Origin: an uncultured virus (IMG/VR IMGVR_UViG_3300029288_000146)
Lineage: Duplodnaviria > Heunggongvirae > Uroviricota > Caudoviricetes
Length of the DNA: 64,000 nucleotides
Direction: 5' to 3' (one strand)
IMG/VR virus record: IMGVR_UViG_3300029288_000146
Part shown: positions 1 to 64,000 of the stretch, one piece after another
Numbering within the stretch: position 1 is the first letter of the stretch
Layout: each line of letters begins with the position of its first letter
The notes under the pieces: model-generated
Databases searched by the model: none
What the model saw: only the letters and a program-made list of their open reading frames with translations
What the model was told of the DNA's origin: nothing
Made by a program: the position numbers and the translations under genes

Positions 1-191
1 TCCACGGGAATAAGTACCAGATGCGTCTTGCCCTCCGTGTGGGGTGCAATGTAACCACCCGTTCGGAGAATATCCATGGCCCGCATCACGCCATCGGGTA
101 CGACATCCTCAAGGATGGTTCCCTCGGGTATCTCGGCGTAACTCTTGAGGCAGACTTTTAGTGTCCACCAGGGCGTTTGTGCTCTGGGCAT
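1..191 (-). CDS. Hypothetical protein, runs off the window start
   Basis: AGGAG RBS then ATG at 191 (MPRAQTPWW...), open to the window edge. Confidence 0.5.
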   Translation of the reverse strand, partial: MPRAQTPWWTLKVCLKSYAEIPEGTILEDVVPDGVMRAMDILRTGGYIAPHTEGKTHLVLIPV

Positions 192-201
192 CTCTACTCC
201 T

Positions 202-645
202 CTAAACCCGACATTCGCTCAGAATAATCCGCTTTGCTTCTTCATAACGCTGCCTGTAGGTTTGTGTCTGCTGGTCTGGTTGCGCATCTCGGGCGCGGCG
301 CACCGCCGCGCAACGCTCACAGGCGATCCTGAACCGTTCCGTCCTGTCGGCCGAAGAGGACGCCCACATCCCCGTGATCTGGTTCTCCGTAATGGTGTCG
401 CTGTCGAGCACCCGGTACGCCAGTTCGTCATCGCTTAGGGCGTCAAAACGAGCGGTTATCTCGGGCGTTAGCACGGGATCGGGCGGGCTGATCGAAGCCC
501 AATGCCATTGTCTGGGATCGTCCTTGGCGGCCACGTCTGCTTTGATCTTGGCTACAATGGCGTCAAGCTGCGCGAGTTCATCGGCGCCCCACTCATCCAA
601 GCGCCAATACTCGACCGACAACAGCGTGTCTTTACTGAACCCCAT
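202..645 (-). CDS. Hypothetical phage protein
   Basis: Tightly packed in the minus-strand operon with GGAG RBS. Confidence 0.6.
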   Translation of the reverse strand: MGFSKDTLLSVEYWRLDEWGADELAQLDAIVAKIKADVAAKDDPRQWHWASISPPDPVLTPEITARFDALSDDELAYRVLDSDTITENQITGMWASSSADRTERFRIACERCAAVRRARDAQPDQQTQTYRQRYEEAKRIILSECRV

Positions 646-648
646 CTT

Positions 649-933
649 CTACTCCCTGTCCATGTAGTCGTAAACCTTAGCTCCACCGACCAGCAGCAGA
701 TATGCGGCTGCCCACTCCCAGAACCCCGCTCCCAACACCAGCGCAGCACCCACACTCAGCCAGAACCCCAGGCACAGCGGGCAGTCCGTGAGTTGTTCCC
801 ATAGCAGCGCGGCTTCCCCGTACTCCAAGCGGTTCAGCAGGCGGGACACCGGAGACACTACGTACCTGTAGCCGATGTCGCTGCGGGCGATGAGGAGGTA
901 CAGCACCAGTGCGGCGAGGAATACGTGGAGCAT
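649..933 (-). CDS. Small membrane protein, DUF1360-like
   Basis: Hydrophobic helices with CPLCLGFW motif; likely start MLHVF at 933. Confidence 0.55.
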   Translation of the reverse strand: MLHVFLAALVLYLLIARSDIGYRYVVSPVSRLLNRLEYGEAALLWEQLTDCPLCLGFWLSVGAALVLGAGFWEWAAAYLLLVGGAKVYDYMDRE

Positions 934-937
934 TTCG

Positions 938-1291
938 TTATCCCACATCCCGCAGGACATGAATATCGAACACCGCAATGGTCTCGCCGACGTTCGTGGC
1001 TGTTTCGAGTTCGATCTCGGCGGTGTAGTCTTCGACATCGGCGGTCTGCGTGGTCGTGAAGGCGAAGTCCACGATGCCGTTTGCCGCAGCGCCCACCGTG
1101 CTCCCGGTGATGGTGAAGTCGGCCGTGGATGCCATCAAGTCCTTCTTCATGTGCAGGTAGGCCGTGTAGGTAGTGAGGTCGATGGCGTCCCCGTTGTCGT
1201 CTTGGAGGGTCGCGCGCAGGGTTACGGTGTCGCCGTGGTAAAGCCTCACTTCGACTCGCGCGCCGCCCTGCCGGAAGGTTTCTTCTTTCAT
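938..1291 (-). CDS. BppU N-terminal-like structural protein
   Basis: GDT..LRATLQDDNGDAIDLT pattern, beta-rich; coupled to the portal stop codon. Confidence 0.5.
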   Translation of the reverse strand: MKEETFRQGGARVEVRLYHGDTVTLRATLQDDNGDAIDLTTYTAYLHMKKDLMASTADFTITGSTVGAAANGIVDFAFTTTQTADVEDYTAEIELETATNVGETIAVFDIHVLRDVG

Positions 1292-2610
1292 TCTTCGGCC
1301 TCTTCCTCGGTTTCGTCTTCTTCTTCGGAGTCCTCGGCGTATCGTTTCTTCGCGGCGTCACTGAGTGTTTTCGCGGCCGTGAGAATGGCCTCGCGTTCGG
1401 CTCGTGTCTGATCCAGCAGGCGCTTCTGTTTGGCTGTTAGTGGCGGGAGATCGCGGAGCAGGCGGGATTGAGCGATGAACTCGTCCTCAGTGATTACGCC
1501 GTCGTTCTTCATGTCCTTGAGGTTGCGGTAGGCGGTTTCGCGTTCGGCGTCGTCCTTCTGCACGAGTGCGGGGAAGTGGAGCTTGTACTTGCTCCCGTAG
1601 ACCTTCTCCATGATCTCGTGGCATTTCACGCGGATTGCTTCGGCCTGGGCTAGCAGGGGGTCGATCTCCAGCAGGCGGGAGCGTCCGGACATGTTATGCA
1701 GAGCCTCGATCTTCGTTAGCCCCGTGATGTCGCGGATGCGCGCCTCTAGCTTCTCCAGCTCCGTGAACATCGGGGCGATGCCGTCGGGGTGGGTATCGGC
1801 GTAGTAAGCAGAGACGTTGTTGCCCGGTGGCAGGATTTCGCGGCCTTCGCCATCCTGTACGTCGCCGGGTGCCGTCTTGACTTCGGTAACACCCTGGTAG
1901 GTCTTTACCCGGCGGCTGTGGCGGTTGTTATCTACAGCGATGTTCCAGAACGCGGCTTCCCAGCGGAGGATCGCGGCCTTGACGGGTTCGAGTATCGAGC
2001 AGTTGTCGATCCAGCGGATGAAACGGTAGGGCCACTCCGCCAGCGCCACTTCCGCCGACATGGCCTCGCCGATCTTCGTTTCGTCCACGTTCTCGTCGTA
2101 CTCGCCTTCCGAGAATGTGTAGTGCTCTTGGGGTGCGGCGGTCGTGGTGGGCTCGTCTATCTGGCGCCGGTAGATCGCCCGGTAGCGGATGCGCCGCTTG
2201 GTTGCGTCGTTCACCTTTTCGGTGAGGTAGTCGATGATGACTTCCGTCAGCTCTTCGCGGTCGTTGTAGTCATACGAGTAGATGTGGTGTGGGTCTTCGA
2301 TCCGCACGCTTCCGTCACTGCGGATGAACGGTAGGACGAAGCCATTGACGAGCATGACGATGATGGCGTGGCGCAGGGGGAAGCGGGGTTCGACCGTCCA
2401 GCGCCGCATGGCGAAGCGCGCCAGGGCCGTCGGTACATCGTGCGCCCATCCGCCCAGCATGCCCTTGGAGTCGTACAGCGCCAGGGGTGTGAGATGGGAG
2501 AGGGCCTTTTCGATTTCCTTCTTGTCCGCCTCTTTCTGCGCGGCCCTAAGCCCTTCAATGTAGGTCTTGAAGTCGTATGTCGTTTCCGCTTGAAGGACTA
2601 CATGAACCAT
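1288..2610 (-). CDS. Putative portal protein
   Basis: 440 aa, directly downstream of TerL, helical, with SGRSRL and G(V)IT..E features typical of portals; call is partly positional. Confidence 0.65.
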   Translation of the reverse strand: MVHVVLQAETTYDFKTYIEGLRAAQKEADKKEIEKALSHLTPLALYDSKGMLGGWAHDVPTALARFAMRRWTVEPRFPLRHAIIVMLVNGFVLPFIRSDGSVRIEDPHHIYSYDYNDREELTEVIIDYLTEKVNDATKRRIRYRAIYRRQIDEPTTTAAPQEHYTFSEGEYDENVDETKIGEAMSAEVALAEWPYRFIRWIDNCSILEPVKAAILRWEAAFWNIAVDNNRHSRRVKTYQGVTEVKTAPGDVQDGEGREILPPGNNVSAYYADTHPDGIAPMFTELEKLEARIRDITGLTKIEALHNMSGRSRLLEIDPLLAQAEAIRVKCHEIMEKVYGSKYKLHFPALVQKDDAERETAYRNLKDMKNDGVITEDEFIAQSRLLRDLPPLTAKQKRLLDQTRAEREAILTAAKTLSDAAKKRYAEDSEEEDETEEEAEE

Positions 2611-2614
2611 GCCG

Positions 2615-3913
2615 CTATTTCACTTCCGCGATTTTTACGGGATAGAAGGGTGCCATCAGCGCTGCCAGCCAATCGGAGTGTGTGGGCTTGAGCAAATCCG
2701 AGGCCGTGTACCGGACACCGACGTTTTTGAGGTCATTGATACACGACTGCGCGAACTCTCCATCATCAACCCACAACATACGGTTGGCCTGCGATTGAAC
2801 CTGTAGGGTTTTGCAGCATTCACTCTTTTCCGACTGTCCCGGCCAGGCTTCCTTGAGGGCTTCCGGACGCACGAGCTTGTCCTTGAGGATGTCCGCGCAG
2901 ACATTCCCGACGCCCACGGTTTCGGCATACACGGTCGTCCACGGGAAGTCGTCGGATTCCAACTTCTCATTGATCCGCTCGATCTGCTGGGCGTATCCCA
3001 AGCCGCTGTACTGGCCGTAGCCGTACAGCACATAATCCAGCCCCCCTTCGGTGTGCATCACCGCTACGCCGACGAGGGCCGATGAGTCGCTGCGCTTGCC
3101 CCAGTCGATGCCCACACGCAAATCGCGGGCCTCCAAGGGGCTGAACTGGCGGCCCGGGTACTTGTCGTCCCAGCGGTGGATGTTCGGGAGCAGGGCGTAT
3201 TCCACGTCGGGAATCCGCATGCACTCGTAGTGGGCCGCGAAGTCCACGGGTGTCAGGCGCTGGCGTTCGAGCTTCATGCGCTCGACCCACTTGATGAGCG
3301 TGGCGTTGCCCGTCCGCCTGGCCTCGCTCTCCACAACCCCCCTAGGGACTTCAGCAGTGAGCACCTGGGGGTCGTCGAACATGGTCTCGATGAAGGACGA
3401 CGCGATACCCCCGATGCCGATGCACATGACGATACCGTTGGTCATGTTCGTCATCGGGCCGAGGTCGGGATAGACATTCGCGTAATCCACGTCCTGGGCC
3501 TCGTCCACCAGCACAATATCCGCGCTTTCGCTTTCCCGCTGGGCTTCCTTGTTCCCGCTCAAGCAGATAAACCCGGCGTCGTCCTCGAAGCGCCCCTCCA
3601 TGACTCCGTTGGGGTCGATCTCCTGTCCGGAGGCCCGCATGATCTGGAGGATTTTGCGGCTGATCTTCTGGGTCTTCTGCTGCTTTGTGGAGATAATCAC
3701 CAGGCGGATGCGGTGGCGGATGATCATGTAAGCCAGCCAGACGCTGAGGATCGCCGTCTTACCTGTTTGCCGTGCTTGTTTGATGGCCGCGTCTGTTCGC
3801 GTTTCCCAGGCACGAAAGAGCATCCGCACCACCGGCCGCTGGTAGTCGAACAGCTCCATGTGGCCGAAGCGGAGAAAGTCTTCGAAGTCTTTAGGCAGTT
3901 TCGTCTGGGTCAT
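2615..3913 (-). CDS. terL: Terminase large subunit
   Basis: LFDYQ Q-motif, Walker A ARQTGKT, Walker B VLVDEAQD, nuclease motif GIDWGKRSD. Confidence 0.9.
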   Translation of the reverse strand: MTQTKLPKDFEDFLRFGHMELFDYQRPVVRMLFRAWETRTDAAIKQARQTGKTAILSVWLAYMIIRHRIRLVIISTKQQKTQKISRKILQIMRASGQEIDPNGVMEGRFEDDAGFICLSGNKEAQRESESADIVLVDEAQDVDYANVYPDLGPMTNMTNGIVMCIGIGGIASSFIETMFDDPQVLTAEVPRGVVESEARRTGNATLIKWVERMKLERQRLTPVDFAAHYECMRIPDVEYALLPNIHRWDDKYPGRQFSPLEARDLRVGIDWGKRSDSSALVGVAVMHTEGGLDYVLYGYGQYSGLGYAQQIERINEKLESDDFPWTTVYAETVGVGNVCADILKDKLVRPEALKEAWPGQSEKSECCKTLQVQSQANRMLWVDDGEFAQSCINDLKNVGVRYTASDLLKPTHSDWLAALMAPFYPVKIAEVK

Positions 3914-4364
3914 CGTCTTCCGGTAACAGCAGGTCGTTTCCGTTGATAACTTCCATCTGCTCGCTCTTATCCAGCGCCCGCAGGAAATTCACCTGCACGC
4001 CGCCCCGGTTTCCCGGTCGCGCTTTCTGCAATCCCACTTCCCGCGCCGTTAGTTGCTCCCCCACATGGCGCATCTCCTTGAAGATGCTCAATTTGGCGTC
4101 GGGGTCGGTTGTCTTCGCTAGCAGGTCTTGCAGTTGCGCGAACACGTAAGTGAGGAAGTCCACGGGCTCGACACCCGCGAAAGCCTTGGGTGCGGCTTTG
4201 ACCTGCTGGGCGAGCTGCGCCGTTAGGGTGTTGACCAGTTCCAGTGCTGGGGACTGTCCTTCATTGGTATTCCCGTCCCGCACCCTCAAACCCCCGCTTA
4301 GCGGCAGAATCCTCCGGCGCCCACGGGGTGGCCGGAGATTGCGTGTATTGATGATCCGCGCCAT
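3891..4364 (-). CDS. Putative terminase small subunit
   Basis: 157-aa helical protein overlapping the TerL start; positional. Confidence 0.5.
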   Translation of the reverse strand: MARIINTRNLRPPRGRRRILPLSGGLRVRDGNTNEGQSPALELVNTLTAQLAQQVKAAPKAFAGVEPVDFLTYVFAQLQDLLAKTTDPDAKLSIFKEMRHVGEQLTAREVGLQKARPGNRGGVQVNFLRALDKSEQMEVINGNDLLLPEDDDPDETA

Positions 4365-4771
4365 CAGTTCTTCCGCCTACCGCCACGCTGGAGTTTGAGC
4401 CCGCCATCGGTGGCCGGCGGCTCTCCGCCGTCCTCGGGAATTTCCGGGTCGGGGTCGAGGGGTTCGTCAGCGGGTGGTTCGGGGATGCGGGCTGGGGTTG
4501 GCGGTGGGGCAACGGTTTCGGGAACCCCCACGGGTACGAGAGCGGGGATGCTCTCTACGGGGTTCGCGTCCGGACATTGCTCGTAGAGGGTGCCGTGAGC
4601 GATGACTTCCTTGAGCCGCCTGTGAGCCCAATGAACCACATCCGGGTCAGGGCCGCAGATGACGACTTCGATACCCTTGAGTTCGTCTTCCCCCGCCAGG
4701 CGCATCTGCCACTGCCGCCAAGCCGATTCCCCCCGGTTCCTGCGGGGCGCTTCGATGATGTTCAGTTTCAT
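4364..4771 (-). CDS. Hypothetical protein with Pro/acidic C-terminus
   Basis: First ORF of the minus-strand packaging operon, TGATG-coupled to the next gene. Confidence 0.55.
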   Translation of the reverse strand: MKLNIIEAPRRNRGESAWRQWQMRLAGEDELKGIEVVICGPDPDVVHWAHRRLKEVIAHGTLYEQCPDANPVESIPALVPVGVPETVAPPPTPARIPEPPADEPLDPDPEIPEDGGEPPATDGGLKLQRGGRRKN

Positions 4772-4978
4772 TGTCTTTCCCCGGGGTTCAGGTCCCCGCG
4801 CGGCCAGTAGGAAACCGCGCGGGGGCTCCCCCCATTTGAAAACTTCAACTTACACTCGCCAGCGCCGGGTTCTACCGGCTGGTCTTTTAACTTCAGAACA
4901 TACGCCGGGGGTGTGGATTTCCCGGCGGACGGCGTAAGTTACTGGGCATGTTCCCCGGTTACGGGGAAAGGAGAGGAG

Positions 4979-5284
4979 ATGACCAAGAGTGAACAACCGG
5001 ACTTGAAGCCGGTCATCGCGGCGATCTATGCGGAGCTGGCGGCGCTGTGGAAATTCGCCGGTTGTTTGAACCGGCACAACTTCCCCGATGTACCCCCGGA
5101 CTCGGATGCTGACAAGCTGGACGCGTGGAACGCAGAATGCGAACTTGACTATCACGTCAGAATGGATTTGGAAACCCAGCGCCGCGCGTCCGCCTGTGCA
5201 GCCATCTCCCTGGTGTTCGGCCCCGAGCGCGAGATCACCCACGATGAGTTGCTGGCGATGTACAAGCAGTGGGGTGGCGAATGA
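4979..5284 (+). CDS. Hypothetical protein
   Basis: GAGGAG RBS before ATG 4979; starts a coupled plus-strand operon. Confidence 0.6.
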   Translation: MTKSEQPDLKPVIAAIYAELAALWKFAGCLNRHNFPDVPPDSDADKLDAWNAECELDYHVRMDLETQRRASACAAISLVFGPEREITHDELLAMYKQWGGE

Positions 5285-5568
5285 TGGTTGAGATAACCAT
5301 CAAGGCGTTTCTGGATCAGCTTAGGGACTGCGAGGCGGGGTTGCGGCCGGGAAGGGTGTGGGTGACATTCATGGAACCACCGGACGATGTACGGGCTGGT
5401 GTGCTCCCGCCGCTGGACTTCACGTTTAGGAGCGTAGAACTGACCTGGGATGGTGAGAAATGGTATTGGTGAAATCCGGGGTGGGGGAATGACTGAGGGC
5501 TGGTGCGGTCTGATTGGAGTTGCGATCATCCTGCTTTATGGAATCGTATTAACAAAACTGGTGAAACC

Positions 5569-6027
5569 ATGAGCAATGATCAGCCCCGCGTTTCAGGCCG
5601 TGCGATGAGTGAAATCTATGAATACCAAGTGGTCATCCACAACTGGCCCAGGCGTAGCAAGGCATACCTTGCAGCTCTCGAACGAGAGAAGGAGCGAGAG
5701 ATGATACGGACTCACATACTTGTCCAGGGACACCGGCCAATGAAGGAGCTGGTGTGTCCGCATTGCGGGCGTGAGAACATGATGGATCACGCGGGAATTG
5801 GGTGGCGGATTACCGCGAAATACCACCTCCCGGGAGTCCGTGACCTGGATCGGGATTCCCGTGTCGATGCGGCTTATTGGCGGTTTGCGTGCGGGAACTG
5901 TGGTTGTGAGTGGCTGGAGGTGGATGATGGAGCCGCCGAGTCCCCCACCCCCACGCGGTATTCCCCCGATCACGAGGCTCCCCCACTAGCCGAGATCAGC
6001 CCGGTGTTCCAGGATGTGCTTCAGTGA
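5569..6027 (+). CDS. Zinc-ribbon protein
   Basis: CPHC and CGNC pairs. Confidence 0.55.
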   Translation: MSNDQPRVSGRAMSEIYEYQVVIHNWPRRSKAYLAALEREKEREMIRTHILVQGHRPMKELVCPHCGRENMMDHAGIGWRITAKYHLPGVRDLDRDSRVDAAYWRFACGNCGCEWLEVDDGAAESPTPTRYSPDHEAPPLAEISPVFQDVLQ

Positions 6028-6150
6028 GCGACCACGCGACCGAATCCTACAGCCTCGCCAATTTTCGCGCGGCCATCGAGTCCATCCGCAACTTCCGCCC
6101 ATGGGCTCCCGAGCGGTACTACTTCTGGAACTTCAGGAACGGGGAAAGGA

Positions 6151-6531
6151 ATGAGCGACATCAGTAAACGACTAGCCGAGCTGAAGGCGCTGTGCGATGC
6201 GGCTGCGCTGGGGCCGCTGAAGGTGTACCCAAACCCGATGCGCAACGATGGCGTTTTCGTCGCACAGGACAAGCCGAACAAACCATACGAATCGCGCGGA
6301 ATGGATGGTGAGCCGCGTTATCCAGCCGTGCCGGAGGCTGCCTGGGGCATCGGGGTGCAGATCGAGCCCGACAAAGCCCGCTACATCGTCGCCGCGTGCA
6401 CCGCCATGCCAGCCATGGTCGCCGCGCTTGAGGAAATCCACGCAAAGGGCCATGAATGGGGGTTGCCATTCGACGCGGTGATTGACTCAATCATCGAGCG
6501 CCACCTGGGGGGCTGCAATGAACAAAGCTAA
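6151..6531 (+). CDS. Ead/Ea22-like phage protein
   Basis: LAELKALCDAA..GP start and ARYIVAA..AMPA motif; paralog of 25041..25403. Confidence 0.6.
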   Translation: MSDISKRLAELKALCDAAALGPLKVYPNPMRNDGVFVAQDKPNKPYESRGMDGEPRYPAVPEAAWGIGVQIEPDKARYIVAACTAMPAMVAALEEIHAKGHEWGLPFDAVIDSIIERHLGGCNEQS

Positions 6532-6820
6532 GGTAGTGGCTTTTCTCCGTACATGCGCAGACATCAGCGATCAGATGTGCGCGACTCGCGGGAAACATCC
6601 TGAGCTGTACCGCGCCTTGGCCCTCGCCGTCGAGCAGGGCGGCGGGTGGTGCGCGAGCTGTGGGGGAAGCGGGCGATTGACGAGCAACATCAGCGGAGCG
6701 CCGATAGGCCGGGCTGGGGTTATTGCGGTCTATCCAGACGCGCCGTGTACACACTGTCACGGCACGGGTATCTCGCCGGAGCTGGCAAAGCTGCTGGCTG
6801 AGCTGGGGGTGGGGGAATGA
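6518..6820 (+). CDS. DnaJ-type CxxCxGxG zinc-finger protein
   Basis: CASCGGSG and CTHCHGTG; paralog of 24788..25054. Confidence 0.6.
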   Translation: MNKAKVVAFLRTCADISDQMCATRGKHPELYRALALAVEQGGGWCASCGGSGRLTSNISGAPIGRAGVIAVYPDAPCTHCHGTGISPELAKLLAELGVGE

Positions 6821-7028
6821 TGGGCCACTATACAGCATCCATTCTGGTGGACGACACCCACAAAAACATTGCTTGCACGATTATGTGCGGCCACGGCGCG
6901 CTGATTGCCGGCCATCTCCAGCCCCACGAACACCTGCAACTGCATTGTGATTACCGGACGGTGGAAATTTACCGGGAGCTGATCGCTAGCTATGAGGCGG
7001 GGTTGGCGGCCAGAGGAGAGAACCCTAA

Positions 7029-7388
7029 ATGAAAACCACCATCACAGTCGAATCGACTTCTGACGAGACCACGATCCACGACGCAGCCAAGCGGGCATCG
7101 GAAATCTTCCGGTTGGGTACGCGCCTTAAATCGTGGACGGCGCTAGATGGCCTAGCGGGACTCCATGGGGGATTGTGCCAATGGGCTCAGGACCTGGGGC
7201 TGACGATGGCTTTCATCGACCCCGCGAGCACAAAAGTCTCGTACCTGGAGTTCTGTTTCGACGGTATCCGCCTGCGGTACAACCCCGGTGACAATCCTTC
7301 GCCGGAGCAGATCGTCGGCGACTACTTCCGCAGGGGGTGGATTCTCGAAGACGTGGTTCCAGCGCTGAGAGGAGAGAGCCACGAGTAA
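7029..7388 (+). CDS. Hypothetical protein
   Basis: Last ORF of the coupled plus-strand operon. Confidence 0.5.
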   Translation: MKTTITVESTSDETTIHDAAKRASEIFRLGTRLKSWTALDGLAGLHGGLCQWAQDLGLTMAFIDPASTKVSYLEFCFDGIRLRYNPGDNPSPEQIVGDYFRRGWILEDVVPALRGESHE

Positions 7389-7973
7389 ACAAGGCAGCGT
7401 TAAGCAGGCCATACACTTTATATAGCATACACGACAAATTATTGGTGAGCCACGATTTCCGGGGTCTCAACCCGCTGTTTTGGGAGACCTGACTAATAGA
7501 ATATTAGCTTATCTATAATCCATACCCCTCCAAGTACCCGAAACCCCAAGAAATCCTGCTACTTTTCCTTTGCGCGGCCCCCATCCCCATACCATACCCC
7601 AGGAACTCCATAGAGGGCCTACACGGAATCCCGCTGGTATCACCCGGATGTGTGGCCTTTGGAGCCGTGGTGGGGCTGTATGGGGCGCGTGGAGGGTGTG
7701 GAGAGGTGGGTGGGGGTGGAAGAGGTATCGGGGAATCGAAAATGGGGAAAAAAATGTGAGGGGGGATAATCATGCCCCGGCCGGGCGGATTGAATGGTGG
7801 GGGGTAGGGGTGTGGGCTGCCGCGCGGACCGCCAGAATCCCGCCGGAATCCGCGTCGTTTGAGCTTAAAATCAGTCATTTTAGGGCCAAATCACACCTAA
7901 TATATACACAGATTCCAGTTTAGCGGTTATTGAACGCTCAGACCAGGCTGGATGCGGGCTGATCGTGGCCATA

Positions 7974-8037
7974 GGATATGCGGATAAACGAATATATGGA
8001 TATGCGGAAATACGGATAAGCGAACGTGCGGATATGC
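7974..8037 (+). repeat. Eight tandem degenerate 8-mers (consensus GGATAWGC)
   Basis: GGATATGC GGATAAAC GAATATAT GGATATGC GGAAATAC GGATAAGC GAACGTGC GGATATGC. Confidence 0.85.
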
Positions 8038-8347
8038 GGCGAGATGCATATCGTGGCGCTTGGTCAATTCGCTAAATAACGAATTGTTCCCTACTATGTC
8101 CTATCCGCTCTTGTGATTAGCTGCTCTTCCCGCTCTTAGCTTACTGAGCTATGCGCTATCGGGGTTGCGGAGTCGGGGTTAGGGTTTGGCGCACTAGGGG
8201 ATGGTGGCCGTGGGCTGCTAGGGGTTAGGGGATTCCGGCTTAGGGGTTGCCGGCCGCTTGGCCTGGTCAACGGGGTACCGGGAAGCTGATCAGGGTTTAT
8301 GGTTGAAACGAGAATCAATAGAGAATTTCGGTAAATCGGTAAAGGGG

Positions 8348-8375
8348 TTGCGCAAGTATATATATGTGGTACAAT
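8348..8375 (+). promoter_or_regulatory. Sigma70-type early promoter
   Basis: TTGCGC-16-TACAAT with extended TG; near-identical architecture at 11570. Confidence 0.7.
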
Positions 8376-8415
8376 CTCACCGTGAAGTTATGTTTTCAAG
8401 CGGAGAGGTGTAGCA

Positions 8416-8631
8416 ATGGCAAGGTTTAAGATCGGCGACGAAGTTATCTACTCGAACGCGTTTATCGCCAAGCTGAACCCTTATGCTGGCGATTGCGCGA
8501 ACGATAGGGGAGTCGTAACCGAGGTTCAGGATATGAGCAGCGGTAAGCAATACATCAAGGTTCAATGGGATATTGCGGGCGTCAAGGGTGCGCTATCCTC
8601 GAACTTGGCACATTACAGGGGTGTAGCATGA
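8416..8631 (+). CDS. Small SH3/KOW-like early protein
   Basis: FKIGDEV start; GGAGAGGTGTAGCA leader. Confidence 0.65.
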   Translation: MARFKIGDEVIYSNAFIAKLNPYAGDCANDRGVVTEVQDMSSGKQYIKVQWDIAGVKGALSSNLAHYRGVA

Positions 8632-9184
8632 TTGACATTACAGACGTTGACAGCGGACGGCGAGCAGAGATTGCGCGGGAGCAGTTACAGCGGGTGCGTA
8701 TCCTGCGCCAAACCTGTCAGCCGCGTTACCGGCGCTACTATGATCGCCAGGCTGCGATGTGGGTCAGGGTGTTGGAGCGCAGCCGCGAGCCATTGGTTAG
8801 CCGGCCAACGTGTATGTATAGGTTCGCGGTGTAGCGAGCAGAGTAAAATCAGCAGAGTCAAGAGAGGGTGCGAAGTGCGAGCGATTATCACTGTGTCAAA
8901 GTCCGGTTATCCAGTCCTGACCCTATGTAGGTTCGGGCGGGTTGACCATACCGCAATGCCAGAGTGCGCAGACGGCGGCAAGCAGTGGTTCAGCACAGTT
9001 ACGGATGCTGTGCGCGCAGCACAAGCAGCGGGAATCGAGCCAGGTAGCGTGAGTATTAGCGAACTGGTTTGGCTAGTCCCTGGTGCCTGTGGGTTATCCC
9101 CAGCTGCGAGCGCACTAGATCAAGCACAGCGCGCAGGCCGCGCGGCATAGCAGAGTAAAATCAGCAGAGTTGAGGGGTTAAGCG

Positions 9185-9409
9185 ATGATCATGTACGTAG
9201 ACACAGGCAAGCAGCGGAGTATTAAACGCCTCGATGATCAGGGGCGGTGCTGCGGGGTCAAGCCGACAGTATACAAGCGCAAGGGAATCTGCTATTGCGG
9301 ACGCTGTAAAGCGGAGTACAGCCTAGCCACCGGCCGCCAGATCAGTAATTATCGCTGGCGCGTTGACGGCGACAGGGTGACTCCTCGGACCTTCGCGCCG
9401 GGTGAGTAG
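9185..9409 (+). CDS. Small Cys-rich early protein
   Basis: CC and CGRC motifs, GAGGGG RBS. Confidence 0.6.
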   Translation: MIMYVDTGKQRSIKRLDDQGRCCGVKPTVYKRKGICYCGRCKAEYSLATGRQISNYRWRVDGDRVTPRTFAPGE

Positions 9410-9443
9410 GGTCTAATATCAGCAGAGTCAAGGGGGTGCGACC

Positions 9444-9668
9444 ATGCAAGACAAACGCGAGCGCTGGACCGAACGGCTAGACGCGGTTGAACAGTCCTTG
9501 GGTGACTTCCCGCCCGATTGTGAGCACGGATACCGCGAGCTGGGCCAGGAAGTCTTGAGCGTAATCAAATCAATCGAACGCGATGGTGTGGGTTCGGTTA
9601 ACCTGGCCGTTTGGTCGCGGGCGCGGGAACTGCTATCTCATATCGAGGTAGAGCGGGAAACTCACTGA
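9444..9668 (+). CDS. Small early protein
   Basis: RBS and operon context. Confidence 0.55.
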   Translation: MQDKRERWTERLDAVEQSLGDFPPDCEHGYRELGQEVLSVIKSIERDGVGSVNLAVWSRARELLSHIEVERETH

Positions 9669-9707
9669 ATAGTCGCGGGCATATGTTGCGCGACAGGGGA
9701 TAGAGCG

Positions 9708-9875
9708 ATGATCGTGTATTTGGTGTGGCGAGAGAGCTACGACCGCAACGAGGATAAGGTCGAAGTGCTGGATGCGGTGGCGCTGGATGAAAACACGGCG
9801 TATGAGCGGGGCGCGTGGCCCGACGTCTATCGCGTCGAAGAGCGCGAAACGATTGGGCGGCTTGTCATTAAGTAG
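9708..9875 (+). CDS. 55-aa early protein (absent from the ORF track)
   Basis: AGGGGATAGAGCG-ATG leader shared with the 9929 gene; MIVYLVWRESY... Confidence 0.55.
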   Translation: MIVYLVWRESYDRNEDKVEVLDAVALDENTAYERGAWPDVYRVEERETIGRLVIK

Positions 9876-9928
9876 GGTCTAATCAGCACAGCGCCGGGCC
9901 AGGGGTTGCGGCGCAAGGGGATAGAGCG

Positions 9929-10189
9929 ATGTTTCAAATCATCAAGACGCGGTATCTGGGTCCCACTGATACCAAGGGTACCCGCATCAAGGCGTGGGCC
10001 GGGGGTATGAGTGTCACCATCAGCCGGGATTTCGACATTGAAGTGCTCGAAGATCACGCCCGCGCCGTGGCGGCATTGCTGGTCAAGCTGAACAGCGAAA
10101 CAATAGACGGCTGGGGCCGCGCTGAAGATTGGCATGGCGGGGTGCTGGGGGCCGATGATTGCGTGTGGGTCTGGGTGCCCAAGTCTTAG
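9929..10189 (+). CDS. Conserved small phage early protein
   Basis: IKTRYLGPTDTKGTRIKA pattern seen in many phage hypothetical proteins. Confidence 0.7.
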   Translation: MFQIIKTRYLGPTDTKGTRIKAWAGGMSVTISRDFDIEVLEDHARAVAALLVKLNSETIDGWGRAEDWHGGVLGADDCVWVWVPKS

Positions 10190-10983
10190 GGTCCAGCCGG
10201 GCCGCGCATGGCCTTAACGCGGGAAATACAAGCGGACGGTGTAGCGATGCAGGCGTGCATGAGTGATATATTCAGCCAGGGTCAACGCGGCGAGACGGTC
10301 AAGGGGGTTACGTGCTGCATTGATCTTGAATTGGCGGTTCCGCTATTCTTGGAAGATGCCGCCGGCGGAACCATGCAATGCGATTTTCGTAACCCGCGCA
10401 CGGGTGCCGGGTTGTCCTTTACTCTGCCCCTAGGGCCCGGGGAGCTGGTCGCAATCCATAACCATCGGTTGTTCCGGGGTTGTTCCCACAGCGACCGGGC
10501 GCGGTTGTTCGTCAAACACTTCTGGTCCGGCCTTGACGATCATCATCGCAGACTACTTGTATCTTTAGCGCAGGCGGATTAGACGATGCACTACATAACG
10601 ATTCAATTTCACTTCGGCAACAGTAAGATTCACACGCGGTTGCTTGATCCGAGTAATTGGGATTGGGCAATCGAGGTGTTACGCAAGCATGGTGCATGTA
10701 TTGTGTCAGCTTTTAGCGAGGTGTAGCAATGAGCAGAGTTTTCACAGCAGCTATGCCACGGGTTGACGCGGTTCGCCGCTGGCGGATCACCGAATACCTG
10801 GCGGATGGCCGCGAACGTCTGGCAGCAGAGTTTCGAGCCGGGGAGCAGGCGGCATACGCATATCTAGCAGAGTTGCGGGCATCGGGTTTGCGCTGTGAGC
10901 TGCTATGCCGTGTGTGGTGGGGCTGGGTGTGCGAACTGGCTCCCGGCGATCCGCGAGCGTGTGAATCCAGTAGGGGGTAAAAC

Positions 10984-11505
10984 GTGGCGGGTTACAGCGG
11001 GTACTCAAAGTCAAATAATGCAGTTGCGGCGGAAGAGGCGGGGTTGCTCACGGCGACAGCAGCGGCTAAGGCGTTACGCGCAGCGGGGTTACGGGGTTGC
11101 GACTCCCGCGCCGTTGCCTTGGTCCTAAATCCAGCAGAGTGGCACCATACGTCAAAGATGTACAATCGCACTCATTATTACGACTGCCGAGCGCTGCTGG
11201 CCTATCTGGCGGGTGCCGCCTGGGATGCGGACGCGGATTGGGCAGCGGATTACGATGATGAAGCCGCTTGGCAGCAGGATTGTGGGCGCCTGCGGGATGA
11301 ACTTGTGGAGCTGCTTAAGATCATGCGGGAATCCGCGCAGGCGCCGCTGGATGAACATGGGCGGCTGAGGTTCTACCTGCCGGATGGCGCATTGTGGTAC
11401 ACCGCCAAGCCAGCAGAGTTGACGAGAGAGGATTATAGGCGGTTCGCGGCGGGAGCCTGCCGCCGGCATGACGAAAGCACCCCGCCGGGTGGCGGGGCTG
11501 TGTAA
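10984..11505 (+). CDS. Conserved phage hypothetical protein
   Basis: GYSGYSKSNNAV.A...G and EWHHTSKMYNRTHYY motifs. Confidence 0.7.
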   Translation: MAGYSGYSKSNNAVAAEEAGLLTATAAAKALRAAGLRGCDSRAVALVLNPAEWHHTSKMYNRTHYYDCRALLAYLAGAAWDADADWAADYDDEAAWQQDCGRLRDELVELLKIMRESAQAPLDEHGRLRFYLPDGALWYTAKPAELTREDYRRFAAGACRRHDESTPPGGGAV

Positions 11506-11569
11506 CCGACCCCTACGAGTCAGCACGGGATTTTACCATAAAATCCAGCAGGGATTTTCCGGTTGGGGG

Positions 11570-11598
11570 TTGCGCACACAGTAATAATGTGGTATAGT
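11570..11598 (+). promoter_or_regulatory. Sigma70-type early promoter
   Basis: GGGG-TTGCGC-17-TATAGT with ATGTGG extension, as at 8348. Confidence 0.7.
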
Positions 11599-11953
11599 GT
11601 GGTGAGTGAATCGGAGAGGTGCCCGCGGGTCGGGAACGCGGCCGGGGCAGGGGGATTACGATGAGCAAGCAAGAAAGAAAAGCATACAAGCGAGCCCGGC
11701 GGGTGACGCGGCGACAAAAAGAGAAAAGCCTTGGCCTGCCTACCGGCAGTCTCACCCGTCAGCGCACAGCGCGCACTGAGGAAGAGCGCCTGCGTGACAG
11801 GGATGCGTTTTACGCCGCCAAGGAGGCGGCTGCGGGCGGTGACGACGGCGGGCAGGTGTAACCAGCAGGGTTAGACGAAAACCCCGGCGTTTGCGCACCG
11901 GGGTCCAGCGGAGCGGTTGCTCCACAGCAATTATACAGCGGAGAGGTGTAGGA

Positions 11954-13921
11954 ATGGATGCGACATTAGTTGATTCGGTTGTCTCGACGGCATATGGCCG
12001 TTTAGCAGGGTTGCCGTCCCCGGATTCGGCGGACGCCGAGCGCGTGGTTTGTGCGCTGGCGGCTGAGTGCGGTTTAGATGATGATGGTTTTCTCGTGGTG
12101 TGGGAAACCGTGGATGCCGCCGTGAGGTCGGGGAGCATCCCGCCCGTGGCATATCCAGCAGAGTTGAGCCAGCAGGCGGAAGCAGAGTTCGACCGCGATA
12201 ACAGCGTGGGGGAGAAGGGGTCGCCAGCCTGGGCTGCGCAACCAGCAGAGCCGGTAACGGCCGAGCAGATTGTACCGGGCATGACTGCGGCGCTATGCCT
12301 GGATGTTTACACGGGCCGCGAAGAGGCGGCGGCGGAGATTGCCATTGCGTGCGCGGATATGGATGATACCGCCGTGGCGGCGATCCGCGAACGGGTATCA
12401 CATGAGGTCTCGGAGTGCTACCCCGCTTACAGCGCAGCCAAAGACCGCTGCCAGAGCCTGCGGGATTGCATCTCCACCTGCGATGATGATGTCGCCGGGC
12501 TCATGCGGCAATCCCGGCGTCGGCTGCATGACTGGGAACGGGAAAGCATGTCCAAACAGCAGATAGCCGAGATGCGCGCGGGGTTGCGCGCTGAGGCGGA
12601 ACAACGGAAGAGCAAAGGCGATGAGGCCGCGCAGCAGATTGACGCAGCACAGCGGGAGCTGGATGCGATCCAGTATCGCTTTGACCGCCTGAATTTCGGG
12701 CTCGATGTGCTGTGCCGCATCTGTGACGGTCGCGCCCGTGCGGCGGAAGAAGCCCGGAGAGCGGCGGTTGCGGCTGAACGGGCGGCAAATCCCCTGGTGC
12801 TGGTGGTTGACCAAAAGTCCTTTGCGGGGGTGCTGAAAGAAGTGAGCCCCGCCATGCCGGGGCGCAGTGTCAATGCCGCGTTGACGTATCTGCATCTCAC
12901 ACTGGCAGATGAACACACGACGCTGCTTGCCAGTAACGGCGATCTGACCATCGAGCGGAGTATTCCCCTCAACGGCGAGCCCGGCGATGTTTATGTTCCC
13001 GGTGCTGCGTTTGAGGCGGCGGTCAAGGGCTTCGGCAAGGGCAAGCTAGTTATCTCTCACGACGCCGAAGCCGTGACGGTCTCGCGGGATGCCGCAGTAC
13101 AGCGGATTCCCGCCGTCTTTGAGCTGCCGCACCCGCTGATACCTGAGATCACAGCAGACACGCAAGGTTACTCGCTGCCGGCGGGGGCGCTGAAAGCGGC
13201 GCTGCGGAACACCGCCTATGCCGCCGAGCGGGAGAGCATCACGGGCGCAATCCGCTACACTAACGGCGTATTGCTGCACTACCACGCGTGCCGCGTTGAT
13301 GTGGTAGCGACCGATGGATACCGCCTGTCTCTGTACAGGATACCCGGCGTCGATACCCGGGATTACGATTGGAGCTGGCTGATTCCCGTGCGGGCCGCGC
13401 AGGCACTTGAACGCCTGTTGCCGGATGATGACGAAATCGTGGTTTCGCTGGCGGCGGCCTCCAATCAGGTGCTCATCGAGTGGCCGGGGTTCCGCGTGTC
13501 AACGGTGGTACTCGATGTGAAGTTCCCGCCCTATGAGCGCGTGATACCCAATGAGGTTACGAGCAAGGTTCACTTCGCCCGTGAGCATCTTACCGCCGCC
13601 CTGAAAGCCGCCCTGCCCGTCTGCCGGAACAGCCACGGGAATCAGGTTGTTGACCTGTGCTCTGGTGAGGGGGTGGCGGACGGGAAGTGCCGGATTTCCG
13701 CCAGCGGCGAGCGGGGGGAGTACAGCGAGGACGTGGATTGCGAACGCCTGGGGCCGGATGTGCGAGTGGCGCTGCCGCCGGGTTTCATCCTGGATATGCT
13801 CAAGTCTACCAGCGGCGATCAGGTTACGCTGTGTTGGAATGCGGACCGCCAGCCGGTGATGTTCTGGGTCTCGCGGGAACCGAGCTTCACGTACATTGTC
13901 ATGCCGTGTAACCCCGACTAG
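11954..13921 (+). CDS. dnaN: DNA polymerase III beta sliding clamp with ~280-aa N-terminal extension
   Basis: VVATDGYRL, KFPPYERVIP and C-terminal YIVMP motifs; start 11954 follows the GGAGAGGTGTAG leader. Confidence 0.85.
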   Translation: MDATLVDSVVSTAYGRLAGLPSPDSADAERVVCALAAECGLDDDGFLVVWETVDAAVRSGSIPPVAYPAELSQQAEAEFDRDNSVGEKGSPAWAAQPAEPVTAEQIVPGMTAALCLDVYTGREEAAAEIAIACADMDDTAVAAIRERVSHEVSECYPAYSAAKDRCQSLRDCISTCDDDVAGLMRQSRRRLHDWERESMSKQQIAEMRAGLRAEAEQRKSKGDEAAQQIDAAQRELDAIQYRFDRLNFGLDVLCRICDGRARAAEEARRAAVAAERAANPLVLVVDQKSFAGVLKEVSPAMPGRSVNAALTYLHLTLADEHTTLLASNGDLTIERSIPLNGEPGDVYVPGAAFEAAVKGFGKGKLVISHDAEAVTVSRDAAVQRIPAVFELPHPLIPEITADTQGYSLPAGALKAALRNTAYAAERESITGAIRYTNGVLLHYHACRVDVVATDGYRLSLYRIPGVDTRDYDWSWLIPVRAAQALERLLPDDDEIVVSLAAASNQVLIEWPGFRVSTVVLDVKFPPYERVIPNEVTSKVHFAREHLTAALKAALPVCRNSHGNQVVDLCSGEGVADGKCRISASGERGEYSEDVDCERLGPDVRVALPPGFILDMLKSTSGDQVTLCWNADRQPVMFWVSREPSFTYIVMPCNPD

Positions 13922-15062
13922 GCCAGCGAAACGGCTAGCTACGGCTGGCCGTCTACCCGGAGCCGATAATGCCGGGTACCGATGAGCTAAGGAAAACCCG
14001 CCAGTTACCCGGCGGGCTACAAGCGGGGGTGTAGCAACCCCCGGAGCGATTATAACATGATTGGAGGTGCGGACGTGTCACAGGGTTACATCATCGTAGA
14101 CAGCCACGAATGGGGGCTGGGTCCGGCTGTGCCCGTGCCGGATGCGGGAAGCTACGAGCGCGAAGCGTTGGAGGCGCGCTTGGAGGGTGAACACGACGAC
14201 CTGGCCGGCGCCGAGGTTTACGAGGTGGTCAAGGTCAAGGCGGACGGGTTCTTGGTGACCAACACCGATCCCATCCGCGTGGTTTGGTGGCCGGATGAGG
14301 GTGTCGGGGCTGTGCTGGACAACGCGGGGTGCTACTGGGCCAAGCGGCGCGCCCCCATTGACGTTCTGGCGGGGTGGCTGCGCGGTGAAAGCTACGACGG
14401 AGCCGGTGTCTCCCGGTAGTGGATTCCAGCAGAGTTAGCAGGGTCTAGCATCCGGCGCTAGTGTCGGCGGTCATGGGTTGCCCCGGGCCAGTGGTTGCGG
14501 GGCGAGGAGTAGGTGGCGATGAGCAAGTTCCTGTTGAACGGCCCCATGGGTTTTCCCGAGATTGAAGCAGACACACTACAAGGAGCAATCCGCTTGTGCT
14601 CCAAGTTTTATTCTGGGATTCACTGCGAACCAAAGGACAAAACGTTTTATTATGATGTTGAGGTTTACGAGATTGTATATCGAAAGACAATTTATTTTAG
14701 TGAAGGTGGCTCAATGCGCAAGTCGTTGCCTGCTGGATGCCGAGTAGCAGGCGGCAAGTAGCACAGTCCGGGCGATAGTCGCGGACGAGGAGTAGGGAGC
14801 GATGACGCAAATAGACGACAGGGTATCGGGGTTGCTGGAGAACGCAGTGTGTCCAGCGTGGCGCGAGTGTTCGACTGTCGAACTTCTTCGGGCATTGGAC
14901 AAGTTGCTAACCATCCCATTGGAGCCGCGTAGCGTGGCTGACCTTCGGCGGGTTGATGCGATTGACGATATCCGTGAGTTGATCCGTGAGCGGCTTGGTA
15001 TCCAGCATGTAACGTTGACCTAGCCAGCGGGTCTTTAGGCTGGCGATAGTGTGTGAGGTGAG

Positions 15063-15506
15063 ATGATGAAGCGAAAATGCGGGTGCGGCGGCACGATCAG
15101 GGCGCACTACTACGTTGAGTTTAGGTGTGACGGGTGCGGAGATGTCAATCACAATCCGCTGATTCGTCGCCCGCGCGGTAACACTGGATGGGTTGACGAG
15201 CAGCAGCAGGAAATCGACCGGCTCAAGGACGAAAGGGCGGCCCTGAGCGCGGCGGTGGTCAAGGGTGCCGAAAAGGTCAGGATGCTCGAATACCGGGTTG
15301 AGAACCTTGAGGCGATCATCCGCGAGCTGGTGGCAGCGGGGGGCTCGGTGATTGAATATGACCGTGCCTGGTGGAGAGAATACTACAAGGGGCCGGGGTG
15401 CTTCGTCGCAAGCGGTTCTAGCTCTAACGCACTAATCGGTATTACGTTTGACGAACTTCACGCATTGGCAGGGTTGCTAGACAAGGCGAAGGAGGCGGTG
15501 AAGTGA
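15063..15506 (+). CDS. Zn-ribbon/coiled-coil protein
   Basis: CGCG..CDGC; shares EIDRLK, IRELVAA and DKA.EAVK with the next ORF. Confidence 0.55.
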   Translation: MMKRKCGCGGTIRAHYYVEFRCDGCGDVNHNPLIRRPRGNTGWVDEQQQEIDRLKDERAALSAAVVKGAEKVRMLEYRVENLEAIIRELVAAGGSVIEYDRAWWREYYKGPGCFVASGSSSNALIGITFDELHALAGLLDKAKEAVK

Positions 15507-15941
15507 TGAAAGAAGCGTTGCAGGCGGCGCGTGCGCTGGACGACGAATTGGGCGTGGCTTACCAGGAAATCGACCGGCTGAAGGAGATCATCGGGGAGCG
15601 TGATGAGCTGATCCGCGAGCTGGTGGCGGCGGCAGTGAACGCTGGGGAGTGGATTAGAAACAACTCGGATGCGGACGATTGGCCGTTCTGCCTGGATACT
15701 CTCCTGAACAGGATCGACAAGGCGAGGGAGGCGGTGAAGTGAACAGAATCGTAATCAGCAAACCAGCGTATGCCATGGTTGCGCGCGGCGATCCTCCAAG
15801 GTACATGTGCGGTGTGTCTTTCGTCCGCAATGGTCATAAACGATGCTTGGAGGGTTTCGAGGCTCCAACCGCTGAGGAGTGTACGCAAATGGCGGTGGAC
15901 TGGTTGTGCGAACTGATTGAGGCGGCTAAGGAGGCGGTGCG

Positions 15942-16199
15942 GTGACCACCTGGATCAGCACAGCAGAGGCGGCGGGTCTAGCAGGGTGCAGCACGCAGCG
16001 GGTGCGGAAACTCTGCGCTGAGGGTAAGCTGACCTACCGCCGCGAGTTCCGCGACCAATCCCGCCACCGCAACCGCGCCACCCTGTGGATCGACCAGGCG
16101 GCGTTGGTGACGTGGTTGGGGAGTGACCGGCGGATGAGGTACAGCGGGATGTTAAAGATGGGGGAGAGAAAACGGGTAGCCGCAGAGGACGCGAAGTAA
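15942..16199 (+). CDS. Excisionase-like HTH protein
   Basis: ISTAEAAGLAGCSTQRVRKLCAEGKL (HTH_17-like), directly upstream of the recombinases. Confidence 0.75.
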   Translation: MTTWISTAEAAGLAGCSTQRVRKLCAEGKLTYRREFRDQSRHRNRATLWIDQAALVTWLGSDRRMRYSGMLKMGERKRVAAEDAK

Positions 16200-16201
16200 A
16201 A

Positions 16202-17104
16202 ATGCAGCAGAGTTTACAGCCACCCGAGCCACGCAGTATGCGGTTCTACCGCGAGATGTTCGTGCGCGCACACTACCGGCTGACCTCAGCCGAGCAGTTC
16301 GGTAGGCGGGTGCAGCGCTGGGCGGAATCGGGGTTGGACGCGCAGACGTACATCGCTGCGGCTCCGGGTAAGGACGAGTTCAAAGCCAGGCGGGCGGCGA
16401 TTGCCGGATACCTGAAAATACGCGACCTACCGGAACCGCCGAGGAATCCCGCGACCATCCCGGCGCCATCGGAGAGCGACTTGCTTCCGCCCATCCCGAG
16501 GATCATGCCGCCACCGCCGGGGACTCCCACGGCCGAGCAGATGCACGCGTGGTTACGCGCGCTTCAGGGTATCAACCTCACGGCTTACACGTCCGCAGTG
16601 TTGATCTACTCGACGGGTATCCGCGCGGCGGAGTTTGAATCCCTGCGGTTGGACGACCTGCGGCTGGACGACCGCGAGCTACTGGTGCGGGGCAAGGGCG
16701 GGAAAGAGCGGTGGGTGGTGTTTGGGCGCGTGGCGCAGAATGCCCTGCGGTACTACCTGCGGGTGCTGCGGCCCATAGAAGCCGTTGACACTGAGCGGTT
16801 GTTTATCGAGCGCGGGCAGCCCTACACGGCCACGAGGTTACGCGCGGCGCTGCATAAGGCCGCCACGGCAGCCGGGATTACTGAACCCCTGATGATCATT
16901 CACGGCCTGCGGCATGCCTGCGCTACCCACCTGCGCCAGGGTGGTATGAACATCCGCTACATCCAGGCGCTGCTGGGTCACGAATCCCTGGATGAGACCG
17001 CGCGGTATCTACAGTTGACCAAGGAAGAGCTGCGCGCGGAACTTCTGCCCATCCATCCGGGGGAAGATCGCGCGCTCGTGGAGGCCAACGAATGGGTCGT
17101 GTAA
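16202..17104 (+). CDS. Tyrosine recombinase (XerC/D-like) 1
   Basis: TGIRAAE, GKGGKER, HGLRH, LLGH and TARY catalytic set. Confidence 0.92.
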   Translation: MQQSLQPPEPRSMRFYREMFVRAHYRLTSAEQFGRRVQRWAESGLDAQTYIAAAPGKDEFKARRAAIAGYLKIRDLPEPPRNPATIPAPSESDLLPPIPRIMPPPPGTPTAEQMHAWLRALQGINLTAYTSAVLIYSTGIRAAEFESLRLDDLRLDDRELLVRGKGGKERWVVFGRVAQNALRYYLRVLRPIEAVDTERLFIERGQPYTATRLRAALHKAATAAGITEPLMIIHGLRHACATHLRQGGMNIRYIQALLGHESLDETARYLQLTKEELRAELLPIHPGEDRALVEANEWVV

Positions 17105-17691
17105 GTTTCCCCAAGAAGCTCCCGAAAGCACATAAAGAGGATGAAGTCCAGCGGATGCTGGCGCACGCCGACCGGAAGACACCGCAGGGTATTAGGGACC
17201 GCGCGATGCTTGAGATGCTTTACCAAGGGGGACTGCGGGTTAGCGAACTGGCGGATTTGCACGTCGAGGATGTGGAACTGGATGCCCAGCGGGGTCAGTA
17301 CATCATCATCCGGCGGGCGAAGTACGACAGCCAGCGAGAAGTACCGATCACCCGGAGCCTGCTGGTGTGGTTGCAGCGGTATGCGGCAGTGCGCTCACAA
17401 CTCAGCACCAAGGCGCATGAGTGTCCCTACTACTTCATCGGCAAACAGGGTCAGCTCACGCGGCAGTTCATCGGCCAGGTGGCGCGGCAACACGCAAGGG
17501 CTGTGGGCTTGAGCGGGTCGGCTCATGCCCTGCGCCACAGCATCGCAACCCACGTTCTCCGCGCCGGCGGCGACCTCCGCATGGTACAGCGCCTCCTGGG
17601 TCACGTCAGGTTGACATCCACACAGGTCTACACGGCCGTCGAACTCTCCGATCTCAAGAAGGCTTACGATGGCGCTCACCCGCTCGCGTGA
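17092..17691 (+). CDS. Tyrosine recombinase (XerC/D-like) 2, catalytic domain only
   Basis: RDRAMLEMLY.GLRVSEL, HALRHS.ATH, LLGH and TQVY; 199 aa. Confidence 0.9.
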   Translation: MGRVSFPKKLPKAHKEDEVQRMLAHADRKTPQGIRDRAMLEMLYQGGLRVSELADLHVEDVELDAQRGQYIIIRRAKYDSQREVPITRSLLVWLQRYAAVRSQLSTKAHECPYYFIGKQGQLTRQFIGQVARQHARAVGLSGSAHALRHSIATHVLRAGGDLRMVQRLLGHVRLTSTQVYTAVELSDLKKAYDGAHPLA

Positions 17692-17831
17692 TACCCCTCA
17701 GATGTGTGGAGGTTGTAATTCGGATAATGGGTATCCGAAATATTGGAGAAGGCATCCGGGAGAGGGGAATCGACCGGGGAGAATCGGCGTGGCTCTATTA
17801 TCAGCAGAGTTTTGACAGCAGAGTTTTCGTA

Positions 17832-18469
17832 TCACTCTATGACCAGCCGTAACTCGCGGTCGAATGCCCCGCTTTGGCCGGGGTGTGTGTAATACGCTGT
17901 CATCAACCACCGTGCGGCGTCCTGTGCTGCTAGTTTGTTCCCCCATTCTATCCCGCGCGTAATCGAATCAGCGGCGGCATCGGCGAGTTGCGATATGCTG
18001 TAGTCAATCTTCCGCATCCCGCCCGCGACCCATTCCGCATCCTTGGGGTTCCGATTGGTTCCGCCCACCCAACCATCCGCCCATTCCTTCAATCGTGGTT
18101 CGTCGCAAACCAGTGTTGCGCACTTAATGGCGGCGGACAACAGATTCTCTTCACTGATCTGCGGCAGTGGTATTGGCTCGATGACCCGGCATTCCGTGAC
18201 CAGCCGGATAATGCCCGATTTCTTGCTCGCACCCGGCGTTCCCCCCTCCACAGTATCACGTCTTTGTGTTTGTATCCATCCAAGAAAGCGTGCAGGGGAT
18301 CGTCATAACAGACGGTTTCGTACCAATACGGAGCGCCGAGCATCCCGGTGTTGATGCGCTCGAAGTATGTCTCGTCCCTCACCCATTCCCCAGGCTGCCA
18401 TATCCGAAAACCATCCATGCTCTGGTGGTCGCCCCGCGTCAACATGTACATCTGTGTGATGTCGCTCAT
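17832..18469 (-). CDS. Phage hypothetical protein split by a frameshift at a G6 run
   Basis: ORFs 18089..18475 and 17832..18251 join in the -1 frame at AGG GGG GAA (18239-18247). Confidence 0.5.
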
Positions 18470-18487
18470 ATTCACTCCTTTGGTGGG

Positions 18488-19228
18488 TTACAGCTTCTCA
18501 TCCAGGTCTACGTGGTCGATGAACGCGTAGATACCCTTGACTTCCTCAATGACCTTGAAAGGCAACCAGCGGTTAAGGTGGGTAAAGAATTTCATCCCCC
18601 GGTCACTCCGGTAGATGCACGCCAGCCGCCAGAAGGCCATCTCCACCGCCGCGCAGATGTCCTCGTGAACCATCAGGTCGCGGGTTATCTCCCGCTGGAA
18701 TATCCTCGTGAACCGCGCCGCATACTGGCTGTGGTGGGGCTTGTTGTGAATGGCAGCGAAGATCGCCAGCATGTAGGGGTTCATCCGCTCGCGCAGGCGC
18801 TGGTAAAACCGTTCATCGCCATCCGGAACCACAGCTTCCGCCAGTTCGTCAATCGACGCTGAGGCCAGTCCTATACAGGCGTTACCATAATCTCGTTTCA
18901 AGGACTGCTCATACGTTAAGTAAAAGCCGTTCTGCACCCGCGAGAGTGTCATGGCTGAAAGGTGGGCCAGGTTCTGGTGGGCGAGTGCGGCTTGACATTC
19001 ACGGATGGTTCCCTGTGGGTGTTCATCAAACCACTCGGCGGCATACGTGAGGGAGCGGGGGTTCTGGCGGTGGGAGCGTGGACCGGGGCGTTTGGGGTCG
19101 CGGCGATGGGAGAGGATGTTGTTTACGCCCTGGACGGTGAGGCCGAAGTGGGCGGCGATCTCCCGTGTGGGCTCACCACGACGACGGGCGGCGCGGATGG
19201 CTTCCCAGAGGTCGCGGCGGTCAGTCAT
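18488..19228 (-). CDS. HTH protein with C-terminal sigma region-2-like segment
   Basis: N-terminal TREIAAHFGLTVQGVNNIL HTH; C-terminal AFWRLACIYRSDRGMKFFTHLNRW. Confidence 0.6.
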   Translation of the reverse strand: MTDRRDLWEAIRAARRRGEPTREIAAHFGLTVQGVNNILSHRRDPKRPGPRSHRQNPRSLTYAAEWFDEHPQGTIRECQAALAHQNLAHLSAMTLSRVQNGFYLTYEQSLKRDYGNACIGLASASIDELAEAVVPDGDERFYQRLRERMNPYMLAIFAAIHNKPHHSQYAARFTRIFQREITRDLMVHEDICAAVEMAFWRLACIYRSDRGMKFFTHLNRWLPFKVIEEVKGIYAFIDHVDLDEKL

Positions 19229-20369
19229 TGATGGACTCCATCTCAGCGGCGGGCACCTCAACGAACAGCCCCCGCTGTGCGGTGCGCTTGCGTGCAAGCT
19301 CGATGTACTGTTGGTTAAGTTCGATCCCCACCCATCTACGCCCTAGCCGTTCCGCCACTTCGCCGGTCGTGCCGCTGCCCATGAACGGGTCAAGCACAAT
19401 GCCGCCAGGTGGACAGCCTGCCAGGATGCAGCGGCGCGGTAGCTCGGTGGGGAACGTGGCGAAGTGTGCTCCCGGGTATGGTTCCGTGGCAATAGTCCAT
19501 ACGTCGCGGGCGTTGCGGGCTGACGGGTAGCCGTCGTATGGTGCGCCGCCGCCATTCTCGCGCTGTGTCCTTCCGTCCATTTGCCACGCGCCCTTGCTAC
19601 CGACCGGCCTGCGTGTTTCGTTCGGATAGATAAGCGGTTCCGCAATCGCCGCCGCGTCGTACCAATACTTCGCGCTCTTGCTCAGTAGGAATACGTGCTC
19701 GTGGCTCTTGGTAGGCCGGTCGGTAACAGATTCGGGCATGGGGTTAGGTTTAGCCCAGATGATGTCTGAGCGCAGATACCAGCCAGCGGCTTGCAGCGCA
19801 AAGGCCACACGCCAGGGAATGCCGATGAGGTCTTTGGGTTTAGTTCCTGGCGGCTGCGGCATGACGGTTGTTCTATCTCTGGCCGGTAGACGTTTGTTGG
19901 CATTGAATCCCGCCCCGGTATTGGCGTTGTATGTGTCCCCCAGATTCAGCCAGCACGTCCCGTCTGGTTTCAGCACCCGACGCACTTGCTCGAATACAGC
20001 AACCATGCTGGCAACGTAGGCTTCCGGCGTGGATTCGAGTCCGAGTTGCTGGTCAATGCGTACAGCTCCACAGCGGGGGCAGATGTTTCGGTAGCCTTCG
20101 TGTTGATGGCCCGTGGTGGCCTTCCCGCCGTCTAGCGTGCTGCTGGCAACCCCGCGCCGCAGCGGGGTATCCGCTGGGGAGTGGTCACACTCCGGATCGC
20201 CGCCTTCCCATTGCGCCGTGCCATAATCACGCAATCCCCAATACGGCGGGCTGGTGACGCAGCAGTCAATGCACCCGTCCGGCCAGCCGCGCATAACATC
20301 TAGGCAGTCGCCGCAGTAGATCGTGCCGGGAGTCGGTTCCGCTTTGTCTGCCTGGGGCTTACGCTGCAT
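19221..20369 (-). CDS. Site-specific DNA methyltransferase (N4-C/N6-A, beta class)
   Basis: GDCLDV, VTSPPY, HFATFP and LDPFMGSGTT motifs. Confidence 0.93.
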   Translation of the reverse strand: MQRKPQADKAEPTPGTIYCGDCLDVMRGWPDGCIDCCVTSPPYWGLRDYGTAQWEGGDPECDHSPADTPLRRGVASSTLDGGKATTGHQHEGYRNICPRCGAVRIDQQLGLESTPEAYVASMVAVFEQVRRVLKPDGTCWLNLGDTYNANTGAGFNANKRLPARDRTTVMPQPPGTKPKDLIGIPWRVAFALQAAGWYLRSDIIWAKPNPMPESVTDRPTKSHEHVFLLSKSAKYWYDAAAIAEPLIYPNETRRPVGSKGAWQMDGRTQRENGGGAPYDGYPSARNARDVWTIATEPYPGAHFATFPTELPRRCILAGCPPGGIVLDPFMGSGTTGEVAERLGRRWVGIELNQQYIELARKRTAQRGLFVEVPAAEMESIND

Positions 20370-20607
20370 GATCCCTCTCGATGATCTTCCGCAGCTTCGC
20401 CAGTGCGTTGTCCCTGATCTCGCTCACCCGCCCCACACTGACGCCATACACGGCTCCGGTGGCCTTGAGTGTGTAGCCGTATTCGTAGAGCAGTGAGAGG
20501 ATGCCGCGCTCACGATCACTGAGCGTCTGGCAGGCGGAGTGGGCGGGGCCGCGCTCGCGCTCCAGGATGTCGAGCGGGTCGGCGGCTTGGATGGCTTGTG
20601 CGTTCAT
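20359..20607 (-). CDS. Stand-alone sigma70 region-4 HTH
   Basis: LSDRERGILSLLY..GYTLKATG.VYGVSVGRVSEI..NALAKLRK. Confidence 0.75.
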   Translation of the reverse strand: MNAQAIQAADPLDILERERGPAHSACQTLSDRERGILSLLYEYGYTLKATGAVYGVSVGRVSEIRDNALAKLRKIIERDHAA

Positions 20608-20865
20608 ACTTGTACCCCCTCTAAAACCCGAGTGGTTGCTGTAACGGAATCCCTGGTACTTGAAGGGTTGCCGTGCTCGGCCCGCACGCGAGTCTCAGGA
20701 TGGCGTAGAGGGTGTTGTCTTTGTATCCAGCACCCCGCGCGCTTTGAATCTCGTATCCTGTGAGTTTCCAGTCCTGAAATGCGGGCGGGCAGTCAACGAC
20801 TCTGTGGGTGAGCATGTCGAATGTCCAACCCTCGACGTGACACAGGTAGTCTTTCGCGTTGTCGG

Positions 20866-21390
20866 TCATACTTGTACCCCCATGGCTTCGCGCAGTTTGC
20901 GCAGGCCGTGTCTTTGCAGGGTGCGGACTTGCTCTAGGGATAGCAGCATCAGGGCCGCGATCTTGTACAGCGGCACCCCGCGAACGTAGTGCATCACAAG
21001 GGTCTGGCGCTCGTAGGGGTCGAGTTTCGCCAGGCGGCGGTGGAGTGTCCGGTGGAGTACGGCGCGCCAGGTGGGTTCCTCGGGACCGGGTTCAGTGGGG
21101 ATGCTCGCGCCGGTTTCCACCAGCTCCTCGAAGGAGTCCGGGCGCCGCACAGGGTTCCTCGGGCCTCGTCCGAGTGTGGCGCGGATGTAGTGGAGCATGT
21201 GTCCACGGGCATAGGCGTATCCAAGGGTGCTGGGCTGCGTACCCCGCGATGGTTCCCAGCGCCGCATCGCTTCCTGCCAGCCGATAAACCCCTCTTGCAT
21301 GAGGTCGTCGTACTCGATAACCGGTGGTGTTTTCAGTAGGAGCCTACGGGCCAGGGAATCACAGGCTCGTTGGCGGGCGGTGTCGGTCAT
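20866..21390 (-). CDS. Sigma70-family (FliA/SigF-like) sigma factor
   Basis: DDLMQEGFIG..EAMRRWEPSRG region 2 plus region-4 HTH. Confidence 0.85.
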   Translation of the reverse strand: MTDTARQRACDSLARRLLLKTPPVIEYDDLMQEGFIGWQEAMRRWEPSRGTQPSTLGYAYARGHMLHYIRATLGRGPRNPVRRPDSFEELVETGASIPTEPGPEEPTWRAVLHRTLHRRLAKLDPYERQTLVMHYVRGVPLYKIAALMLLSLEQVRTLQRHGLRKLREAMGVQV

Positions 21391-21416
21391 ACTACAAGTG
21401 GTCTCCGTTGACGATC

Positions 21417-22823
21417 TCATAGCTTGTTCGTGTCCATTACCAGGGCCAGGGGTGCCAGCCACCGCGCGTCAATGTCCATCGTCGGCCCGTTGCGGTTCTT
21501 TGCCAGCAGGAGTTGCATGGGTTCGAGGTCGGAGATGGCATAGGACGGCGGACAGGGTTTGGGTTTCTCGGGTGCGTGGTCGCGGTAGACGAATATCACG
21601 TTGTCGGCGTCCTGCTCGATAGCCCCGCTCTCTTTAAGCCACGATAGCTGTGGGCGCCCGCCACCGGAAGCCGCGCGGCTGAACTGGCTGAGGGCCAGCA
21701 CATGAATACCGAGTTCCCGAGCGAGCTGCTTCAGTCCCCGGCTGATCTGTGCTACTTCCTGGGCGCGGTTTGCCGTAGGGTCACTGGAACACATGAGCTG
21801 CAAGTAGTCCACCACCAGCAGCTTGATCCCCTGCTTGGAAATCAGCGACCGGACATTGTGCCGTAGCTGCTGGATGGATAGCACGTTCTTGTTGATGATG
21901 GCGATAGGCGCCTGAAGTATCTCGTTGTATGCCTGGGTCAGCACGTTCCATTCCTGCTGGCTCATGGCGGGCGAGCGCAGCATGGATGTGGAGATGTACC
22001 GGATTTGGTTGCCCGCCCAATACTTCGTCCCCATGCACAATATGCGTTCCCCTAGCCGCTGGTCGCTCATCTCCAGTGCGAACATTGCGCAGGGTATGTC
22101 CTTCTTGATCGCCAGGTGGCGCATGATGGAGAGCGCAAACGCCGTCTTGCCGTGGGAAGTCAGGGCCGCCACGATGGTCATTTCACCCTGACCCAATCCG
22201 CCGGTCTCCCGATCTAGGGCGTCATACCCCGTGGATAGCCCCGTGAGCAGGTTTGGTAGGTCGCTGTCCGGGTGCAGGGTGCGGTATTCCTCCATCTGGT
22301 CGGCGCGGTCACTCATGGCTTGCCAATATTCGACCGCCACGTCACCGATCATCCGGTAGTCGGGACCGCCACCGCTGGCGGAGAGCATCATGATCCCCTG
22401 CTCGGCTTTGTCTAAAACATCCTCGACCGCCATGTCCTGTCTGTGGCAATCCTCGATGGTTTCGACGCTGACCCGTATAAGTGCCCTCAGACGCGCTTTA
22501 TCGGCCACCTTGCGAGCGTGAGAGGCTATACCGGCCGCGCTAGGGACACTGTTGAGCATCGCCATCACGTCGGACTTGGGAACCACGTTTTCGAGTTTGC
22601 GGGAGTACAGCTCATCGAGTACGACATTGCAGTCCGGGGGGATACCACGCTCGTGCATCTCCCCCATGATGGTGAACAGCACCCGGTGGCCTTCGATGTA
22701 GAAATACTCGGGTTTCAGGATGTCGGCGGCAATGGGGTAGGCCGCCTTTGGTTCCAGCATGATCCCGCCGAGTATGCACATCTCCAGTTCGACGTTCGCG
22801 GGTGGGGTACGCTCAAGGCTCAC
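21417..22823 (-). CDS. dnaB: Replicative DNA helicase
   Basis: PPANVELE N-terminus, SHGKT Walker A, VVDYLQLM, LSQ, ESGAIEQDAD and KNRNGP; GTG start coupled to the initiator stop. Confidence 0.93.
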   Translation of the reverse strand: MSLERTPPANVELEMCILGGIMLEPKAAYPIAADILKPEYFYIEGHRVLFTIMGEMHERGIPPDCNVVLDELYSRKLENVVPKSDVMAMLNSVPSAAGIASHARKVADKARLRALIRVSVETIEDCHRQDMAVEDVLDKAEQGIMMLSASGGGPDYRMIGDVAVEYWQAMSDRADQMEEYRTLHPDSDLPNLLTGLSTGYDALDRETGGLGQGEMTIVAALTSHGKTAFALSIMRHLAIKKDIPCAMFALEMSDQRLGERILCMGTKYWAGNQIRYISTSMLRSPAMSQQEWNVLTQAYNEILQAPIAIINKNVLSIQQLRHNVRSLISKQGIKLLVVDYLQLMCSSDPTANRAQEVAQISRGLKQLARELGIHVLALSQFSRAASGGGRPQLSWLKESGAIEQDADNVIFVYRDHAPEKPKPCPPSYAISDLEPMQLLLAKNRNGPTMDIDARWLAPLALVMDTNKL

Positions 22824-23668
22824 TGGTTGTACCTCATCTTGTACCAGTTCAGCAGTGTGGCAAAGAGCTTTCCGTTCGACCATGCGGCCATGTTGAGCAG
22901 TTTCGGCAACCATCCCGACTTCGGATCGTTCCAGGCTGCTCGCCAGGCGTCGTAGAGCTTCTGCGCGTCACACTCACAGATTTCCAGGCCCGACTGTATT
23001 GCGTATGCGAAGCTCGCTCGGCTGCGTGGATTTACAACTACGTAACCACGCTCCGTCCGAGCGGAATCCAGCAGGTCGCAGATTTGCTCGGATAGCCATT
23101 GAGCTGGCTCGCCAGGCTCGGGTCTTGGTTCCCGTGGTTTGCGCTTCGGCTTGGTAGCCGGGATACCCTCGTTTTGGGTATCGTGAGAGATACTACCGTT
23201 AGGTAGTATCTTATCTTTAATGTTCTGTTCTGTAATGTAATGTAAGGACTCCCCCCCAACGGGGGGTATACGGGGTGTGGGGGGGGTGTATACGGGGTGT
23301 ACCTCAGCCCAGTCCTGTACTAGAGTAGTTTTCCCGACTAGTGAATCAAGCTCTTTTTCAAGTGCGCGGCGGATACTCTCGCCGGTATACCCCTGATACC
23401 CCGTAAAGTCCTTAACGAGTATGAAATCGCCGTCTCGGGATACCTGTTTCGCTTCAACGAGGGTATCAAGTGCGGTATCAATACGCTCGCGGGTGAGTTC
23501 TGGAAGGTGGTACAACGCCAGGTCATAGTCGAAGTGGACGATGCCGGCGAGGGTGTCCACGGGGTAGTCCACGAGGTACAGCCAGAGGGTGCGGGCGTCG
23601 GGGTGGAGGCGCATGAAAGGTTTGTTCCAGATGCCACGATCCAGGCGGACGTATCGCAGGAGCGCCAT
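22820..23668 (-). CDS. Phage replication initiator
   Basis: IW.KPF.RL...ARTLWLYL N-terminus, internal repeats, directly upstream of dnaB. Confidence 0.7.
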   Translation of the reverse strand: MALLRYVRLDRGIWNKPFMRLHPDARTLWLYLVDYPVDTLAGIVHFDYDLALYHLPELTRERIDTALDTLVEAKQVSRDGDFILVKDFTGYQGYTGESIRRALEKELDSLVGKTTLVQDWAEVHPVYTPPTPRIPPVGGESLHYITEQNIKDKILPNGSISHDTQNEGIPATKPKRKPREPRPEPGEPAQWLSEQICDLLDSARTERGYVVVNPRSRASFAYAIQSGLEICECDAQKLYDAWRAAWNDPKSGWLPKLLNMAAWSNGKLFATLLNWYKMRYNQ

Positions 23669-24787
23669 GTTAGCCCTGCTCCGCTTGGCGCATGTAATCG
23701 GCATACCTCTCACTGTGGTGGCGGGGGTCTTGCGGGTCAAGCATCATCGCGTCACTGCACGCCAGCTCCAACGCCCGCCTCGTCTGCGCAAGTTCCGCCC
23801 GCAGCTTCCGTAGCTCGCTTGCTGGTATCGCCGTCATTTCAAGCTCACACTCAGATGGTTTCGCCATTATTTCCCTCCGCTTGGCGCAAGCACCACTCTA
23901 CCCATTCTTGGTATGTGCGGGTATCCTTTCCATCCAGCATCAATATCTGCATACACGCCAGTTCCAACGCCCGCCGCGTCTGCGCGAGTTCCAGCTGTAA
24001 CTGGTATTCGGGGGGTAGTTTTGTGGCTTTAGTGCTCAGTGCGCCTTTAGGCATTGTTTTCCTCCTCATAGTGTGGATCATCCCACCCCAGCTTCGCGTC
24101 CGCTATCCCTCCGTGCCAGTGTCCACGCGGGCAGCAGCACACAATAGGTTCTGCGCACAACGGGCAGCGCAAGTCTGGGATTACTGCGCTGAGTTCCGCG
24201 ATCCGGGCGTCCTTGTCGGCAAGCTCGCGCGTCCATGATTTCTGCTGGCGGTCGAGCAGTGCATGGCAGCGCTCGATTTCGTCAAGGGCGTGAAACATCT
24301 CCCAACCCGTGTACACAGCAGCGCGTGTTGACTGCATGTTGTATCGCATTTGCGCAATCCTATCTTCTGTCCATTCATCACTCATCACTTATTCCTGTTC
24401 ACAGTACACAACCTCGCCGGTTTTCAGCAGGCCGAATATCTGACGTTTGCCAGTGTATGGCTCACCGGGGCCGTCGCCAAAGGTGTCTTTATATGGCCCG
24501 TCGGCAAAGAAGTCGATTTGATACCATAGGTTAATAGATTCCATGTTCACCAGTATTGGCGCTGCTGGATAATGCTCACGAATGTACTTTGCACACTGGC
24601 CGCGCGGTTCACTCATCGCTTACCTCGTCCCACTCAGATTCCGTTATGATGTATCCACACTCGCACTCGTGGATGTAGGTAGGATATGGATCGCCGTCGT
24701 ACAGCACCACCTGGGCGGGCTGGATGCGCTGGCATAGTGGGCAGCGGATATTTACCTTTCGTTGGTATATCGCCATTTGCCAGCCGC

Positions 24788-25054
24788 TCATTCCCCCACC
24801 CCCAGCTCAGTCAGCAGCTTTGCCAGCTCCGGCGAGATACCGGTTCCGTGACAGTGCGGGCAGCGGATCGTGGTTCCCTCATCCGACGCGTCGCACTCGC
24901 CGTAGCCGTGGCACCATGAGCACCCGCCGCCCTGCTCGATGGCAATGGCTAGAGAATATGCAAGTTGCGCTACCGGGTATCCATCCTCGCCCCACGTCTC
25001 ACGCCATGAATCTCCGCGTTTCCGCAGTTCCGTGACTACTTCAGCTTTGTTCAT
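24788..25054 (-). CDS. DnaJ-type zinc-finger protein (paralog of 6518..6820)
   Basis: CSWCHGYG and CPHCHGTG; near-identical C-terminus. Confidence 0.6.
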   Translation of the reverse strand: MNKAEVVTELRKRGDSWRETWGEDGYPVAQLAYSLAIAIEQGGGCSWCHGYGECDASDEGTTIRCPHCHGTGISPELAKLLTELGVGE

Positions 25055-25403
25055 TGCTTGCCCCCAGGTGGCGCTCGATGAGTCCGATGATCTGAAACGC
25101 GGTGCCGGTAGGACACAAACGCGAGTCAGAGACGAAGGCCAGGATTTCCTCAAGCGCGGCAATGAGGGCCGGCTGTGTGTTGCGGGCTGAGGCGATGAAA
25201 CGGGCATTTGGTTCGTTCATCACGTCCCCGCCGTCGGTATCGACCGGACACGTTTCGGGAACCCACCATTCGGCAGGTGAGCCATAATCAGGATCGCCCT
25301 CATAAGTACAGTCAGCTTGCCACGGCCCCGGAGTCGCCGCATCGCACAGCTTTCGCAGCGCGGCCAGCTTGTCACTGATCGTCATGTCAGGCTCCTTGCT
25401 CAT
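25041..25403 (-). CDS. Ead/Ea22-like protein
   Basis: CDAATPGPW and NARFIASAR motifs. Confidence 0.65.
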   Translation of the reverse strand: MSKEPDMTISDKLAALRKLCDAATPGPWQADCTYEGDPDYGSPAEWWVPETCPVDTDGGDVMNEPNARFIASARNTQPALIAALEEILAFVSDSRLCPTGTAFQIIGLIERHLGASNEQS

Positions 25404-25568
25404 AACGCTGGTTCCAGATGCTCAATGCTTTGTCCACGTGGTCAGCGGCGCTCGTCTCGGCTCCGCAGTTAGAACACCGGAACCAGATGGCTTCCGGGTG
25501 CGTTTGTTCGATTTCAATTTCGTCCGAGCCGCAGAACGGGCATGGTTTGATTTCGCTTGCTAGCATGT

Positions 25569-25994
25569 TCAGGCTCCTTGTTTGTATTGCTGGTTATCCG
25601 GGTGCTGCCACGCTTGTATATCCACGGTGATTGAGTCCGTTGCACCGCGCACCACCTGGATATGCAAGTCCTTCACTTGCCGATCATCCGCCCACGTAAT
25701 TCCATTCAGAGCATCCAACACCGCGCCTGCGTAGTTGTCAGCGTCACCCCGCGGGACTTGCTTGAACTGCGCGATGATGGATACTGACACGTCGCCTGGG
25801 AATGAGAGCAATCTACAATATTTGGTGGCATAAACTCCGAACGTCTGTTTCCACTGCACGTAGTCATTGGGCATGAATGTACCCTTGCTGGTTACGCGCG
25901 GGCGGGCTTTGGTGGCGCAACGCATGGGGACGTTGAACGTGAGAGGCGCGGGATCGATGCCAAGAACGAGGTTAGTCATTGCTCGCCTCCACAA
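25569..25994 (-). CDS. rusA: RusA-family Holliday junction resolvase
   Basis: KARPR, DADNY..AVLDALNG..WADDRQV. Confidence 0.88.
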   Translation of the reverse strand: MWRRAMTNLVLGIDPAPLTFNVPMRCATKARPRVTSKGTFMPNDYVQWKQTFGVYATKYCRLLSFPGDVSVSIIAQFKQVPRGDADNYAGAVLDALNGITWADDRQVKDLHIQVVRGATDSITVDIQAWQHPDNQQYKQGA

Positions 25995-27083
25995 TCACCC
26001 AGCACGGGTAATCACCATCGGTATCCCACACCAGCTTGATATCGCAGCACCCGTTGATGTCCGCCACGACTTCGGCCATTGGATGCCTGAGAAGCGTGGC
26101 TATCAGATCAATCGCTAGCATTGCTTTGCTCCCACCAGGCCATCAGCACCTCGAAGCGCTGAAGTATTGATTTCGCCTGCGCCAGACTAGACGGCCAGAC
26201 TGGTAGACCGTTGACGATGTAAGGGCCAAAGTCACTAATTGGATGGTCTACGCCGTTGAAATATCGCTCTGCGGGATGAAACATCGGTGACTGAAAATGT
26301 GCCAATATCTCATGGTTGTCATGCACATACCCAAGCGAGATGCTGTAATCTCCATAGGTAGGATTGTTGAACGCGGCCAACACCTGCTCGCGTGTGTATC
26401 CGCAGCCTGGAGTTACAGCGGGGAGAATGGGAATTGTGCGTAGGGTCATCGCCTCTTGCCAGTGCGTATTGATTGCGCGAATCCGGTCGGATAGTTCCCA
26501 AAACTCATGATCTATGTACTTTACGATCATCCCAGCTTCCGGCGTGATGATCTTGTCCGCTGAGCCGATGCGCACTTTGTCATTCCAGTTCATCATTCAC
26601 CCCTTAGCCTGCGTGATAAAACTTGCGCGTTTTGGAGCGCGAGGATTAGTTCATCGGATACCATGCACACGTAGCGGCTCGGCTCGCTAAGGTTGAGTGT
26701 TGGCGGATTGTGTAGGTCCACGGCGATGAAGCAGTTATCTGACACGCGAATATCGATGAAGCTGCTGGTTGAATTGCCGCGCTCGGGGTATCCGATCATC
26801 TCATTCAGCAGTTCCGCCTCGCTGAGTCCGGCAAATCCGCGCGGTGGGTAGATGGGGGTGGAACACGCCATGATAAATTCATAGAATGATGAAGATGTCT
26901 CCCAAGGTATCACACCCCAAGTCCCCGGTTCCACGCCAACGCCGTGGGAGAGGAGTGTTCTTTTGAAATACGAACGTGCATGGTTGATGAATGAATTATT
27001 GCCGTTATTGCAGATCACACCTCCGCACCAATACATTGGTGTCACTTTGACGCCACACAGCACGTCGCCCCACGCTAGTTGCT

Positions 27084-28373
27084 TCACTTCGCACCCCCAA
27101 TCAACGTCACGTCATTCTCTGCCCAGTACCCAGTCGTCGGGCGCATCCACACCGGGCCGTTCGGGATTTCCACCTCATACGCCACCGGCACGACGCGGCT
27201 GGGTTTCTCTAGCGCCTGGTTCAAGCGAACGGCTGTCACCTGGCCAGCGGTGGAGCCTTTGAGCAGCCAGTCACCGATGGCATACTTGGGGACTGGCGCG
27301 GACGGGGGAAGGTAGAGGAGGTCGGCGGGAGCAAAAGCCCAACGCGATCCATCACCGAACGTCACCCCCCAACGCTCGCCAGTAGGTTCATATTGGTAAT
27401 ATAATCCTGGCGGGGTGTGGTGTTCGAGTATGCCATCCTGGCCGACGCAAGAATCCAGCTCGGACACATAATTGTGGTCGGCCTTGGTAGCATCAAGGCT
27501 CACAACTCGCACGCGGTCGCCAATGGCGAAGGCGTGGGTCGCTGGACGGCATCTACTCAAGCTCTGCCACGCTTCATGCCCAAAAGACTCGCGCACAAAC
27601 CAGACACTTGTGCCGTCTACTCTTGTTACTATCACTGGTTCGCTGGGGAAAGAATCAGTGATAATCAACCCGCCTTCTAGCCTAACGTCATCAGCCCACG
27701 GGTACGGGTTGACTAAATCCGGCTGGTTGACCGCGCTGTCAACTGGCGGGGTTTTGTCATGGCGCGGCGGGAATGGGCGCTTGGCGGCCTTTACTTCCAT
27801 GCACGTCATGTAGGGATTGCCCCACATCCAGTTGTTAGGCAGCTTCACCGGCTCTGGCTTGGCCTCTTGGGAATACCCAACGCCGAGCGAACCGTCAGCT
27901 TCCGGCCATTCGTGGCGCCGGTATTGTGTCTTGCAAGCGGAGCACGTATAGTGGATTATGTAGTCATCCTCAGCGCTAACGTGTACCCCCACAAGGCGAC
28001 CGCCGCAGAAGGGGCATGTCCGGTCGTCTGGTTTGGGTTTGGCCTGCTCGTTGATCGACAACCATGCGCGGCAAAGTGCGAGCCAGAGATCGTGGTCGGA
28101 GTGTGAGCCCTTTTGCCAGAGCGTCACGTCCTTTATGCCAGTTAGGTGACGGTCATCTCCGGCGCGTTCCCAGAAAATGTACGCCAGCTCATCGCCCAGC
28201 GCATCAATCATGTCGCCCACGCGGGGACACCAGATAACGCCACTGGGCACGGGAAACGTCACTTGACGCGGACATGTGGCTTCCGGGCAATACCACACCT
28301 CATCGGTTGGTCTCCATGCATGGTCAAGCCCAGCCGCGTGCATCCGCTTGCAAAGCTCGTATTTGCTATCCAT
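27084..28373 (-). CDS. Mosaic multi-domain protein (Zn ribbon + SH3-like repeats)
   Basis: CPFCGG..CSAC; FAIGDRVRV and YAIGDW segments. Confidence 0.55.
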   Translation of the reverse strand: MDSKYELCKRMHAAGLDHAWRPTDEVWYCPEATCPRQVTFPVPSGVIWCPRVGDMIDALGDELAYIFWERAGDDRHLTGIKDVTLWQKGSHSDHDLWLALCRAWLSINEQAKPKPDDRTCPFCGGRLVGVHVSAEDDYIIHYTCSACKTQYRRHEWPEADGSLGVGYSQEAKPEPVKLPNNWMWGNPYMTCMEVKAAKRPFPPRHDKTPPVDSAVNQPDLVNPYPWADDVRLEGGLIITDSFPSEPVIVTRVDGTSVWFVRESFGHEAWQSLSRCRPATHAFAIGDRVRVVSLDATKADHNYVSELDSCVGQDGILEHHTPPGLYYQYEPTGERWGVTFGDGSRWAFAPADLLYLPPSAPVPKYAIGDWLLKGSTAGQVTAVRLNQALEKPSRVVPVAYEVEIPNGPVWMRPTTGYWAENDVTLIGGAK

Positions 28374-30035
28374 TGCTGGCCTCCACTTCACCCGTGCCGC
28401 CGCATTCTTCGCAGTCGTGATCCGGGTCTACTGAGTAGTAGAGTTGGCCGCAAGTCGGGCAGTCCATCCAATCACCCTTCTTGCCTGTGCCGTTGCAGTA
28501 TTCACACACAACCATCTGCTTATCCATTGCTGGCCTCCAATCTCTCCACACCCCGCTCCTCAATCGCCAGGTCAAGCGCGTTGCTAGTTTGTTTTTCCAG
28601 CCGCCGCGAGAATATGGTGATCTCAAGGATCGGGTCGGTCATTGCTCGCAGGTTGCCGGTATCAATCGGCGGGTCGGTCTTGATCAGGTCTTCAATGGCC
28701 GCGAGAATGATGTGGGCTTGGAATTTGGCGGCAAGTAGTTGGTCTAGCATCTTGTCAGTCACGTTCGGCCTCCATCCACTCTTTGATTCCATCAATCAGC
28801 TCGCTACATGTTTTGGGCGGTAACTCATCCAGCACGCAATCCATCAGCTCGTATGCTTGCTGCAACTTGACCGCCGCGCGTTGATCCTCAGTCGCCCATG
28901 CGGTTGTCCAAAACACCTTCGTCAGCCCAGCAATGGTTTGTGCCATCTCGCGCTCGGCCAGTTCGGTTGAAGCGGTGATGATGATGCGCTTGTCATGAGC
29001 AAATGCAACGCACATGACCTTGGAGTCGCGTTCCTTTTCGAGTGCTACGAGCATGGCACGCAGGGATTCGCAAGTCTGGGCGTCGTCTGGGAGTTGCTCG
29101 GTTGTGATTTCAGCCACGTTTGGCCTCCAAGTCGGCAAGTTCGGATTCGAGATCAAGCAGGCTGTCGATTGCCCCTGACAGCGCCAGGTCGGCGTCTACG
29201 TCAATGGCATGTTCGCTGGCCCGCCACGCCTTCGCAGCTTCAACCACGGCTTCCTTGGCTGCGGCGATTTCCTGCTGCTTGTTGAACACCCCGAGTAGGT
29301 CTCTCATCGTCTAATCCTCCGCCGTCTTTGCTTCCAAATCCACGCTCTCCCGCAAGCACCGCGCCTGTTCCAGTGCGTCCTGTGCTACAACCATCAGCGA
29401 GAAACTTGCTGCGGCAGCATCGCCGTCGTCTAGCTCGTCACACGTGCGGCCCATGTATTCGTCAATCTCGTTGTCGATCACGCTGCGGGTGATCAGGATT
29501 TGCTGCTTCACTGGTAGCACCCGGCCGTCTCCGTCTGGGTAGCGCACGTTACTGTTCATCGTCTGTCTCCTCGGGCGCGGTTTCCGGTTGCCGGACTTCG
29601 CAGTTTTCGTCCGGGGGTGTGGTGCGAATGGACACCGAGTACGGGCCATAGGCGGTCACGTATCCTTCCGCCGCGTCGAGTGCTTGGGCTATCTCCGGCC
29701 AGTCAGTGCGGTTCCGCAGCCACGTCATGTAATGGTCAGTCCGCATCTTCCCCAGCAGCTCGGCAATCACCGGCCCCGGGTCGCGCGCCAGGACTTCGGC
29801 AACGGTGGCGGGGTCGGGAACCTGGCGGTACACCTGGCGTTGGTCGTAGATGTGGATCGCGCCGGCCGGTTTGCCATTGACGGTTTCGCCGCCGTAAGAG
29901 AAGCCGCCGGATGTGCGGGCTGCGGTGTAGAGTACGTGTTCGAGCAGGTGGTAGTATGGCCGCATGTGGCTGTACTGCTGGGCGGCGGCTTGGACTTCCT
30001 CGGGGGTGTAGGAGTCGCGGCGGGTGAGGAGGGTG

Positions 30036-30911
30036 TCAGGCTGCATTCTTCTTCCTCGATGTCAGGATTGCTAGCGGGGTCTGGAACACCAGCGGCAGCA
30101 GTGCCACGTTCCGGGGGCAGCGGTCACACACGGAGCACCACTGGCAGGTTCCGGGTACGTCTGGCTGCACGGGCCAGGGGTTGTCAGCCAGGAGGTCGTA
30201 AAGCGCGTCTAACTTGCGGAACGCCCACTCACAGCGGCGCTGGGCTTCGGTGGTTGCGTGCTCGCGGGTGTAGCGATAGTCGGCGGAGTTCTTGAATCCG
30301 TACTTGACGCCCCACAGTTTGATGTCAACGGCTTCACGCTCGGGGTGGTGCCAGAAGTCCAGGGCGGCGTAGAGTTGGAGCTGCGGGTTCGCTGATGCGG
30401 CACCGGGGCCAAGGTGTTCCTCGCCCATTTTGAAGTCCCAGATTTCGCTCCGCTTCCCCCGCTTGTACACCGCCTGGTAGTCCAGCCGTCCGGTGATGAT
30501 GTCTTCCGTGAGGTTGACCACGTTGCCGTCGTCGTCCAGCTCGACTTCCACGGGTTCGTACTTGCGGTTCACAGCCAGGGTGAGTTCGGTCTGGTGGGAA
30601 TCCGCGCGTTTGTCCAGGCGGAAGGCGGTGACGAACATCTCGCCAACGTCGAGGATGTCCTGGGCGATGTGCGGGGGTTCGCTCTCGACAGCCTTGAGGA
30701 TGCGGTCGGTGTACCAGTCCATGTCACGAGTCCGGCGACTGCGGTTCAGGTGGGCGATGTAGTCCTCGGCGAGCTTGTGGAGGACGCGACCCTTGTAGGC
30801 GGGGGTGGATGTGTAGTCACCGCAGCCGTGGACGTAGCGTTGTTGGAACATCCAGGCGCAGAACAGGGCTTTGATGCGGGAGTTGGAGAGTTGCATGGGT
30901 GGACGGGTCAC
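30036..30911 (-). CDS. PD-(D/E)XK nuclease (RecB/Cas4-like)
   Basis: LSNSRI, G..LH, GRLD, WDFKMG, QLQLYA and CxxCxxxxxC. Confidence 0.85.
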   Translation of the reverse strand: MTRPPMQLSNSRIKALFCAWMFQQRYVHGCGDYTSTPAYKGRVLHKLAEDYIAHLNRSRRTRDMDWYTDRILKAVESEPPHIAQDILDVGEMFVTAFRLDKRADSHQTELTLAVNRKYEPVEVELDDDGNVVNLTEDIITGRLDYQAVYKRGKRSEIWDFKMGEEHLGPGAASANPQLQLYAALDFWHHPEREAVDIKLWGVKYGFKNSADYRYTREHATTEAQRRCEWAFRKLDALYDLLADNPWPVQPDVPGTCQWCSVCDRCPRNVALLPLVFQTPLAILTSRKKNAA

Positions 30912-32284
30912 TTGTCGCCATGCTCCGTTGTTGTATCCTGGGTGCAGCCGTCTTCCAGGTAGATGCTGTTGGGTTTGCCCGATGGTTGATCGGACACGAC
31001 CTCTAGCACGACTGTGTATCCCTGCCCCTTCGCCATTTCATCAATCACTGCTAGGTTGTCGCCGTCCAACAGCGAGCCGTCGTAGCTGGAGATCACCTTG
31101 AGGGTGGGGTGCTGTGCCATGGCAATCGCCATGCCCACTTTGATCTTCTCGCTCTGGCTGGCCTGACTGAAGGGAATGCCGTGGAAGGTACAATCCTCAG
31201 CCTCGAATCCCAACCCCTCGATGGGGAATGTTGCCGTCTGGAGAGCCTTGAGTCTGGCTTCGCGCACGTCCTCGACCGCCTTGGTTAGCGTCTCGCGCTT
31301 GGCTTCTTCGGCCTTCCATGTGGCTTCGATCTCGCTACGCTGGCTGGCTGCCACTTCGTATTCGACCGCCGCCCGGTTGATCTCACTGGCCTCCGCAAGT
31401 TGCGTCTGGATGGCCTGGATGTCTGGTAGCGCGGCGCGGGCGGCTTCATCGGCTTTCAGCGCGTCGTCCCAGGCCGCCTTAGCGGTCTGCTCTTGTGCGG
31501 TCAGCGTCACCAGCGCGTCTTCCGCGACGGCCAGCGCCTTCCGCAGACGATCAATCTCGGCTTCCGTGTTCTTGATCTCCACTAACACGCCGGCATGGTC
31601 ACGACACAGATCGCCGCGCACCACGCTGAGCCCATCCGACGCATTCTTGGCCTGGATGGCGGCGTCGAGTTGCCGGTTGAGTTCCGCAACATCAACAGTC
31701 TTGGGCTTCGTGGCCGGAACTGGCGGCAGGCTTTCCTTTTTGCGCTTGGCGGTCTCGTAGACTCCGTAATGAGCCAGCCGCGCCTGCTCCGCCTGCTTCT
31801 CGTCGGCGTCGAACTGGTCCAGGTCGATCCCCACCAGCTTCGCCAGCAGCACCCGCCGCTTCTTGGGGTCCATGCGGCTGAACTCCATCGGGTCGAAGCT
31901 GATGCCGGGGTCGCCCAGCCACTCCCGCACGGTGGTTTCGGTGGCTTGGTACTTCTCTCCCTCGGGGCCGAACAACTCAAGCCCGGTGGTGTATTGGCTC
32001 TTGCCCTTGCGCTTGACGTGCCGCACAACCCGCCGGCCGTTGCTCAGACCGATTTCCACGCTGGCCTCATCCAGCCCCTCATGGATCGGCTGTTTGGCGA
32101 GCGCGCTCTTGCCCGCCCATGCGAACAGCAGGCTATCCAGGGCGCTGCTCTTGCCGCTGCCGTTCTTGCCCTCAATGAAGGTTATGCCTTCGGGGTTGAA
32201 CTGGATTTCCACGGGCACAGCGGCTAAGCGTTGAAAGCCGACAGCCCGCAGGAAAATGAGGTTGATGGGATCACTCTGGGTCAT
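30908..32284 (-). CDS. SMC/Rad50-like coiled-coil ATPase
   Basis: GKNGSGKSS Walker A, long coiled coil, ASQSE signature, DGSLLD. Confidence 0.85.
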   Translation of the reverse strand: MTQSDPINLIFLRAVGFQRLAAVPVEIQFNPEGITFIEGKNGSGKSSALDSLLFAWAGKSALAKQPIHEGLDEASVEIGLSNGRRVVRHVKRKGKSQYTTGLELFGPEGEKYQATETTVREWLGDPGISFDPMEFSRMDPKKRRVLLAKLVGIDLDQFDADEKQAEQARLAHYGVYETAKRKKESLPPVPATKPKTVDVAELNRQLDAAIQAKNASDGLSVVRGDLCRDHAGVLVEIKNTEAEIDRLRKALAVAEDALVTLTAQEQTAKAAWDDALKADEAARAALPDIQAIQTQLAEASEINRAAVEYEVAASQRSEIEATWKAEEAKRETLTKAVEDVREARLKALQTATFPIEGLGFEAEDCTFHGIPFSQASQSEKIKVGMAIAMAQHPTLKVISSYDGSLLDGDNLAVIDEMAKGQGYTVVLEVVSDQPSGKPNSIYLEDGCTQDTTTEHGDK

Positions 32285-33242
32285 TGGTAAGCTCCTCTTG
32301 GTCTACTTTCCACTTCTCACTCCGATACACCGGCAAGTCCCGGTTGCCGTACTTTTGGGTCTTCTTCGTGTCCACGACCTGCGCCACCAGCTCCAGCCCC
32401 TTGTCGATCCCCGCGCAGCCCACCAGCAGCACCACTTCGTTGTCACCGTAAACCACGGTGTCACCCTCCTGCTCACGCACTTTCACGCTGCGGGCTACGA
32501 CATGGATTTCCTGGGTGCTGCCGGCCGCAGCCTTGGCCTTCTGGACGGTCTCGCCGGTCAGGTACTCGCGGAGTTTCGCGGCCTTCTCGACCGTGATTGG
32601 GCCGTCAAACTCCGGGGCGCCGATGCGGTTCTTGTCGAACGTGGCGTTGTGGGCTTCATCCAGCAGGATTGCCACGTCGAGCTTTTCGTACAGGTGTTCA
32701 CGGACGCGGGGCCGGATGCCCAGGTGGATGATCTCGCGGGTGGCGGCGTCCTGCTTCAGCTTCTCGCGGGCAAACGCCGTGTAGATCACATGGAGTCCGC
32801 AGCCGTAGATCACTGTCTCGTTGATCTTGTTGCAGAGCTTGGTTATCGTCTGCCAGTTGGCGAAGGCCATCCGGGAGTTTTCCTTGTCTAGCTTCTGCTT
32901 GATCTCCAGCAACCCGCCCGGCCCTTCGTAGAAGTCCGTGATACTGTCCACAACCACGGCGCCGTACCCGGCGGCTTCCGCGTCGAGGATCAGCGAGGTC
33001 AGCATATCCGGGGTGAAGCCCTTGTCGCGGTCGAGGTTCTTTTCGTCAAACTGGTGCTTGCCGATCTGCCATTGGGTGCCACGCGGCTCGGTGTTGATGA
33101 GGGCGATGCGTCCGGTGGGGCCGACGAGTCCGCGAGCCAGGGTCAGGGCACCGTAAGTCTTGCCGCTGCCGGTGGGGCCGAAGATCATGGCCTTGAGCTG
33201 GGTCGAGCATTTCACGGCTGGGGCGAAGGGGTTAGTGCTCAT
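32271..33242 (-). CDS. AAA_24 / Sak4-like recombination ATPase
   Basis: GPTGSGKTYGAL, INTE, VVVDSIT and W..IT motifs. Confidence 0.82.
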   Translation of the reverse strand: MSTNPFAPAVKCSTQLKAMIFGPTGSGKTYGALTLARGLVGPTGRIALINTEPRGTQWQIGKHQFDEKNLDRDKGFTPDMLTSLILDAEAAGYGAVVVDSITDFYEGPGGLLEIKQKLDKENSRMAFANWQTITKLCNKINETVIYGCGLHVIYTAFAREKLKQDAATREIIHLGIRPRVREHLYEKLDVAILLDEAHNATFDKNRIGAPEFDGPITVEKAAKLREYLTGETVQKAKAAAGSTQEIHVVARSVKVREQEGDTVVYGDNEVVLLVGCAGIDKGLELVAQVVDTKKTQKYGNRDLPVYRSEKWKVDQEELTNDPE

Positions 33243-35367
33243 GGCTTGCTCCCTATCCGGCCGCCACCCGCCCGCTTGTACCAGTCCTCGATTACATCAT
33301 CCGCGTTGCTGTCGTGGACAACTTCAAGCCGGACATCTCGCGCGCCACCCGCAACCGGCCAGTCACACCACACCTTGCAATGGTGCCGTTTAGCAAGACC
33401 GATCATGGCAGGGACGGCTTCTTGGACCCAGGCGTTCCCGGGGAATACCTCAATGGACTCGAACAGGAGATCGCCACTGGTGATGACGCGCTTAGTCATT
33501 GGTCTCTCCAATCACCGTGATTCCGGCAGCACCGGCAACGGGAACGAACGCCGCGCCCGCCGATTCCCCGGCTCCCCCAAAGTACAGCCACCCACCGGGA
33601 ACCTTCCAGCGAGAATCGGGGTTGCACCTGCAATCACCGCCGTCACCCAATCCTTGTCCATGAGTTGTGGCGTCCAACCACTCAGCGAGTTCGGGGCTTG
33701 CGGGGCGAACCAGAACATCATCCTCACCCCTGCGTAGCGCTTGTTCAATCTGAGTGACGTTGATAGAATCAGGCGGATAGCCCCTCGTGAGACCGAGCGA
33801 TTCAGCCAGCAACCGGCATGCGTTATCCCGACTCATTGCTCGCCGCGCAAACTCTCCACCAGGCACGCCAACCGTCGTGTACCAGCGCTTCATGGCTTCA
33901 CCGCCAGCAATATTTGTGCGCCGATCATACCCAGCCAGAACAGGATCGTTCCGCGCGCATATTGGAAGTTTCCGGTCGTATCCCCCCAACCTACGCGGCA
34001 CATGGTTATGATTCCGAACATTCCATCTAGCGCGCCCAGACAGATGACGCATGTACACACAACCATTACTTATCCTCCTTTTCCGGCGCCCACTCCACCT
34101 TTCCCACGAGCGCGCTGATCTCCCCCAGCAGCTCGGACATTTCCGTCACCAGCTCCTCAGCTCGCGTGGCCGTTAAATTGCCCCCATTGGTTTCGTCGAT
34201 CATGGCCTTGTGGCGGAGTTCGGTCAGACGGGCGTATAGGGCGAGGCGGTGAGGGTCAAGTGGTGCGATCATGGCAGTCCACCAAGAATTACGATGTACA
34301 GCAGCACGGTCGCCACCAGCATCACCAGTCCGCCCGGTATCGCCCAGGCCCAGATGCGTGGTGGCGGTGGTTCGCCTGGTTCGGGTTGCCAGTCGAGGGT
34401 GCGAAGAAAGTAGGCGAGCATGGGGTTCATTCCGCCACCCCGTAGCCGGTGTTGAGGTAGCGACAGACGGCTTGCAGGGCAGCCATGATGGCTTTCCACC
34501 GCTTGCCGTCGCGCTTCATCTCTCCGTCTCCGGTAACCCACAGGGGTTCGGCATCACCGGGGCGGATGAAGAAGATGGCGTCTGCGTCCTCCATGTCGCA
34601 GCCGTAGTCGTAGCACGAGGACACAGCCCGGGGGCGCATGTCAACCACCATCGCGCAATCGCAGCAGACGACTTGGGTGCCGAACTTTGCGAGGTTTACT
34701 TCATGTCCCCCGTCGCGGATTGCCCTTCCGCAAATGGGGCAGTAGATTGGATCATCCATTGCTTTGCTCCTTAGTTTCCGCGAATCGCGCGGTCGAAGAT
34801 GGAATCAGGCAGGGCTGACAGGAATATCGTTCCGCCGCCCATGGTTTCGCATGCTGGCCCTAGCGCCATAATCACCGTCCGCCAGTCACCAGCCCCGTAG
34901 TGCGGCATGCACACCGTTGATGCCACCAGATCGCAGTCCTCAAAGCGCGCGATTACCAGGCCGTGCTCGCGTTCGGCGAGGCGCACCTCAAAACCCGTAA
35001 ACCCTAGCCGCTCCTGGTAGATGACTGAGTGGCGAATCACGCGCATGGCGAGGGCGTTTCCTGCGGAGTGCTTCTCATAGAGTGCTTCCTTGGTCTTTGC
35101 GCCCTGCTGCTGAAGTGTTAGGCTCATGGTGTTGCTCCTTGGTGAGTTCGAGTATCCGGGTCAAGATGGAGTCCGGCGGGTACAACTCGCCGCGCCGGTA
35201 TTTGTGCGGGCGGCGTTCGGTGGACCGTAGTTGGATTGCTACTTCACCCCATGTGCGGAACCGTTTGGAGAGGATGGTAAACATCTTCAGCAGTTCCTGG
35301 GGAGTGGGGTGCGGGCAGGTGGTGGGTGCCTGCCCGCTTGGGTCATGGGGACTGAGATTGGGCATGG

Positions 35368-36087
35368 TTAGGACTCCCCGATGCAGAGCAACGCAGGGTT
35401 CAGGACTCCGCCGTTCTCGTTGGCGACTTCGCCCTCGTTACCATGTTGGGTGTGAATGTTGTGCCAGCGCCGTAGGTCTTCGCCATACCGCCAACATCGC
35501 GCCAATATCCCCACTGCGCACCCGTACATGAAGCCGGTTATCCCGTGGGGTATGTCCGCCATGTGGCTACAACGTTCTGCCACATCTTCGAGTTTGGCTC
35601 CGGTCGCCATTTCCTTCTGCATCAGCTGCGCCCATGTTTCGGCGTAGCCGAAGACGCACCGGCCGTAACCGTCTTTGTTCTTCTCCAGGCCGGTGCGCCA
35701 ATCGTCTGCGTCGCGCAATTCCATCGGTGGCGCCCCGGCGATTGCCGACTCAAACCGGCGCATATCCTCAGCGTGTTTGCGGTCGTATTCAGCTTGCCGC
35801 TCCCGCCGCCGCTTTTCGTTCTCCGCTTCAACCCGCGCATCGTTCTCGCGGTCGGCATCCGTTAGTTCGGCCTCTGGGTATGGACCAACCGGGCCCGGGA
35901 TGTATCCCATCTGCCCGCGTTGCTGATCTCGCCAGATCAGGCTGAGATTGGAGTCGGCATTAACCAACACCACCACGCCATTGATTGTGTCCCGCGCGGT
36001 AAAGCCGCCGATGCGGGCCATTTCCTTCATCTTGTCTAGGCCATCAGAGATGAGCCCGAAACCAGAGTTAACATCCACGATATTCAT
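35368..36087 (-). CDS. Conserved phage hypothetical protein
   Basis: Clean 239-aa ORF with GITGFMYGCAV..L..CW.YGE motif. Confidence 0.65.
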   Translation of the reverse strand: MNIVDVNSGFGLISDGLDKMKEMARIGGFTARDTINGVVVLVNADSNLSLIWRDQQRGQMGYIPGPVGPYPEAELTDADRENDARVEAENEKRRRERQAEYDRKHAEDMRRFESAIAGAPPMELRDADDWRTGLEKNKDGYGRCVFGYAETWAQLMQKEMATGAKLEDVAERCSHMADIPHGITGFMYGCAVGILARCWRYGEDLRRWHNIHTQHGNEGEVANENGGVLNPALLCIGES

Positions 36088-36895
36088 GTTTATTCCTCCA
36101 CCCCGACCGGCTCGGCTAGCCTAGTCACCGAGCCAGTCAGGTCGCACTGTGCATCCATCACTTGCGAAGGTTGGGTATCCACGCTAGGCCGTGGTGAGTA
36201 AACGGTGGGGCATACGGGCAGCCCCGCCTGGTACAGTCCCCAATGGGTCGGCTCGCCGTACTTCGTCAGACAGCCGGTGTCCGCCAGCTCAGCGATGGCG
36301 TCGAACACCACACCTGGCGGCTGGTTCAGGTCGGCGGCAATGAGGTCGCTGTACGGACGCCTGCCATCCGCGTGGTACTTGGCTGCCAGGGTCATGACTG
36401 CCGTGTTGATGGGGCTAAGCATTGCCGTCGTCCTTTGGGTTGGCGCGATCCAGCAGAAGCGAGATGCCTTCGCTATGAATCTTGAGTGCTTCGTGGAAGC
36501 CAAGGGCGGAGTCGGTGAGGGTCAGGAGGCTTTCGTGGGTGCTGTGGTCGAGCTGGGCGAAGCGATCCTCAAGGAATCGTAAGCGGTGCATGGCATCCCG
36601 CAAGCAGAAGGCGACCAACAGCACCGCAGCATAGGGGGCGAGGACCACGATGGCTATAACTGTTTCTACCATTACGCATCTCCATCGGCTGTGCTGCCGG
36701 GTATGTGCGCCTCGGGGTCGAGGATGGCGACGGGTTTGGGGTCGGGCGGCGGTGGGGGATCGGCAAGGTAAAGGGTGGCGCGGATGTGGGTCTTGCCGCC
36801 GCAAAGGGTGCATTGGACAAGGTGGTCATCGACGGACGACCAGACTTGACCAGGGGTGGCCGTGCAGAGTGGGCAGTAGACGGTGACAGTGGGGG

Positions 36896-37219
36896 TCATG
36901 GCTGCACCATCCGGGGTGGCAGTTCGCCGGTCTCCTGGTAGCGCTTCCATTCTTTATAGCCGCGCCAGACTTTGGCTGCGTATTTCTGTTGGGCCTCTCT
37001 CACCTTGTCAGGGTGCTCCTTATTCCATCTGAGGGTGCGCTCAAGGTTGCGGGGATCAGTGCGGACTCGCGCGGCTACGCATTCCTTGCAATAGGCATGG
37101 CGGTGCGTGTGGGCCTTGTTGTCCCAAGAGAACCGATCCCACGTTTTGAATACTCCACACCCCGCGCAAACGCGGCCCTCGGCTTCCAGGGGGTACTTGC
37201 GTGTGCGTTTGGATTTCAT
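36896..37219 (-). CDS. Zn-finger protein (HNH-endonuclease N-terminus-like)
   Basis: CAGCGVFK..F....CKEC. Confidence 0.55.
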   Translation of the reverse strand: MKSKRTRKYPLEAEGRVCAGCGVFKTWDRFSWDNKAHTHRHAYCKECVAARVRTDPRNLERTLRWNKEHPDKVREAQQKYAAKVWRGYKEWKRYQETGELPPRMVQP

Positions 37220-38218
37220 GCGGCACCATCCTTGCGTTCGGTTTTTGGGGTGTCCGTGGTGATCTCGTAGTCCTTAGTTATCTGCTCGCCGAACACGTTG
37301 AAAACTACGGTCACGGTCGATGTTTTTGGGGGGGCTTGAGTGGTCATGCTTTCACCTCTATGCCCAGCGCTTCCTGGGCCTCGCCAACGGCATTCAGCAG
37401 GCAATCCGCCTGGATGTTGCCGATTGTGTTATGTAGTGCGTGGGCCATGTCGAGCATCCCATCGATGTAGCCGCCGATGTAGCCCTTGTTGTGTGGATTC
37501 TGGAGGCGGTTACAAACCCCGGCCAGGTGGTCGTAGAGACCGGGGATGGGCTCGATACCGTAGAGCATCTGCAAGCGGTGGGGTGTCCAAGGGATCATGC
37601 CGCACCTCGCTTATCCCTTCTTTCCCTTGCCAACCAATGCCTCGCTTCGTTTTCCGCGTCGTGGTGCATCCCCCGCCAACCCCGGCGGGCGGCGTGGTCG
37701 AGTTGTTTGGCGACGTGTGCGACTCCCGCCAGGGGGAAGGCGGTAAATTCCCAGAGCACGTAACCCAACTGGTCGTCAGTGCAATCGGGGAAGTAGAACC
37801 TCGCTAGCTCTAGCCACGTCATGCCGCACCTCCTCTCAGTACTTGGTCGGCCACCCGCAACGCCCGCCATATCTGGTCTTCCTCGCGGGTCGTGCCAGCC
37901 GCCATGCCACAGGGTAATGGCTTTGGCGATCTCCTTGTCATACCAGTCGTCGTCTTCGTTCACGTCGCCGTCGTTTTCCAGCGGCTCGATTCCCTCTGGC
38001 GCTTGTTCCGCTAGATAGGTGGGCGGATCGAGCACTTGCCGGGCGCGGCTGTAGGGGTGGTTGTAATGGGCCATAAACATGCGACCATGCAGCCAGGGAC
38101 ACCAATGATGGAATGTAAGAATGGCGCAAAGGCAGTCCACCAGTTCTACCAGCGCAACCAGCGTCTGCCATCCGTGAACGATAAGGTATGCACGAAACTT
38201 GCTCATTCCCCACCCCCG

Positions 38219-38247
38219 TTGACATCCCCGCAGGCGCGTGCTACAAA
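38219..38247 (+). promoter_or_regulatory. Promoter for antisense moron
   Basis: TTGACA-17-TACAAA with TG extension. Confidence 0.5.
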
Positions 38248-38280
38248 GGCGCCATCCTTAATCTTTTCTGGGGTGTTATG

Positions 38281-38457
38281 ATGGCCGAGTATCGGAAGCC
38301 TAAAGGCAGCGACACGTGGCATTACTGCACTAATTGCAGCCGCTGGCCCACCAGTGACTACGATTCCAAGCACGACGCCGACCGTCCTACCGATGGCGAG
38401 CTGTGCAATGAATGCAAATCCAAAGAGAAGGACGGCACCTGCAAGAAGAAGGTCTAG
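38281..38457 (+). CDS. Small Cys/His zinc-binding protein (moron)
   Basis: WHYCTNC...LCNEC; occupies the gap between minus-strand genes. Confidence 0.65.
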   Translation: MAEYRKPKGSDTWHYCTNCSRWPTSDYDSKHDADRPTDGELCNECKSKEKDGTCKKKV

Positions 38458-38752
38458 CATGGCCGCGCTCCGGTAAACTCAAGGGTCTCTTGATCCCCGG
38501 CGAAGTACAGTGGGCCGCGTAGGGAATAGGGGATGCCCCGTGCTTGCGCGAGGTCGTCAAAGCACGCCAGGCAGACGACGAGGTTGCGGTAGGCTTCAGG
38601 AACCACCGCCGCCCACGTCGCGTCGTCCACGGCGAAGTTGAACTTGTCGCGGCGCCCGCAGACTTTGCACGTCTGGTTTTGGAGCGCGCAACAAGGATAG
38701 GGGGTCTGGGGTTGGGGACAGCGACCGCAGCGGATGCAAGTGGGGTGGTTGA

Positions 38753-38953
38753 TCATTCCCCACCCCCGGTCTTGCGCGCGGCCTCGTAGTTCTCTACGTC
38801 TACGGGGTCGAACAGGTAGACCTTACTCATCTTCACCGCTGCTAGTTCCCGCCGCGCTACCATTCTGTAGATCGTGCGCGGGCAACATCCCCAGCGCTCT
38901 GCGAGTTCGGAAACTGACATCAGGTGTTTGGATTCGCAGCTTCGATGTTGCAT
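38753..38953 (-). CDS. Cro/excisionase-like HTH, first gene of the leftward operon
   Basis: MSVSELAERWGCCPRTIYRMVARRELAAVK. Confidence 0.8.
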   Translation of the reverse strand: MQHRSCESKHLMSVSELAERWGCCPRTIYRMVARRELAAVKMSKVYLFDPVDVENYEAARKTGGGE

Positions 38954-38962
38954 AACGCCGCT

Positions 38963-39040
38963 ATTGTAACCGGAAATAGAGCATTGTCAAGGTAAAATCC
39001 CAAATTTCCGGTTGACTTTTGCCCGGTTGTGTGGTATTAC
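38963..39040. promoter_or_regulatory. Divergent promoter pair
   Basis: Minus strand TTGACA-16-TACAAT (38990-38963); plus strand TTGACT-17-TATTAC with TGTGG (39012-39040). Confidence 0.75.
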
Positions 39041-39278
39041 GTACTATCACGTACTCGCGTGCTCTTTCGGGGACGCAGGCGTGATATATTTAGAGTATGG
39101 ACAGGACTATTACCCCCCGTGACCACAAACTGGGCTCGCGCCTTACTGGAACTGGTCTGCGCAATGATGCTACTGCGAGCGGCGCGGCGGAAGTCGCGGT
39201 GTTACAATGTCGTGAGACCCGGCGCGTGAGGGTGCCGGTGTTCAGTGGTAGGTTTAAGTGGTGATTGGTGGAGGGCAT

Positions 39279-39854
39279 ATGCGGAACTTAGTGTTGGTAA
39301 TGGCGATGCTGGTGCTGGGAGCGTGCTCGGGTGGGCAAGGGGCCGTGACACTGGAGCCGGGGGAGATCGTGGGTCTGCCCAGCATAGCGGAGTTGGAGCG
39401 GGCGACGATGGGTTACGAGGATGAGCCAGTCAGCGCCTACTATACCTCCGGGTGCGACACGCTGCTGTACGAGGATGGGATACACACGGGTGTTAGGCCG
39501 GTTGGCATGGAAAACATGGTGATTGGCTACGCGACCTATGCTTTCTACCACGATCCCGCCATTCCCCAGGAGCGCTACCAATACGTGACCGCGTATTACC
39601 CCCCAGCCGACGCCGACGCCAAGGGTCAGATTTACATCGGCTTGGCGGACTTCGGCCGTGGGCGCTGGCTGTTCCATAGGGTGTTCCATGACTGGCGCGG
39701 ATATGATACCGGCTGGGATTTGGCGTTCGACATCCGGGAAGCCGAGAATCCCTTCAACGAGTACAACATGCTGTACTACGTGGTGATCGCCTATGGTGAG
39801 GACAGTTACGTGGTTGTGGGTAACGATCCCCACATCGTCCTGGCAGAAGAATAA
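39279..39854 (+). CDS. Lipoprotein
   Basis: Signal peptide with LGAC lipobox, GGAGG RBS. Confidence 0.8.
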   Translation: MRNLVLVMAMLVLGACSGGQGAVTLEPGEIVGLPSIAELERATMGYEDEPVSAYYTSGCDTLLYEDGIHTGVRPVGMENMVIGYATYAFYHDPAIPQERYQYVTAYYPPADADAKGQIYIGLADFGRGRWLFHRVFHDWRGYDTGWDLAFDIREAENPFNEYNMLYYVVIAYGEDSYVVVGNDPHIVLAEE

Positions 39855-39881
39855 GGTAACAAGACTTTGGGAGGCTTTACG

Positions 39882-40286
39882 ATGAGGTTTGTTGTTGTGG
39901 TGTTACTCTTGGCGTGTCTGGTTTCCTGCGGCGGTGGGGGAGGAACACCAGATGAGAACTTCGATCCCACAGGAATTTGGGTGGGTACGCTCGACGGGGT
40001 GGACATCGCCTGGGAGATCGTGGCGCTGGGTGGCGGCTATGGGCTGCGGATGTCCCTGGATTCCGACGAAACAACTATTCCTCTGGTGTTCAATGGTAAG
40101 AACTTCACAGGAACCGAGACGCTTTACTCCCTAGAGGGATACCATCGCCAGGATACTACGGTTGTGGGAACCGTGGATGGGGATTCCATGACCGGCCATA
40201 GCACTCGCATTGAGACGGTCATCGATGGGTCGCACGCGGGGGAAACAGAGACCGATGAAGGGGATTTCACGGCGTCTCGCAGCTAG
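39882..40286 (+). CDS. Lipoprotein (beta-rich, acidic)
   Basis: Signal peptide with LVSC lipobox, TGIWVGT motif. Confidence 0.8.
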   Translation: MRFVVVVLLLACLVSCGGGGGTPDENFDPTGIWVGTLDGVDIAWEIVALGGGYGLRMSLDSDETTIPLVFNGKNFTGTETLYSLEGYHRQDTTVVGTVDGDSMTGHSTRIETVIDGSHAGETETDEGDFTASRS

Positions 40287-40307
40287 GAGTGTTCCACATT
40301 AGGCTAT

Positions 40308-40340
40308 CCCCGGCTCGTCCTTGCACGCGCCGGGGTTTTT
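40308..40340 (+). terminator. Rho-independent terminator
   Basis: CCCCGGC/GCCGGGG stem followed by TTTTT. Confidence 0.75.
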
Positions 40341-40383
40341 AATGCCCCATAAATCCCGAGCGGTGGCCGTATGTTATGTGTTC

Positions 40384-41190
40384 GAGGGCGAGCAACAAGT
40401 TGACGGGGGATGTTCGGCTTACCGGATGATCCCCCGGCCCTCACCATTGAAAGCTGACCTGCCATGTGTAGGAATAGTACGCGGGTCGTCAGCGTAAGTC
40501 TAGGCTAGGACATGAGTTCAGCCTGAGTGCAGCGGGCGGCCCGCGATTTGAAAACATGCGTCCTGATGTATTAGGGGCTTCGCGGGGTGCGCCCAGAAGG
40601 CTATAGGCTACGGCTTGGTCAAAGCACCCCGCTCTTTGAAAACATAACAGTGCTTCCCGGGCTTAGCCTGCTGACGAGCAGTGACGCCGACCAGGGAAGC
40701 CTTATACTGGCGGGCCGTCACCGTGATGCTGCCTAAGAGCGCCCCGAATGGGGTTGCGAGGATTGGCTCACATCGGCGGCCCGTCTTTTGAAAACATGCC
40801 AGTTAGTAGTCGGAACGAAAGCGGTTGCCTGACGGCTTGTGTCCAAGCGCTTTGCCGGTTGTGCGCTGGCAGTATCAACCGGCTTTGAAAACATGTTGTT
40901 GCCAACCAAAACTCAGTACCTTGTTAATGAGGGCGGTGAGGCGACAGCGCCGGAGGGTAAGCCCGTAGGTCACAAGGGATTAGCGGGATAGAGTCCCGGC
41001 GTCCTGAAAGGGGCGGCGATCCGGCGCCGCGAAACCCCAGCCTACCGGAAGTCCTAGGATAACGGGCTGGGGGTGCTTGAAAACATACAGCTCTGATCCT
41101 GGTTCAGTTCCAGGGGTAGGTGCTCACCGGGCCGCCAACCAAGCGAGTTCTGATCAAACCGCGCTGGTGGGAGTAATTCCCCTGGCGGCC
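40384..41190 (+). ncRNA. Putative structured ncRNA array with TTTGAAAACAT linkers
   Basis: About 9 long stems, G-U pairs and a GAAA loop favouring the plus strand, 5 conserved linkers, no credible ORF. Confidence 0.7.
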
Positions 41191-41191
41191 C

Positions 41192-41470
41192 CTACTTCTT
41201 CTTCAGCCGCCGGACTTTCCGCACCATTCCCAGGGGTATTACGTGCGCCTGGCCGAACCGCGCATACCCGCCATTGATGAAGCTCCCACACATCACCAGC
41301 GCCCCTTTGCGCTTCCCCAGCAGTAGCCCCACGCTCCGTACCACGACTGGCTTACCTCGTGCGGCTACGTCCTTTCCCGTCAACCACACGCGGTCTTCCG
41401 GCGGCACCATGTCGTGCGCGTCAACCCATGTCACTTCAACCATTCGCAGCTTAGTCTTCTTCATCTTCAC
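41192..41470 (-). CDS. Small phage protein (VxWxDA..SVGxL..IP family)
   Basis: VEVTWVDA, RSVGLL and VIPLGMV; paralog of the upstream ORF. Confidence 0.7.
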   Translation of the reverse strand: MKMKKTKLRMVEVTWVDAHDMVPPEDRVWLTGKDVAARGKPVVVRSVGLLLGKRKGALVMCGSFINGGYARFGQAHVIPLGMVRKVRRLKKK

Positions 41471-41774
41471 CCTCTTCCCACAGCAGCGCGAGTTTCTTCA
41501 ACCAGGGTACAGGAATCACGGTAACGCTGCGGAACTGGAGCTGCTGTTCTTCGAGCCCGAAGGCGGAATAGTAACCCGTCTCATGGGCGATGGAGATGTA
41601 GCCGGGTTTGTCGGCGGTGGCTTTCTCGTGGCCCACAAGGTAGCCCACTGAGGTCACCAGCGCCGGAGTGATCTTCTCAATGTCGTCCGCAAGGATTGGG
41701 TCTTTGCGGGCCACGGCGTCGTACCATACGGCCTTGACGAGCTGGCCGTCAGGAACCGGGATGTTAATCTTCAT
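41451..41774 (-). CDS. Small phage protein (same family)
   Basis: AVWYDA, TSVGYL and VIPVPWL. Confidence 0.7.
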   Translation of the reverse strand: MKINIPVPDGQLVKAVWYDAVARKDPILADDIEKITPALVTSVGYLVGHEKATADKPGYISIAHETGYYSAFGLEEQQLQFRSVTVIPVPWLKKLALLWEEGEDEED

Positions 41775-42594
41775 GTTGACTCCTCATCCATGCAAGATAC
41801 AGTAGGCAGTACACGGCCAGGTCAAGGTAACTGTCGAGGGTGGGTTCGTTCAGGGCGACCGGGTGGCCGTGTAGGGCGGAGAAGGTGGCGGATGTTGCGG
41901 CCTGCTTCTCCAGGTTGCGGATGCGTTCGTACTTGTTGCCGATGTGCAGCCGGATGGCTTGTGCGACCGAGCAGCCCGCGAAGTCCGCACTGCCCTTGAA
42001 GTTGGCGAATGGGTCGCCGCCTCCGCAGTAATCGCGCTGCTTGCGGTCATGGGTGCAGGCGGCTTCCCACAGCAGGTCGTAAAACGCACGGCTACCAGCG
42101 AAGTCCGCAAAGACGCTAGCGCTGGCGGGGGGGATCAGGGATTCCTCGGTGGGCATGGGTTGCCCGGCGCGCTGCGCCGCTTCGAGTTTGGCGGATGCCT
42201 CGGGGTTTAGATGTAGCATGGGTGGCTCCTGGTCGTGGGGGTTTTCGTTGTAGATCACAGTGATGGCTCCACACTCCATACAATGAACGGCCACGATGGT
42301 TGTGGGGCTATCGAAGCGCCACGCAGGATCGCGGCCTATCACCAGGGATGTGTTCTCGGAGTGGCACTCGGGGCAGAGGTGGACAATTTCAGCGCTGCCT
42401 GGGGAGATGATGAGCGGTGAATCGCGGAGTCCTTCCATGGCCGCACACATCTCCTCGCGCGTTAGCGGCAGCAGGAACAGGGGTTTGGTGCTTTCGTCTG
42501 GGTAGACGGCGGATGTGTCGATGGGGGGGGTCTCGGGAACCCAATCGGTGCGAGTGGGGCCAAGGTAGTCGTTAAGGGAGTCGGGGTTAGTCAT
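41764..42594 (-). CDS. Zn ribbon + nucleotide-modification-associated (DUF1599/Nmad1-like) domain
   Basis: KQRDY...DPFANF...KYERI.NL...E...DSYLDLAVY. Confidence 0.65.
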   Translation of the reverse strand: MTNPDSLNDYLGPTRTDWVPETPPIDTSAVYPDESTKPLFLLPLTREEMCAAMEGLRDSPLIISPGSAEIVHLCPECHSENTSLVIGRDPAWRFDSPTTIVAVHCMECGAITVIYNENPHDQEPPMLHLNPEASAKLEAAQRAGQPMPTEESLIPPASASVFADFAGSRAFYDLLWEAACTHDRKQRDYCGGGDPFANFKGSADFAGCSVAQAIRLHIGNKYERIRNLEKQAATSATFSALHGHPVALNEPTLDSYLDLAVYCLLYLAWMRSQHED

Positions 42595-42891
42595 GCTTGT
42601 GCTCCTGGTTGCTGCCACGGCGGAATCATTAGACGCTGTTCCAACCATCCATAGGCTTGTTCGAGTCTGCCCGGTCGATGGTGATACCCGCCCTTACGCA
42701 CGCGCAGAGCCAGCGATTGGAGCGCGGTGGCAAGGTTTCGGCAGTACCGGATGGATCGAGCGCGGGCCAAACCATTGATAAAGTCTGGCGAATCTGGTCG
42801 TGGGTAGGCCCTCACGCGGCCTGCGTCTTCATACCAGCGCGCGGAATGCTCGATCTCATTCAGCAACGCTCCCACACGGGACACCGTAAAC

Positions 42892-43074
42892 TTACTCACC
42901 CTTGTTCTCCTTGACCTGCTTGGTCATCCCTTCGCAGTACACAACCCCGCCAGTCACGTACACTCGCTCGGTGCGCTTTGATCCACACTTGGGGCAGGGG
43001 TGCTTGGTCGCGCCGTTACGTTCGACATCGAACTCGGCATCACAGGCGTTGCAGTACCAGACATCGGTGATCAT
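42892..43074 (-). CDS. FmdB-like zinc ribbon
   Basis: CNACDAEF...CPKCGS. Confidence 0.65.
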   Translation of the reverse strand: MITDVWYCNACDAEFDVERNGATKHPCPKCGSKRTERVYVTGGVVYCEGMTKQVKENKGE

Positions 43075-43301
43075 GGTTTAGTCCTGGTCTAATATAATTC
43101 TTTGAATATATCCTCCATACATATCTGGATATTTCGATTCTGCCTTTCGCTTGGCCCACATGCGTTTTGCTTTCTTTCGTGAGGTGCATATTGCGACTGC
43201 GCTGTCAGGAGTATTCTCATCACCACCCTCGTAAATGACATAGGCGTATCCGCTGAATGTCTGATCGGCTGCGCTTTTGGGAAACTTGTGTTTGCTCATT
43301 G

Positions 43302-44552
43302 CTAATCTCCCTCTCCGAATAATTCATTGCTGGTCGCCCAGTTCTCGTCACTGTCGCTGGTGAACACGGCGTCGTATCCCCCATCCGGGTAGATGTGCAT
43401 ACCCACGCCGCCCATCCCCGGCGGTTCGTATCCCGCCTTGTGTGCATACGTACCCCAGAAGCCCAGCATTGCCGGACCAATGACCACGTATTGCTTCTTC
43501 AGCGCCACCCGCAGGTTGGCCTTGTCCTCCACGATGCAAGACACGGCGTTGTCAATGGGGTCGTGGACGTGGAAGCTCACAACGAACTCCACGAAGTCGT
43601 TGAAGATGCGCGGACGGGCAGCGGCGTTATGCTTACCCCCTTTGGTTTGCGAGGCGCTGCGCCCGTGCATGATGTGGGCGCCCCAGTCGTGGCCCTGCCA
43701 GAGCATCCGCAGGCGTAGCGGGAAGTTGAAGTAAGGTACGTTCAGCATCTTCGCCAGGGGCTCAAGGATTTCGACTCCCGCGCGCTTGCTGGTGCGGTCC
43801 TCGTGGTTGCCGCTGTGCAGGAACAGGCACTTGTGGGCTATGGGAGCGAAGAAGTCGAGCATGTCCAACCACTGCTGCTGCGGGTGGTACTGCTGCGAGT
43901 AGATGTAACCACGGCCATCATCTAGGGCGTTCTCCATGAGATCGCCGCCACCGAACCAGTAGACGCCCTCGTGTTCCTCGATGTACCGCAGGGTGGCGCG
44001 GAACTTCTCGTGCAGGTGCGCCTGGTGGCCGTAGTGGGTGTCGGCAATGGGGATGATCTTGATGCGCTCGGTGTGGTCGTGGAATTGCGCGGCCATGTAG
44101 ATAGGGACGCCCGTGCGGGGGTCGGTTTGGAGCGTGCAATCCCAGGCGCGGGGCTGAACACGGGGAACTACATCGGGTTGCCGCAAGAGGATGAAGGTTT
44201 CGTGGCCGTAGTCGTCACGGGTGCGGAATAGCCGAAGGTTCCCGAAGTCACCCGTAAGCATCGCCGTGGCTTCACCCTCACTGCATCCCATCCGCGTGGC
44301 GATTTCCGGTAGTGTCCGCGCGCGGGAAAGGAAGTCCCGCAGGCGGGTGTCCCCAAGATCAGCCGGGGGTTTCCCGGCCGGCAGGGATGCGAGCTTCTGG
44401 CGGACTTGTGAGGCGTTGTAGTGGCCACCAGGGAATCGCTTATTCAGGGCATCGGCTTTGTCGCGGTAGGAACCGCTGAGTGTGGCTAGGTGTGCAAGAA
44501 CTTCTGGCCGCCACTTGTGCGATTGCTCGTACTGGTTAGGCATTGGCGGCAT
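43302..44552 (-). CDS. Calcineurin-like metallophosphoesterase
   Basis: ADTH, GDLME, GNHE, HG and HVH motifs. Confidence 0.85.
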   Translation of the reverse strand: MPPMPNQYEQSHKWRPEVLAHLATLSGSYRDKADALNKRFPGGHYNASQVRQKLASLPAGKPPADLGDTRLRDFLSRARTLPEIATRMGCSEGEATAMLTGDFGNLRLFRTRDDYGHETFILLRQPDVVPRVQPRAWDCTLQTDPRTGVPIYMAAQFHDHTERIKIIPIADTHYGHQAHLHEKFRATLRYIEEHEGVYWFGGGDLMENALDDGRGYIYSQQYHPQQQWLDMLDFFAPIAHKCLFLHSGNHEDRTSKRAGVEILEPLAKMLNVPYFNFPLRLRMLWQGHDWGAHIMHGRSASQTKGGKHNAAARPRIFNDFVEFVVSFHVHDPIDNAVSCIVEDKANLRVALKKQYVVIGPAMLGFWGTYAHKAGYEPPGMGGVGMHIYPDGGYDAVFTSDSDENWATSNELFGEGD

Positions 44553-45171
44553 CCTCGGTCAGAGTGATACTCGTTGACAGGCACCATTCCACGGGCAGTT
44601 GATGTGGGGTTAGGGTTCCACCGGGGCCGATGTTGCTCTGATATGCGCGAGCGGACAGCGCCCCGAATAGCGCCTCCTTGATGTCATAGGTGGGCGATAC
44701 GGCCTTGGTCGCATCCAACACGATCTCGGCGGTATAGCCGCACTTAACGGCGTCCCGGTAGGTTGCCATCACGCAGTAATCCAGCGCGACCCCGCAGATG
44801 TACAGATGTGTGTCACGGGGCAGGATGGAGCGCAGTTCGGGCGTGAATCCGCTGTATTGCTCCGCTGCGGGATCGGTTCCCTTGTCGATAACGGTTGAGC
44901 CAGGGGGAACCGGAAGGAAGTCGTTGATCCTCGCGCCGCTCGTTTCTGCTATGCAGTGCGTGGGCCATTGCCCGCCGTTTTCGATGAAGCTGCAATGATC
45001 CGCCGGGTGCCAGTCCCGCGTGAAGACGACGGGTTGTTGCGCGCGCCGGAATCCATTGATCAGCGCGTTAATAAGGGGCGGCAGGGTGTAAGCGTAGGGG
45101 ACGTATAACGCACCACCAGGATACACAAAGTCGTTCTGCATATCCACGACTATCAGTGCCGACTTAGGCAT
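44536..45171 (-). CDS. pncA: Nicotinamidase
   Basis: VDMQNDF..GGAL, TRDWHP..HCSF, WPTHC, KG...YSGF and ALDYCV. Confidence 0.92.
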   Translation of the reverse strand: MPKSALIVVDMQNDFVYPGGALYVPYAYTLPPLINALINGFRRAQQPVVFTRDWHPADHCSFIENGGQWPTHCIAETSGARINDFLPVPPGSTVIDKGTDPAAEQYSGFTPELRSILPRDTHLYICGVALDYCVMATYRDAVKCGYTAEIVLDATKAVSPTYDIKEALFGALSARAYQSNIGPGGTLTPHQLPVEWCLSTSITLTEDAANA

Positions 45172-46492
45172 GCGGCATGCTCCTTTTCATCTCTTCCACC
45201 TGCGGACTCGCGGTGCAGTAGTGAGCGGTTGCCGATTGTTCCAGCGACAACTGCAAGGCCGTGTATTCGCGGATGCCGGAGAGCGTCGGGCGCGAGCAGC
45301 ACAACTCGCCGCGAGAGAACACGGGAACCAGGAGGTCGTGTTCGGAATTGAGCGGCGTTTCGGACGCCATACGGATGGTGTCGTAAATGATGGTGCCTAC
45401 ATGCCGCGTCAAACGGTGAGCGCCTGGTAGGGTACCCTTCCCCGGCGCTGAGGCGTGGGTCTTGCAGCGGGGGTGTCCGTCGATTTCCACGAGCTTGTAA
45501 ACCCCGCCCAGCGCCGCATCGGGCGCGCCAGTAACCAGACGGGTTCCCACACCCCAGCCATCAATGGGGAGATCGCGCATGGCGGCAATGCTGGTCTCGT
45601 CCAAGTCGCTGGAAGCCAGAATGACACCATCAGTCCAACCGGCGTCGTTCATGGCCGTCCGGGCGAAGCACGCCAACTCCGGTAACTGCGATCTCTCGGC
45701 ATCCAACCGGATACCGCCGCCCACCAGACCGTATTTGATCTTGGTTGCGACGGCTCGCTCGATACCCCGCCGCGCGTCATAGGTATCCACGAGCAGGATG
45801 CAGCGCTGCGGGTAAATGAAGGCGTAGTTGTCGAACGCCCCTTGCTCGCTCGCGTGGCTCATCACCCACGAATGCGCCATGGTGCCGGCCGTGGGGATAC
45901 CCCAGCGCAGTCCGGCGAGTTCGTTGGATGTACCAGCGCACCCCGCGAGATATGCCGCCCGCGCAGCCAGCACGGACGCCTCTACTCCATGTGCGCGGCG
46001 CATGCCGAAGTCATAAACTGGCTTGCCCTCCGCCGCCAAGACGCAACGGGCGGCTTTGGTGGCGATAAGCGTCTGGAAATTGATCGTGGTCAGAATTACC
46101 GTCTCTAATAGCTGACATTGGAGGAGAGGCCCACCGACCTTGACCAATGGGGCCATGGGCTGGACAACGGTTCCTTCGGGAACCGCCTCGATGTTGCACG
46201 TTAAGCGTAGTCCGGCGAGATAATCCAGGAAACCGCTAGAGAACATCCCCGATTCCGACAAATAACGGAGTTCTTCATCGCCAAACCGTAGATCGCTCAA
46301 GTGCTCAATGAGTGTGTCCAGCCCCGCCGCAACCGTGAAATGTCCACCAAAGGGATTCCGGCGGAAGAACATCTCGAATATGGCAGGGGTCTCGTGCATT
46401 CCGCTCGCAAAGTAACCGTTCGCCATGGTGAGTTGGTAATGATCAGTAGCGAGCCAAGAAGATGTGGGGTTAGGCATTCGGCTCTCCGCCAC
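45164..46492 (-). CDS. pncB: Nicotinate phosphoribosyltransferase
   Basis: TDHYQLTM, FEMFFR, DFGMRRAHG, GTMAHSWV, LVDTYD, GVGTRL and VYKLVE. Confidence 0.92.
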   Translation of the reverse strand: MAESRMPNPTSSWLATDHYQLTMANGYFASGMHETPAIFEMFFRRNPFGGHFTVAAGLDTLIEHLSDLRFGDEELRYLSESGMFSSGFLDYLAGLRLTCNIEAVPEGTVVQPMAPLVKVGGPLLQCQLLETVILTTINFQTLIATKAARCVLAAEGKPVYDFGMRRAHGVEASVLAARAAYLAGCAGTSNELAGLRWGIPTAGTMAHSWVMSHASEQGAFDNYAFIYPQRCILLVDTYDARRGIERAVATKIKYGLVGGGIRLDAERSQLPELACFARTAMNDAGWTDGVILASSDLDETSIAAMRDLPIDGWGVGTRLVTGAPDAALGGVYKLVEIDGHPRCKTHASAPGKGTLPGAHRLTRHVGTIIYDTIRMASETPLNSEHDLLVPVFSRGELCCSRPTLSGIREYTALQLSLEQSATAHYCTASPQVEEMKRSMPHA

Positions 46493-46791
46493 CAGTCACG
46501 ATCAGCGGACTCCTCGCGGGTTCCGGTGTCCCTTCCTGTCCCTTTCCGTTGATGAGTCCTGGTGCCAGTTGGTTGAGCCAGCCCAGCAGGACATTCACCA
46601 GGAAGTCGTGTACCAGGGGCTGGCCGATGTGCTGCATGGTCAATCCGGCGGTTGCCAGCAGGTGGGCGCGTTGGCCCTCGGACAGGGCATCCCAGGTCAC
46701 GGGAAGTACATGGGTGGTGTCGTACTTCACGCGTTCGGAGTAGGCGTGCCAGATTTGGGCGAGGCCAAGCGCGGTGACGATGGGTGGGGTT

Positions 46792-47436
46792 TCAGTGTCC
46801 ATGGTTACGCTCCACAAAGTCGCAGTGTTTGATTTTGGTGATGATCCGCTTCCCGCGCCGGTCGCACAGTTCCCGTTGTGGACGCGCTACGATGCCCTCA
46901 GCGACGAAGTTGCCCCACTGCGATACAAACCCCTCGCGCACTAGCTTGATGCCGTCCAGCAGCCCCCCAGCGCCGATTACGGGGACAACGCCCACGCCCA
47001 GCGCCTCGCCAATCGCGGCGACGTTCTCCCGTTCCAACCAAAGGCCGCCCACTGACACATCAAAGAGAGCGAAGTCGCAGCCATTGGGGTTGTAGTTGCC
47101 CCCGCCCTTCTGGATGCGCGCGCCGTAACCCTCTCCGTACAGCACGGCTTCGGAGCTGCTGAAGATGCTGTGGTTGGCGGCGGCGGGGGCTTCAAAGAGA
47201 TCGCGCAGGCGGTCGAGCAGGAAGGTGGGAATCGAGGCGTTATCAGTCCGTCCGCCGTAGTGGACACGCTCGCCATCCCAGATGATGCGGATGTTGGTTC
47301 CGTCCACCTTCTCAGTGAACACCCAATCGTTTTCCGCGAGATAGGCAAACTCCGGGGTCGTGTACTCGCCCTCGATGATCTGCCGGGTCTCGGGGTCGCG
47401 CTTGAACACCGTCTGGATTTTGTGGTATTCAGTCAC
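46792..47436 (-). CDS. RNA ligase (Rnl2-like nucleotidyltransferase domain)
   Basis: YHKI, TEKVDGTN, LYGE, LFDV, EGIV and KIK. Confidence 0.85.
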   Translation of the reverse strand: MTEYHKIQTVFKRDPETRQIIEGEYTTPEFAYLAENDWVFTEKVDGTNIRIIWDGERVHYGGRTDNASIPTFLLDRLRDLFEAPAAANHSIFSSSEAVLYGEGYGARIQKGGGNYNPNGCDFALFDVSVGGLWLERENVAAIGEALGVGVVPVIGAGGLLDGIKLVREGFVSQWGNFVAEGIVARPQRELCDRRGKRIITKIKHCDFVERNHGH

Positions 47437-48025
47437 GCTTCAGCTCCTTGTAATCTCTCGCCGTGAAGTCGTAAAGCACGAGATTGTTGTATTTGCCGTT
47501 CGCCCAGGCGGCATCGCGGTAAACGCCCTCGTAGCACCATCCGGCGTTGCGCAGAAAACTACATCCGCGAGTATCCCAATCATGGAGTCCGCAGTGCAGG
47601 GTGTGGAGGTTGTGCTGGCCGAATGCTTCATCCATGAGCAGGCGCAGGGCTTCGCGGCCGTAACCGTGATGCTGGTGCGCGGGTGCGATGTAGAGGCTGA
47701 GTTCGGCGCGGCGCAGATGCCAGTCGATGTAACAGAAGCCGCCAACGCCGACGGGCATAGTGTGGTGTACTATTCTCGACTCCCTGCCCGCCATTGGCAG
47801 AATTTCCACATCCCCCCAGACGAGGTACAGCAGTTGCCGTGGCGGCTTAGCCAGCGAATCATCCAGGTAGCGCTCCCACCATGCCATCTGGTGCTCGGGG
47901 CCGATGAGGCGGTGTTCGCGGCAGTAGGGACGCAAGAGGTTGCGCCAGTGGGAAAGGGTGTCGATGATGAGGTCATCAGACGGGTGGGCGGAGAGGGGCT
48001 CGATGGTGACAGTGGGGGTGGGCAT
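47429..48025 (-). CDS. GNAT acetyltransferase (RimL/PseH-like)
   Basis: AELSLYI...HQHHGYGREAL, GW..EG..R. Confidence 0.85.
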   Translation of the reverse strand: MPTPTVTIEPLSAHPSDDLIIDTLSHWRNLLRPYCREHRLIGPEHQMAWWERYLDDSLAKPPRQLLYLVWGDVEILPMAGRESRIVHHTMPVGVGGFCYIDWHLRRAELSLYIAPAHQHHGYGREALRLLMDEAFGQHNLHTLHCGLHDWDTRGCSFLRNAGWCYEGVYRDAAWANGKYNNLVLYDFTARDYKELKRD

Positions 48026-48378
48026 GTTGCGCTCCTATTCCTCGGTCACGATCAAGTCTGCCAGGTCTTTGGCGAGTTCCGCGAACCCCGCTCCCCCACA
48101 AACGCAGGCCCAATAGTCAGACAGCGTGGCTCCGTTGTCCCAATATGCCGTTTTGAGATGACCGGCGTTTTTTAGTGTTTGATGTGGCTCAAAGCCGATG
48201 ATCTTGCACATGGCGAGCACTGATTCATAGAGCGGGGAGCCGTCCGGCGTCCACATCACATCTGGGGTTGTGATGATGACCCTCTTGCCTTCGCGCAACG
48301 CGCTAATAATGTTCCCCATGTTGCGGAGCGCGGCTAGGCGAGCCGTATCCTTACTGGGGTTATGTAAAACCTTGACCA

Positions 48379-48843
48379 TTACTTCTTCTCCTTCTGTTCT
48401 TTCAGTGTTTCCCACCGGCGCATCACACCGTCATACCGATGGTTGTCGTCGTCGTAGACCGTCCACGTCCAGTCGTAGACGGGTTTCCCCAGCAGCGTCG
48501 CGTAACCAAGTTCCTTGTTGCTGCCGTCGGACTTCTCCCAGCCGGGGGTCAGCAGCAGGGCATCGCAGCGCTGTAGGACTTTGAAGGCGTGGCGTATCCA
48601 GTAGGGTTGGGAGATGTTGAAGTTGTCCGCGCAGTGACCGGAGCTATAGGGGTTGTAGGATGCCCAGCCGTAGCGCAGCAGCCAGCCCTGAATCCACGAG
48701 GTATCCCATTCGAGCTTCAGCAGGTGGGTGCGCGATAGGTTGCTCATGGGCCCGGCGATGTACATGATCCCCTTGCAGTCCGGCCAGGGATCGTCGGCCG
48801 CCGTGAGCCCGCAGACATCGAACTTTTCCTGTGGTTTAGCCAT
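48379..48843 (-). CDS. DUF4406 / nucleoside deoxyribosyltransferase-like protein
   Basis: YIAGPMS, NP, CDALLL.PGWEKS.G..KE..YA..LGKPV. Confidence 0.8.
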   Translation of the reverse strand: MAKPQEKFDVCGLTAADDPWPDCKGIMYIAGPMSNLSRTHLLKLEWDTSWIQGWLLRYGWASYNPYSSGHCADNFNISQPYWIRHAFKVLQRCDALLLTPGWEKSDGSNKELGYATLLGKPVYDWTWTVYDDDNHRYDGVMRRWETLKEQKEKK

Positions 48844-49612
48844 TTGCCTTCCGCTTGTACGACATCACGTAGTCAATGGGGGTGGAGAGCGGATACCTGC
48901 CGATGCGGAGAACATCCAGTTGGCCGGGGAGCCACTTGCGGGGTCGCACATTGCCTTCGACCACGTAGACATACTGGTTGTCGCGGTGGGAATAGAGCGC
49001 CGTGTGCTTGTGTCCGGTGCTGCCGCCCACGAGGATCGCGTAGTCGCCCGTCTGGGGATTCGTGGTTGTGAGCCCGCGTTCCTTGGCGATGCGCCAGAGC
49101 CCCGAACTGCTTAGGCTGTCGCCGGTTCCCGCTGTGGCACCGATGGGTGGCTTGATCCCGAAGTCCGAGAGTGTCGTCCGGGCGATGTACGTTGCCGCGC
49201 CCACGCACCACGCCCACTGCGGCCCCTCGTGTCCACCCGTGAAGTTCCGCACCCAGCGCCCACGGTTGTTCCCCCCCTGCTCGCCAACGCCATCGTATGC
49301 CAGTTGGAGCCCGTAGCGGAGGATTGCCTGGCCGGGGTTGCTGGGGTTCTCGATAGCCAAGTGCGACCACAGCAGGCTCCCAACGGTGGTTGTGGGTTTG
49401 AGCTTGCGGTCGCGGATGAAGCGGTCTACGGCATCGGAAATGCGGATGTCGAAAGCCTCGGGAATTCCGGATGTGTATGGGGTCAGGCACTTGTGGAACA
49501 CCAGTTCCCGGTAGAGCAGCTTAACCCACCAGGACGTGTCGCCGCGCTTGAGTGTTGGCGGACGGCGGGTGATGGTGCGGGCGTAGAGACAGGGGTTGAA
49601 ATCATCAGGCAT
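48836..49612 (-). CDS. Endolysin: PG-binding + CHAP domain
   Basis: LKRGD..FD...AV..F N-terminus; AWC, HT and VEGN catalytic motifs. Confidence 0.8.
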   Translation of the reverse strand: MPDDFNPCLYARTITRRPPTLKRGDTSWWVKLLYRELVFHKCLTPYTSGIPEAFDIRISDAVDRFIRDRKLKPTTTVGSLLWSHLAIENPSNPGQAILRYGLQLAYDGVGEQGGNNRGRWVRNFTGGHEGPQWAWCVGAATYIARTTLSDFGIKPPIGATAGTGDSLSSSGLWRIAKERGLTTTNPQTGDYAILVGGSTGHKHTALYSHRDNQYVYVVEGNVRPRKWLPGQLDVLRIGRYPLSTPIDYVMSYKRKANG

Positions 49613-50352
49613 CGGTGGTCTCCTTGTCGTAGACGCGCCACTGGCAACTGCACTGTGAACACGAGAACATCCAGTAATGCCGATCCTGCTCGCGGCCCCT
49701 TCCCCGGCAAGAAATGAGAGCCTTGTGTGTCGTGGAGCAGTGGGGACATGTGACTTCCAGGGGATGGCCCGGTGTGGTGATAACGACATCCGGATCGGTC
49801 GCGGGCGCATCTTCTGAGGCGGTGTCCCGTTGCAGTGCCACGGTGACCCCCCGCTGCCCAAGGAGTTCCGTAGCGCGCTTTGCCGCCCACTCGCGGAAAT
49901 GTGTTCGCGCCTGCTCCCTGGAAGCAAAGCCGGAGACCCACATCGAGACCACCTCTTGCCCGATGGCCTCAACCATCGCCAGCATCCGGGCTTCGTACTC
50001 AGTTAGCCTCTCAGACATTCAACCCTCCGGTTCGCGGTTTCCTTCATAACGCTGTGAAACTTACGGACGGCGCAGGATTTTTTAGGGGTGGGCGGTAGGT
50101 TTTAGGTATGACGTGTTGCGGACATTCACAACCACTGAGAATGGACATCATCATCGAGGGTGAGCAGGGGCGGAAGCATTGCAAGTCCATGCGTCCGCCG
50201 TTACAGCAAGCGGTGATGAACTGCGTGAAAGAGTGGGGGTGTGGCATCTACAAGGTGTGGGTGCGGCAGGGACAACTGGAAATCCGCTATCGCTTGACTG
50301 TGCGGAAGAACGACTACGAACTAAAGCCACTCTACCGCAAGGCCCCGCCGCC

Positions 50353-50994
50353 CTAGCCGTTCAACTCCTCTTCGGCTGTGGGCTCCCATAGCTCATCAAT
50401 GGACACCCGGGGGATGAACTGCTCAAGCGCGGATTCCGAGAGTGTCACGACTCGTGTACCGCGCGCCGCAACCCAGCGCAGGAGAATGCCGAAGCTCTGC
50501 ATCTGTCCCCAAGGCCGCTCGCTTTCCCCCGTTGGGCTCCCGTCAAAGTGCCTGGGTCCGCGCATGTCCACACCCGCCAGTGCCACACAGCGGACGCCCG
50601 CGTGATGCAGCAAGAGGATCATGCAACCGGCAATGGTGGCTCCACCGGCGAGTTTCCGGGGTTCGTCCAGGCCACCACCGTAGATACCCTTGCCGTGGTA
50701 GAAGATGTAATCGGGTGTGTAACGCTTCTGGGCTTCGGCCAGCAGGTAGCCCATGAGGAGCTTCTGGGGGACGCAGTGGGGGTCTTGAAACCAGGGTTCG
50801 GTACGCGCCTTGAGTCCCCATGTGGCCCAGAGGTTCGCGCGCGGGTGCGCCCAGATGGCTCCGTTAATGGCGATGGAGTACCACGCATCGGGAATCTGCG
50901 ATTCCACATCCAGTACATGCGGGCCGCTGCCCACGACCACGCTAACAGGGGTCGTGCCTAGTTCATGCAGGTGGTCGAAGACATCGTTAGACAT
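50353..50994 (-). CDS. Maf/MptE (DUF115)-like protein
   Basis: VVGSGP, IAING and ALAGVDM..HF. Confidence 0.65.
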   Translation of the reverse strand: MSNDVFDHLHELGTTPVSVVVGSGPHVLDVESQIPDAWYSIAINGAIWAHPRANLWATWGLKARTEPWFQDPHCVPQKLLMGYLLAEAQKRYTPDYIFYHGKGIYGGGLDEPRKLAGGATIAGCMILLLHHAGVRCVALAGVDMRGPRHFDGSPTGESERPWGQMQSFGILLRWVAARGTRVVTLSESALEQFIPRVSIDELWEPTAEEELNG

Positions 50995-51736
50995 CGCGCT
51001 TCCCCAGTCTCTGTAGTAATCCTTGGCTGTGGTCGATCCACCGCACGCCGATCTTCTGTAGGGCGGGTTCCCAGAAGTCCAGCAGGAAGTGGGCGGTATC
51101 GACAAAGAACCAGTTGGTCGTCAGCCCGAGGTATTTACACCGCATCTTGTTCCACAGTGGCTGGGGTCCGGCGATGGAGTTGTCATACCAATGGAGCTTG
51201 TCGAGGTCGTGGTAGCACAGGTCTACGCCGATGGTGTGGATTTCCGAACACCCGGCAATCGCCATCAGGTGCATGGCCCGCATGAGCGATCCACCGGTGC
51301 TGCTGGGGTGCTTGCCCGGCGTATGCACCATCGGGTAGCCGCCCCAAAGAGCATCGGCTTCCCGGGGATCGACGCCCTCCTTGAAACCGCGCGCTATCCA
51401 CTGGTAGCAGTTCTTGGCCTCCGGTGGCAGCGCACGGTACATCCGCCACCACACGAAACACGCGCGGGGAGCGGGGCGGGTTCCCACGAGATACCACCAG
51501 GGACACTTCGCCGAGCCCTTGTCCATCGCCAGCCAGTAGTCCAGGTGGTCGTTCATCTTCCCGATGGTCGCGTTAATGCCCACACGCAGCATGTTCGGCA
51601 TCCCGTGCCATTCGTTACCGCTGGGTCCGCCGGCGATGATTAGACAAGGCTTGCCCGTGTGCCGCCCGCGCATCCACGGCAGGGCATCCAACTCATCGGG
51701 GATCGTGATGGGTTCGTTGTTGACTGTGTAGCGCAT
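50987..51736 (-). CDS. Maf/MptE (DUF115)-like protein
   Basis: GRHTGKPCLIIAGGPS, GIN, AMHL..GCSEIHTIGVD. Confidence 0.7.
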   Translation of the reverse strand: MRYTVNNEPITIPDELDALPWMRGRHTGKPCLIIAGGPSGNEWHGMPNMLRVGINATIGKMNDHLDYWLAMDKGSAKCPWWYLVGTRPAPRACFVWWRMYRALPPEAKNCYQWIARGFKEGVDPREADALWGGYPMVHTPGKHPSSTGGSLMRAMHLMAIAGCSEIHTIGVDLCYHDLDKLHWYDNSIAGPQPLWNKMRCKYLGLTTNWFFVDTAHFLLDFWEPALQKIGVRWIDHSQGLLQRLGKRDV

Positions 51737-52423
51737 TTATGCCTGCGGTCTCGGTTTGCGTGCGTAGACTTCCATCATGTTCCCCGGCCACGCGAAGTCC
51801 GGCTTACCCTTGCCCCGGAGTAGCCGCACGAGGAACCGCCACGCATCCCGCAGCGGGTGCGCGTATGGCGTGCCGCTGTATGGATGCAGTATCTCGATAT
51901 CCACGAAGCCGAGTTGCTTGAGGACGTTCGCGAGCATCTTCCCGCTGAAGACCACGTAATTGAAGTCCGCACTCAGCGCCGGTAGGTCTTGGAACAGCCG
52001 GTAGATCAGCCCGCCGGCATCGGGTGTGGCGATGATTGCCAGGAGACCACCGGGGCGCAGGCGGGAGTAGGCGTCCTTGAGGGTTTCAATGGGGTCGGGG
52101 ACGTGCTGAAGGGAACCGCGCATTACCACACAGTCCATGACCATCCGGGGATCGAAGCGGAACACGATGCCCTTGCCTTCGGCGATCTGCTGGGCGTACA
52201 CACTGATCTCGCGGCCATACTTTTCCCAGCCGGTGAACCGCAGCAGGAAATCCCCGAGTCCGCAGCCGATGTCATAGACTCGCGGTTTCTTGATCTTCAC
52301 ATCCAGGCGTGCGGTTAGCCGCTTGTATTCGGCGTCCTGCATGGACGTGCGCCGGGGGTCGTCCTTGTAGGCGGCGAAATACTGCTCGCCATACAGTACC
52401 TGGGGGTCAGTATTGGGCATCAA
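51737..52423 (-). CDS. Class I SAM-dependent methyltransferase
   Basis: DIGCGLG, LQHVPDP and LRPGG...TP. Confidence 0.9.
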   Translation of the reverse strand: MMPNTDPQVLYGEQYFAAYKDDPRRTSMQDAEYKRLTARLDVKIKKPRVYDIGCGLGDFLLRFTGWEKYGREISVYAQQIAEGKGIVFRFDPRMVMDCVVMRGSLQHVPDPIETLKDAYSRLRPGGLLAIIATPDAGGLIYRLFQDLPALSADFNYVVFSGKMLANVLKQLGFVDIEILHPYSGTPYAHPLRDAWRFLVRLLRGKGKPDFAWPGNMMEVYARKPRPQA

Positions 52424-53678
52424 TCACTCCCTCTGAAAGCATGGTTTCTAGCCAGCGGCACAGGGTTCCGAAGGGAACGCCCGTGGTATGAGCGATTTCG
52501 CAGACGCTGTGGGTGCCATCCAGCATGTCGAGTACGTCGGCTTGCGCGAGGTTCAGAGCCCGATTGCTCCGCCAGTCACACCAGAGTCCGTGAGAGGACA
52601 GATGCACGGGGCCGCGCACGCGCGCTCGCGGGTAGAAGTCGGTATCGTAAGCCAACAGCAGGCGGAGCACGGCATCGCGTGCGTCTTCGAGAGCGCGGAC
52701 ATCCACACGCTCGGGGGTGTCCGCTGAAGTGTGGTATCCCCCGAAGGGTTGCTCCCCCTGCCTCCAGATTCCCCCACGATTGACGCCCACCATCGGCACG
52801 CCCACTCCGATGCTGTTAAACACACGGTCGTCGTTGCCGATGCCCTCACGATAGCGCAGCAGGCGGATGCCGCCATCCACGGCCAGCGCACGGGCGGCTG
52901 CGTCAATCCCAGAGTTGTAGGGACTGTGCTGGATGTTCAGGGGACCGTAACCGAGCATATCCAGGCACACGCCCGCAGTCATCAGCGGAAGGGCGTCTTC
53001 GTGCCGCGAGAGGTAGGCGATGCTCCCGATGGTTTCGGGAACCAGGAGGATACGGTAGCCGTGGCGATGGCGGGTCTGCTGTAGTTCAGAGGCTAGCGAC
53101 AGCAGCACCGCAACGCCCGTGAGGTTGTCATTGGCCTGGTAGGGGTGGCACAGGTGAGCCACGAGTACGACTTCCGATGGTTCACTTCCCGGCAGCAGAA
53201 TTTCGCCCACCAGACACGTCGAGTCGCTAAACTCCGCGTCAATGGAAACCCTGTAGAGCCCCGTGGAATACCGCAGACGATCTTTGTGGGGGATGCAGAA
53301 TCCCCAGCGTGGTTCGTAGTAGCTGAACTCGAAGGGGACGGCATCTGGAGCGTCTGGGCGTGAATGCAGGTGGGGGTCTAGTTCTTCGGCAGTCAAGGTG
53401 AGGCGAATGGGCTGGGAGTAGGACATCACGCTCAGGGGGTGATCAGTGGCGGTGTCCAGCAGGCGGTCGCCGTGGTCATTCTCAATCCACGCGCTGCGGA
53501 GTTGCCATGCCTGGGGGACCGTCCAATCCCAGGCGCGTGTCCCGCTGGCGTAGCTGTGGATTACGTATCCCGGGGTGCGAGCGGCGATCCAATGGTGGGC
53601 GTCGGCCAGGCCCGTGGAAACGATGTCCCGGCGGAGCGGGAATAGCGCATCCACGCAGGCTTCCCAGATGGCTTTCAC
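52407..53678 (-). CDS. DUF4910 aminopeptidase-like (M28 fold) protein
   Basis: DWTVPQAW, SYY...WGFC, HLCHP..ANDNLTG, PETIGSIAYL and YHTSAD. Confidence 0.88.
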   Translation of the reverse strand: MKAIWEACVDALFPLRRDIVSTGLADAHHWIAARTPGYVIHSYASGTRAWDWTVPQAWQLRSAWIENDHGDRLLDTATDHPLSVMSYSQPIRLTLTAEELDPHLHSRPDAPDAVPFEFSYYEPRWGFCIPHKDRLRYSTGLYRVSIDAEFSDSTCLVGEILLPGSEPSEVVLVAHLCHPYQANDNLTGVAVLLSLASELQQTRHRHGYRILLVPETIGSIAYLSRHEDALPLMTAGVCLDMLGYGPLNIQHSPYNSGIDAAARALAVDGGIRLLRYREGIGNDDRVFNSIGVGVPMVGVNRGGIWRQGEQPFGGYHTSADTPERVDVRALEDARDAVLRLLLAYDTDFYPRARVRGPVHLSSHGLWCDWRSNRALNLAQADVLDMLDGTHSVCEIAHTTGVPFGTLCRWLETMLSEGVIDAQY

Positions 53679-53815
53679 TTGCGCTTCGCCCGCCGTGCTT
53701 GATCTGCTTTGATTGCCCGTCCCTGTCGCGCTGCTGCTGCCTTACCACCGCGCCCACGGTAGACCTTCCCGTGGGTTCCCCACCGATACCCGCCGCTTAC
53801 ACGTTTAACCGGCAT
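53675..53815 (-). CDS. Small basic phage protein
   Basis: MPVKRVSGGYRWG..GKVY....A.RQGRAI. Confidence 0.6.
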   Translation of the reverse strand: MPVKRVSGGYRWGTHGKVYRGRGGKAAAARQGRAIKADQARRAKRK

Positions 53816-54768
53816 GGTGTCCCCCTTTGTTTCAGCCAGGCGGCATTGACGAACAGCGCATCCCGCCAATCGGGTATCCGCCCGCTGAGTACCAGCAGCG
53901 CCAGTTCCCGCGCTGCGTCCTCAATCGTGCATAGCGGTTCCGGGAGGATGAGGCCAAGGAGTTTGGCAGCGGAAGTATCGACGTGGTAGTTACGGGGGTC
54001 GTCGGCCGGTCTCTCGTCAAGGACGATGTGGAGTGGTTCAAGGGTTTCAGCTATCCGCGCGGCTGCGTCTCCAAGGGTTGCGTTCTCGCTGGCGATGTTG
54101 TAGGTTCCCGGTGGGATGCGGTAATTCAGGGCTTGGCAAACCGCATAGGCGAGGTCGCGGATGGATGCCCAGGGACGCCACTGCTCGCCACCACAAACGT
54201 CAATGACTCCCCGCGCGGCTCCGCGCACGGCCATGCGGTTGATGGCTAAATCCAACCGTGGGCGGCAGAATCCCAGTGGGGCTCCGAATGCCGTGCCGAA
54301 CCGCAGGATAACAGCATCGTGATTGTGCATCAGTGGTTCGGCGGCCAGCTTCAGGCGCGCGTATTCACTCAGGGGGTCGCATGGTGAAGCCTCGTTGAGC
54401 AGGCCGTCCTGGTAGCCGTAGACGCTACACGAGGAAGCGAAGACCAACCGCTGGTGAGTGTAGGGATGCGCGGCGAGGTGGTGTTCGAGTGCGTGGTAAT
54501 TGATAGCCAGGGTTGCGTGGGGGTCTACTTGGCAAGCGGCATCGCCAACAATGGCAGCCAGCCAGATTGTCGCGTCACACTCGGCAGCTAGGGCGGAAAG
54601 TCGCGGGGTGTCCCGGATGTCACCGTACACGAAAGACGCACCAGCAGCCGGGTAGTAGCTGTGGTACGTCAGGTTATCGTAGACAATCGGGACGTGTCCC
54701 CGCGATCTCAGTTCCTCAACCACGGCGCTGCCGATGTAACCCGCGCCGCCCGTGACCAGAACTCTCAT
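53797..54768 (-). CDS. NAD-dependent sugar epimerase/dehydratase (extended SDR)
   Basis: VTGGAGYIGS, ASSCSVYG and YARLK. Confidence 0.92.
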   Translation of the reverse strand: MRVLVTGGAGYIGSAVVEELRSRGHVPIVYDNLTYHSYYPAAGASFVYGDIRDTPRLSALAAECDATIWLAAIVGDAACQVDPHATLAINYHALEHHLAAHPYTHQRLVFASSCSVYGYQDGLLNEASPCDPLSEYARLKLAAEPLMHNHDAVILRFGTAFGAPLGFCRPRLDLAINRMAVRGAARGVIDVCGGEQWRPWASIRDLAYAVCQALNYRIPPGTYNIASENATLGDAAARIAETLEPLHIVLDERPADDPRNYHVDTSAAKLLGLILPEPLCTIEDAARELALLVLSGRIPDWRDALFVNAAWLKQRGTPCRLNV

Positions 54769-55152
54769 CTACCCTATAACTTACGGACTACTTTCCCCCG
54801 TAGTAAGCCAGGATTTCCGCCAGCATCAGGCGGATTTTTTTAATGGTACACAGCTTGATTAAAAGCTGCTTTAACGCATCCTTCCCCAGCCGCTCGATCA
54901 GCTTCCAGATGTCGAGTGCTTCGGGGGTGATGTTGCGCTTAACGTCCTTGACGGCGCGCTCGATGTCCTTCCAAATGCTCATGTGGTTACTCCTGGCGCA
55001 TATTGCGCAACTGCATTTCAACATCTTCCAGTGCGCGGAGATAGGCAGAGCGCATAGCTTCATCGAGCTGCGCTTGGGTATAGCTCCGAGCAGTCGCTTC
55101 GGCTGTCACATCGCCCCCATTGGGGCGGTTGTCTCTATCTGTCGTCATGTGG

Positions 55153-55857
55153 TTACTCCTTCGCCGTGGTAACGGCGGGTGTCTCAAATAGCGTTTTCGC
55201 GCTACGCTCAATCTTTAGCGGCGGACTGATATAGCCGCTACGATCCCAGATGGAATTACTCTCGTAATCCCGCGTCTTCAGGGCGTGGATGAATCCGCGA
55301 TGTATGGCGGGAGCCGGGAGGGCTTTGATGAGGATGTCAACGGCGGCGGTCTTGGTGGCGCTCCGCTTTAGGGGAATGCCGTGATGAAGGGCAAGGTCAA
55401 TGACTTCTTCCCGCCACATCGCCGCCAAGCGCCAACAGGGGTCAAGGTCGCCCTTCCCGTGGGTGTACCAAGGGGCGGGTGTGAACTTCGGCCAACTACT
55501 CAGCTCAATGCCGCTTCCCCCCTCTCTGGCTTCAACTTCATGCGCCCATTGCACATATGAACTGCCGTGATCGTTGAGCGCCTTCTTTGCTTGGGCGGCC
55601 AGGGATTCCGCATAAACCACCACGACATTGCCCGCAAAGTGCCAATACCACTGACACTGTCTCTTCCACCGCTCGCCGAAGCTGTCACCCTCGCCCTTGA
55701 TCTCGTAAACCACCAGACTCTGCTCGAAAACCACAAGGACATCCGCGCGCACATCCCCCAGCGGGAACTCGCAGATAATCCGCGTGTCGCTCATGTTGTA
55801 GGTTTCCCTACACCTAGCGACCACGGCTGCGGTTATCTCGCTGGCGGTTAGTCCCAT
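55153..55857 (-). CDS. sce7726-like PD-(D/E)XK protein
   Basis: EF....RADV....YEIKGEGD...R...Q...Y. Confidence 0.7.
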   Translation of the reverse strand: MGLTASEITAAVVARCRETYNMSDTRIICEFPLGDVRADVLVVFEQSLVVYEIKGEGDSFGERWKRQCQWYWHFAGNVVVVYAESLAAQAKKALNDHGSSYVQWAHEVEAREGGSGIELSSWPKFTPAPWYTHGKGDLDPCWRLAAMWREEVIDLALHHGIPLKRSATKTAAVDILIKALPAPAIHRGFIHALKTRDYESNSIWDRSGYISPPLKIERSAKTLFETPAVTTAKE

Positions 55858-56420
55858 GTGGTTACTCCTTGTCAGTTGTGGTACGGGTGCTGTAAGTGAC
55901 GGTGAATGTGTACGGGTTGCTCGGCCAGTGTTCATAGGTGATCTGATCCGGCCAGGGTGGATAGATGCCCCACCAGGGATAGGGATAGTAGGGGACGGGG
56001 TATGGCCGGATGGGTTCGGCGACCAACTCCCCAGACTGCGGTTCCGGGTCGCCCTCGCTGTATTCGCAGCCGCAGTCCCGGCAGCACCACGTAGTGACGG
56101 GCGAGACCATGCTAACAGCTATCGTGTATATGTTCTCCGATCCACACTCAGGACATGGCGGTCTGTGATTGCTGCCGTGTTTCATGATGGTGATTGGCAT
56201 GTGGTTACTCCTCATCCCATTGCATCTGTGCTAGATAACCAGCATGGCAGAAAGTGGCGGTTGAGGCACACGTAACCACCCAGGTATAACCCTCCTTCCC
56301 GCAGTCGCAATCGTCATGCCGCGCCTGTGGATATGTCCGCATGCAGTACATATCCCCGCAATGCAGCACCGTCCCTACTGGCATCGCGTTTAGTTCGTCT
56401 TCCGTATAACGTCGCACGCC

Positions 56421-57044
56421 TTACTCCTTCACGCAAAATGCGCTGTTACGTTTGAACTGTGGTATCCGCCCCACCTCAGCGGGTGAGTACGTCTGCGGCT
56501 TGACCTCGCTCATCACCAGTCGCCCGCCGCGTACCACCATCAGCTCCGGTGGCACGATCCCCATGTACATCAGCAGGTCGATCACGGCTTGCGAGCAGAA
56601 CATGGCATGGCGGCTGCGGTATCCGCTGAATAGGCTGGTGACGGCGAAGGGTAGGCCAAGGTAGCTGTAACCCCACGTTACGTGGTCATTCCACCAGTGC
56701 GCCCACTTCTTGTGGTTCCACTCGTACCGCTCACTCAACGGGTAACAATCGACCGCCCCAGGATATGCAGCAAGACGCGTGGTTAGGGGAGCGGCATGGA
56801 TACCCGGCCTGCCAGCATAAAACTCCACAACCGCAAGCCGGTCAAACATCTGGCACACCATCGCCGCATGGACGTACTGCCAGTAGCCGTCTGGTTGCGG
56901 GCCGGATGACTTGATGAGCTGGCAGATGGCGATGCACCAGTGGGCGAGCCAGGTGGTTATGCCACGGATGCCGTAGCCGTGGAGTGCTTGGCGTAGGGTC
57001 AGGCGGCGAAAGAGGAGCAGGGAGCCGGGGGTGGGGGTGGTCAT
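56421..57044 (-). CDS. Permuted papain-like (YiiX/NlpC-P60) enzyme
   Basis: PGSLLLF, HAAMV, Y and FCSQ in permuted order. Confidence 0.7.
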   Translation of the reverse strand: MTTPTPGSLLLFRRLTLRQALHGYGIRGITTWLAHWCIAICQLIKSSGPQPDGYWQYVHAAMVCQMFDRLAVVEFYAGRPGIHAAPLTTRLAAYPGAVDCYPLSERYEWNHKKWAHWWNDHVTWGYSYLGLPFAVTSLFSGYRSRHAMFCSQAVIDLLMYMGIVPPELMVVRGGRLVMSEVKPQTYSPAEVGRIPQFKRNSAFCVKE

Positions 57045-57702
57045 GCTGGCAATCCCCTGAGTCTGCCGATTACCTCTAGGGCGTCGGGGAGTCCGGGGAA
57101 GGGTAGCAGCACGGATTCATCAACGTGGCTCATGCCCTCATTCACAACCCAAATGTAGTGTCCAAAATCCGTCTCCGGGCCTTGGCAGGTGTCGCTGGTG
57201 AGGATGCACACCTTGCCGTGCAGCCAACTACCAGGCAAATCGCAGATGTACAACTTGCCCACTTTGAGGTTTGCGTTCATGGTTGCTCCCCGCCGCCGAG
57301 TTTCGCCAGCAGCTTATTGATCTTCTTTAGCAGCTTGAGGATTAACTGACGGTCTTCGGGTGCCAGTCGGTATTCGTAGACTTCCAAGTCTTTGATGCCG
57401 ATGGATGGTATGGTGTCGTAAGGAGCGGGTACTGGTGTGGTGTCAAAAGGTGGTCTGCTCGGGATACCCACTCCATAGGCAACGGTGAAATTACTCATAG
57501 CCGCTCCTTCCGCGAGTCCATGCAGATTGTTGTGGCCTCAACCGTCAACGCCAAGGCGTCTCGTGGAGACCTATCCGCCCGCACGTAATGCCCATAGGCC
57601 GGGGCGTAAGCATCGCAGTACCAAATCTGCTCATCGAAGTCATAGTGCAAGTGGTACTGCCAGGAATGCGATCCTTCACACTTGTTGGGTCTGCTGGTCT
57701 TT

Positions 57703-58428
57703 TTACTCATACATGAACTCCAGGTTCGCCCGTTCATACTGGTTCGGCCGGGGTTGCAGCGCCCTGTACACCATCATTCCGGGTGTGGTTCCCGTCCGGT
57801 CGTCATTCAGCCCGCCCCACCAATGCCCGCCCTCGTGCCAGTTGATGATGTCCCACACCTTGCGGGCGGCAATCGGCCAGTCAGTCCGGCCAGCAGCGGC
57901 GTAGTCAGCTCGTAACTGCTCGATGGTGTAGACGTTCAGGTGACACTCAGCGCCACGCATGACGCGGTTCTTCACGTTGGCATAGACGATGCCGTTGTAA
58001 CTGGTTCCCGCTGCGGGTGCGGTGGAGCTGGTGATTTTCGCGCCGGTGCGGAAGTCGTCTGTGAACTGCCGACAAGCGGATGTGGATCGCGGCCACTTCT
58101 GGCAGTAGAAATGGATCGCTACGTCAGCGGTCTCGGGGTTGTCCACCTGGATGATGTCAAGGCCGATGTCGCGTGCGTAGACCTTGATATCCTCAAGGTG
58201 GCCCTGGGTCTCGCACATGGCGAACTGGAGCGATATGGGGTCGGGCGTGGTCTCGCCGTAGCACTTGGTTGTGTCAAGGTAGACCGAGATCGAGTCCGAT
58301 GTCCAACAGCCAACAGGTTCAGGAACGCGGTCAGGGTATGGGCGGGAATCCCAATCGAGGCCGGTTCCGCCGGATGGACAGCCGCGCAGTATCACCAGAA
58401 ACGCGAATAAGGAAAGCGTTATTCGCAT
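57703..58428 (-). CDS. Secreted/lipoprotein zinc metalloprotease
   Basis: Signal peptide with Cys; HEGGHWWG and Met-turn GMM. Confidence 0.7.
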   Translation of the reverse strand: MRITLSLFAFLVILRGCPSGGTGLDWDSRPYPDRVPEPVGCWTSDSISVYLDTTKCYGETTPDPISLQFAMCETQGHLEDIKVYARDIGLDIIQVDNPETADVAIHFYCQKWPRSTSACRQFTDDFRTGAKITSSTAPAAGTSYNGIVYANVKNRVMRGAECHLNVYTIEQLRADYAAAGRTDWPIAARKVWDIINWHEGGHWWGGLNDDRTGTTPGMMVYRALQPRPNQYERANLEFMYE

Positions 58429-58453
58429 TTGGGCCTCCGGATGAGAATAAGAT

Positions 58454-58951
58454 TCATCGCTCCCCCCTGATCTCTTGGTACTCCCGCTTCGCCCGGCCAC
58501 GTACCGACCACGGTTTCCAGCCTTGCGCGGCAAAGAGAATGCAGCCGAACAGCAGCCGGTCGGGCTCACTATCGAAGTCGAGCCCCATATCCCGCATGGC
58601 CTCTCGATGCAGCGGGTGTATTTGGATGAGTCCGGCGCAGTGAGTGGATGGATTGATGGACGCGGGATCGAGCGTGGATTCGTACCGCGCAATGACCGCG
58701 AACATCAGGGGGTCAAGGTTCCCGCCATGGCGTTCGCAAGCTGTTGTGAGCATCCGGGCGATGGATTCGGCTTGTTCGGGATACCGGGCGTGGGCGGCGA
58801 TGTAGTTGATGAGGGTGCGGTCGGGTGCGGGATCGGCAAGCCGCTCAGCTCGCGATGTGATTCCCCGCCATGCGTCATGCGCGGCCTCTCTCACACGGAG
58901 TTCTCCGCTGGTCATCACCAGACACGCGCACAACGCCAGTCCTTTCCACAT
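58454..58951 (-). CDS. SLT lytic transglycosylase
   Basis: AVIARYES....A......AGLIQI; N-terminal hydrophobic anchor. Confidence 0.8.
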   Translation of the reverse strand: MWKGLALCACLVMTSGELRVREAAHDAWRGITSRAERLADPAPDRTLINYIAAHARYPEQAESIARMLTTACERHGGNLDPLMFAVIARYESTLDPASINPSTHCAGLIQIHPLHREAMRDMGLDFDSEPDRLLFGCILFAAQGWKPWSVRGRAKREYQEIRGER

Positions 58952-59329
58952 CACGGTCTGTAACTTACGGTGGCATCCCCCTTGTTTTAGGGGTGTCTGA
59001 GTCCGCTTATCTTCTGGTATAGCAGCACCACCAGGGCGAGCAACACAAGGACGGCGCACCACCAGGGAGCCAGTGGGTCATGGGACGCGCGGTCAACGAC
59101 CAGTTGCGTCAGCATGGCTTGGGGAATCCCATGCGCGACGGGTGTTCGGTGTCGTCGTCATGGTAGACGCTTTCGGGGTCGCCGTCCGGGCCTAGATCGG
59201 CCATCCCCGCGCAACCCGGAGCTATGGCGTTGTCATCGTGTTGGGGAACGCCGCCGTCGTCAATCTGGATCATGCGCGCATCCGGGTCGATGGTGATTGC
59301 CACGTCGCCCACGTCAATCCTTACGACTG

Positions 59330-59590
59330 TCATTGCTCCCCCCTCATGTCCGGCGGTTTCCACCGGATGCTGTACCGGCTGGCTGTGAGGCCGAGGATGC
59401 CCACGAGGTAAACCGTGGTCAGCTCCCAGCCCGGTGTCCATTCAGGGTTGCAGATTCGACAGGCCGTCCATGCCAGCGGACAGACCAGCGCCAGGAACAC
59501 TAGCGCGAAATCCAGAGCTGCACCCGCAAGAGGACTAGGCCGAGTACCATTAGACCCGCCCCCCCGTATGCCAGACTTATTTGTAACCAT
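59330..59590 (-). CDS. Putative holin (2 TM)
   Basis: Two hydrophobic helices, between tail genes and SLT. Confidence 0.45.
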   Translation of the reverse strand: MVTNKSGIRGGGSNGTRPSPLAGAALDFALVFLALVCPLAWTACRICNPEWTPGWELTTVYLVGILGLTASRYSIRWKPPDMRGEQ

Positions 59591-59614
59591 CCCTCCATCT
59601 CTCCCCCGCTTGTA

Positions 59615-61093
59615 TTAGTCAACCCAGATTTCGACTGCCATCCAGTCGATATCTACGAACGTGTCGAACCTGTCCATATCGCTGGCAAGCGCCACGCCCT
59701 GCGCGTCCAAGAAGATGCGCAGGTTGTTGGTCCAGCCCCCCACGTCGGTTCCTGCTGCCGCTATCGTTACCTCCTGCCATGTGTTGTCCGCCACGGCGGC
59801 TTTCACATCCGCACTAACGACCTTGCATGTGTTGTCGCCGCTGCCGTCACAGAGGCCCAGCTTGACGCTGGTGAAGTGCGCGTTGTCGCTGAGACGAATG
59901 CGCGCCTTGGCGATGATCCGGCAGTTACCCGCACGGTCGCTGCCGTCGCCGAACTTACGGAAACTCGCGCACACCAGCAGGTCGGATTGCACGCAGGTTT
60001 CCGCCCCGTCGTTTCGCATGGCTGTCCATGCCCAGTCGCCGTGGCAATCATCGACTTGGGTATTGGCGCGGTCGTAGGTAATCACCGGGGTTGCCATGAT
60101 CGGCGCCACGCCGGTCACACGGGCGGTGCCGGACTGGTCTTCGCGCCAGGAGCAGGTGCTTCCGTTGCCGGGGTTGACGACCGCTTGGGCTGCGAGCATC
60201 GGGCCAGTCCATGTCATTTTCGTCTGGCAAGTCAGGTCGTGAACATTGCCGCCCTCGTCGGTGAGGAATAGCTTGTGGTCTTCCCATGCGTTGGCGCTGG
60301 CGTCAGCAAGGAATACGCGGCCATCGGCTGACGCTGGGGATGCGGGGTGGGCGGATTGCTGAAAGAAGTCTCCCCAAGCACCAATTTTGGTACGGTCGAA
60401 GTATCCGCCATAGGCAACGTTGTGATTACTGCCCGTTGCTCCCCGGACTCCATATCCCTGGCCCGTGACGTGGTTATGTAACCCATACACGCCCATCCCG
60501 CCCGTTGCGTCAGTGACTCCGTATACCCCCCCACCATCAGAGGAATCGGGGTGATCCTGTTCTCCACGCACGCCATAACTTACGTTCTGATCGGCGGTCG
60601 TGAGACCAAGGATGGCTGGCCCCGCCGCCGAACTGCTGGTAATGTTGACTACATCATTCGCCGTCGCCGGACTCAATGTGGTTCCGGTGCGCGACCAGGC
60701 CGTGTTGATCGTCACGGTGTCGGTAGCGGTGACTGGCGTGCTGAGAATACCAGTACCAGCGGCAATCGTGATTGTGTTGCCATCGTCTAGTTGCTCGGAA
60801 CCCGATGAGCCCGCGAGATGCAGGTGGGTCAAGCCCCCAGCAGCGGCCCATGACGTATTCCCGCTGCCGTCGGTCTTCAGGAACTGGTTGGCGTCGCCGT
60901 CGTTCGCGGGTAACGTGAAAGACCAGGAGGCATCGAGCGCCGGGAGGTCGATGGTAACAGCATTTCCGGCGGCGTCGTAGATGGTAATGGTTCCGGCGGT
61001 CTTGGATATGTTTTCCGTGGTGTCATCGCCCACATGGAAATGGCCACTGGCGACAACCACCGGGGAACCTTCGATGTAATTAGGATCAGGCAT
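59615..61093 (-). CDS. Tail fibre / receptor-binding protein
   Basis: FTLPANDG...QFLKTDGSG..SW motif, GVYG repeats, globular C-terminus. Confidence 0.8.
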   Translation of the reverse strand: MPDPNYIEGSPVVVASGHFHVGDDTTENISKTAGTITIYDAAGNAVTIDLPALDASWSFTLPANDGDANQFLKTDGSGNTSWAAAGGLTHLHLAGSSGSEQLDDGNTITIAAGTGILSTPVTATDTVTINTAWSRTGTTLSPATANDVVNITSSSAAGPAILGLTTADQNVSYGVRGEQDHPDSSDGGGVYGVTDATGGMGVYGLHNHVTGQGYGVRGATGSNHNVAYGGYFDRTKIGAWGDFFQQSAHPASPASADGRVFLADASANAWEDHKLFLTDEGGNVHDLTCQTKMTWTGPMLAAQAVVNPGNGSTCSWREDQSGTARVTGVAPIMATPVITYDRANTQVDDCHGDWAWTAMRNDGAETCVQSDLLVCASFRKFGDGSDRAGNCRIIAKARIRLSDNAHFTSVKLGLCDGSGDNTCKVVSADVKAAVADNTWQEVTIAAAGTDVGGWTNNLRIFLDAQGVALASDMDRFDTFVDIDWMAVEIWVD

Positions 61094-61746
61094 TAGCTCG
61101 CCACCTCAAAGTAAGTAACCCGGAAATCACACGCCGCGCCTCTATCGGCGGTTGTCACCTTCAAGCGCACATTGCCGCTATCGACATCCGCAGTCAAACC
61201 CGTACCATCTACTAGCGGCCTGCCATCCCCCATCATCTTCCGTTCCCAGCCAATCACATGCGCGGCCGTGGCATAAGCAACGACCGTGCAGCGCCCGCCC
61301 TCAACGTAGTTCATCCCCCCGGACGCCGTGGCGGCGCTGTAGGCTAGCTGGAAGGTCATTGATGTGTTGATATCTCCCAAGGTGATGTTTGTGGTGGTGT
61401 TGTTGGCGCAGGACTCATCAAGGCGCGCAAGGATGGGACCGCTGTAGCCGTACTCGAATCCCGCATCCCCCGAGACTTCCGATGTTTCGGTCAGGGTCAG
61501 CGGGCTCGCGGCGCGAAGCACGATATCCCCGGTGCGTTCGGTGCCGCCGTCGGTCTTCCGCAGGGATAACACTCCGCTGTTGGGAACCGCACTGACACCC
61601 CCACCGCCACCCGACGCTCTGCCACCGGCCGCTCCCCGAAGATCGGCGCTGATCTTCTTGCGTTTGAACAGCGCATTGAAGCGGTCGTCAATCATCCGCG
61701 CGATCCGCGCCGCGTCCCCCTCAAACACTCTCCCGCGCTCGCCCAC
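61093..61746 (-). CDS. Tail-associated structural protein
   Basis: GVLSL....RTGDIVL motif; position in tail module. Confidence 0.6.
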   Translation of the reverse strand: MGERGRVFEGDAARIARMIDDRFNALFKRKKISADLRGAAGGRASGGGGGVSAVPNSGVLSLRKTDGGTERTGDIVLRAASPLTLTETSEVSGDAGFEYGYSGPILARLDESCANNTTTNITLGDINTSMTFQLAYSAATASGGMNYVEGGRCTVVAYATAAHVIGWERKMMGDGRPLVDGTGLTADVDSGNVRLKVTTADRGAACDFRVTYFEVAS

Positions 61747-61755
61747 TCTCCCCCC

Positions 61756-64000
61756 TTACGTCGCGCTGGCTACTTCTTCAGCCGTGACGTTGTACTGTCT
61801 CGTTTGCAGTGTTTGGTCGAATCCGTTAAAGGTAATCCCCATGACTATCTCGGGTTCTCGTAAACTACTCGCCACTACCTGCATGTGGAGCTTCACTCCG
61901 GGTTCCCACGGCGAACAAACCACCTCGCCGTCTTCAGCATTGAGCTGATGTTCATATAACCTACTCACGGCGATCTGTTGCGCATCCCAACCATCGAGCG
62001 CCATCTCTTCCTCGATGATGTCCTCTGGGCTCACGTACTCCATCATCCGCTCTAAGGCATTGATGGCGAAGAGGTCGCGCCAGACACCGTTGAGGTCGAG
62101 CATCCAGCGCCGCAGTCCCCCGAGTTCGTCACCATCCGCGAGTCCGGCGGGGAGCGCGGTGGTCATTACCACATCGGCACCCGAGACGCTATCGACCGTA
62201 CAGGTGGCAGTGAATGGCAGGCCGTCCGATGTATCCCAGAAGCTCACGGTATCCCCGGCCGTGTACTTAGCCGCTAGTTGGGCTCCGCTGTGGGTAGCCG
62301 ATGCCGCGAGAGTCACAGTGTTGGCTCCCGCCGTGACGGTTCCGATGATGCCGCCCTGATCGGTCAGGGAAGCGAACGGCCGCTGGTCGATGTACGGCGT
62401 GATCTGCCCAGTGGGTGAACCGGCTGTGGCGGAACTGTTCTCGTCATTGGCGGTGTAGCGAATGTCGGGTTTCCGGTAAGCCTGGAAGTCAAGCACCGGT
62501 ATATCCCGCCGGCGGGTTGGGGTGTTACCCGAGCCCTCGCCCTGCTTGTAAAAGAACGGGCGGTCGCACACGAGGCGGATATACCTAAAGCGTTTAATGA
62601 GGTCGCAGTCGAATAGCGCCTCGCCGCTGTTGGGCTTCTGAGGGTCGAACTGCCGTCCGGCGAGCTGCTTGGAACACGGCGCATAGGAGTCGGCGGGAGC
62701 TGAGGCGCTACGCACAGTGGCGGTGAACATCGGAAGCTCGTGCTGGATATACGAGGAGAACAACTCGGCGTCGATGTAGTCTTCGCAGTAACCCACGCGC
62801 AGTAGGATTTGGTCAACGTCAGTGTCAGCTCCCAAGTCCCATTCGGCCACCGTCCAAGGAACCGTGAACCCCCAGTCTTCGGGGTCGGTATCCACCAGCC
62901 CAGCCCCCGTCCTTTCCCGGTAGATAACGTAGCCGGTGTCGGGAGTGTTGTCGCACATGCCGTACTCGGGGTGCGCAGCATCGCTGTGGTTTCCCCATTC
63001 GCTGGCGGATGTCGGCGGGTCGATGTCGAAGTTGTTGTACGAGAGGTTGGCGGAGGTTAGCAGCGGAAAGACCTGATCGGCCGTGGAAATCACTTCAACG
63101 CGGCGGTATTGGGTTTCCATGGTCGTCACATGGTCGATGGAGATTTTGCGGTTGGAGATATCGATGGCATAGGCGTAGACATAATCATTCGCCACCATGG
63201 CTGTGGCGTCCCCCACCACGGTTATGCACTCGCTTGCATACGTGATCTCTTCGATGTCGAAAAACTCATAGGTTCCGGAGCTGTTCTTCCACGTGATGGT
63301 TTCACCCGGGTAGAAGCCATCCACATCATCCAGGCGGATATCCGTATACCCTGTGGCTCCAGCGGCAACAGACGAGACGACTCCACGTGTCTGCCGGACT
63401 TGACGCCCGCGCACGACGTTGTTCTCCGCATCGAGCCAGACGTGGTAGTTACGGGGTAGGAGGTTGTTGTCGTACATCCACTGGAGCAGGCTGGCGATGG
63501 TTCCCTCTTCCTTGTCCCACGTCAGACGTTGAACCTGTAGGCCCGTGTACTCAAGCGTCGGGTACGTCAGACTGCCGGATGCCGCGAGTCCGCTGAAGTC
63601 GTTGTCCTCGTCGTCGTTGACGATCATCAGGGTTGTGGTGTCGCGGATTTCGCGGATGAAGTAGGTGGCGCCGCCGATAACAATGTCCGTGTAGTTGGCG
63701 AGCCCCGCAGTGGTATCCCCGCCAGTCAGGGTAATCGCGCAGGCGTTGTGCTTCCCCCCGAGGATTCGCATGTCCGCGATGAGCCCCGTGGGAGCGCTGT
63801 GCAGAGTTAGCGTGTCCCCGGCGATGGAGTCTACGGTGTTTGTTTGTGCGGTTCCCCATAGGTCGGTATAGGTGATGGTGCCTGAGGGAGCGAAGCCCCC
63901 GCCGTCCGAAACCACAATGTCGGCGCCACTCACCGAGATAACCCGCATACCCTCGTCTATGCGGTCGGTGATGTATTCCTCGCTGCCTTTCGTATAGGAG
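61756..64000 (-). CDS. Large minor tail protein (5' end beyond the window)
   Basis: Acidic, T/G-rich; frame stays open to position 64000. Confidence 0.7.
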   Translation of the reverse strand, partial: SYTKGSEEYITDRIDEGMRVISVSGADIVVSDGGGFAPSGTITYTDLWGTAQTNTVDSIAGDTLTLHSAPTGLIADMRILGGKHNACAITLTGGDTTAGLANYTDIVIGGATYFIREIRDTTTLMIVNDDEDNDFSGLAASGSLTYPTLEYTGLQVQRLTWDKEEGTIASLLQWMYDNNLLPRNYHVWLDAENNVVRGRQVRQTRGVVSSVAAGATGYTDIRLDDVDGFYPGETITWKNSSGTYEFFDIEEITYASECITVVGDATAMVANDYVYAYAIDISNRKISIDHVTTMETQYRRVEVISTADQVFPLLTSANLSYNNFDIDPPTSASEWGNHSDAAHPEYGMCDNTPDTGYVIYRERTGAGLVDTDPEDWGFTVPWTVAEWDLGADTDVDQILLRVGYCEDYIDAELFSSYIQHELPMFTATVRSASAPADSYAPCSKQLAGRQFDPQKPNSGEALFDCDLIKRFRYIRLVCDRPFFYKQGEGSGNTPTRRRDIPVLDFQAYRKPDIRYTANDENSSATAGSPTGQITPYIDQRPFASLTDQGGIIGTVTAGANTVTLAASATHSGAQLAAKYTAGDTVSFWDTSDGLPFTATCTVDSVSGADVVMTTALPAGLADGDELGGLRRWMLDLNGVWRDLFAINALERMMEYVSPEDIIEEEMALDGWDAQQIAVSRLYEHQLNAEDGEVVCSPWEPGVKLHMQVVASSLREPEIVMGITFNGFDQTLQTRQYNVTAEEVASAT

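Follow-up and report, generated by a model that had tools for sequence, protein, structure and literature searches.

A non-coding array of hairpin modules and an exactly repeated 10-base linker, complementary to an operon leader 32 kb away, in an uncultivated phage genome

The locus described here lies in a window of 64 kb, the whole stretch of phage DNA that was analysed. At its left is the gene for a 66-residue HTH_17 (excisionase/MerR-like) regulator (38753-38953, - strand; Pfam PF12728, E 2.8e-10; phrog_66 'excisionase and transcriptional regulator', E 5.4e-07), which has an alternative start at 38922 and is the first gene of a long leftward operon. Its sigma-70-type promoter, TTGACA-16-TACAAT (38963-38990, - strand, 11 of 12 matches), stands back to back with a rightward promoter recognised from the sequence, TTGACT-17-TATTAC with the extended -10 element TGTGGTATTAC (39012-39040, + strand), which a simple scanner missed because its last base is C. 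The divergent promoters are spanned by an operator-like inverted repeat, CCGGAAAT-N26-ATTTCCGG (38970-39011), whose motif has seven copies in the window against a shuffle mean of 2.17, the pair at the promoters lying at 38970 and 39004. The rightward 5' leader folds into a hairpin (39045-39086, + strand) with the arms TATCACG (39045-39051) and CGTGATA (39080-39086), and the 100-nt leader is no more stable than shuffled sequences (z -0.71). Two lipoprotein-like ORFs follow on the + strand, the first with the lipobox LGAC (…LVLGAC; 39279-39854), an orphan for which homologue searches return only itself, and the second with an N-terminal lipobox LVSC (…CLVSC; 39882-40286); both lipoboxes were called by eye, without a signal-peptide tool. 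The lipoprotein genes are separated from the array by a strong intrinsic terminator (40308-40340, + strand), a CCCCGGC…GCCGGGG stem followed by UUUUU, with a folding energy of -22.6 kcal/mol in its 64-nt context (z -2.48).

An earlier note on this DNA had described the back-to-back promoters, the HTH gene, the leader hairpin, the two lipoproteins and the hairpin array, all of which are present at the coordinates it gave, as a lysis/lysogeny-like switch without a CI gene, with possible RNA-based immunity. The divergent promoters of a lambdoid CI/Cro switch are there, and a Pfam scan for a CI, HTH_3, XRE or S24 repressor among the 126 ORF translations found none. To this extent the claim stands; a repressor may still be encoded elsewhere in the phage, the window being 64 kb of a 76,478-bp contig with 12.5 kb outside it, and operator-like inverted repeats flanking the divergent promoters. 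The tie that was proposed between the array and a rightward 'immunity' operon is not supported, since the terminator intervenes and is followed by weak promoter-like elements only: TTGAAA-16-TAGGAA (40447-40474), TTGAAA-15-TATTAG (40548-40574) and GTGACG-16-TATACT (40681-40708, 9 of 12 matches). No convincing promoter was found between the terminator and the array. Nor is a lysogenic role of the rightward promoter borne out, its extended -10 element TGTGGTA being common to the promoter of the operon that the array is supposed to target; TGTGGTAYWAY has just two exact matches, at 8365 and 39030, and a further match with one mismatch at 11588. RNA immunity without CI is thus not shown.

The array itself, 40341-41191, is a non-coding stretch of about 850 bp between convergent transcription units, composed of six GC-rich hairpin modules and an exact 10-base linker. 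Such a length of non-coding DNA is unusual for a tightly packed phage genome. There is good support for its being non-coding and structured: its ORFs do not exceed 66 aa, their third-position GC is 0.43-0.58 compared with 0.64-0.74 in the adjoining genes, and the linkers are spread over different reading frames. A coding or peptide repeat, in which three linkers would read FEN(M/I), was rejected because of these differing frames, short ORFs and low third-position GC. Rfam gave no match at the gathering score in the whole window and none at E up to 10 over 38900-41300. The array sequence was met in DNA sequencing runs only and in no RNA run; a second DNA run yielded a small number of fragments of this phage, all identical in sequence and without variants.

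Read along the + strand, the array region begins with an 'anti-linker', TGTTATGTGTTC (40372-40383), which is like the 8387-8397 target discussed below at 10 of 11 positions, is 92% complementary and is predicted to pair with linker 2. A degenerate linker, L0 (TTGAAAGCTG, 40447-40456), belongs to a module, M0, that is homologous to M1. It is followed by module U0 (40458-40547), consisting of a small hairpin and the 66-nt hairpin H0 (40481-40546). Linker L1, TTGAAAACAT (40548-40557), precedes U1 (40558-40635), and L2 (40636-40645) precedes U2 (40646-40787), which has two hairpins, the second of them, H2, a paralogue of H0 and H5. Then come L3 (40788-40797), again an exact copy of TTGAAAACAT, the weakly structured U3 (40798-40884), L4 (40885-40894), the multi-branch, 182-nt U4 (40895-41076), L5 (41077-41086) and finally U5 (41087-41191), which ends in hairpin H5 (…GGCGGCCC) and adjoins the stop codon of the convergent gene 41192-41470. 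The linker spacings (88, 152, 97 and 192 bp) are irregular, without helical phasing. Mean column identity across the modules is 38%, while the linkers are identical, which points to selection on the linker sequence itself.

The + strand of 40440-41190 folds to -320 kcal/mol (z -3.84; 0 of 20 shuffles) and the - strand to -281.9 kcal/mol (z -1.43). By segment, z is lower on the + strand in five of seven cases. The bias is greatest in U0 (-45.1 kcal/mol, z -5.55, 0 of 200 shuffles, against z -0.5 on the - strand) and is seen also in U1 (-1.68 against -0.79), U2 (-2.8 against -1.66) and U4 (-2.67 against -1.42), with the reverse in U3 (-0.54 against -1.39) and U5 (-2.83 against -3.14). Three paralogous closing stems, GGGUCGUC, GGGCCGUC and GGGCCGCC, face an invariant GGCGGCCC, and they differ only by C or U opposite an invariant G. 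Such changes keep the pairing on the + strand and would give A·C mismatches on the - strand, which argues for reading the + strand. In the predicted fold the linkers have a mean unpaired probability of 0.39-0.92, compared with 0.36 for the whole RNA, and opening energies of 0.17-2.6 kcal/mol; the values are 0.84 and 0.39 kcal/mol for L1 and 0.92 and 0.17 kcal/mol for L4. The anti-linker is predicted to pair with linker 2 at 11 of its 12 positions, with probabilities of 0.42-0.85. Folding thus supports a model in which the array is best read as a + strand RNA with accessible linkers, and on that strand the linkers would be antisense to the leader of gene 8416.

In the 64-kb window TTGAAAACAT has exactly five + strand copies, starting at 40548, 40636, 40788, 40885 and 41077, and its sole other exact copy is the reverse complement at 8390-8399. 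When one mismatch to the linker is allowed there are nine matches against a shuffle mean of 1.69, and nine was reached in none of 100 shuffles. The two 13-mers quoted in the earlier note, 40636-40648 and 41075-41087, each occur once outside the array, as complements at 8387-8399 and 8389-8401; its claim that the linkers are complementary to the 8387-8401 leader is confirmed. Outside the array, a 10-mer of equal composition has a mean count of 0.019 with both strands included (97 matches for 5040 distinct 10-mers), and in the -40 to -1 regions of the 93 listed genes the count is 0.001 per word (5 in 2883 positions). The complement next to a ribosome-binding site is thus beyond chance expectation. 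Agreement does not extend past the 10-mer, the flanks matching at 7 of 25 positions when 6.25 are expected, which is not significant. There is also a near-copy at 4836-4845, within the number of one-mismatch matches expected by chance; it lies just upstream of the terminase operon and upstream of 4364-4771 (- strand), and GC-rich hairpins follow it.

The complement falls in a short 5' leader. The promoter, TTGCGC-16-TACAAT with the extended -10 element TGTGGTACAAT (8348-8375, + strand), was identified from its sequence and is missed by the simple scanner. The candidate target, GTTATGTTTTCAAGC (8387-8401, + strand, core 8390-8399), is defined by complementarity to the linkers; its core occupies positions -26 to -17 of gene 8416 and +9 to +18 of promoter 8348, and the ribosome-binding site GGAGAGG (8402-8408) begins two bases after it, ahead of the start codon at 8416. 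The operon opens with a gene (8416-8631, + strand) for a 71-residue orphan that finds only itself in homologue searches. The same promoter design is found again at 11566-11598, and no linker target was found in its leader. The structure of the 8416 leader alone is not significant. Duplex-energy calculations agree with the pairing that had been proposed, with predicted linker-leader duplexes of -12.8 to -22.5 kcal/mol and a cost of 3.4-6.9 kcal/mol for opening the target, whichever start site is assumed. The strongest duplex is that of linker 2 (-22.5 kcal/mol, including upstream CCGCU:AGCGG pairs); that of linker 5 has -18.1 kcal/mol. For linker 2 the 8416 leader ranks first of 93 translation-initiation regions and is tied for the best 40-nt window across 64 kb; by duplex energy it ranks fourth of the 93 for linker 5 and fifth for linker 1, and is outside the top five for linkers 3 and 4.

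No relative carrying the array was found. A blastn search of 38700-41250 against 50,697 phage records gave no match. IMG/VR was scanned for two linkers 70-100, 100-130 or 130-160 nt apart, giving 99, 69 and 40 loci, and neither hairpin modules nor similarity to the window were seen in the 101 + 108 pattern-scan loci examined; 38001-42000 had no blastn match to the first pattern-scan set at E 1e-3. GC-rich matches to the pattern were coding repeats (L029, L045/L074, L138, L207, L241, L221) or tandem DNA repeats built around CATTGAAAACATTG (L048, L151, L152, L009/L071, L093). Among neighbouring proteins used as guides, a 294-aa protein led to two distant loci, and the phosphoesterase and lipoprotein 1 led to nothing in IMG/VR. 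An alignment of the phosphoesterase reached 33 metagenome loci and two genome loci, and the linker pair was absent from the loci so found; the best relative, with 53% identity on the neighbouring phosphoesterase, is without the whole module of HTH gene, lipoproteins and array. Cultured phages offered only distant protein matches, the best being 39% identity over 55% of the phosphoesterase, and none to a 730-aa protein. A 107-aa neighbour has two weak homologue matches. Its model has a mean pLDDT of 71, and the best PDB matches, to ribosomal large-subunit chains, have E values of at least 0.04, too weak for the protein to be called RNA-binding.

The repeat, its complementarity and the improbability of the latter by chance, together with the strand bias in structure and the accessibility of the linkers, are computed properties of the locus. 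The interpretation of them that we tentatively favour is that 40341-41191 encodes a + strand non-coding RNA of modular build, roughly 0.7-0.85 kb long, or else a few RNAs cut from such a transcript, whose linkers pair with the 8416 leader. Its six GC-rich stem-loop modules would have arisen by duplication, and would be parted by an invariant, largely single-stranded 10-nt linker, UUGAAAACAU, present five times with a degenerate sixth. The linkers would be the functional part and would pair with the leader of 8416 over 10-13 bp, or as many as 17 bp in the case of linker 2. Because such a duplex would stop 0-2 nt short of the ribosome-binding site, the array would be expected to control translation of the target mRNA, and probably its stability, in trans. 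The near-target at 40372-40383, pairing with linker 2 in the same RNA, may act as a buffer for the array or take part in its folding. We infer that the RNA is transcribed, from one promoter or another, and that it pairs with the leader. The effect might be repression by occlusion or else activation, through release of a ribosome-binding site otherwise open to sequestration by UUUUC within the leader itself, and a part in immunity or in timing may be envisaged. It should be noted that five seeds are set against one exact target. A fuller version of the proposal, which we put forward as speculation, is that of a polyvalent 'seed array' RNA, in which six duplicated scaffolds bearing five identical seeds would silence or time, in trans, the leading gene of a distinct operon of early type through pairing beside its ribosome-binding site, with an upstream target mimic as buffer, and would replace a protein repressor or an early-gene shut-off factor.

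The P4 CI, P1/P7 C4 and N15 CA RNAs are likewise non-coding phage RNAs with short complementarities to leaders and no protein repressor. The array has the short complementarity to a phage leader that marks the C4/CI type (10-13 contiguous bp with 8387-8401) and also a near-copy of the target in cis upstream (40372-40383). Each of the P4, P1 and N15 RNAs is, however, one small RNA whose targets belong to the transcription unit that encodes it, whereas the array has five identical seeds on six scaffolds and an exact target 32 kb off, the 10/11 near-target that lies 65-700 nt upstream being predicted to pair with linker 2. P4 CI acts by transcription termination; the array's target instead adjoins the ribosome-binding site. 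RNAs of the P4/P1/N15 type are matured by RNase P from a tRNA-like fold, and ARAGORN found no tRNA gene or tRNA-like fold in the 64 kb. No match in sequence and structure to the C4/CI antisense family, which is presumably curated in Rfam, was found in the window at the gathering score or over 38900-41300 at E up to 10. Trans-acting small RNAs of Hfq-type or prophage origin similarly place a short accessible seed within the 30S footprint of a target leader, and the array units resemble them in having a stem and then a few U; the array differs in that its seeds are polyvalent and tandem in one locus, and in that its promoters and 3' ends are predicted. GOLLD and ROOL are likewise large non-coding RNAs of phage genomes, several hundred nucleotides in size and elaborately structured, but the array is internally repetitive with an exact linker and matches no Rfam model.

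Several other assignments were rejected. CRISPR arrays have repeats of more than 20 nt, regular spacing and spacers of similar length; a CRISPR array or RNA anti-CRISPR mimic is at odds with a conserved unit of 10-12 nt (25 nt at 88% in two copies) and spacings of 88, 152, 97 and 192. ToxI-like type III toxin-antitoxin loci consist of near-identical tandem repeats and then a toxin gene on the same strand, whereas the modules here differ (38% mean column identity) and no + strand gene follows. TIGR-Tas systems, as outlined in one account (PMC12045711), have tandem guide arrays of regular short units and a Nop-domain Tas protein. The spacing in our array is irregular, and no Nop-domain match was found among the 126 ORF translations. 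An attP site is disfavoured by integrases 23 kb away.

The array could instead be a DNA element, an alternative raised in the earlier note that we consider rather unlikely though still live, in which the 10-bp word would be bound by a sequence-specific protein of the phage or its host, the copy at promoter 8348 an operator or roadblock, the five copies a titrating, decoy, handcuffing, packaging or replication-control locus, and the hairpins unrelated terminators or insulators. A shared double-stranded site would link array and leader without any RNA, and chance-level flank agreement is what a 10-bp site predicts. Iteron-type and partition systems commonly combine an array of direct repeats with a single copy near a promoter, and the array, like iteron or operator arrays, groups five direct repeats together, with another copy a short way downstream of a promoter. 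Unrelated phage contigs (GC of at least 0.5) also carry the 10-mer in tandem intergenic repeats without hairpin modules, upstream of terminase genes (L048, L152/L245) or beside a replication-initiator gene (L071), and L152 has CCGGAAAT/ATTTCCGG inverted repeats like those of the window's promoter region; the 4836-4845 near-copy is likewise just upstream of a terminase operon. The motif of those contigs is really CATTGAAAACATTG, however, with different flanks and no protein homology to the window at E 1e-6, and their count is within a rough chance estimate for any 10-mer. A DNA site would also leave unexplained the + strand-specific structure, the C/U changes opposite G, and the placement of each copy directly after a stem in an unpaired linker. 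Moreover, the word lacks palindromic symmetry, the analysis turned up no candidate for a protein that would bind it, and, unlike iterons, the copies have long, unphased spacings (88, 152, 97 and 192 bp) filled with strand-biased hairpins and no adjacent initiator gene. An origin of replication was rejected: better iteron candidates exist at 7974-8040, where GGATATGCGG occurs three times, and there is no skew switch at the array.

It is equally doubtful, in our view, that one or more + strand RNAs are made in which the linker is no antisense seed but serves as punctuation or as a motif that binds a protein, the 8390 complement being functionless. The linker might be a ribonuclease processing site, the U-tail of a terminator-like stem fused to the -35 hexamer TTGAAA of the unit that follows, or a motif for CsrB/RsmZ/CrcZ-like protein sequestration. 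Like those RNAs, the array is a series of stem-loops showing a short repeated motif unpaired (unpaired probability 0.39-0.92), each linker comes after a stem and starts with two to four U, and five copies are typical of a sponge and needless for one target. Promoter-like hexamers in M0, M1 and M2 are so placed that transcription would begin with the first base of each large hairpin. M3-M5, by contrast, lack a -10-like element at a suitable distance, and the idea that each linker is a promoter -35 was discarded, a -10-like hexamer being present in M0 and M1 only, with no shared -10 for an ECF-type reading. Sponge motifs are GGA (Csr/Rsm) or A-rich (Hfq/Crc), both unlike the linker; the array has a 10-nt exact word and a complementary mRNA site, and matches neither a known sponge motif nor an Rfam family. 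Ten invariant bases also exceed what known ribonuclease sites or a -35 hexamer need, and the leader complement would have to be coincidence, with an expectation of 0.001-0.02.

We regard as improbable a function of the - strand, in which the array would be the long 3' untranslated tail of the leftward operon ending at 41192, and one RNA-binding protein would recognise the sense word AUGUUUUCAA, which would serve as a translational operator in the early leader and as a decoy in the array. That operon has no intrinsic terminator after 41192 and so should read into the array, and the sense orientation of the word is shared by the 8416 leader, the 4836 near-copy and a - strand array transcript. 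Yet the - strand fold is no better than the Watson-Crick share of the + structure (z -1.43, and -0.2 to -1.7 in six of seven segments), the stem variants would become A·C mismatches, and a C-rich, untranslated RNA would be a likely Rho substrate; the adjoining 107-aa protein has only weak fold matches to ribosomal-subunit chains (E 0.04, TM ~0.45). Just as improbable is an array of no specific function, duplicated terminator or insulator hairpins piled at a convergent junction with a chance leader match: the position between convergent units, the missing module in the nearest relative and the orphan flanking proteins would suit it, but not five identical 10-mers persisting in diverged modules, a complement near a ribosome-binding site with an expectation of about 0.001, or 850 bp of non-coding DNA in so tightly packed a genome.

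To our knowledge, few phage RNA regulators take the place of proteins (P4, P1/P7, N15), and each of these is one small RNA that acts in cis on the operon it belongs to. If the antisense interpretation is true, the array would be the first case reported from a phage of a tandem antisense regulator with multiple seeds. It would represent a new design of RNA control, with an invariant 10-nt seed on drifting scaffolds, in which valency would set dosage and a decoy would be built in, and the seed array would be a compact, portable part for synthetic regulation. If the word is a DNA site, the locus would instead mark a protein-DNA control system, so far unrecognised, that connects a convergent junction with the leader of an operon. 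In both cases it is a structured 850-bp locus without an Rfam match in an otherwise unknown 76-kb phage lineage.

The repeated 10-mer linker (TTGAAAACAT) of the hairpin array, a series of modules (M0-M5) at ~40447-41191 on the + strand, occurs exactly at 40548, 40636, 40788, 40885 and 41077 on that strand and once on the - strand, at 8390-8399, in the 5' leader of the gene 8416-8631 (+ strand). This bears out the complementarity between linkers and leader described in the earlier note, and the 13-mers quoted there are correct. The leader copy of the complement lies at -26 to -17 of the gene, two bases from GGAGAGG (8402-8408). For words of the same base composition, the mean count is 0.019 outside the array (both strands) and 0.001 in the -40 to -1 regions of the 93 listed genes; the observation is genuine, and chance is an unlikely cause of it. 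The 13-mer extensions are no evidence, because the five linkers match the leader at 7 of their 25 flanking positions, where 6.25 matches would be expected. Elsewhere, there are three copies with one mismatch (4836, 39508 and 49596), which is approximately the chance number. The first, TTGAAAACTT at 4836-4845, is found in a 78-nt gap upstream of 4364-4771 (- strand), the head of the operon containing the large terminase subunit (2615-3913, - strand), and is followed on the mRNA strand by three GC-rich hairpins.

It has to be considered that the linker word acts as DNA, the array being a set of DNA-binding sites. Pattern scans of IMG/VR found the 10-mer in tandem intergenic repeats of five unrelated contig families (L048, L151, L152, L009/L071 and L093), with GC of at least 0.5. 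The core CATTGAAAACATT(G/A) is present in four of the five (not L093), where its flanks are different and hairpin modules are lacking; the repeats are in varied surroundings, two being upstream of terminase genes and one beside a replication initiator, and no protein homology was found between these contigs and the window. Such repeats keep the DNA-level reading alive without establishing it, and we regard it as unlikely. In L152/L245 (18,968 bp), a primase-helicase gene and the terminase module are separated by an intergenic region (16680-16910) with three copies of CATTGAAAACATTGAGAAA, each of them enclosed by GCCGGAAAT…ATTTCCGGC inverted repeats; the window's divergent promoters have this 8-mer inverted repeat too, CCGGAAAT/ATTTCCGG repeats being present in L152, and again no protein homology was found. 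Alternatively, the array might be punctuation or a sponge, its complement in the leader being coincidental; this alternative is just as doubtful.

The array is non-coding: its ORFs are of no more than 66 aa, its third-position GC is 0.43-0.58 (0.64-0.74 in neighbouring genes) and the linkers are in different reading frames. No tRNA was matched in it, and no Rfam family was matched at gathering score in the 64 kb or at E up to 10 in 38900-41300. Folding predictions indicate that it folds better as + strand RNA, the whole region giving -320 kcal/mol (z -3.84) on the + strand and -281.9 kcal/mol (z -1.43) on the - strand. By segment (200 shuffles each, on each strand), the z-scores for + and - were -1.43 and -0.23 before the array, -5.55 and -0.5 (U0), -1.68 and -0.79 (U1), -2.8 and -1.66 (U2), -0.54 and -1.39 (U3), -2.67 and -1.42 (U4), and -2.83 and -3.14 (U5). 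Judged by sequence, the modules are paralogous to one another: a small hairpin and, after it, a CGCGGG… hairpin are common to M0 and M1, and M0, M2 and M5 all end in …GGCGGCCC. A degenerate linker copy, TTGAAAGCTG at 40447, begins the series. In the closing stems of M0, M2 and M5, the 3' strand is invariant and the 5' strand is GGGUCGUC, GGGCCGUC and GGGCCGCC; the changes are confined to C/U opposite G, which would leave the pairing of + strand RNA untouched and disrupt that of the - strand. A - strand decoy, which these stem changes would not suit, is highly improbable, and an array without function is equally so.

Linkers are mostly unpaired in the predicted ensemble of an 851-nt RNA (mean probability 0.39-0.92), with opening energies of 0.17-2.6 kcal/mol. 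Upstream lies an 'anti-linker' (40372-40383), identical to the leader target in 10 of 11 positions, for which pairing with linker 2 (40636-40645) is predicted at probabilities of 0.42-0.85. Predicted linker-leader duplex energies are -12.8 to -22.5 kcal/mol, and the target would cost 3.4-6.9 kcal/mol to open (assumed starts 8377-8384). Linker 2 would gain five extra pairs (CCGCU:AGCGG), extending two bases into the ribosome-binding site; for its duplex, the 8416 leader ranks first among 93 initiation regions and is the tied best 40-nt window within the 64 kb. With the other linkers, GC-rich chance duplexes score equal to or better than the 8416 leader. Where two + strand sequences are complementary, one of them repeated in the array linkers, antisense pairing is the mechanism that assumes least; we hold it tentatively as possible rather than probable.

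The window is part of a 76,478-bp metagenomic phage contig and has a GC content of 59.6%. No close cultured relative was found, and the matching sequencing runs are DNA runs only, one of which may be the source of the contig, the other containing a few identical fragments. Genes run leftward from ~8 kb to 1, rightward from 8416 to ~18.9 kb, leftward from 38953 to 19221 and rightward from 39279 to 40286; a 0.9-kb gap follows, and then a leftward block from beyond 64000 to 41192. Besides the large terminase subunit, its genes code for DnaB, a sigma factor, a beta-clamp fusion, two tyrosine recombinases, a DNA methylase, a Tad4-domain protein, NAPRTase and isochorismatase, a phosphoesterase and an RNA ligase. 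The cluster at 43302-47436 (- strand; phosphoesterase with a 'DNA repair exonuclease' PHROG, isochorismatase, NAPRTase and RNA ligase, PF09414, E 1.3e-17), together with the Tad4 domain at 35368-36087, looks like a counter-defence set for NAD salvage, RNA repair and anti-Thoeris action. At 20359-21462 (- strand), the gene of a 198-aa sigma factor with regions 2 and 4 precedes that of an 82-aa protein consisting of sigma region 4 alone (E 3.1e-14). AAGGAGTAACCACATG, a ribosome-binding site plus start, precedes consecutive genes four times at 54980-56216 (- strand) and is a conserved strong initiation cassette. Beside the array, the last genes of the leftward operon (41192-41774, - strand) encode two weakly paralogous small proteins of 92 and 107 aa (29% identity); in one distant homologue, P0126 (823 aa), the domain is repeated seven times, and the model is a beta-barrel whose matches to ribosomal chains are no more than weak.

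The best relative is a 72.5-kb contig (L107; 53% identity on the phosphoesterase), which is syntenic with the window upstream of that gene. The last genes of its operon encode a zinc-ribbon protein and one homologous to the C-terminal half of the 294-aa protein; beyond them comes a convergent serine recombinase gene, and the module made up of HTH gene, lipoproteins and array is absent. The closest homologues of the phosphoesterase (P0002-P0006) have 45-53% identity to it. Other relatives have different gene orders. The target gene 8416 is an orphan, as are lipoprotein 1 and the small proteins nearby.

All elements of the switch described in the earlier note are present. The promoter TTGACA-16-TACAAT precedes the leftward HTH_17/excisionase-type (Cro/Xis-like) gene; 21 bases from the -35 of this promoter lies the back-to-back rightward promoter (TTGACT-17-TATTAC, extended -10 TGTGGTATTAC), with a 5' leader hairpin of TATCACG/CGTGATA arms and two downstream ORFs with lipobox-type N-termini. 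A second HTH_17 ORF (weak match) adjoins the integrases, so that for the HTH_17 gene of the switch a regulatory role is more likely than that of the excisionase. It had been proposed that immunity operates without CI. Indeed, no CI, XRE or S24 repressor was matched among the 126 ORF translations of the window, 12.5 kb of the contig lying outside it; however, inverted repeats resembling an operator (CCGGAAAT-N26-ATTTCCGG) lie across the divergent promoters and make it likely, from sequence, that a protein regulator acts there. The link of the array to the rightward lipoprotein operon is weakened by a canonical intrinsic terminator (40308-40340), absent from that account, which lies 3' of the second lipoprotein-like ORF and separates them. 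Of the weak promoter candidates 3' of the terminator (TTGAAA-16-TAGGAA, TTGAAA-15-TATTAG and, at 9/12, GTGACG-16-TATACT), each would place the transcription start at the first base of a large hairpin.

The rightward promoter (39012-39040), the promoter of gene 8416 (8344-8375) and a third at 11566-11598, all on the + strand, share the extended -10 TGTGGTA(C/T)(A/T)A(T/C), two of them with upstream GGGGTTGCGCA, and look like a promoter class of this phage. Opposite regulation of the rightward and 8348 promoters is thus not suggested; the leader of the third contains no target. A 460-bp non-coding region at 7880-8340, with three copies of GGATATGCGG (7974, 7998 and 8030), two of CGGATAA(A/G)CGAA, TAGGGGTT-type repeats and an AT-rich tract, may serve as the replication origin or as a complex control region. 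Within 8850-17826 there are 11 copies of CAGCAGAGT(T), always on the + strand and inside the 8.4-18.9 kb rightward operon (none on the - strand), and a TAAAAT/TAATAT/TATTAT-like hexamer usually stands before them; the word is a candidate for a phage-specific promoter or an oriented signal.

The array is not a member of the P4 CI RNA family: it has no family match, its seeds are tandem whereas theirs are single, and its target is distant and beside a ribosome-binding site. In its principle of working it would nonetheless resemble P4 CI RNA (PMC4825925) and its relatives. In predicted alternative folds of the 8416 leader, the UUUUC of the target pairs with GGAGA of the ribosome-binding site, and linker pairing could therefore act in either direction. 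Under antisense pairing, linkers left unpaired in a structured RNA of + strand bias would bind the leader, and the outcome for gene 8416 would be repression through occlusion of its ribosome-binding site, or activation through its release.

Follow-up and report, generated by a model that had tools for sequence, protein, structure and literature searches.

What kind of element occupies the 905-nt non-coding gap (40287-41191) between two convergent genes of this temperate phage, in which one short sequence recurs between long hairpins that otherwise differ from one another? In the window, i.e., the whole 64,000-nt stretch of DNA that was analyzed, the 10-mer TTGAAAACAT has five exact copies within a 540-nt span of the gap, all on the plus strand (starting at 40548, 40636, 40788, 40885, and 41077); at one mismatch or fewer, nine matches were found in the window against 1.69 expected, a count that none of 100 shuffled sequences reached. 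The linker array described in the original prediction is real, and all of its coordinates agree with the sequence, including those of a degenerate copy at 40446-40455. The gap contains at least eight hairpin modules, all different and most of them closed by a GC-rich stem, that are chained by an invariant single-stranded spacer, (U/C)UUGAAAACAU. The gap most likely yields a folded RNA, and since the start of the early-gene message exactly mirrors this unchanging ten-letter spacer, the array may be an RNA switch of an undescribed kind. The reading that we favor, tentatively and well short of confidence, is that the gap specifies a plus-strand modular non-coding RNA whose linkers would serve as repeated antisense seeds against this early leader.

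The array is preceded on the plus strand by a terminator-like intrinsic hairpin (CCCCGGCTCGT/ACGCGCCGGGG, then T5; 40308-40345), and at its 5' edge lies a degenerate anti-linker box, GTTATGTGTTCGAGG (40373-40387), that has three mismatches to the box in the early leader and pairs with linker 2 in the minimum free energy (MFE) structure. Unit A (40384-40455; z = -4.94) consists of the hairpin GAGGGC...GCCCTC and the degenerate linker ATTGAAAGCT; it is followed by a small leader hairpin, CCUGC-CAUGU-GUAGG (40458-40472), and by hairpin B with linker 1 (40480-40557, linker at 40547-40557; z = -4.49), whose 11-bp basal stem includes two U-G pairs. Unit C (40558-40645; z = -1.62) combines a small 5' hairpin, the hairpin GCGGGGTGC/GCACCCCGC (40582-40632), and linker 2 (40635-40645), and unit D (40646-40797) combines hairpin D1 (40652-40700), the B paralog D2 (40709-40785), and linker 3 (40787-40797). 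In unit E (40798-40894), which is not significantly stable (z = -0.49), a 5' hairpin precedes the hairpin GCCGGTTG/CAACCGGC (40854-40883) and linker 4 (40884-40894); unit F (40895-41086; z = -2.84) has three sub-hairpins, the last being CCCCAGCCT/GGGCTGGGG (41035-41073), and ends in linker 5 (41076-41086). The array closes with G1 (41089-41124), an acceptor-like stem stacked on the T-arm-like hairpin CCUGG-UUCAGUU-CCAGG that looks like the top half of a tRNA, and with the terminal hairpin G2, GGGCCGCCA/TGGCGGCCC (41129-41191), which borders directly on the convergent gene (41192-41470) at its stop codon; all of these features lie on the plus strand. Every stem that had been listed beforehand is present in the sequence and in the MFE structure. 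Hairpins B, D2, and G2 form a stem family with a common basal stem, and U/C variation opposite G is seen among these paralogs; this stem, the complement of the linker in the early leader, and the shuffling of modules described below had not been part of the original prediction.

The linker spacers are 79-96% unpaired in the structural ensemble, and the stems end 1-3 nt 5' of the spacer. Over the 10 nt 5' of the linker, pairing probabilities are 1.0 (B), 0.90 (C), 0.98 (D), 0.79 (E), and 0.86 (F), values that were matched by 0, 0, 0, 21, and 2 of 100 shuffles, respectively; the idea that each linker sits at the 3' foot of a stem is borne out above chance in four of the five units (B, C, D, F), with unit E as the exception. 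The sequence common to the units amounts to only 10-12 nt, in units of 88-192 nt; the longest common block is 12 nt, or 25 nt at 72-88% identity for three of the copies, and no module has a further copy within the 64-kb window.

The region folds more stably as plus strand (z = -4.65) than as minus strand (z = -2.16). For the individual units, plus-strand z-scores against 200 shuffles are -4.9 (A), -4.5 (B), -1.6 (C), -3.4 (D), -0.5 (E), -2.8 (F), and -2.6 (G), so that units C and E taken individually are no stabler than shuffles; the minus strand folds more weakly in six of the seven units. On the opposite strand, A-C mismatches would take the place of the U-G pairs found in stems B, D2, and F, which fits a plus-strand RNA; together with the U/C variation opposite G in B, D2, and G2, these pairs are in keeping with RNA rather than DNA; the plus-strand structured RNA that had been proposed agrees with all of these results. 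The view that the region holds no credible open reading frame was also upheld, since every short ORF inside it is negative by codon-usage log-odds trained on 14 genes of the window. Three further candidates were discarded: small ORFs starting at a linker ATG, which is present in three of five linkers, without Shine-Dalgarno (SD) sequence and with negative coding scores; a promoter within each linker, with TTGAAA as -35, for which no unit has a -10 at the right distance; and hammerhead, K-turn, and C/D-box look-alikes (CUGA, n = 8), for which Rfam support was absent.

The location between convergent operons, the position of G2 against the stop codon of the leftward gene, and the chance-level stability of C and E would all suit an ordinary insulator, composed of unrelated terminator or stabilizer hairpins with the 10-mer as a relic of local duplication. 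This explanation is very improbable; such a relic would not keep ten letters perfect amid complete divergence, near-identical modules occur in other habitats, and U-tracts follow the array hairpins on neither strand, the sole terminator-like site being located upstream of the array. Between that terminator (40308-40345) and unit A no sigma-70-like promoter was seen, so that expression of the array would need read-through or an unrecognized promoter. Further upstream, a sigma-70-like promoter read from the sequence, TTGACT-17-TGgTATTAC (39012-39040, plus strand), opens a small rightward operon directed toward the array; its extended -10 type TGTGGTA is common to the early promoter at 8365-8375 and to a promoter-like loose end in one of the related metagenomic sequences (X2, see below). 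The two orphan genes upstream of the array (39258-40286, plus strand), recognized by their coding scores, are moron-like and have signal-peptide or lipoprotein N-termini, with an LVSC lipobox in translation; their only database match was to themselves, and no Pfam or PHROG family was assigned.

Outside the array, the 10-mer recurs exactly just once in the 64 kb, as its reverse complement at 8390-8399; from base composition, about 0.03 such additional copies would be expected by chance. It lies within the anti-linker box GTTATGTTTTCAAGC (8387-8401, plus strand), at about +5 to +19 in the 5' leader of the early rightward operon, which has an extended -10 promoter, TGTGGTACAAT (8365-8375, plus strand), with a -35 TTGCGC at 8348-8353; the box is directly 5' of the SD sequence GGAGAGG (8402-8408) and the ATG at 8416. 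Its duplexes with linkers 2 and 5 are perfect over 13 nt, a length at which the array often matches other parts of the window by chance (n = 6, E = 0.67 each). Among 109 start regions, that of the early operon ranks first in duplex energy with the linkers (-19.4 kcal/mol, z = -3.8; runner-up -17.0 kcal/mol), and the early leader itself is unstructured and open (z = +1.26). The 15-mer box family has four matches in the window against 0.67 expected, a number reached by one of 100 shuffles; as read from the sequence, the degenerate box at 40373-40387 can still form 14 of 15 pairs with linker 2, because two of the three positions at which it departs from the leader box pair as G-U or C-G, and the complement of the degenerate linker is found elsewhere at chance level only. 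As regards significance, the complementarity between array and leader rests on a single site, and its weight comes from AU-rich composition and from placement, both judged after the fact.

The same site invites an explanation at the DNA level, in which a DNA-binding regulator of the phage would use TTGAAAACAT as its asymmetric operator, with one copy repressing the early promoter, the five copies in the gap forming a reservoir or second control region, and the hairpins acting as terminators. The exact copy in reverse orientation occupies a classic operator position, +5 to +19 relative to the early promoter, terminators are expected between convergent operons, the P1 C1 operators are likewise asymmetric and dispersed, and the same 10-mer occurs inside iteron-like direct repeats of unrelated GC-rich IMG/VR phage contigs (L009/L071, L048, L093). 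We nevertheless regard an operator cluster as improbable: the five copies share one orientation, are irregularly spaced at 88-192 bp, and each mark the foot of an RNA-type stem containing U-G pairs, none of which a DNA site needs; the modules are 94-100% conserved yet reshuffled, unlike spacer DNA between operators; the box at 40373 has two mismatches within the 10-bp core yet retains RNA pairing; and the early promoter shows neither a dyad nor clustered operators.

Under the preferred antisense reading, the spacer would be the working part of the RNA, an antisense seed that recurs five times, each time presented between rigid hairpins. This seed would pair with the box AUGUUUUCAA, extended to GUUAUGUUUUCAAGC, which makes up nearly the entire 5' leader of the early rightward operon; pairing up to the Shine-Dalgarno sequence could block translation, or lead to cleavage or termination of the early message, while the hairpins may stabilize the array RNA and keep the seeds open. 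Antisense pairing predicts compensatory mutations between seed and leader, and a spacer variant in a relative (e.g., AUUGAAAAUAU) is predicted to be mirrored by that relative's own early-leader box, AUAUUUUCAAU. Among the points that count against this reading, the site at 8387-8401 is equally usable as a DNA operator, the display of a seed would by itself need no five different scaffolds, units C and E fold no better than shuffles, and the second-ranked start region comes to -17.0 kcal/mol.

Relatives of single modules were found in two groundwater metagenomes (X2 and X3) at 94-100% identity, with different neighbors and with the spacer variants ATTGAAAATAT and TTGAAAACAC; near-identity of single modules in different company indicates that the modules are exchangeable cassettes. 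In X2, a homolog of 40452-40485 lies directly 3' of a promoter-like sequence, TGTGGTATAAT, on the plus strand; D1 is kept, D2 and E are replaced by 96 other letters, and 40993-41085 is identical before a different module follows. In X3, unit E is identical over 66 nt, and is then followed by ATTGAAAATAT and a different module. The module joins in X2 and X3 are at or near the spacer, with one breakpoint (40717) away from the core; the three substitutions listed for X2 all affect bases left unpaired in the unit MFE structures. X2 and X3 cover only a minor part of the region.

Joins of this kind would also be produced if the modules were small non-autonomous mobile elements of a PATE/MITE-like or integron-cassette-like kind that had inserted beside the 10-bp core or recombined there. 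The five perfect cores with differing modules on either side, the differing X2 and X3 orders with breakpoints at the core, and two adjacent tyrosine-recombinase genes (16238-17691) speak for such mobility; yet the modules have no terminal inverted repeats or common ends, the 5' stem half is mostly set apart from the core before it, by leaders of 24-55 nt in units B, C, and E, breakpoint 40717 lies away from the core, each module is present once in the 64-kb window, and no Y1/HUH transposase was found among the scanned ORFs. In integron attC sites, an inverse core RYYYAAC at the 5' foot pairs with GTTRRRY at the 3' foot; here the spacer lies outside the stem and its complement is found at no 5' foot, where attC would require the inverse core. 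Mobile cassettes are accordingly quite improbable.

A full-length relative of the array was not found in GenBank phages, IMG/VR patterns, or metagenome and GTDB scans, so that the search for homologs succeeded for single modules only. A DNA search of GenBank phages with the region and its 22-kb context gave no match. An IMG/VR pattern of two linkers returned 99 loci, of which 26 passed a filter (GC > 0.45 or more than two motif copies); the eight that were inspected, all at a GC content of at least about 0.49, proved to be chance matches or else coding or iteron-like repeats. Module-specific IMG/VR patterns gave zero loci for the end of F and for D1, and the B-family stem with linker gave one unrelated locus (L214); among three flanking proteins searched in IMG/VR, one had two distant matches (27% identity) and the other two had none. 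The metagenome scan for the F end with linker yielded only a chance match inside a bacterial gene (L102), and a GTDB scan for two linkers 80-110 apart yielded 91 loci, 11 of which were inspected and proved to be mostly reverse-strand dockerin-like coding repeats, with no relatives. An enrichment of the 11-mer in two of four genomes (25 vs. 3 in G001, 29 vs. 5 in G003) was set aside, as 20 G001 contexts were mostly unrelated or coding. Literature searches on anti-defense or structured phage RNAs, judged from titles and abstract openings, found no such hairpin array, and searches with the motif letters found primers only.

The Rfam scan gave no match at the gathering score in the window, and within 40200-41400 no covariance-model match at E up to 10 to any Rfam family, including GOLLD, ROOL, C4, tRNA, riboswitches, ribozymes, CsrB/Rsm, and Y RNA; default ARAGORN found no tRNA in the window, so that the original impression that no described family matches still holds. 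RNA-based immunity is known from P1 c4 and P4 CI, in each case as a single small RNA, with a'/b' pairing, seqA/B/C elements, and RNase P processing. In P1, full ant repression requires the C4 antisense RNA, according to the published account (PMC8198154). The array resembles P1/P7 c4 and P4 CI (RF01695) as a structured phage RNA with short complementarity to the leader or ribosome-binding site of a same-strand operon, here a seed of 10-15 nt beside the SD sequence, with the 13-nt duplexes of linkers 2 and 5 and rank 1 of 109 as noted above; the family fold of about 70-80 nt was not detected, as RF01695 gave no match at E 10. The array differs in that its seed is located in open linkers instead of a loop and is repeated five times, in that its scaffolds are diverse and exchangeable, and in that its target is 32 kb away instead of in the same operon. 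The best reading is that the array would work like P1 c4 and P4 CI while standing outside their family.

The GC stem and A-rich tail of the array units resemble the AUUGAAA(C/G) end of CRISPR repeats, with one extra A. With CRISPR arrays and RNA anti-CRISPRs (Racr; PMC10651486), the array has in common variable units with a conserved element and a neighborhood of anti-defense genes; only 10-12 nt are conserved, however, as against repeats of 24-40 nt, and the hairpins differ in sequence and size. The suggested likeness to Cas6-type repeats is therefore weak, as such repeats require uniform hairpins, and no cas gene was seen in the window; the earlier distinction from CRISPR- and ToxI-type repeats stands, with 10-12 nt common to units of 88-192 nt. 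ToxI consists of tandem near-identical repeats of 34-45 nt followed by a toxin gene on the same strand; here the units are dissimilar, the next gene is convergent, and the plus-strand ORF at 41274-41651 has a coding score of 0.003, so that without a plus-strand toxin gene downstream the proposed ToxN connection is weak as well. The conserved core of boxA, the NusB/NusE site, is GCUCUUU; this part varies among the linkers, only linker 2 having CGCUCUUU and the others GCGAUUU, GUCUUUU, CGGCUUU, and GGUGCUU, although the host boxA may differ, and the part that is invariant in the array is UUGAAAACAU, which weakens the suggested boxA resemblance. CsrB/RsmZ sponges are also multi-hairpin RNAs carrying one short motif many times, but the array motif is found between hairpins rather than in loops, is not GGA, and has no Rfam match. 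REP/BIME elements, which like MITE families are dispersed in many copies through a genome, share palindromic units, conserved linkers, and a location in gaps between convergent genes; the array units are much longer and strand-asymmetric, and are unique as far as the 64-kb window extends. TIGR-Tas systems have short, regular repeat-spacer units with a nearby Nop-domain Tas gene, whereas the array has irregular units of 88-192 nt, and a Pfam scan of 54 ORFs gave no Nop-domain match.

With the phage tRNA and ncRNA operons (T4 species 1 and 2 RNAs, the dicF precursor), the array has in common that different folded RNAs are strung together in a gene-free stretch, probably in one precursor; in the relatives the spacer is followed by a tRNA-like module, and G1 is tRNA-top-half-like. 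We know of no such operon with a conserved 10-nt spacer between its units. A doubtful but serious possibility is that the array is a stable-RNA operon, a precursor of separate small RNAs, some of them tRNA-like, in which the spacer would be a processing or binding site (RNase P, E, or Z context, a Cas6/Cas5d-like nuclease, Hfq, or Nus factors) and the leader match a coincidence. Cutting at the linker and protein sponging, the functions put forward in the original prediction, are putative. In favor of a stable-RNA operon, the spacer is open and AU-rich and follows stable stems at their 3' foot, and the B/D2/G2 basal stem might serve as a site for a protein or for RNase III; the T4 tRNA cluster includes stable RNAs, and RNase P excises both the P1 c4 and the P4 CI RNA. 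In X2 and X3, the spacer directly precedes a module that is known from 30 letters only. The first 21-24 of these also open a tRNA-like element of an unrelated IMG/VR phage (L215), in which a CAU anticodon-type loop and a T-arm are present and the CCA end is followed by AATTTGAAGG. At the 95% threshold, ARAGORN reports one sub-threshold cloverleaf at 41040-41123 that uses the G1 arm and has linker 5 as an 8-nt anticodon loop; the two halves of this cloverleaf are separated in X2. The lack of default ARAGORN tRNAs and of Rfam matches at E 10 counts against a stable-RNA operon, as does the absence of nuclease or RNA-binding families among the neighbors scanned; broad-specificity RNases, moreover, need no ten invariant letters, and a cut within the spacer would give no account of the exact complement at 8387-8401.

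The non-coding RNAs of phages have been described very poorly, and if the antisense reading is true, the design principle would be one invariant seed repeated between interchangeable structured modules, with RNA modules instead of genes as the unit exchanged between phages; if one of the rivals holds, the locus would still be an undescribed stable-RNA operon or operator cluster. More speculatively, and in our judgment unlikely as a whole, the array may represent a new class of phage regulatory RNA, a cassette chain expressed from the prophage that silences the early leader of its own and of homo-immune phages and thus confers multivalent RNA immunity; its scaffolds would be swapped between phages and may carry extra functions, e.g., as tRNA-like decoys in an anti-defense neighborhood. 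The anti-defense genes for Tad4, NAD salvage, and RNA ligase lie within a few kb of the array, which makes a counter-defense role of some modules worth testing. Among the neighboring orphan proteins, those on the plus strand are secreted proteins or lipoproteins, and the two on the minus strand are weak paralogs.

The hairpin array occupies a 905-nt gap between convergent genes (40287-41191) in the genome of a temperate phage, which carries genes for DnaB, a beta-clamp-like protein, a methylase, two tyrosine recombinases and excisionase-like proteins, and has no close relative among GenBank phages. One excisionase-like gene (15942-16199) lies just upstream of two adjacent plus-strand ORFs (16238-17691) that both match tyrosine-recombinase (integrase) profiles. 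Upstream of the array, two small plus-strand genes (39258-39854 and 39867-40286), each with a signal-peptide or lipoprotein N-terminus and each without any database match except to itself, follow a good sigma-70-like promoter (39012-39040, plus strand); a terminator-like hairpin with T5 (40308-40345) closes their operon. Downstream of the array, a leftward operon ends at 41192, and no gene comes next on the plus strand. Codon-usage log-odds, trained on 14 genes of the window, were positive for the flanking genes and negative for every short ORF within the gap. The two small minus-strand genes adjoining the 3' end of the array (41192-41774) are weakly paralogous, with 29% identity across 62 residues (pairwise E 4e-4), and have no family in Pfam or PHROGs.

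The linker or spacer TTGAAAACAT, an invariant 10-nt word that separates the modules of the array (units A to G), occurs in five exact copies, all on the plus strand and at the originally predicted places (40548, 40636, 40788, 40885 and 41077), and in a degenerate form, ATTGAAAGCT, at 40446; with up to one mismatch, the window contains nine matches versus 1.69 expected, a number reached by none of 100 shuffles. The stems named in the original prediction are all present in the sequence and in the minimum free energy (MFE) fold; the stem foot that it had proposed at each linker is paired more often than in shuffles in units B, C, D and F but not in E. Pairing probability over the 10 nt 5' of the spacer was 1.0 in B, 0.90 in C, 0.98 in D, 0.79 in E and 0.86 in F, levels equaled by 0, 0, 0, 21 and 2 of 100 shuffled modules, respectively. 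The spacers are 79-96% unpaired, which is no better than in shuffles because they are AU-rich. When both strands were folded against shuffled controls, the plus strand was favored (whole-region z -4.65 vs. -2.16 on the minus strand, 20 shuffles each), and the minus-strand fold was weaker in six of seven units. Plus-strand z by unit (200 shuffles) was -4.9 for A, -4.5 for B, -1.6 for C, -3.4 for D, -0.5 for E, -2.8 for F and -2.6 for G, with C and E not individually significant; 41 coding segments, folded as a control, had a mean z of -0.03. Stems B, D2 and F contain U-G pairs, which on the opposite strand become A-C mismatches. The feature is real, strand-specific and matched by no library, and the array is probably a genuine plus-strand structured RNA. 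Plain insulator hairpins are a very improbable reading of the gap.

Rfam 15 yielded no match over the window at gathering score, and none to any family over 40200-41400 at E values up to 10; default ARAGORN found no tRNA or tmRNA. The units, 88-192 nt in length, have only 10-12 nt in common and are therefore not a CRISPR array, a solitary-repeat Racr or a ToxI-type antitoxin, as had been anticipated for CRISPR and ToxI. The suggested likeness of the linker to boxA was not sustained: GCUCUUU, the most conserved part of boxA, precedes one of the five spacers, and the invariant letters are UUGAAAACAU. Integron attC sites need an inverse core at the 5' foot; the 5' feet of the array have none, and attC was ruled out. 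The array may be placed, as a variant, among phage regulatory or stable RNA clusters.

Within the array, hairpins B (40480-40545), D2 (40709-40785) and the terminal G2 (41129-41191), all on the plus strand, have in common a basal stem, CGGG(U/C)CG(U/C)CA...GGCGGCCC(G/C), under unrelated tops (family D3). Among the three, U and C interchange opposite G, and the outermost pair changes from C-G in B to G-C in D2; these changes are few but are of RNA type. The plus-strand module G1 (41089-41124), an acceptor-like stem stacked on CCUGG-UUCAGUU-CCAGG, resembles the top half of a tRNA. At a 95% threshold, ARAGORN proposed one cloverleaf (41040-41123) whose 8-nt anticodon loop is formed by linker 5; it was rejected as a single unit because its 5' half adjoins a different downstream module in the groundwater metagenome run X2.

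The entire array region is present only in one landfill run, probably the source of the window; searches of GenBank phages, IMG/VR, JGI metagenomes and GTDB genomes recovered no full-length relative, and pieces occur in two groundwater runs, X2 and X3. In X2 record 3, 40633-40717 (spacer 2 and D1, one difference) is followed by 96 unrelated letters and then by 40885-40985 (spacer 4 and the start of F, six differences), so that D2 and E are replaced. In X2 record 4, 40993-41085 (no differences) leads into a new module starting CAGCAGGCGGCAGGTCGGTA; in X3 record 5, 40817-40882 (unit E, no differences) leads into ATTGAAAATAT and the same new module. The substitutions listed for X2 (40685, 40934 and 40939) all fall at unpaired positions of the unit MFEs, with a chance probability of about 0.06, an estimate that assumes about 40% unpaired positions. 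As these records show, the modules are cassettes exchanged between relatives; mobile or recombining cassettes as an explanation of the array itself, on which the same exchanges bear, are improbable. The first 21-24 letters of the new module are also present in the IMG/VR phage L215, which is unrelated and has nothing else in common with the window; there they start a tRNA-like element (2440-2672). This element, called by neither ARAGORN nor Rfam, is preceded by a hairpin and has a 6-bp stem with loop CUCAUAA (CAU anticodon-type), a T-arm CUGAG-UUCAACU-CUCAG, and an end C-CCA (encoded CCA) followed by AATTTGAAGG. The tRNA-like module in relatives and the likeness of G1 to a tRNA top half favor a stable-RNA operon in which the spacer is a processing or binding punctuation site, a possible though doubtful reading.

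A PVC-group MAG (L161, 1477-1790) and a Chthoniobacterales MAG (L150, 1501-1720) have non-coding units of about 92-99 nt in tandem; each unit ends in (C/T)TTGAAAACA(T/C), the punctuation word of the array, but the units are near-identical among themselves. Those of L161 lie 3' of a TTGACG-17-TACGCT promoter-like site and 5' of a strong terminator-like hairpin. Most GTDB two-linker pattern matches (L109, L130, L144, L154, L184 and similar loci in FCB-group and other bacteria) are accounted for by coding repeats with the 10-mer reverse complement every ~99 nt; on the reverse strand these look dockerin/EF-hand-like and end ...NYVFKGGP.

Outside the array, the 10-mer occurs exactly only once more in the 64 kb, as a reverse complement (8390-8399); from base composition, about 0.03 extra exact copies are estimated to arise by chance over both strands. 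This copy lies in the 5' leader of an early gene (8416-8631) that opens a long rightward block reaching as far as the excisionase-like and integrase genes (15.9-17.7 kb). On the plus strand, an early promoter (-35 TTGCGC, 8348-8353; TGg-TACAAT, 8367-8375) is followed by the anti-linker box GTTATGTTTTCAAGC (8387-8401), the SD GGAGAGG (8402-8408) and the ATG (8416). Linkers 2 and 5 each have 13-nt perfect complementarity to the box and extend on opposite sides, which makes the box resemble a complement to a consensus GCUUGAAAACAUAAC. In duplexes with the five spacer windows, the leader was the best of 109 start regions (-45 to +15) at -19.4 kcal/mol (z -3.8), followed by -17.0 kcal/mol for the second best; the leader itself is unstructured (z +1.26). 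A second box copy with three mismatches lies at the array head (40373-40387); the 15-mer box family has four matches versus 0.67 expected, a count reached by 1 of 100 shuffles. Two of the three differences pair with spacer 2 (G-U or C-G), so that 14 of 15 pairs are kept, and the MFE contains this helix. As a caveat, 13-nt perfect matches between array and window are common by chance (six at E 0.67), and the case for the leader site therefore rests on the rarity of the AU-rich word and its location, both judged after the fact.

Our tentative reading is a modular RNA of the plus strand, in which open spacers would act as antisense seeds for the early leader. By pairing as far as the SD, the spacers would prevent initiation or cause cleavage or termination. 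The role of the hairpins would be to protect the RNA and keep the seeds open. Three sources of transcription are conceivable: polymerase reading through the terminator (40308-40345), the 39012 promoter, or an unrecognized promoter. Between this terminator and unit A, no promoter of sigma-70-like type was found. In X2 record 2, promoter-like TGTGGTATAAT, of the type that the window has at 8365-8375 and again at 39030-39040, stands at the immediate head of a module, directly 5' of a 40452-40485 homolog. The proposed action is like that of the P1 c4 and P4 CI RNAs, which act by antisense on a phage leader. In P1, C4 antisense RNA is required for full repression of ant (PMC8198154). The array gives no match to the C4 family at E 10, and the claim is therefore that it would work like C4, not that it is a member. 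The site at +5 to +19 of the early promoter would look the same if it were a DNA operator. A DNA operator cluster is an unlikely alternative to the antisense RNA. The functional case is indirect and draws on one genome plus fragments; two new properties, cassette exchange and the mirror site in the early leader, sharpen the question.

Several rightward-block genes have a start-region motif, GGTGTAGCNATG, in common (8407, 10238, 10720 and 11945, plus strand); with up to one mismatch it has eight matches versus 1.06 expected (0 of 100 shuffles reach eight). Before the early promoter lies a gene-free stretch of nearly 1 kb (7389-8363), a candidate for an origin, attP or control region; it contains ATATGCGGATA-type direct repeats (~7975-8045) together with tracts rich in G or in C. 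In the divergent intergenic region 4772-4912, ATTTGAAAACTT (4835-4846) comes after a perfectly paired 10-bp GC hairpin (4795-4824), and a second hairpin (4861-4884) has TTCAGAACAT in its tail (4892-4901); the tails have one and two mismatches to the linker, in a stem-plus-tail layout as in the array.

The surroundings of the array look like an anti-defense and NAD-salvage neighborhood, so that a counter-defense role of some modules is possible. On the minus strand, no more than 5-7 kb from the array, are a Tad4-domain gene (35368-36087), an isochorismatase-family (nicotinamidase-like) gene with a nicotinate phosphoribosyltransferase (44536-46492), an RNA-ligase-family gene (46792-47436) and a GNAT acetyltransferase gene (within 44536-48025). 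The nearest Atlas clusters of the nicotinate phosphoribosyltransferase occur most often in Actinomycetota; this is no evidence of the host. Array segment 40713-40731 is identical at 18 of 19 positions to 47656-47674 (E 0.043), within the GNAT gene, and 40585-40602 at 17 of 18 positions to 50843-50860 (E 0.17), within minus-strand gene 50353-50994. Because both matches are to the plus strand of minus-strand genes, an RNA from the array would be antisense to both mRNAs; as sequence matches, the two are close to chance.
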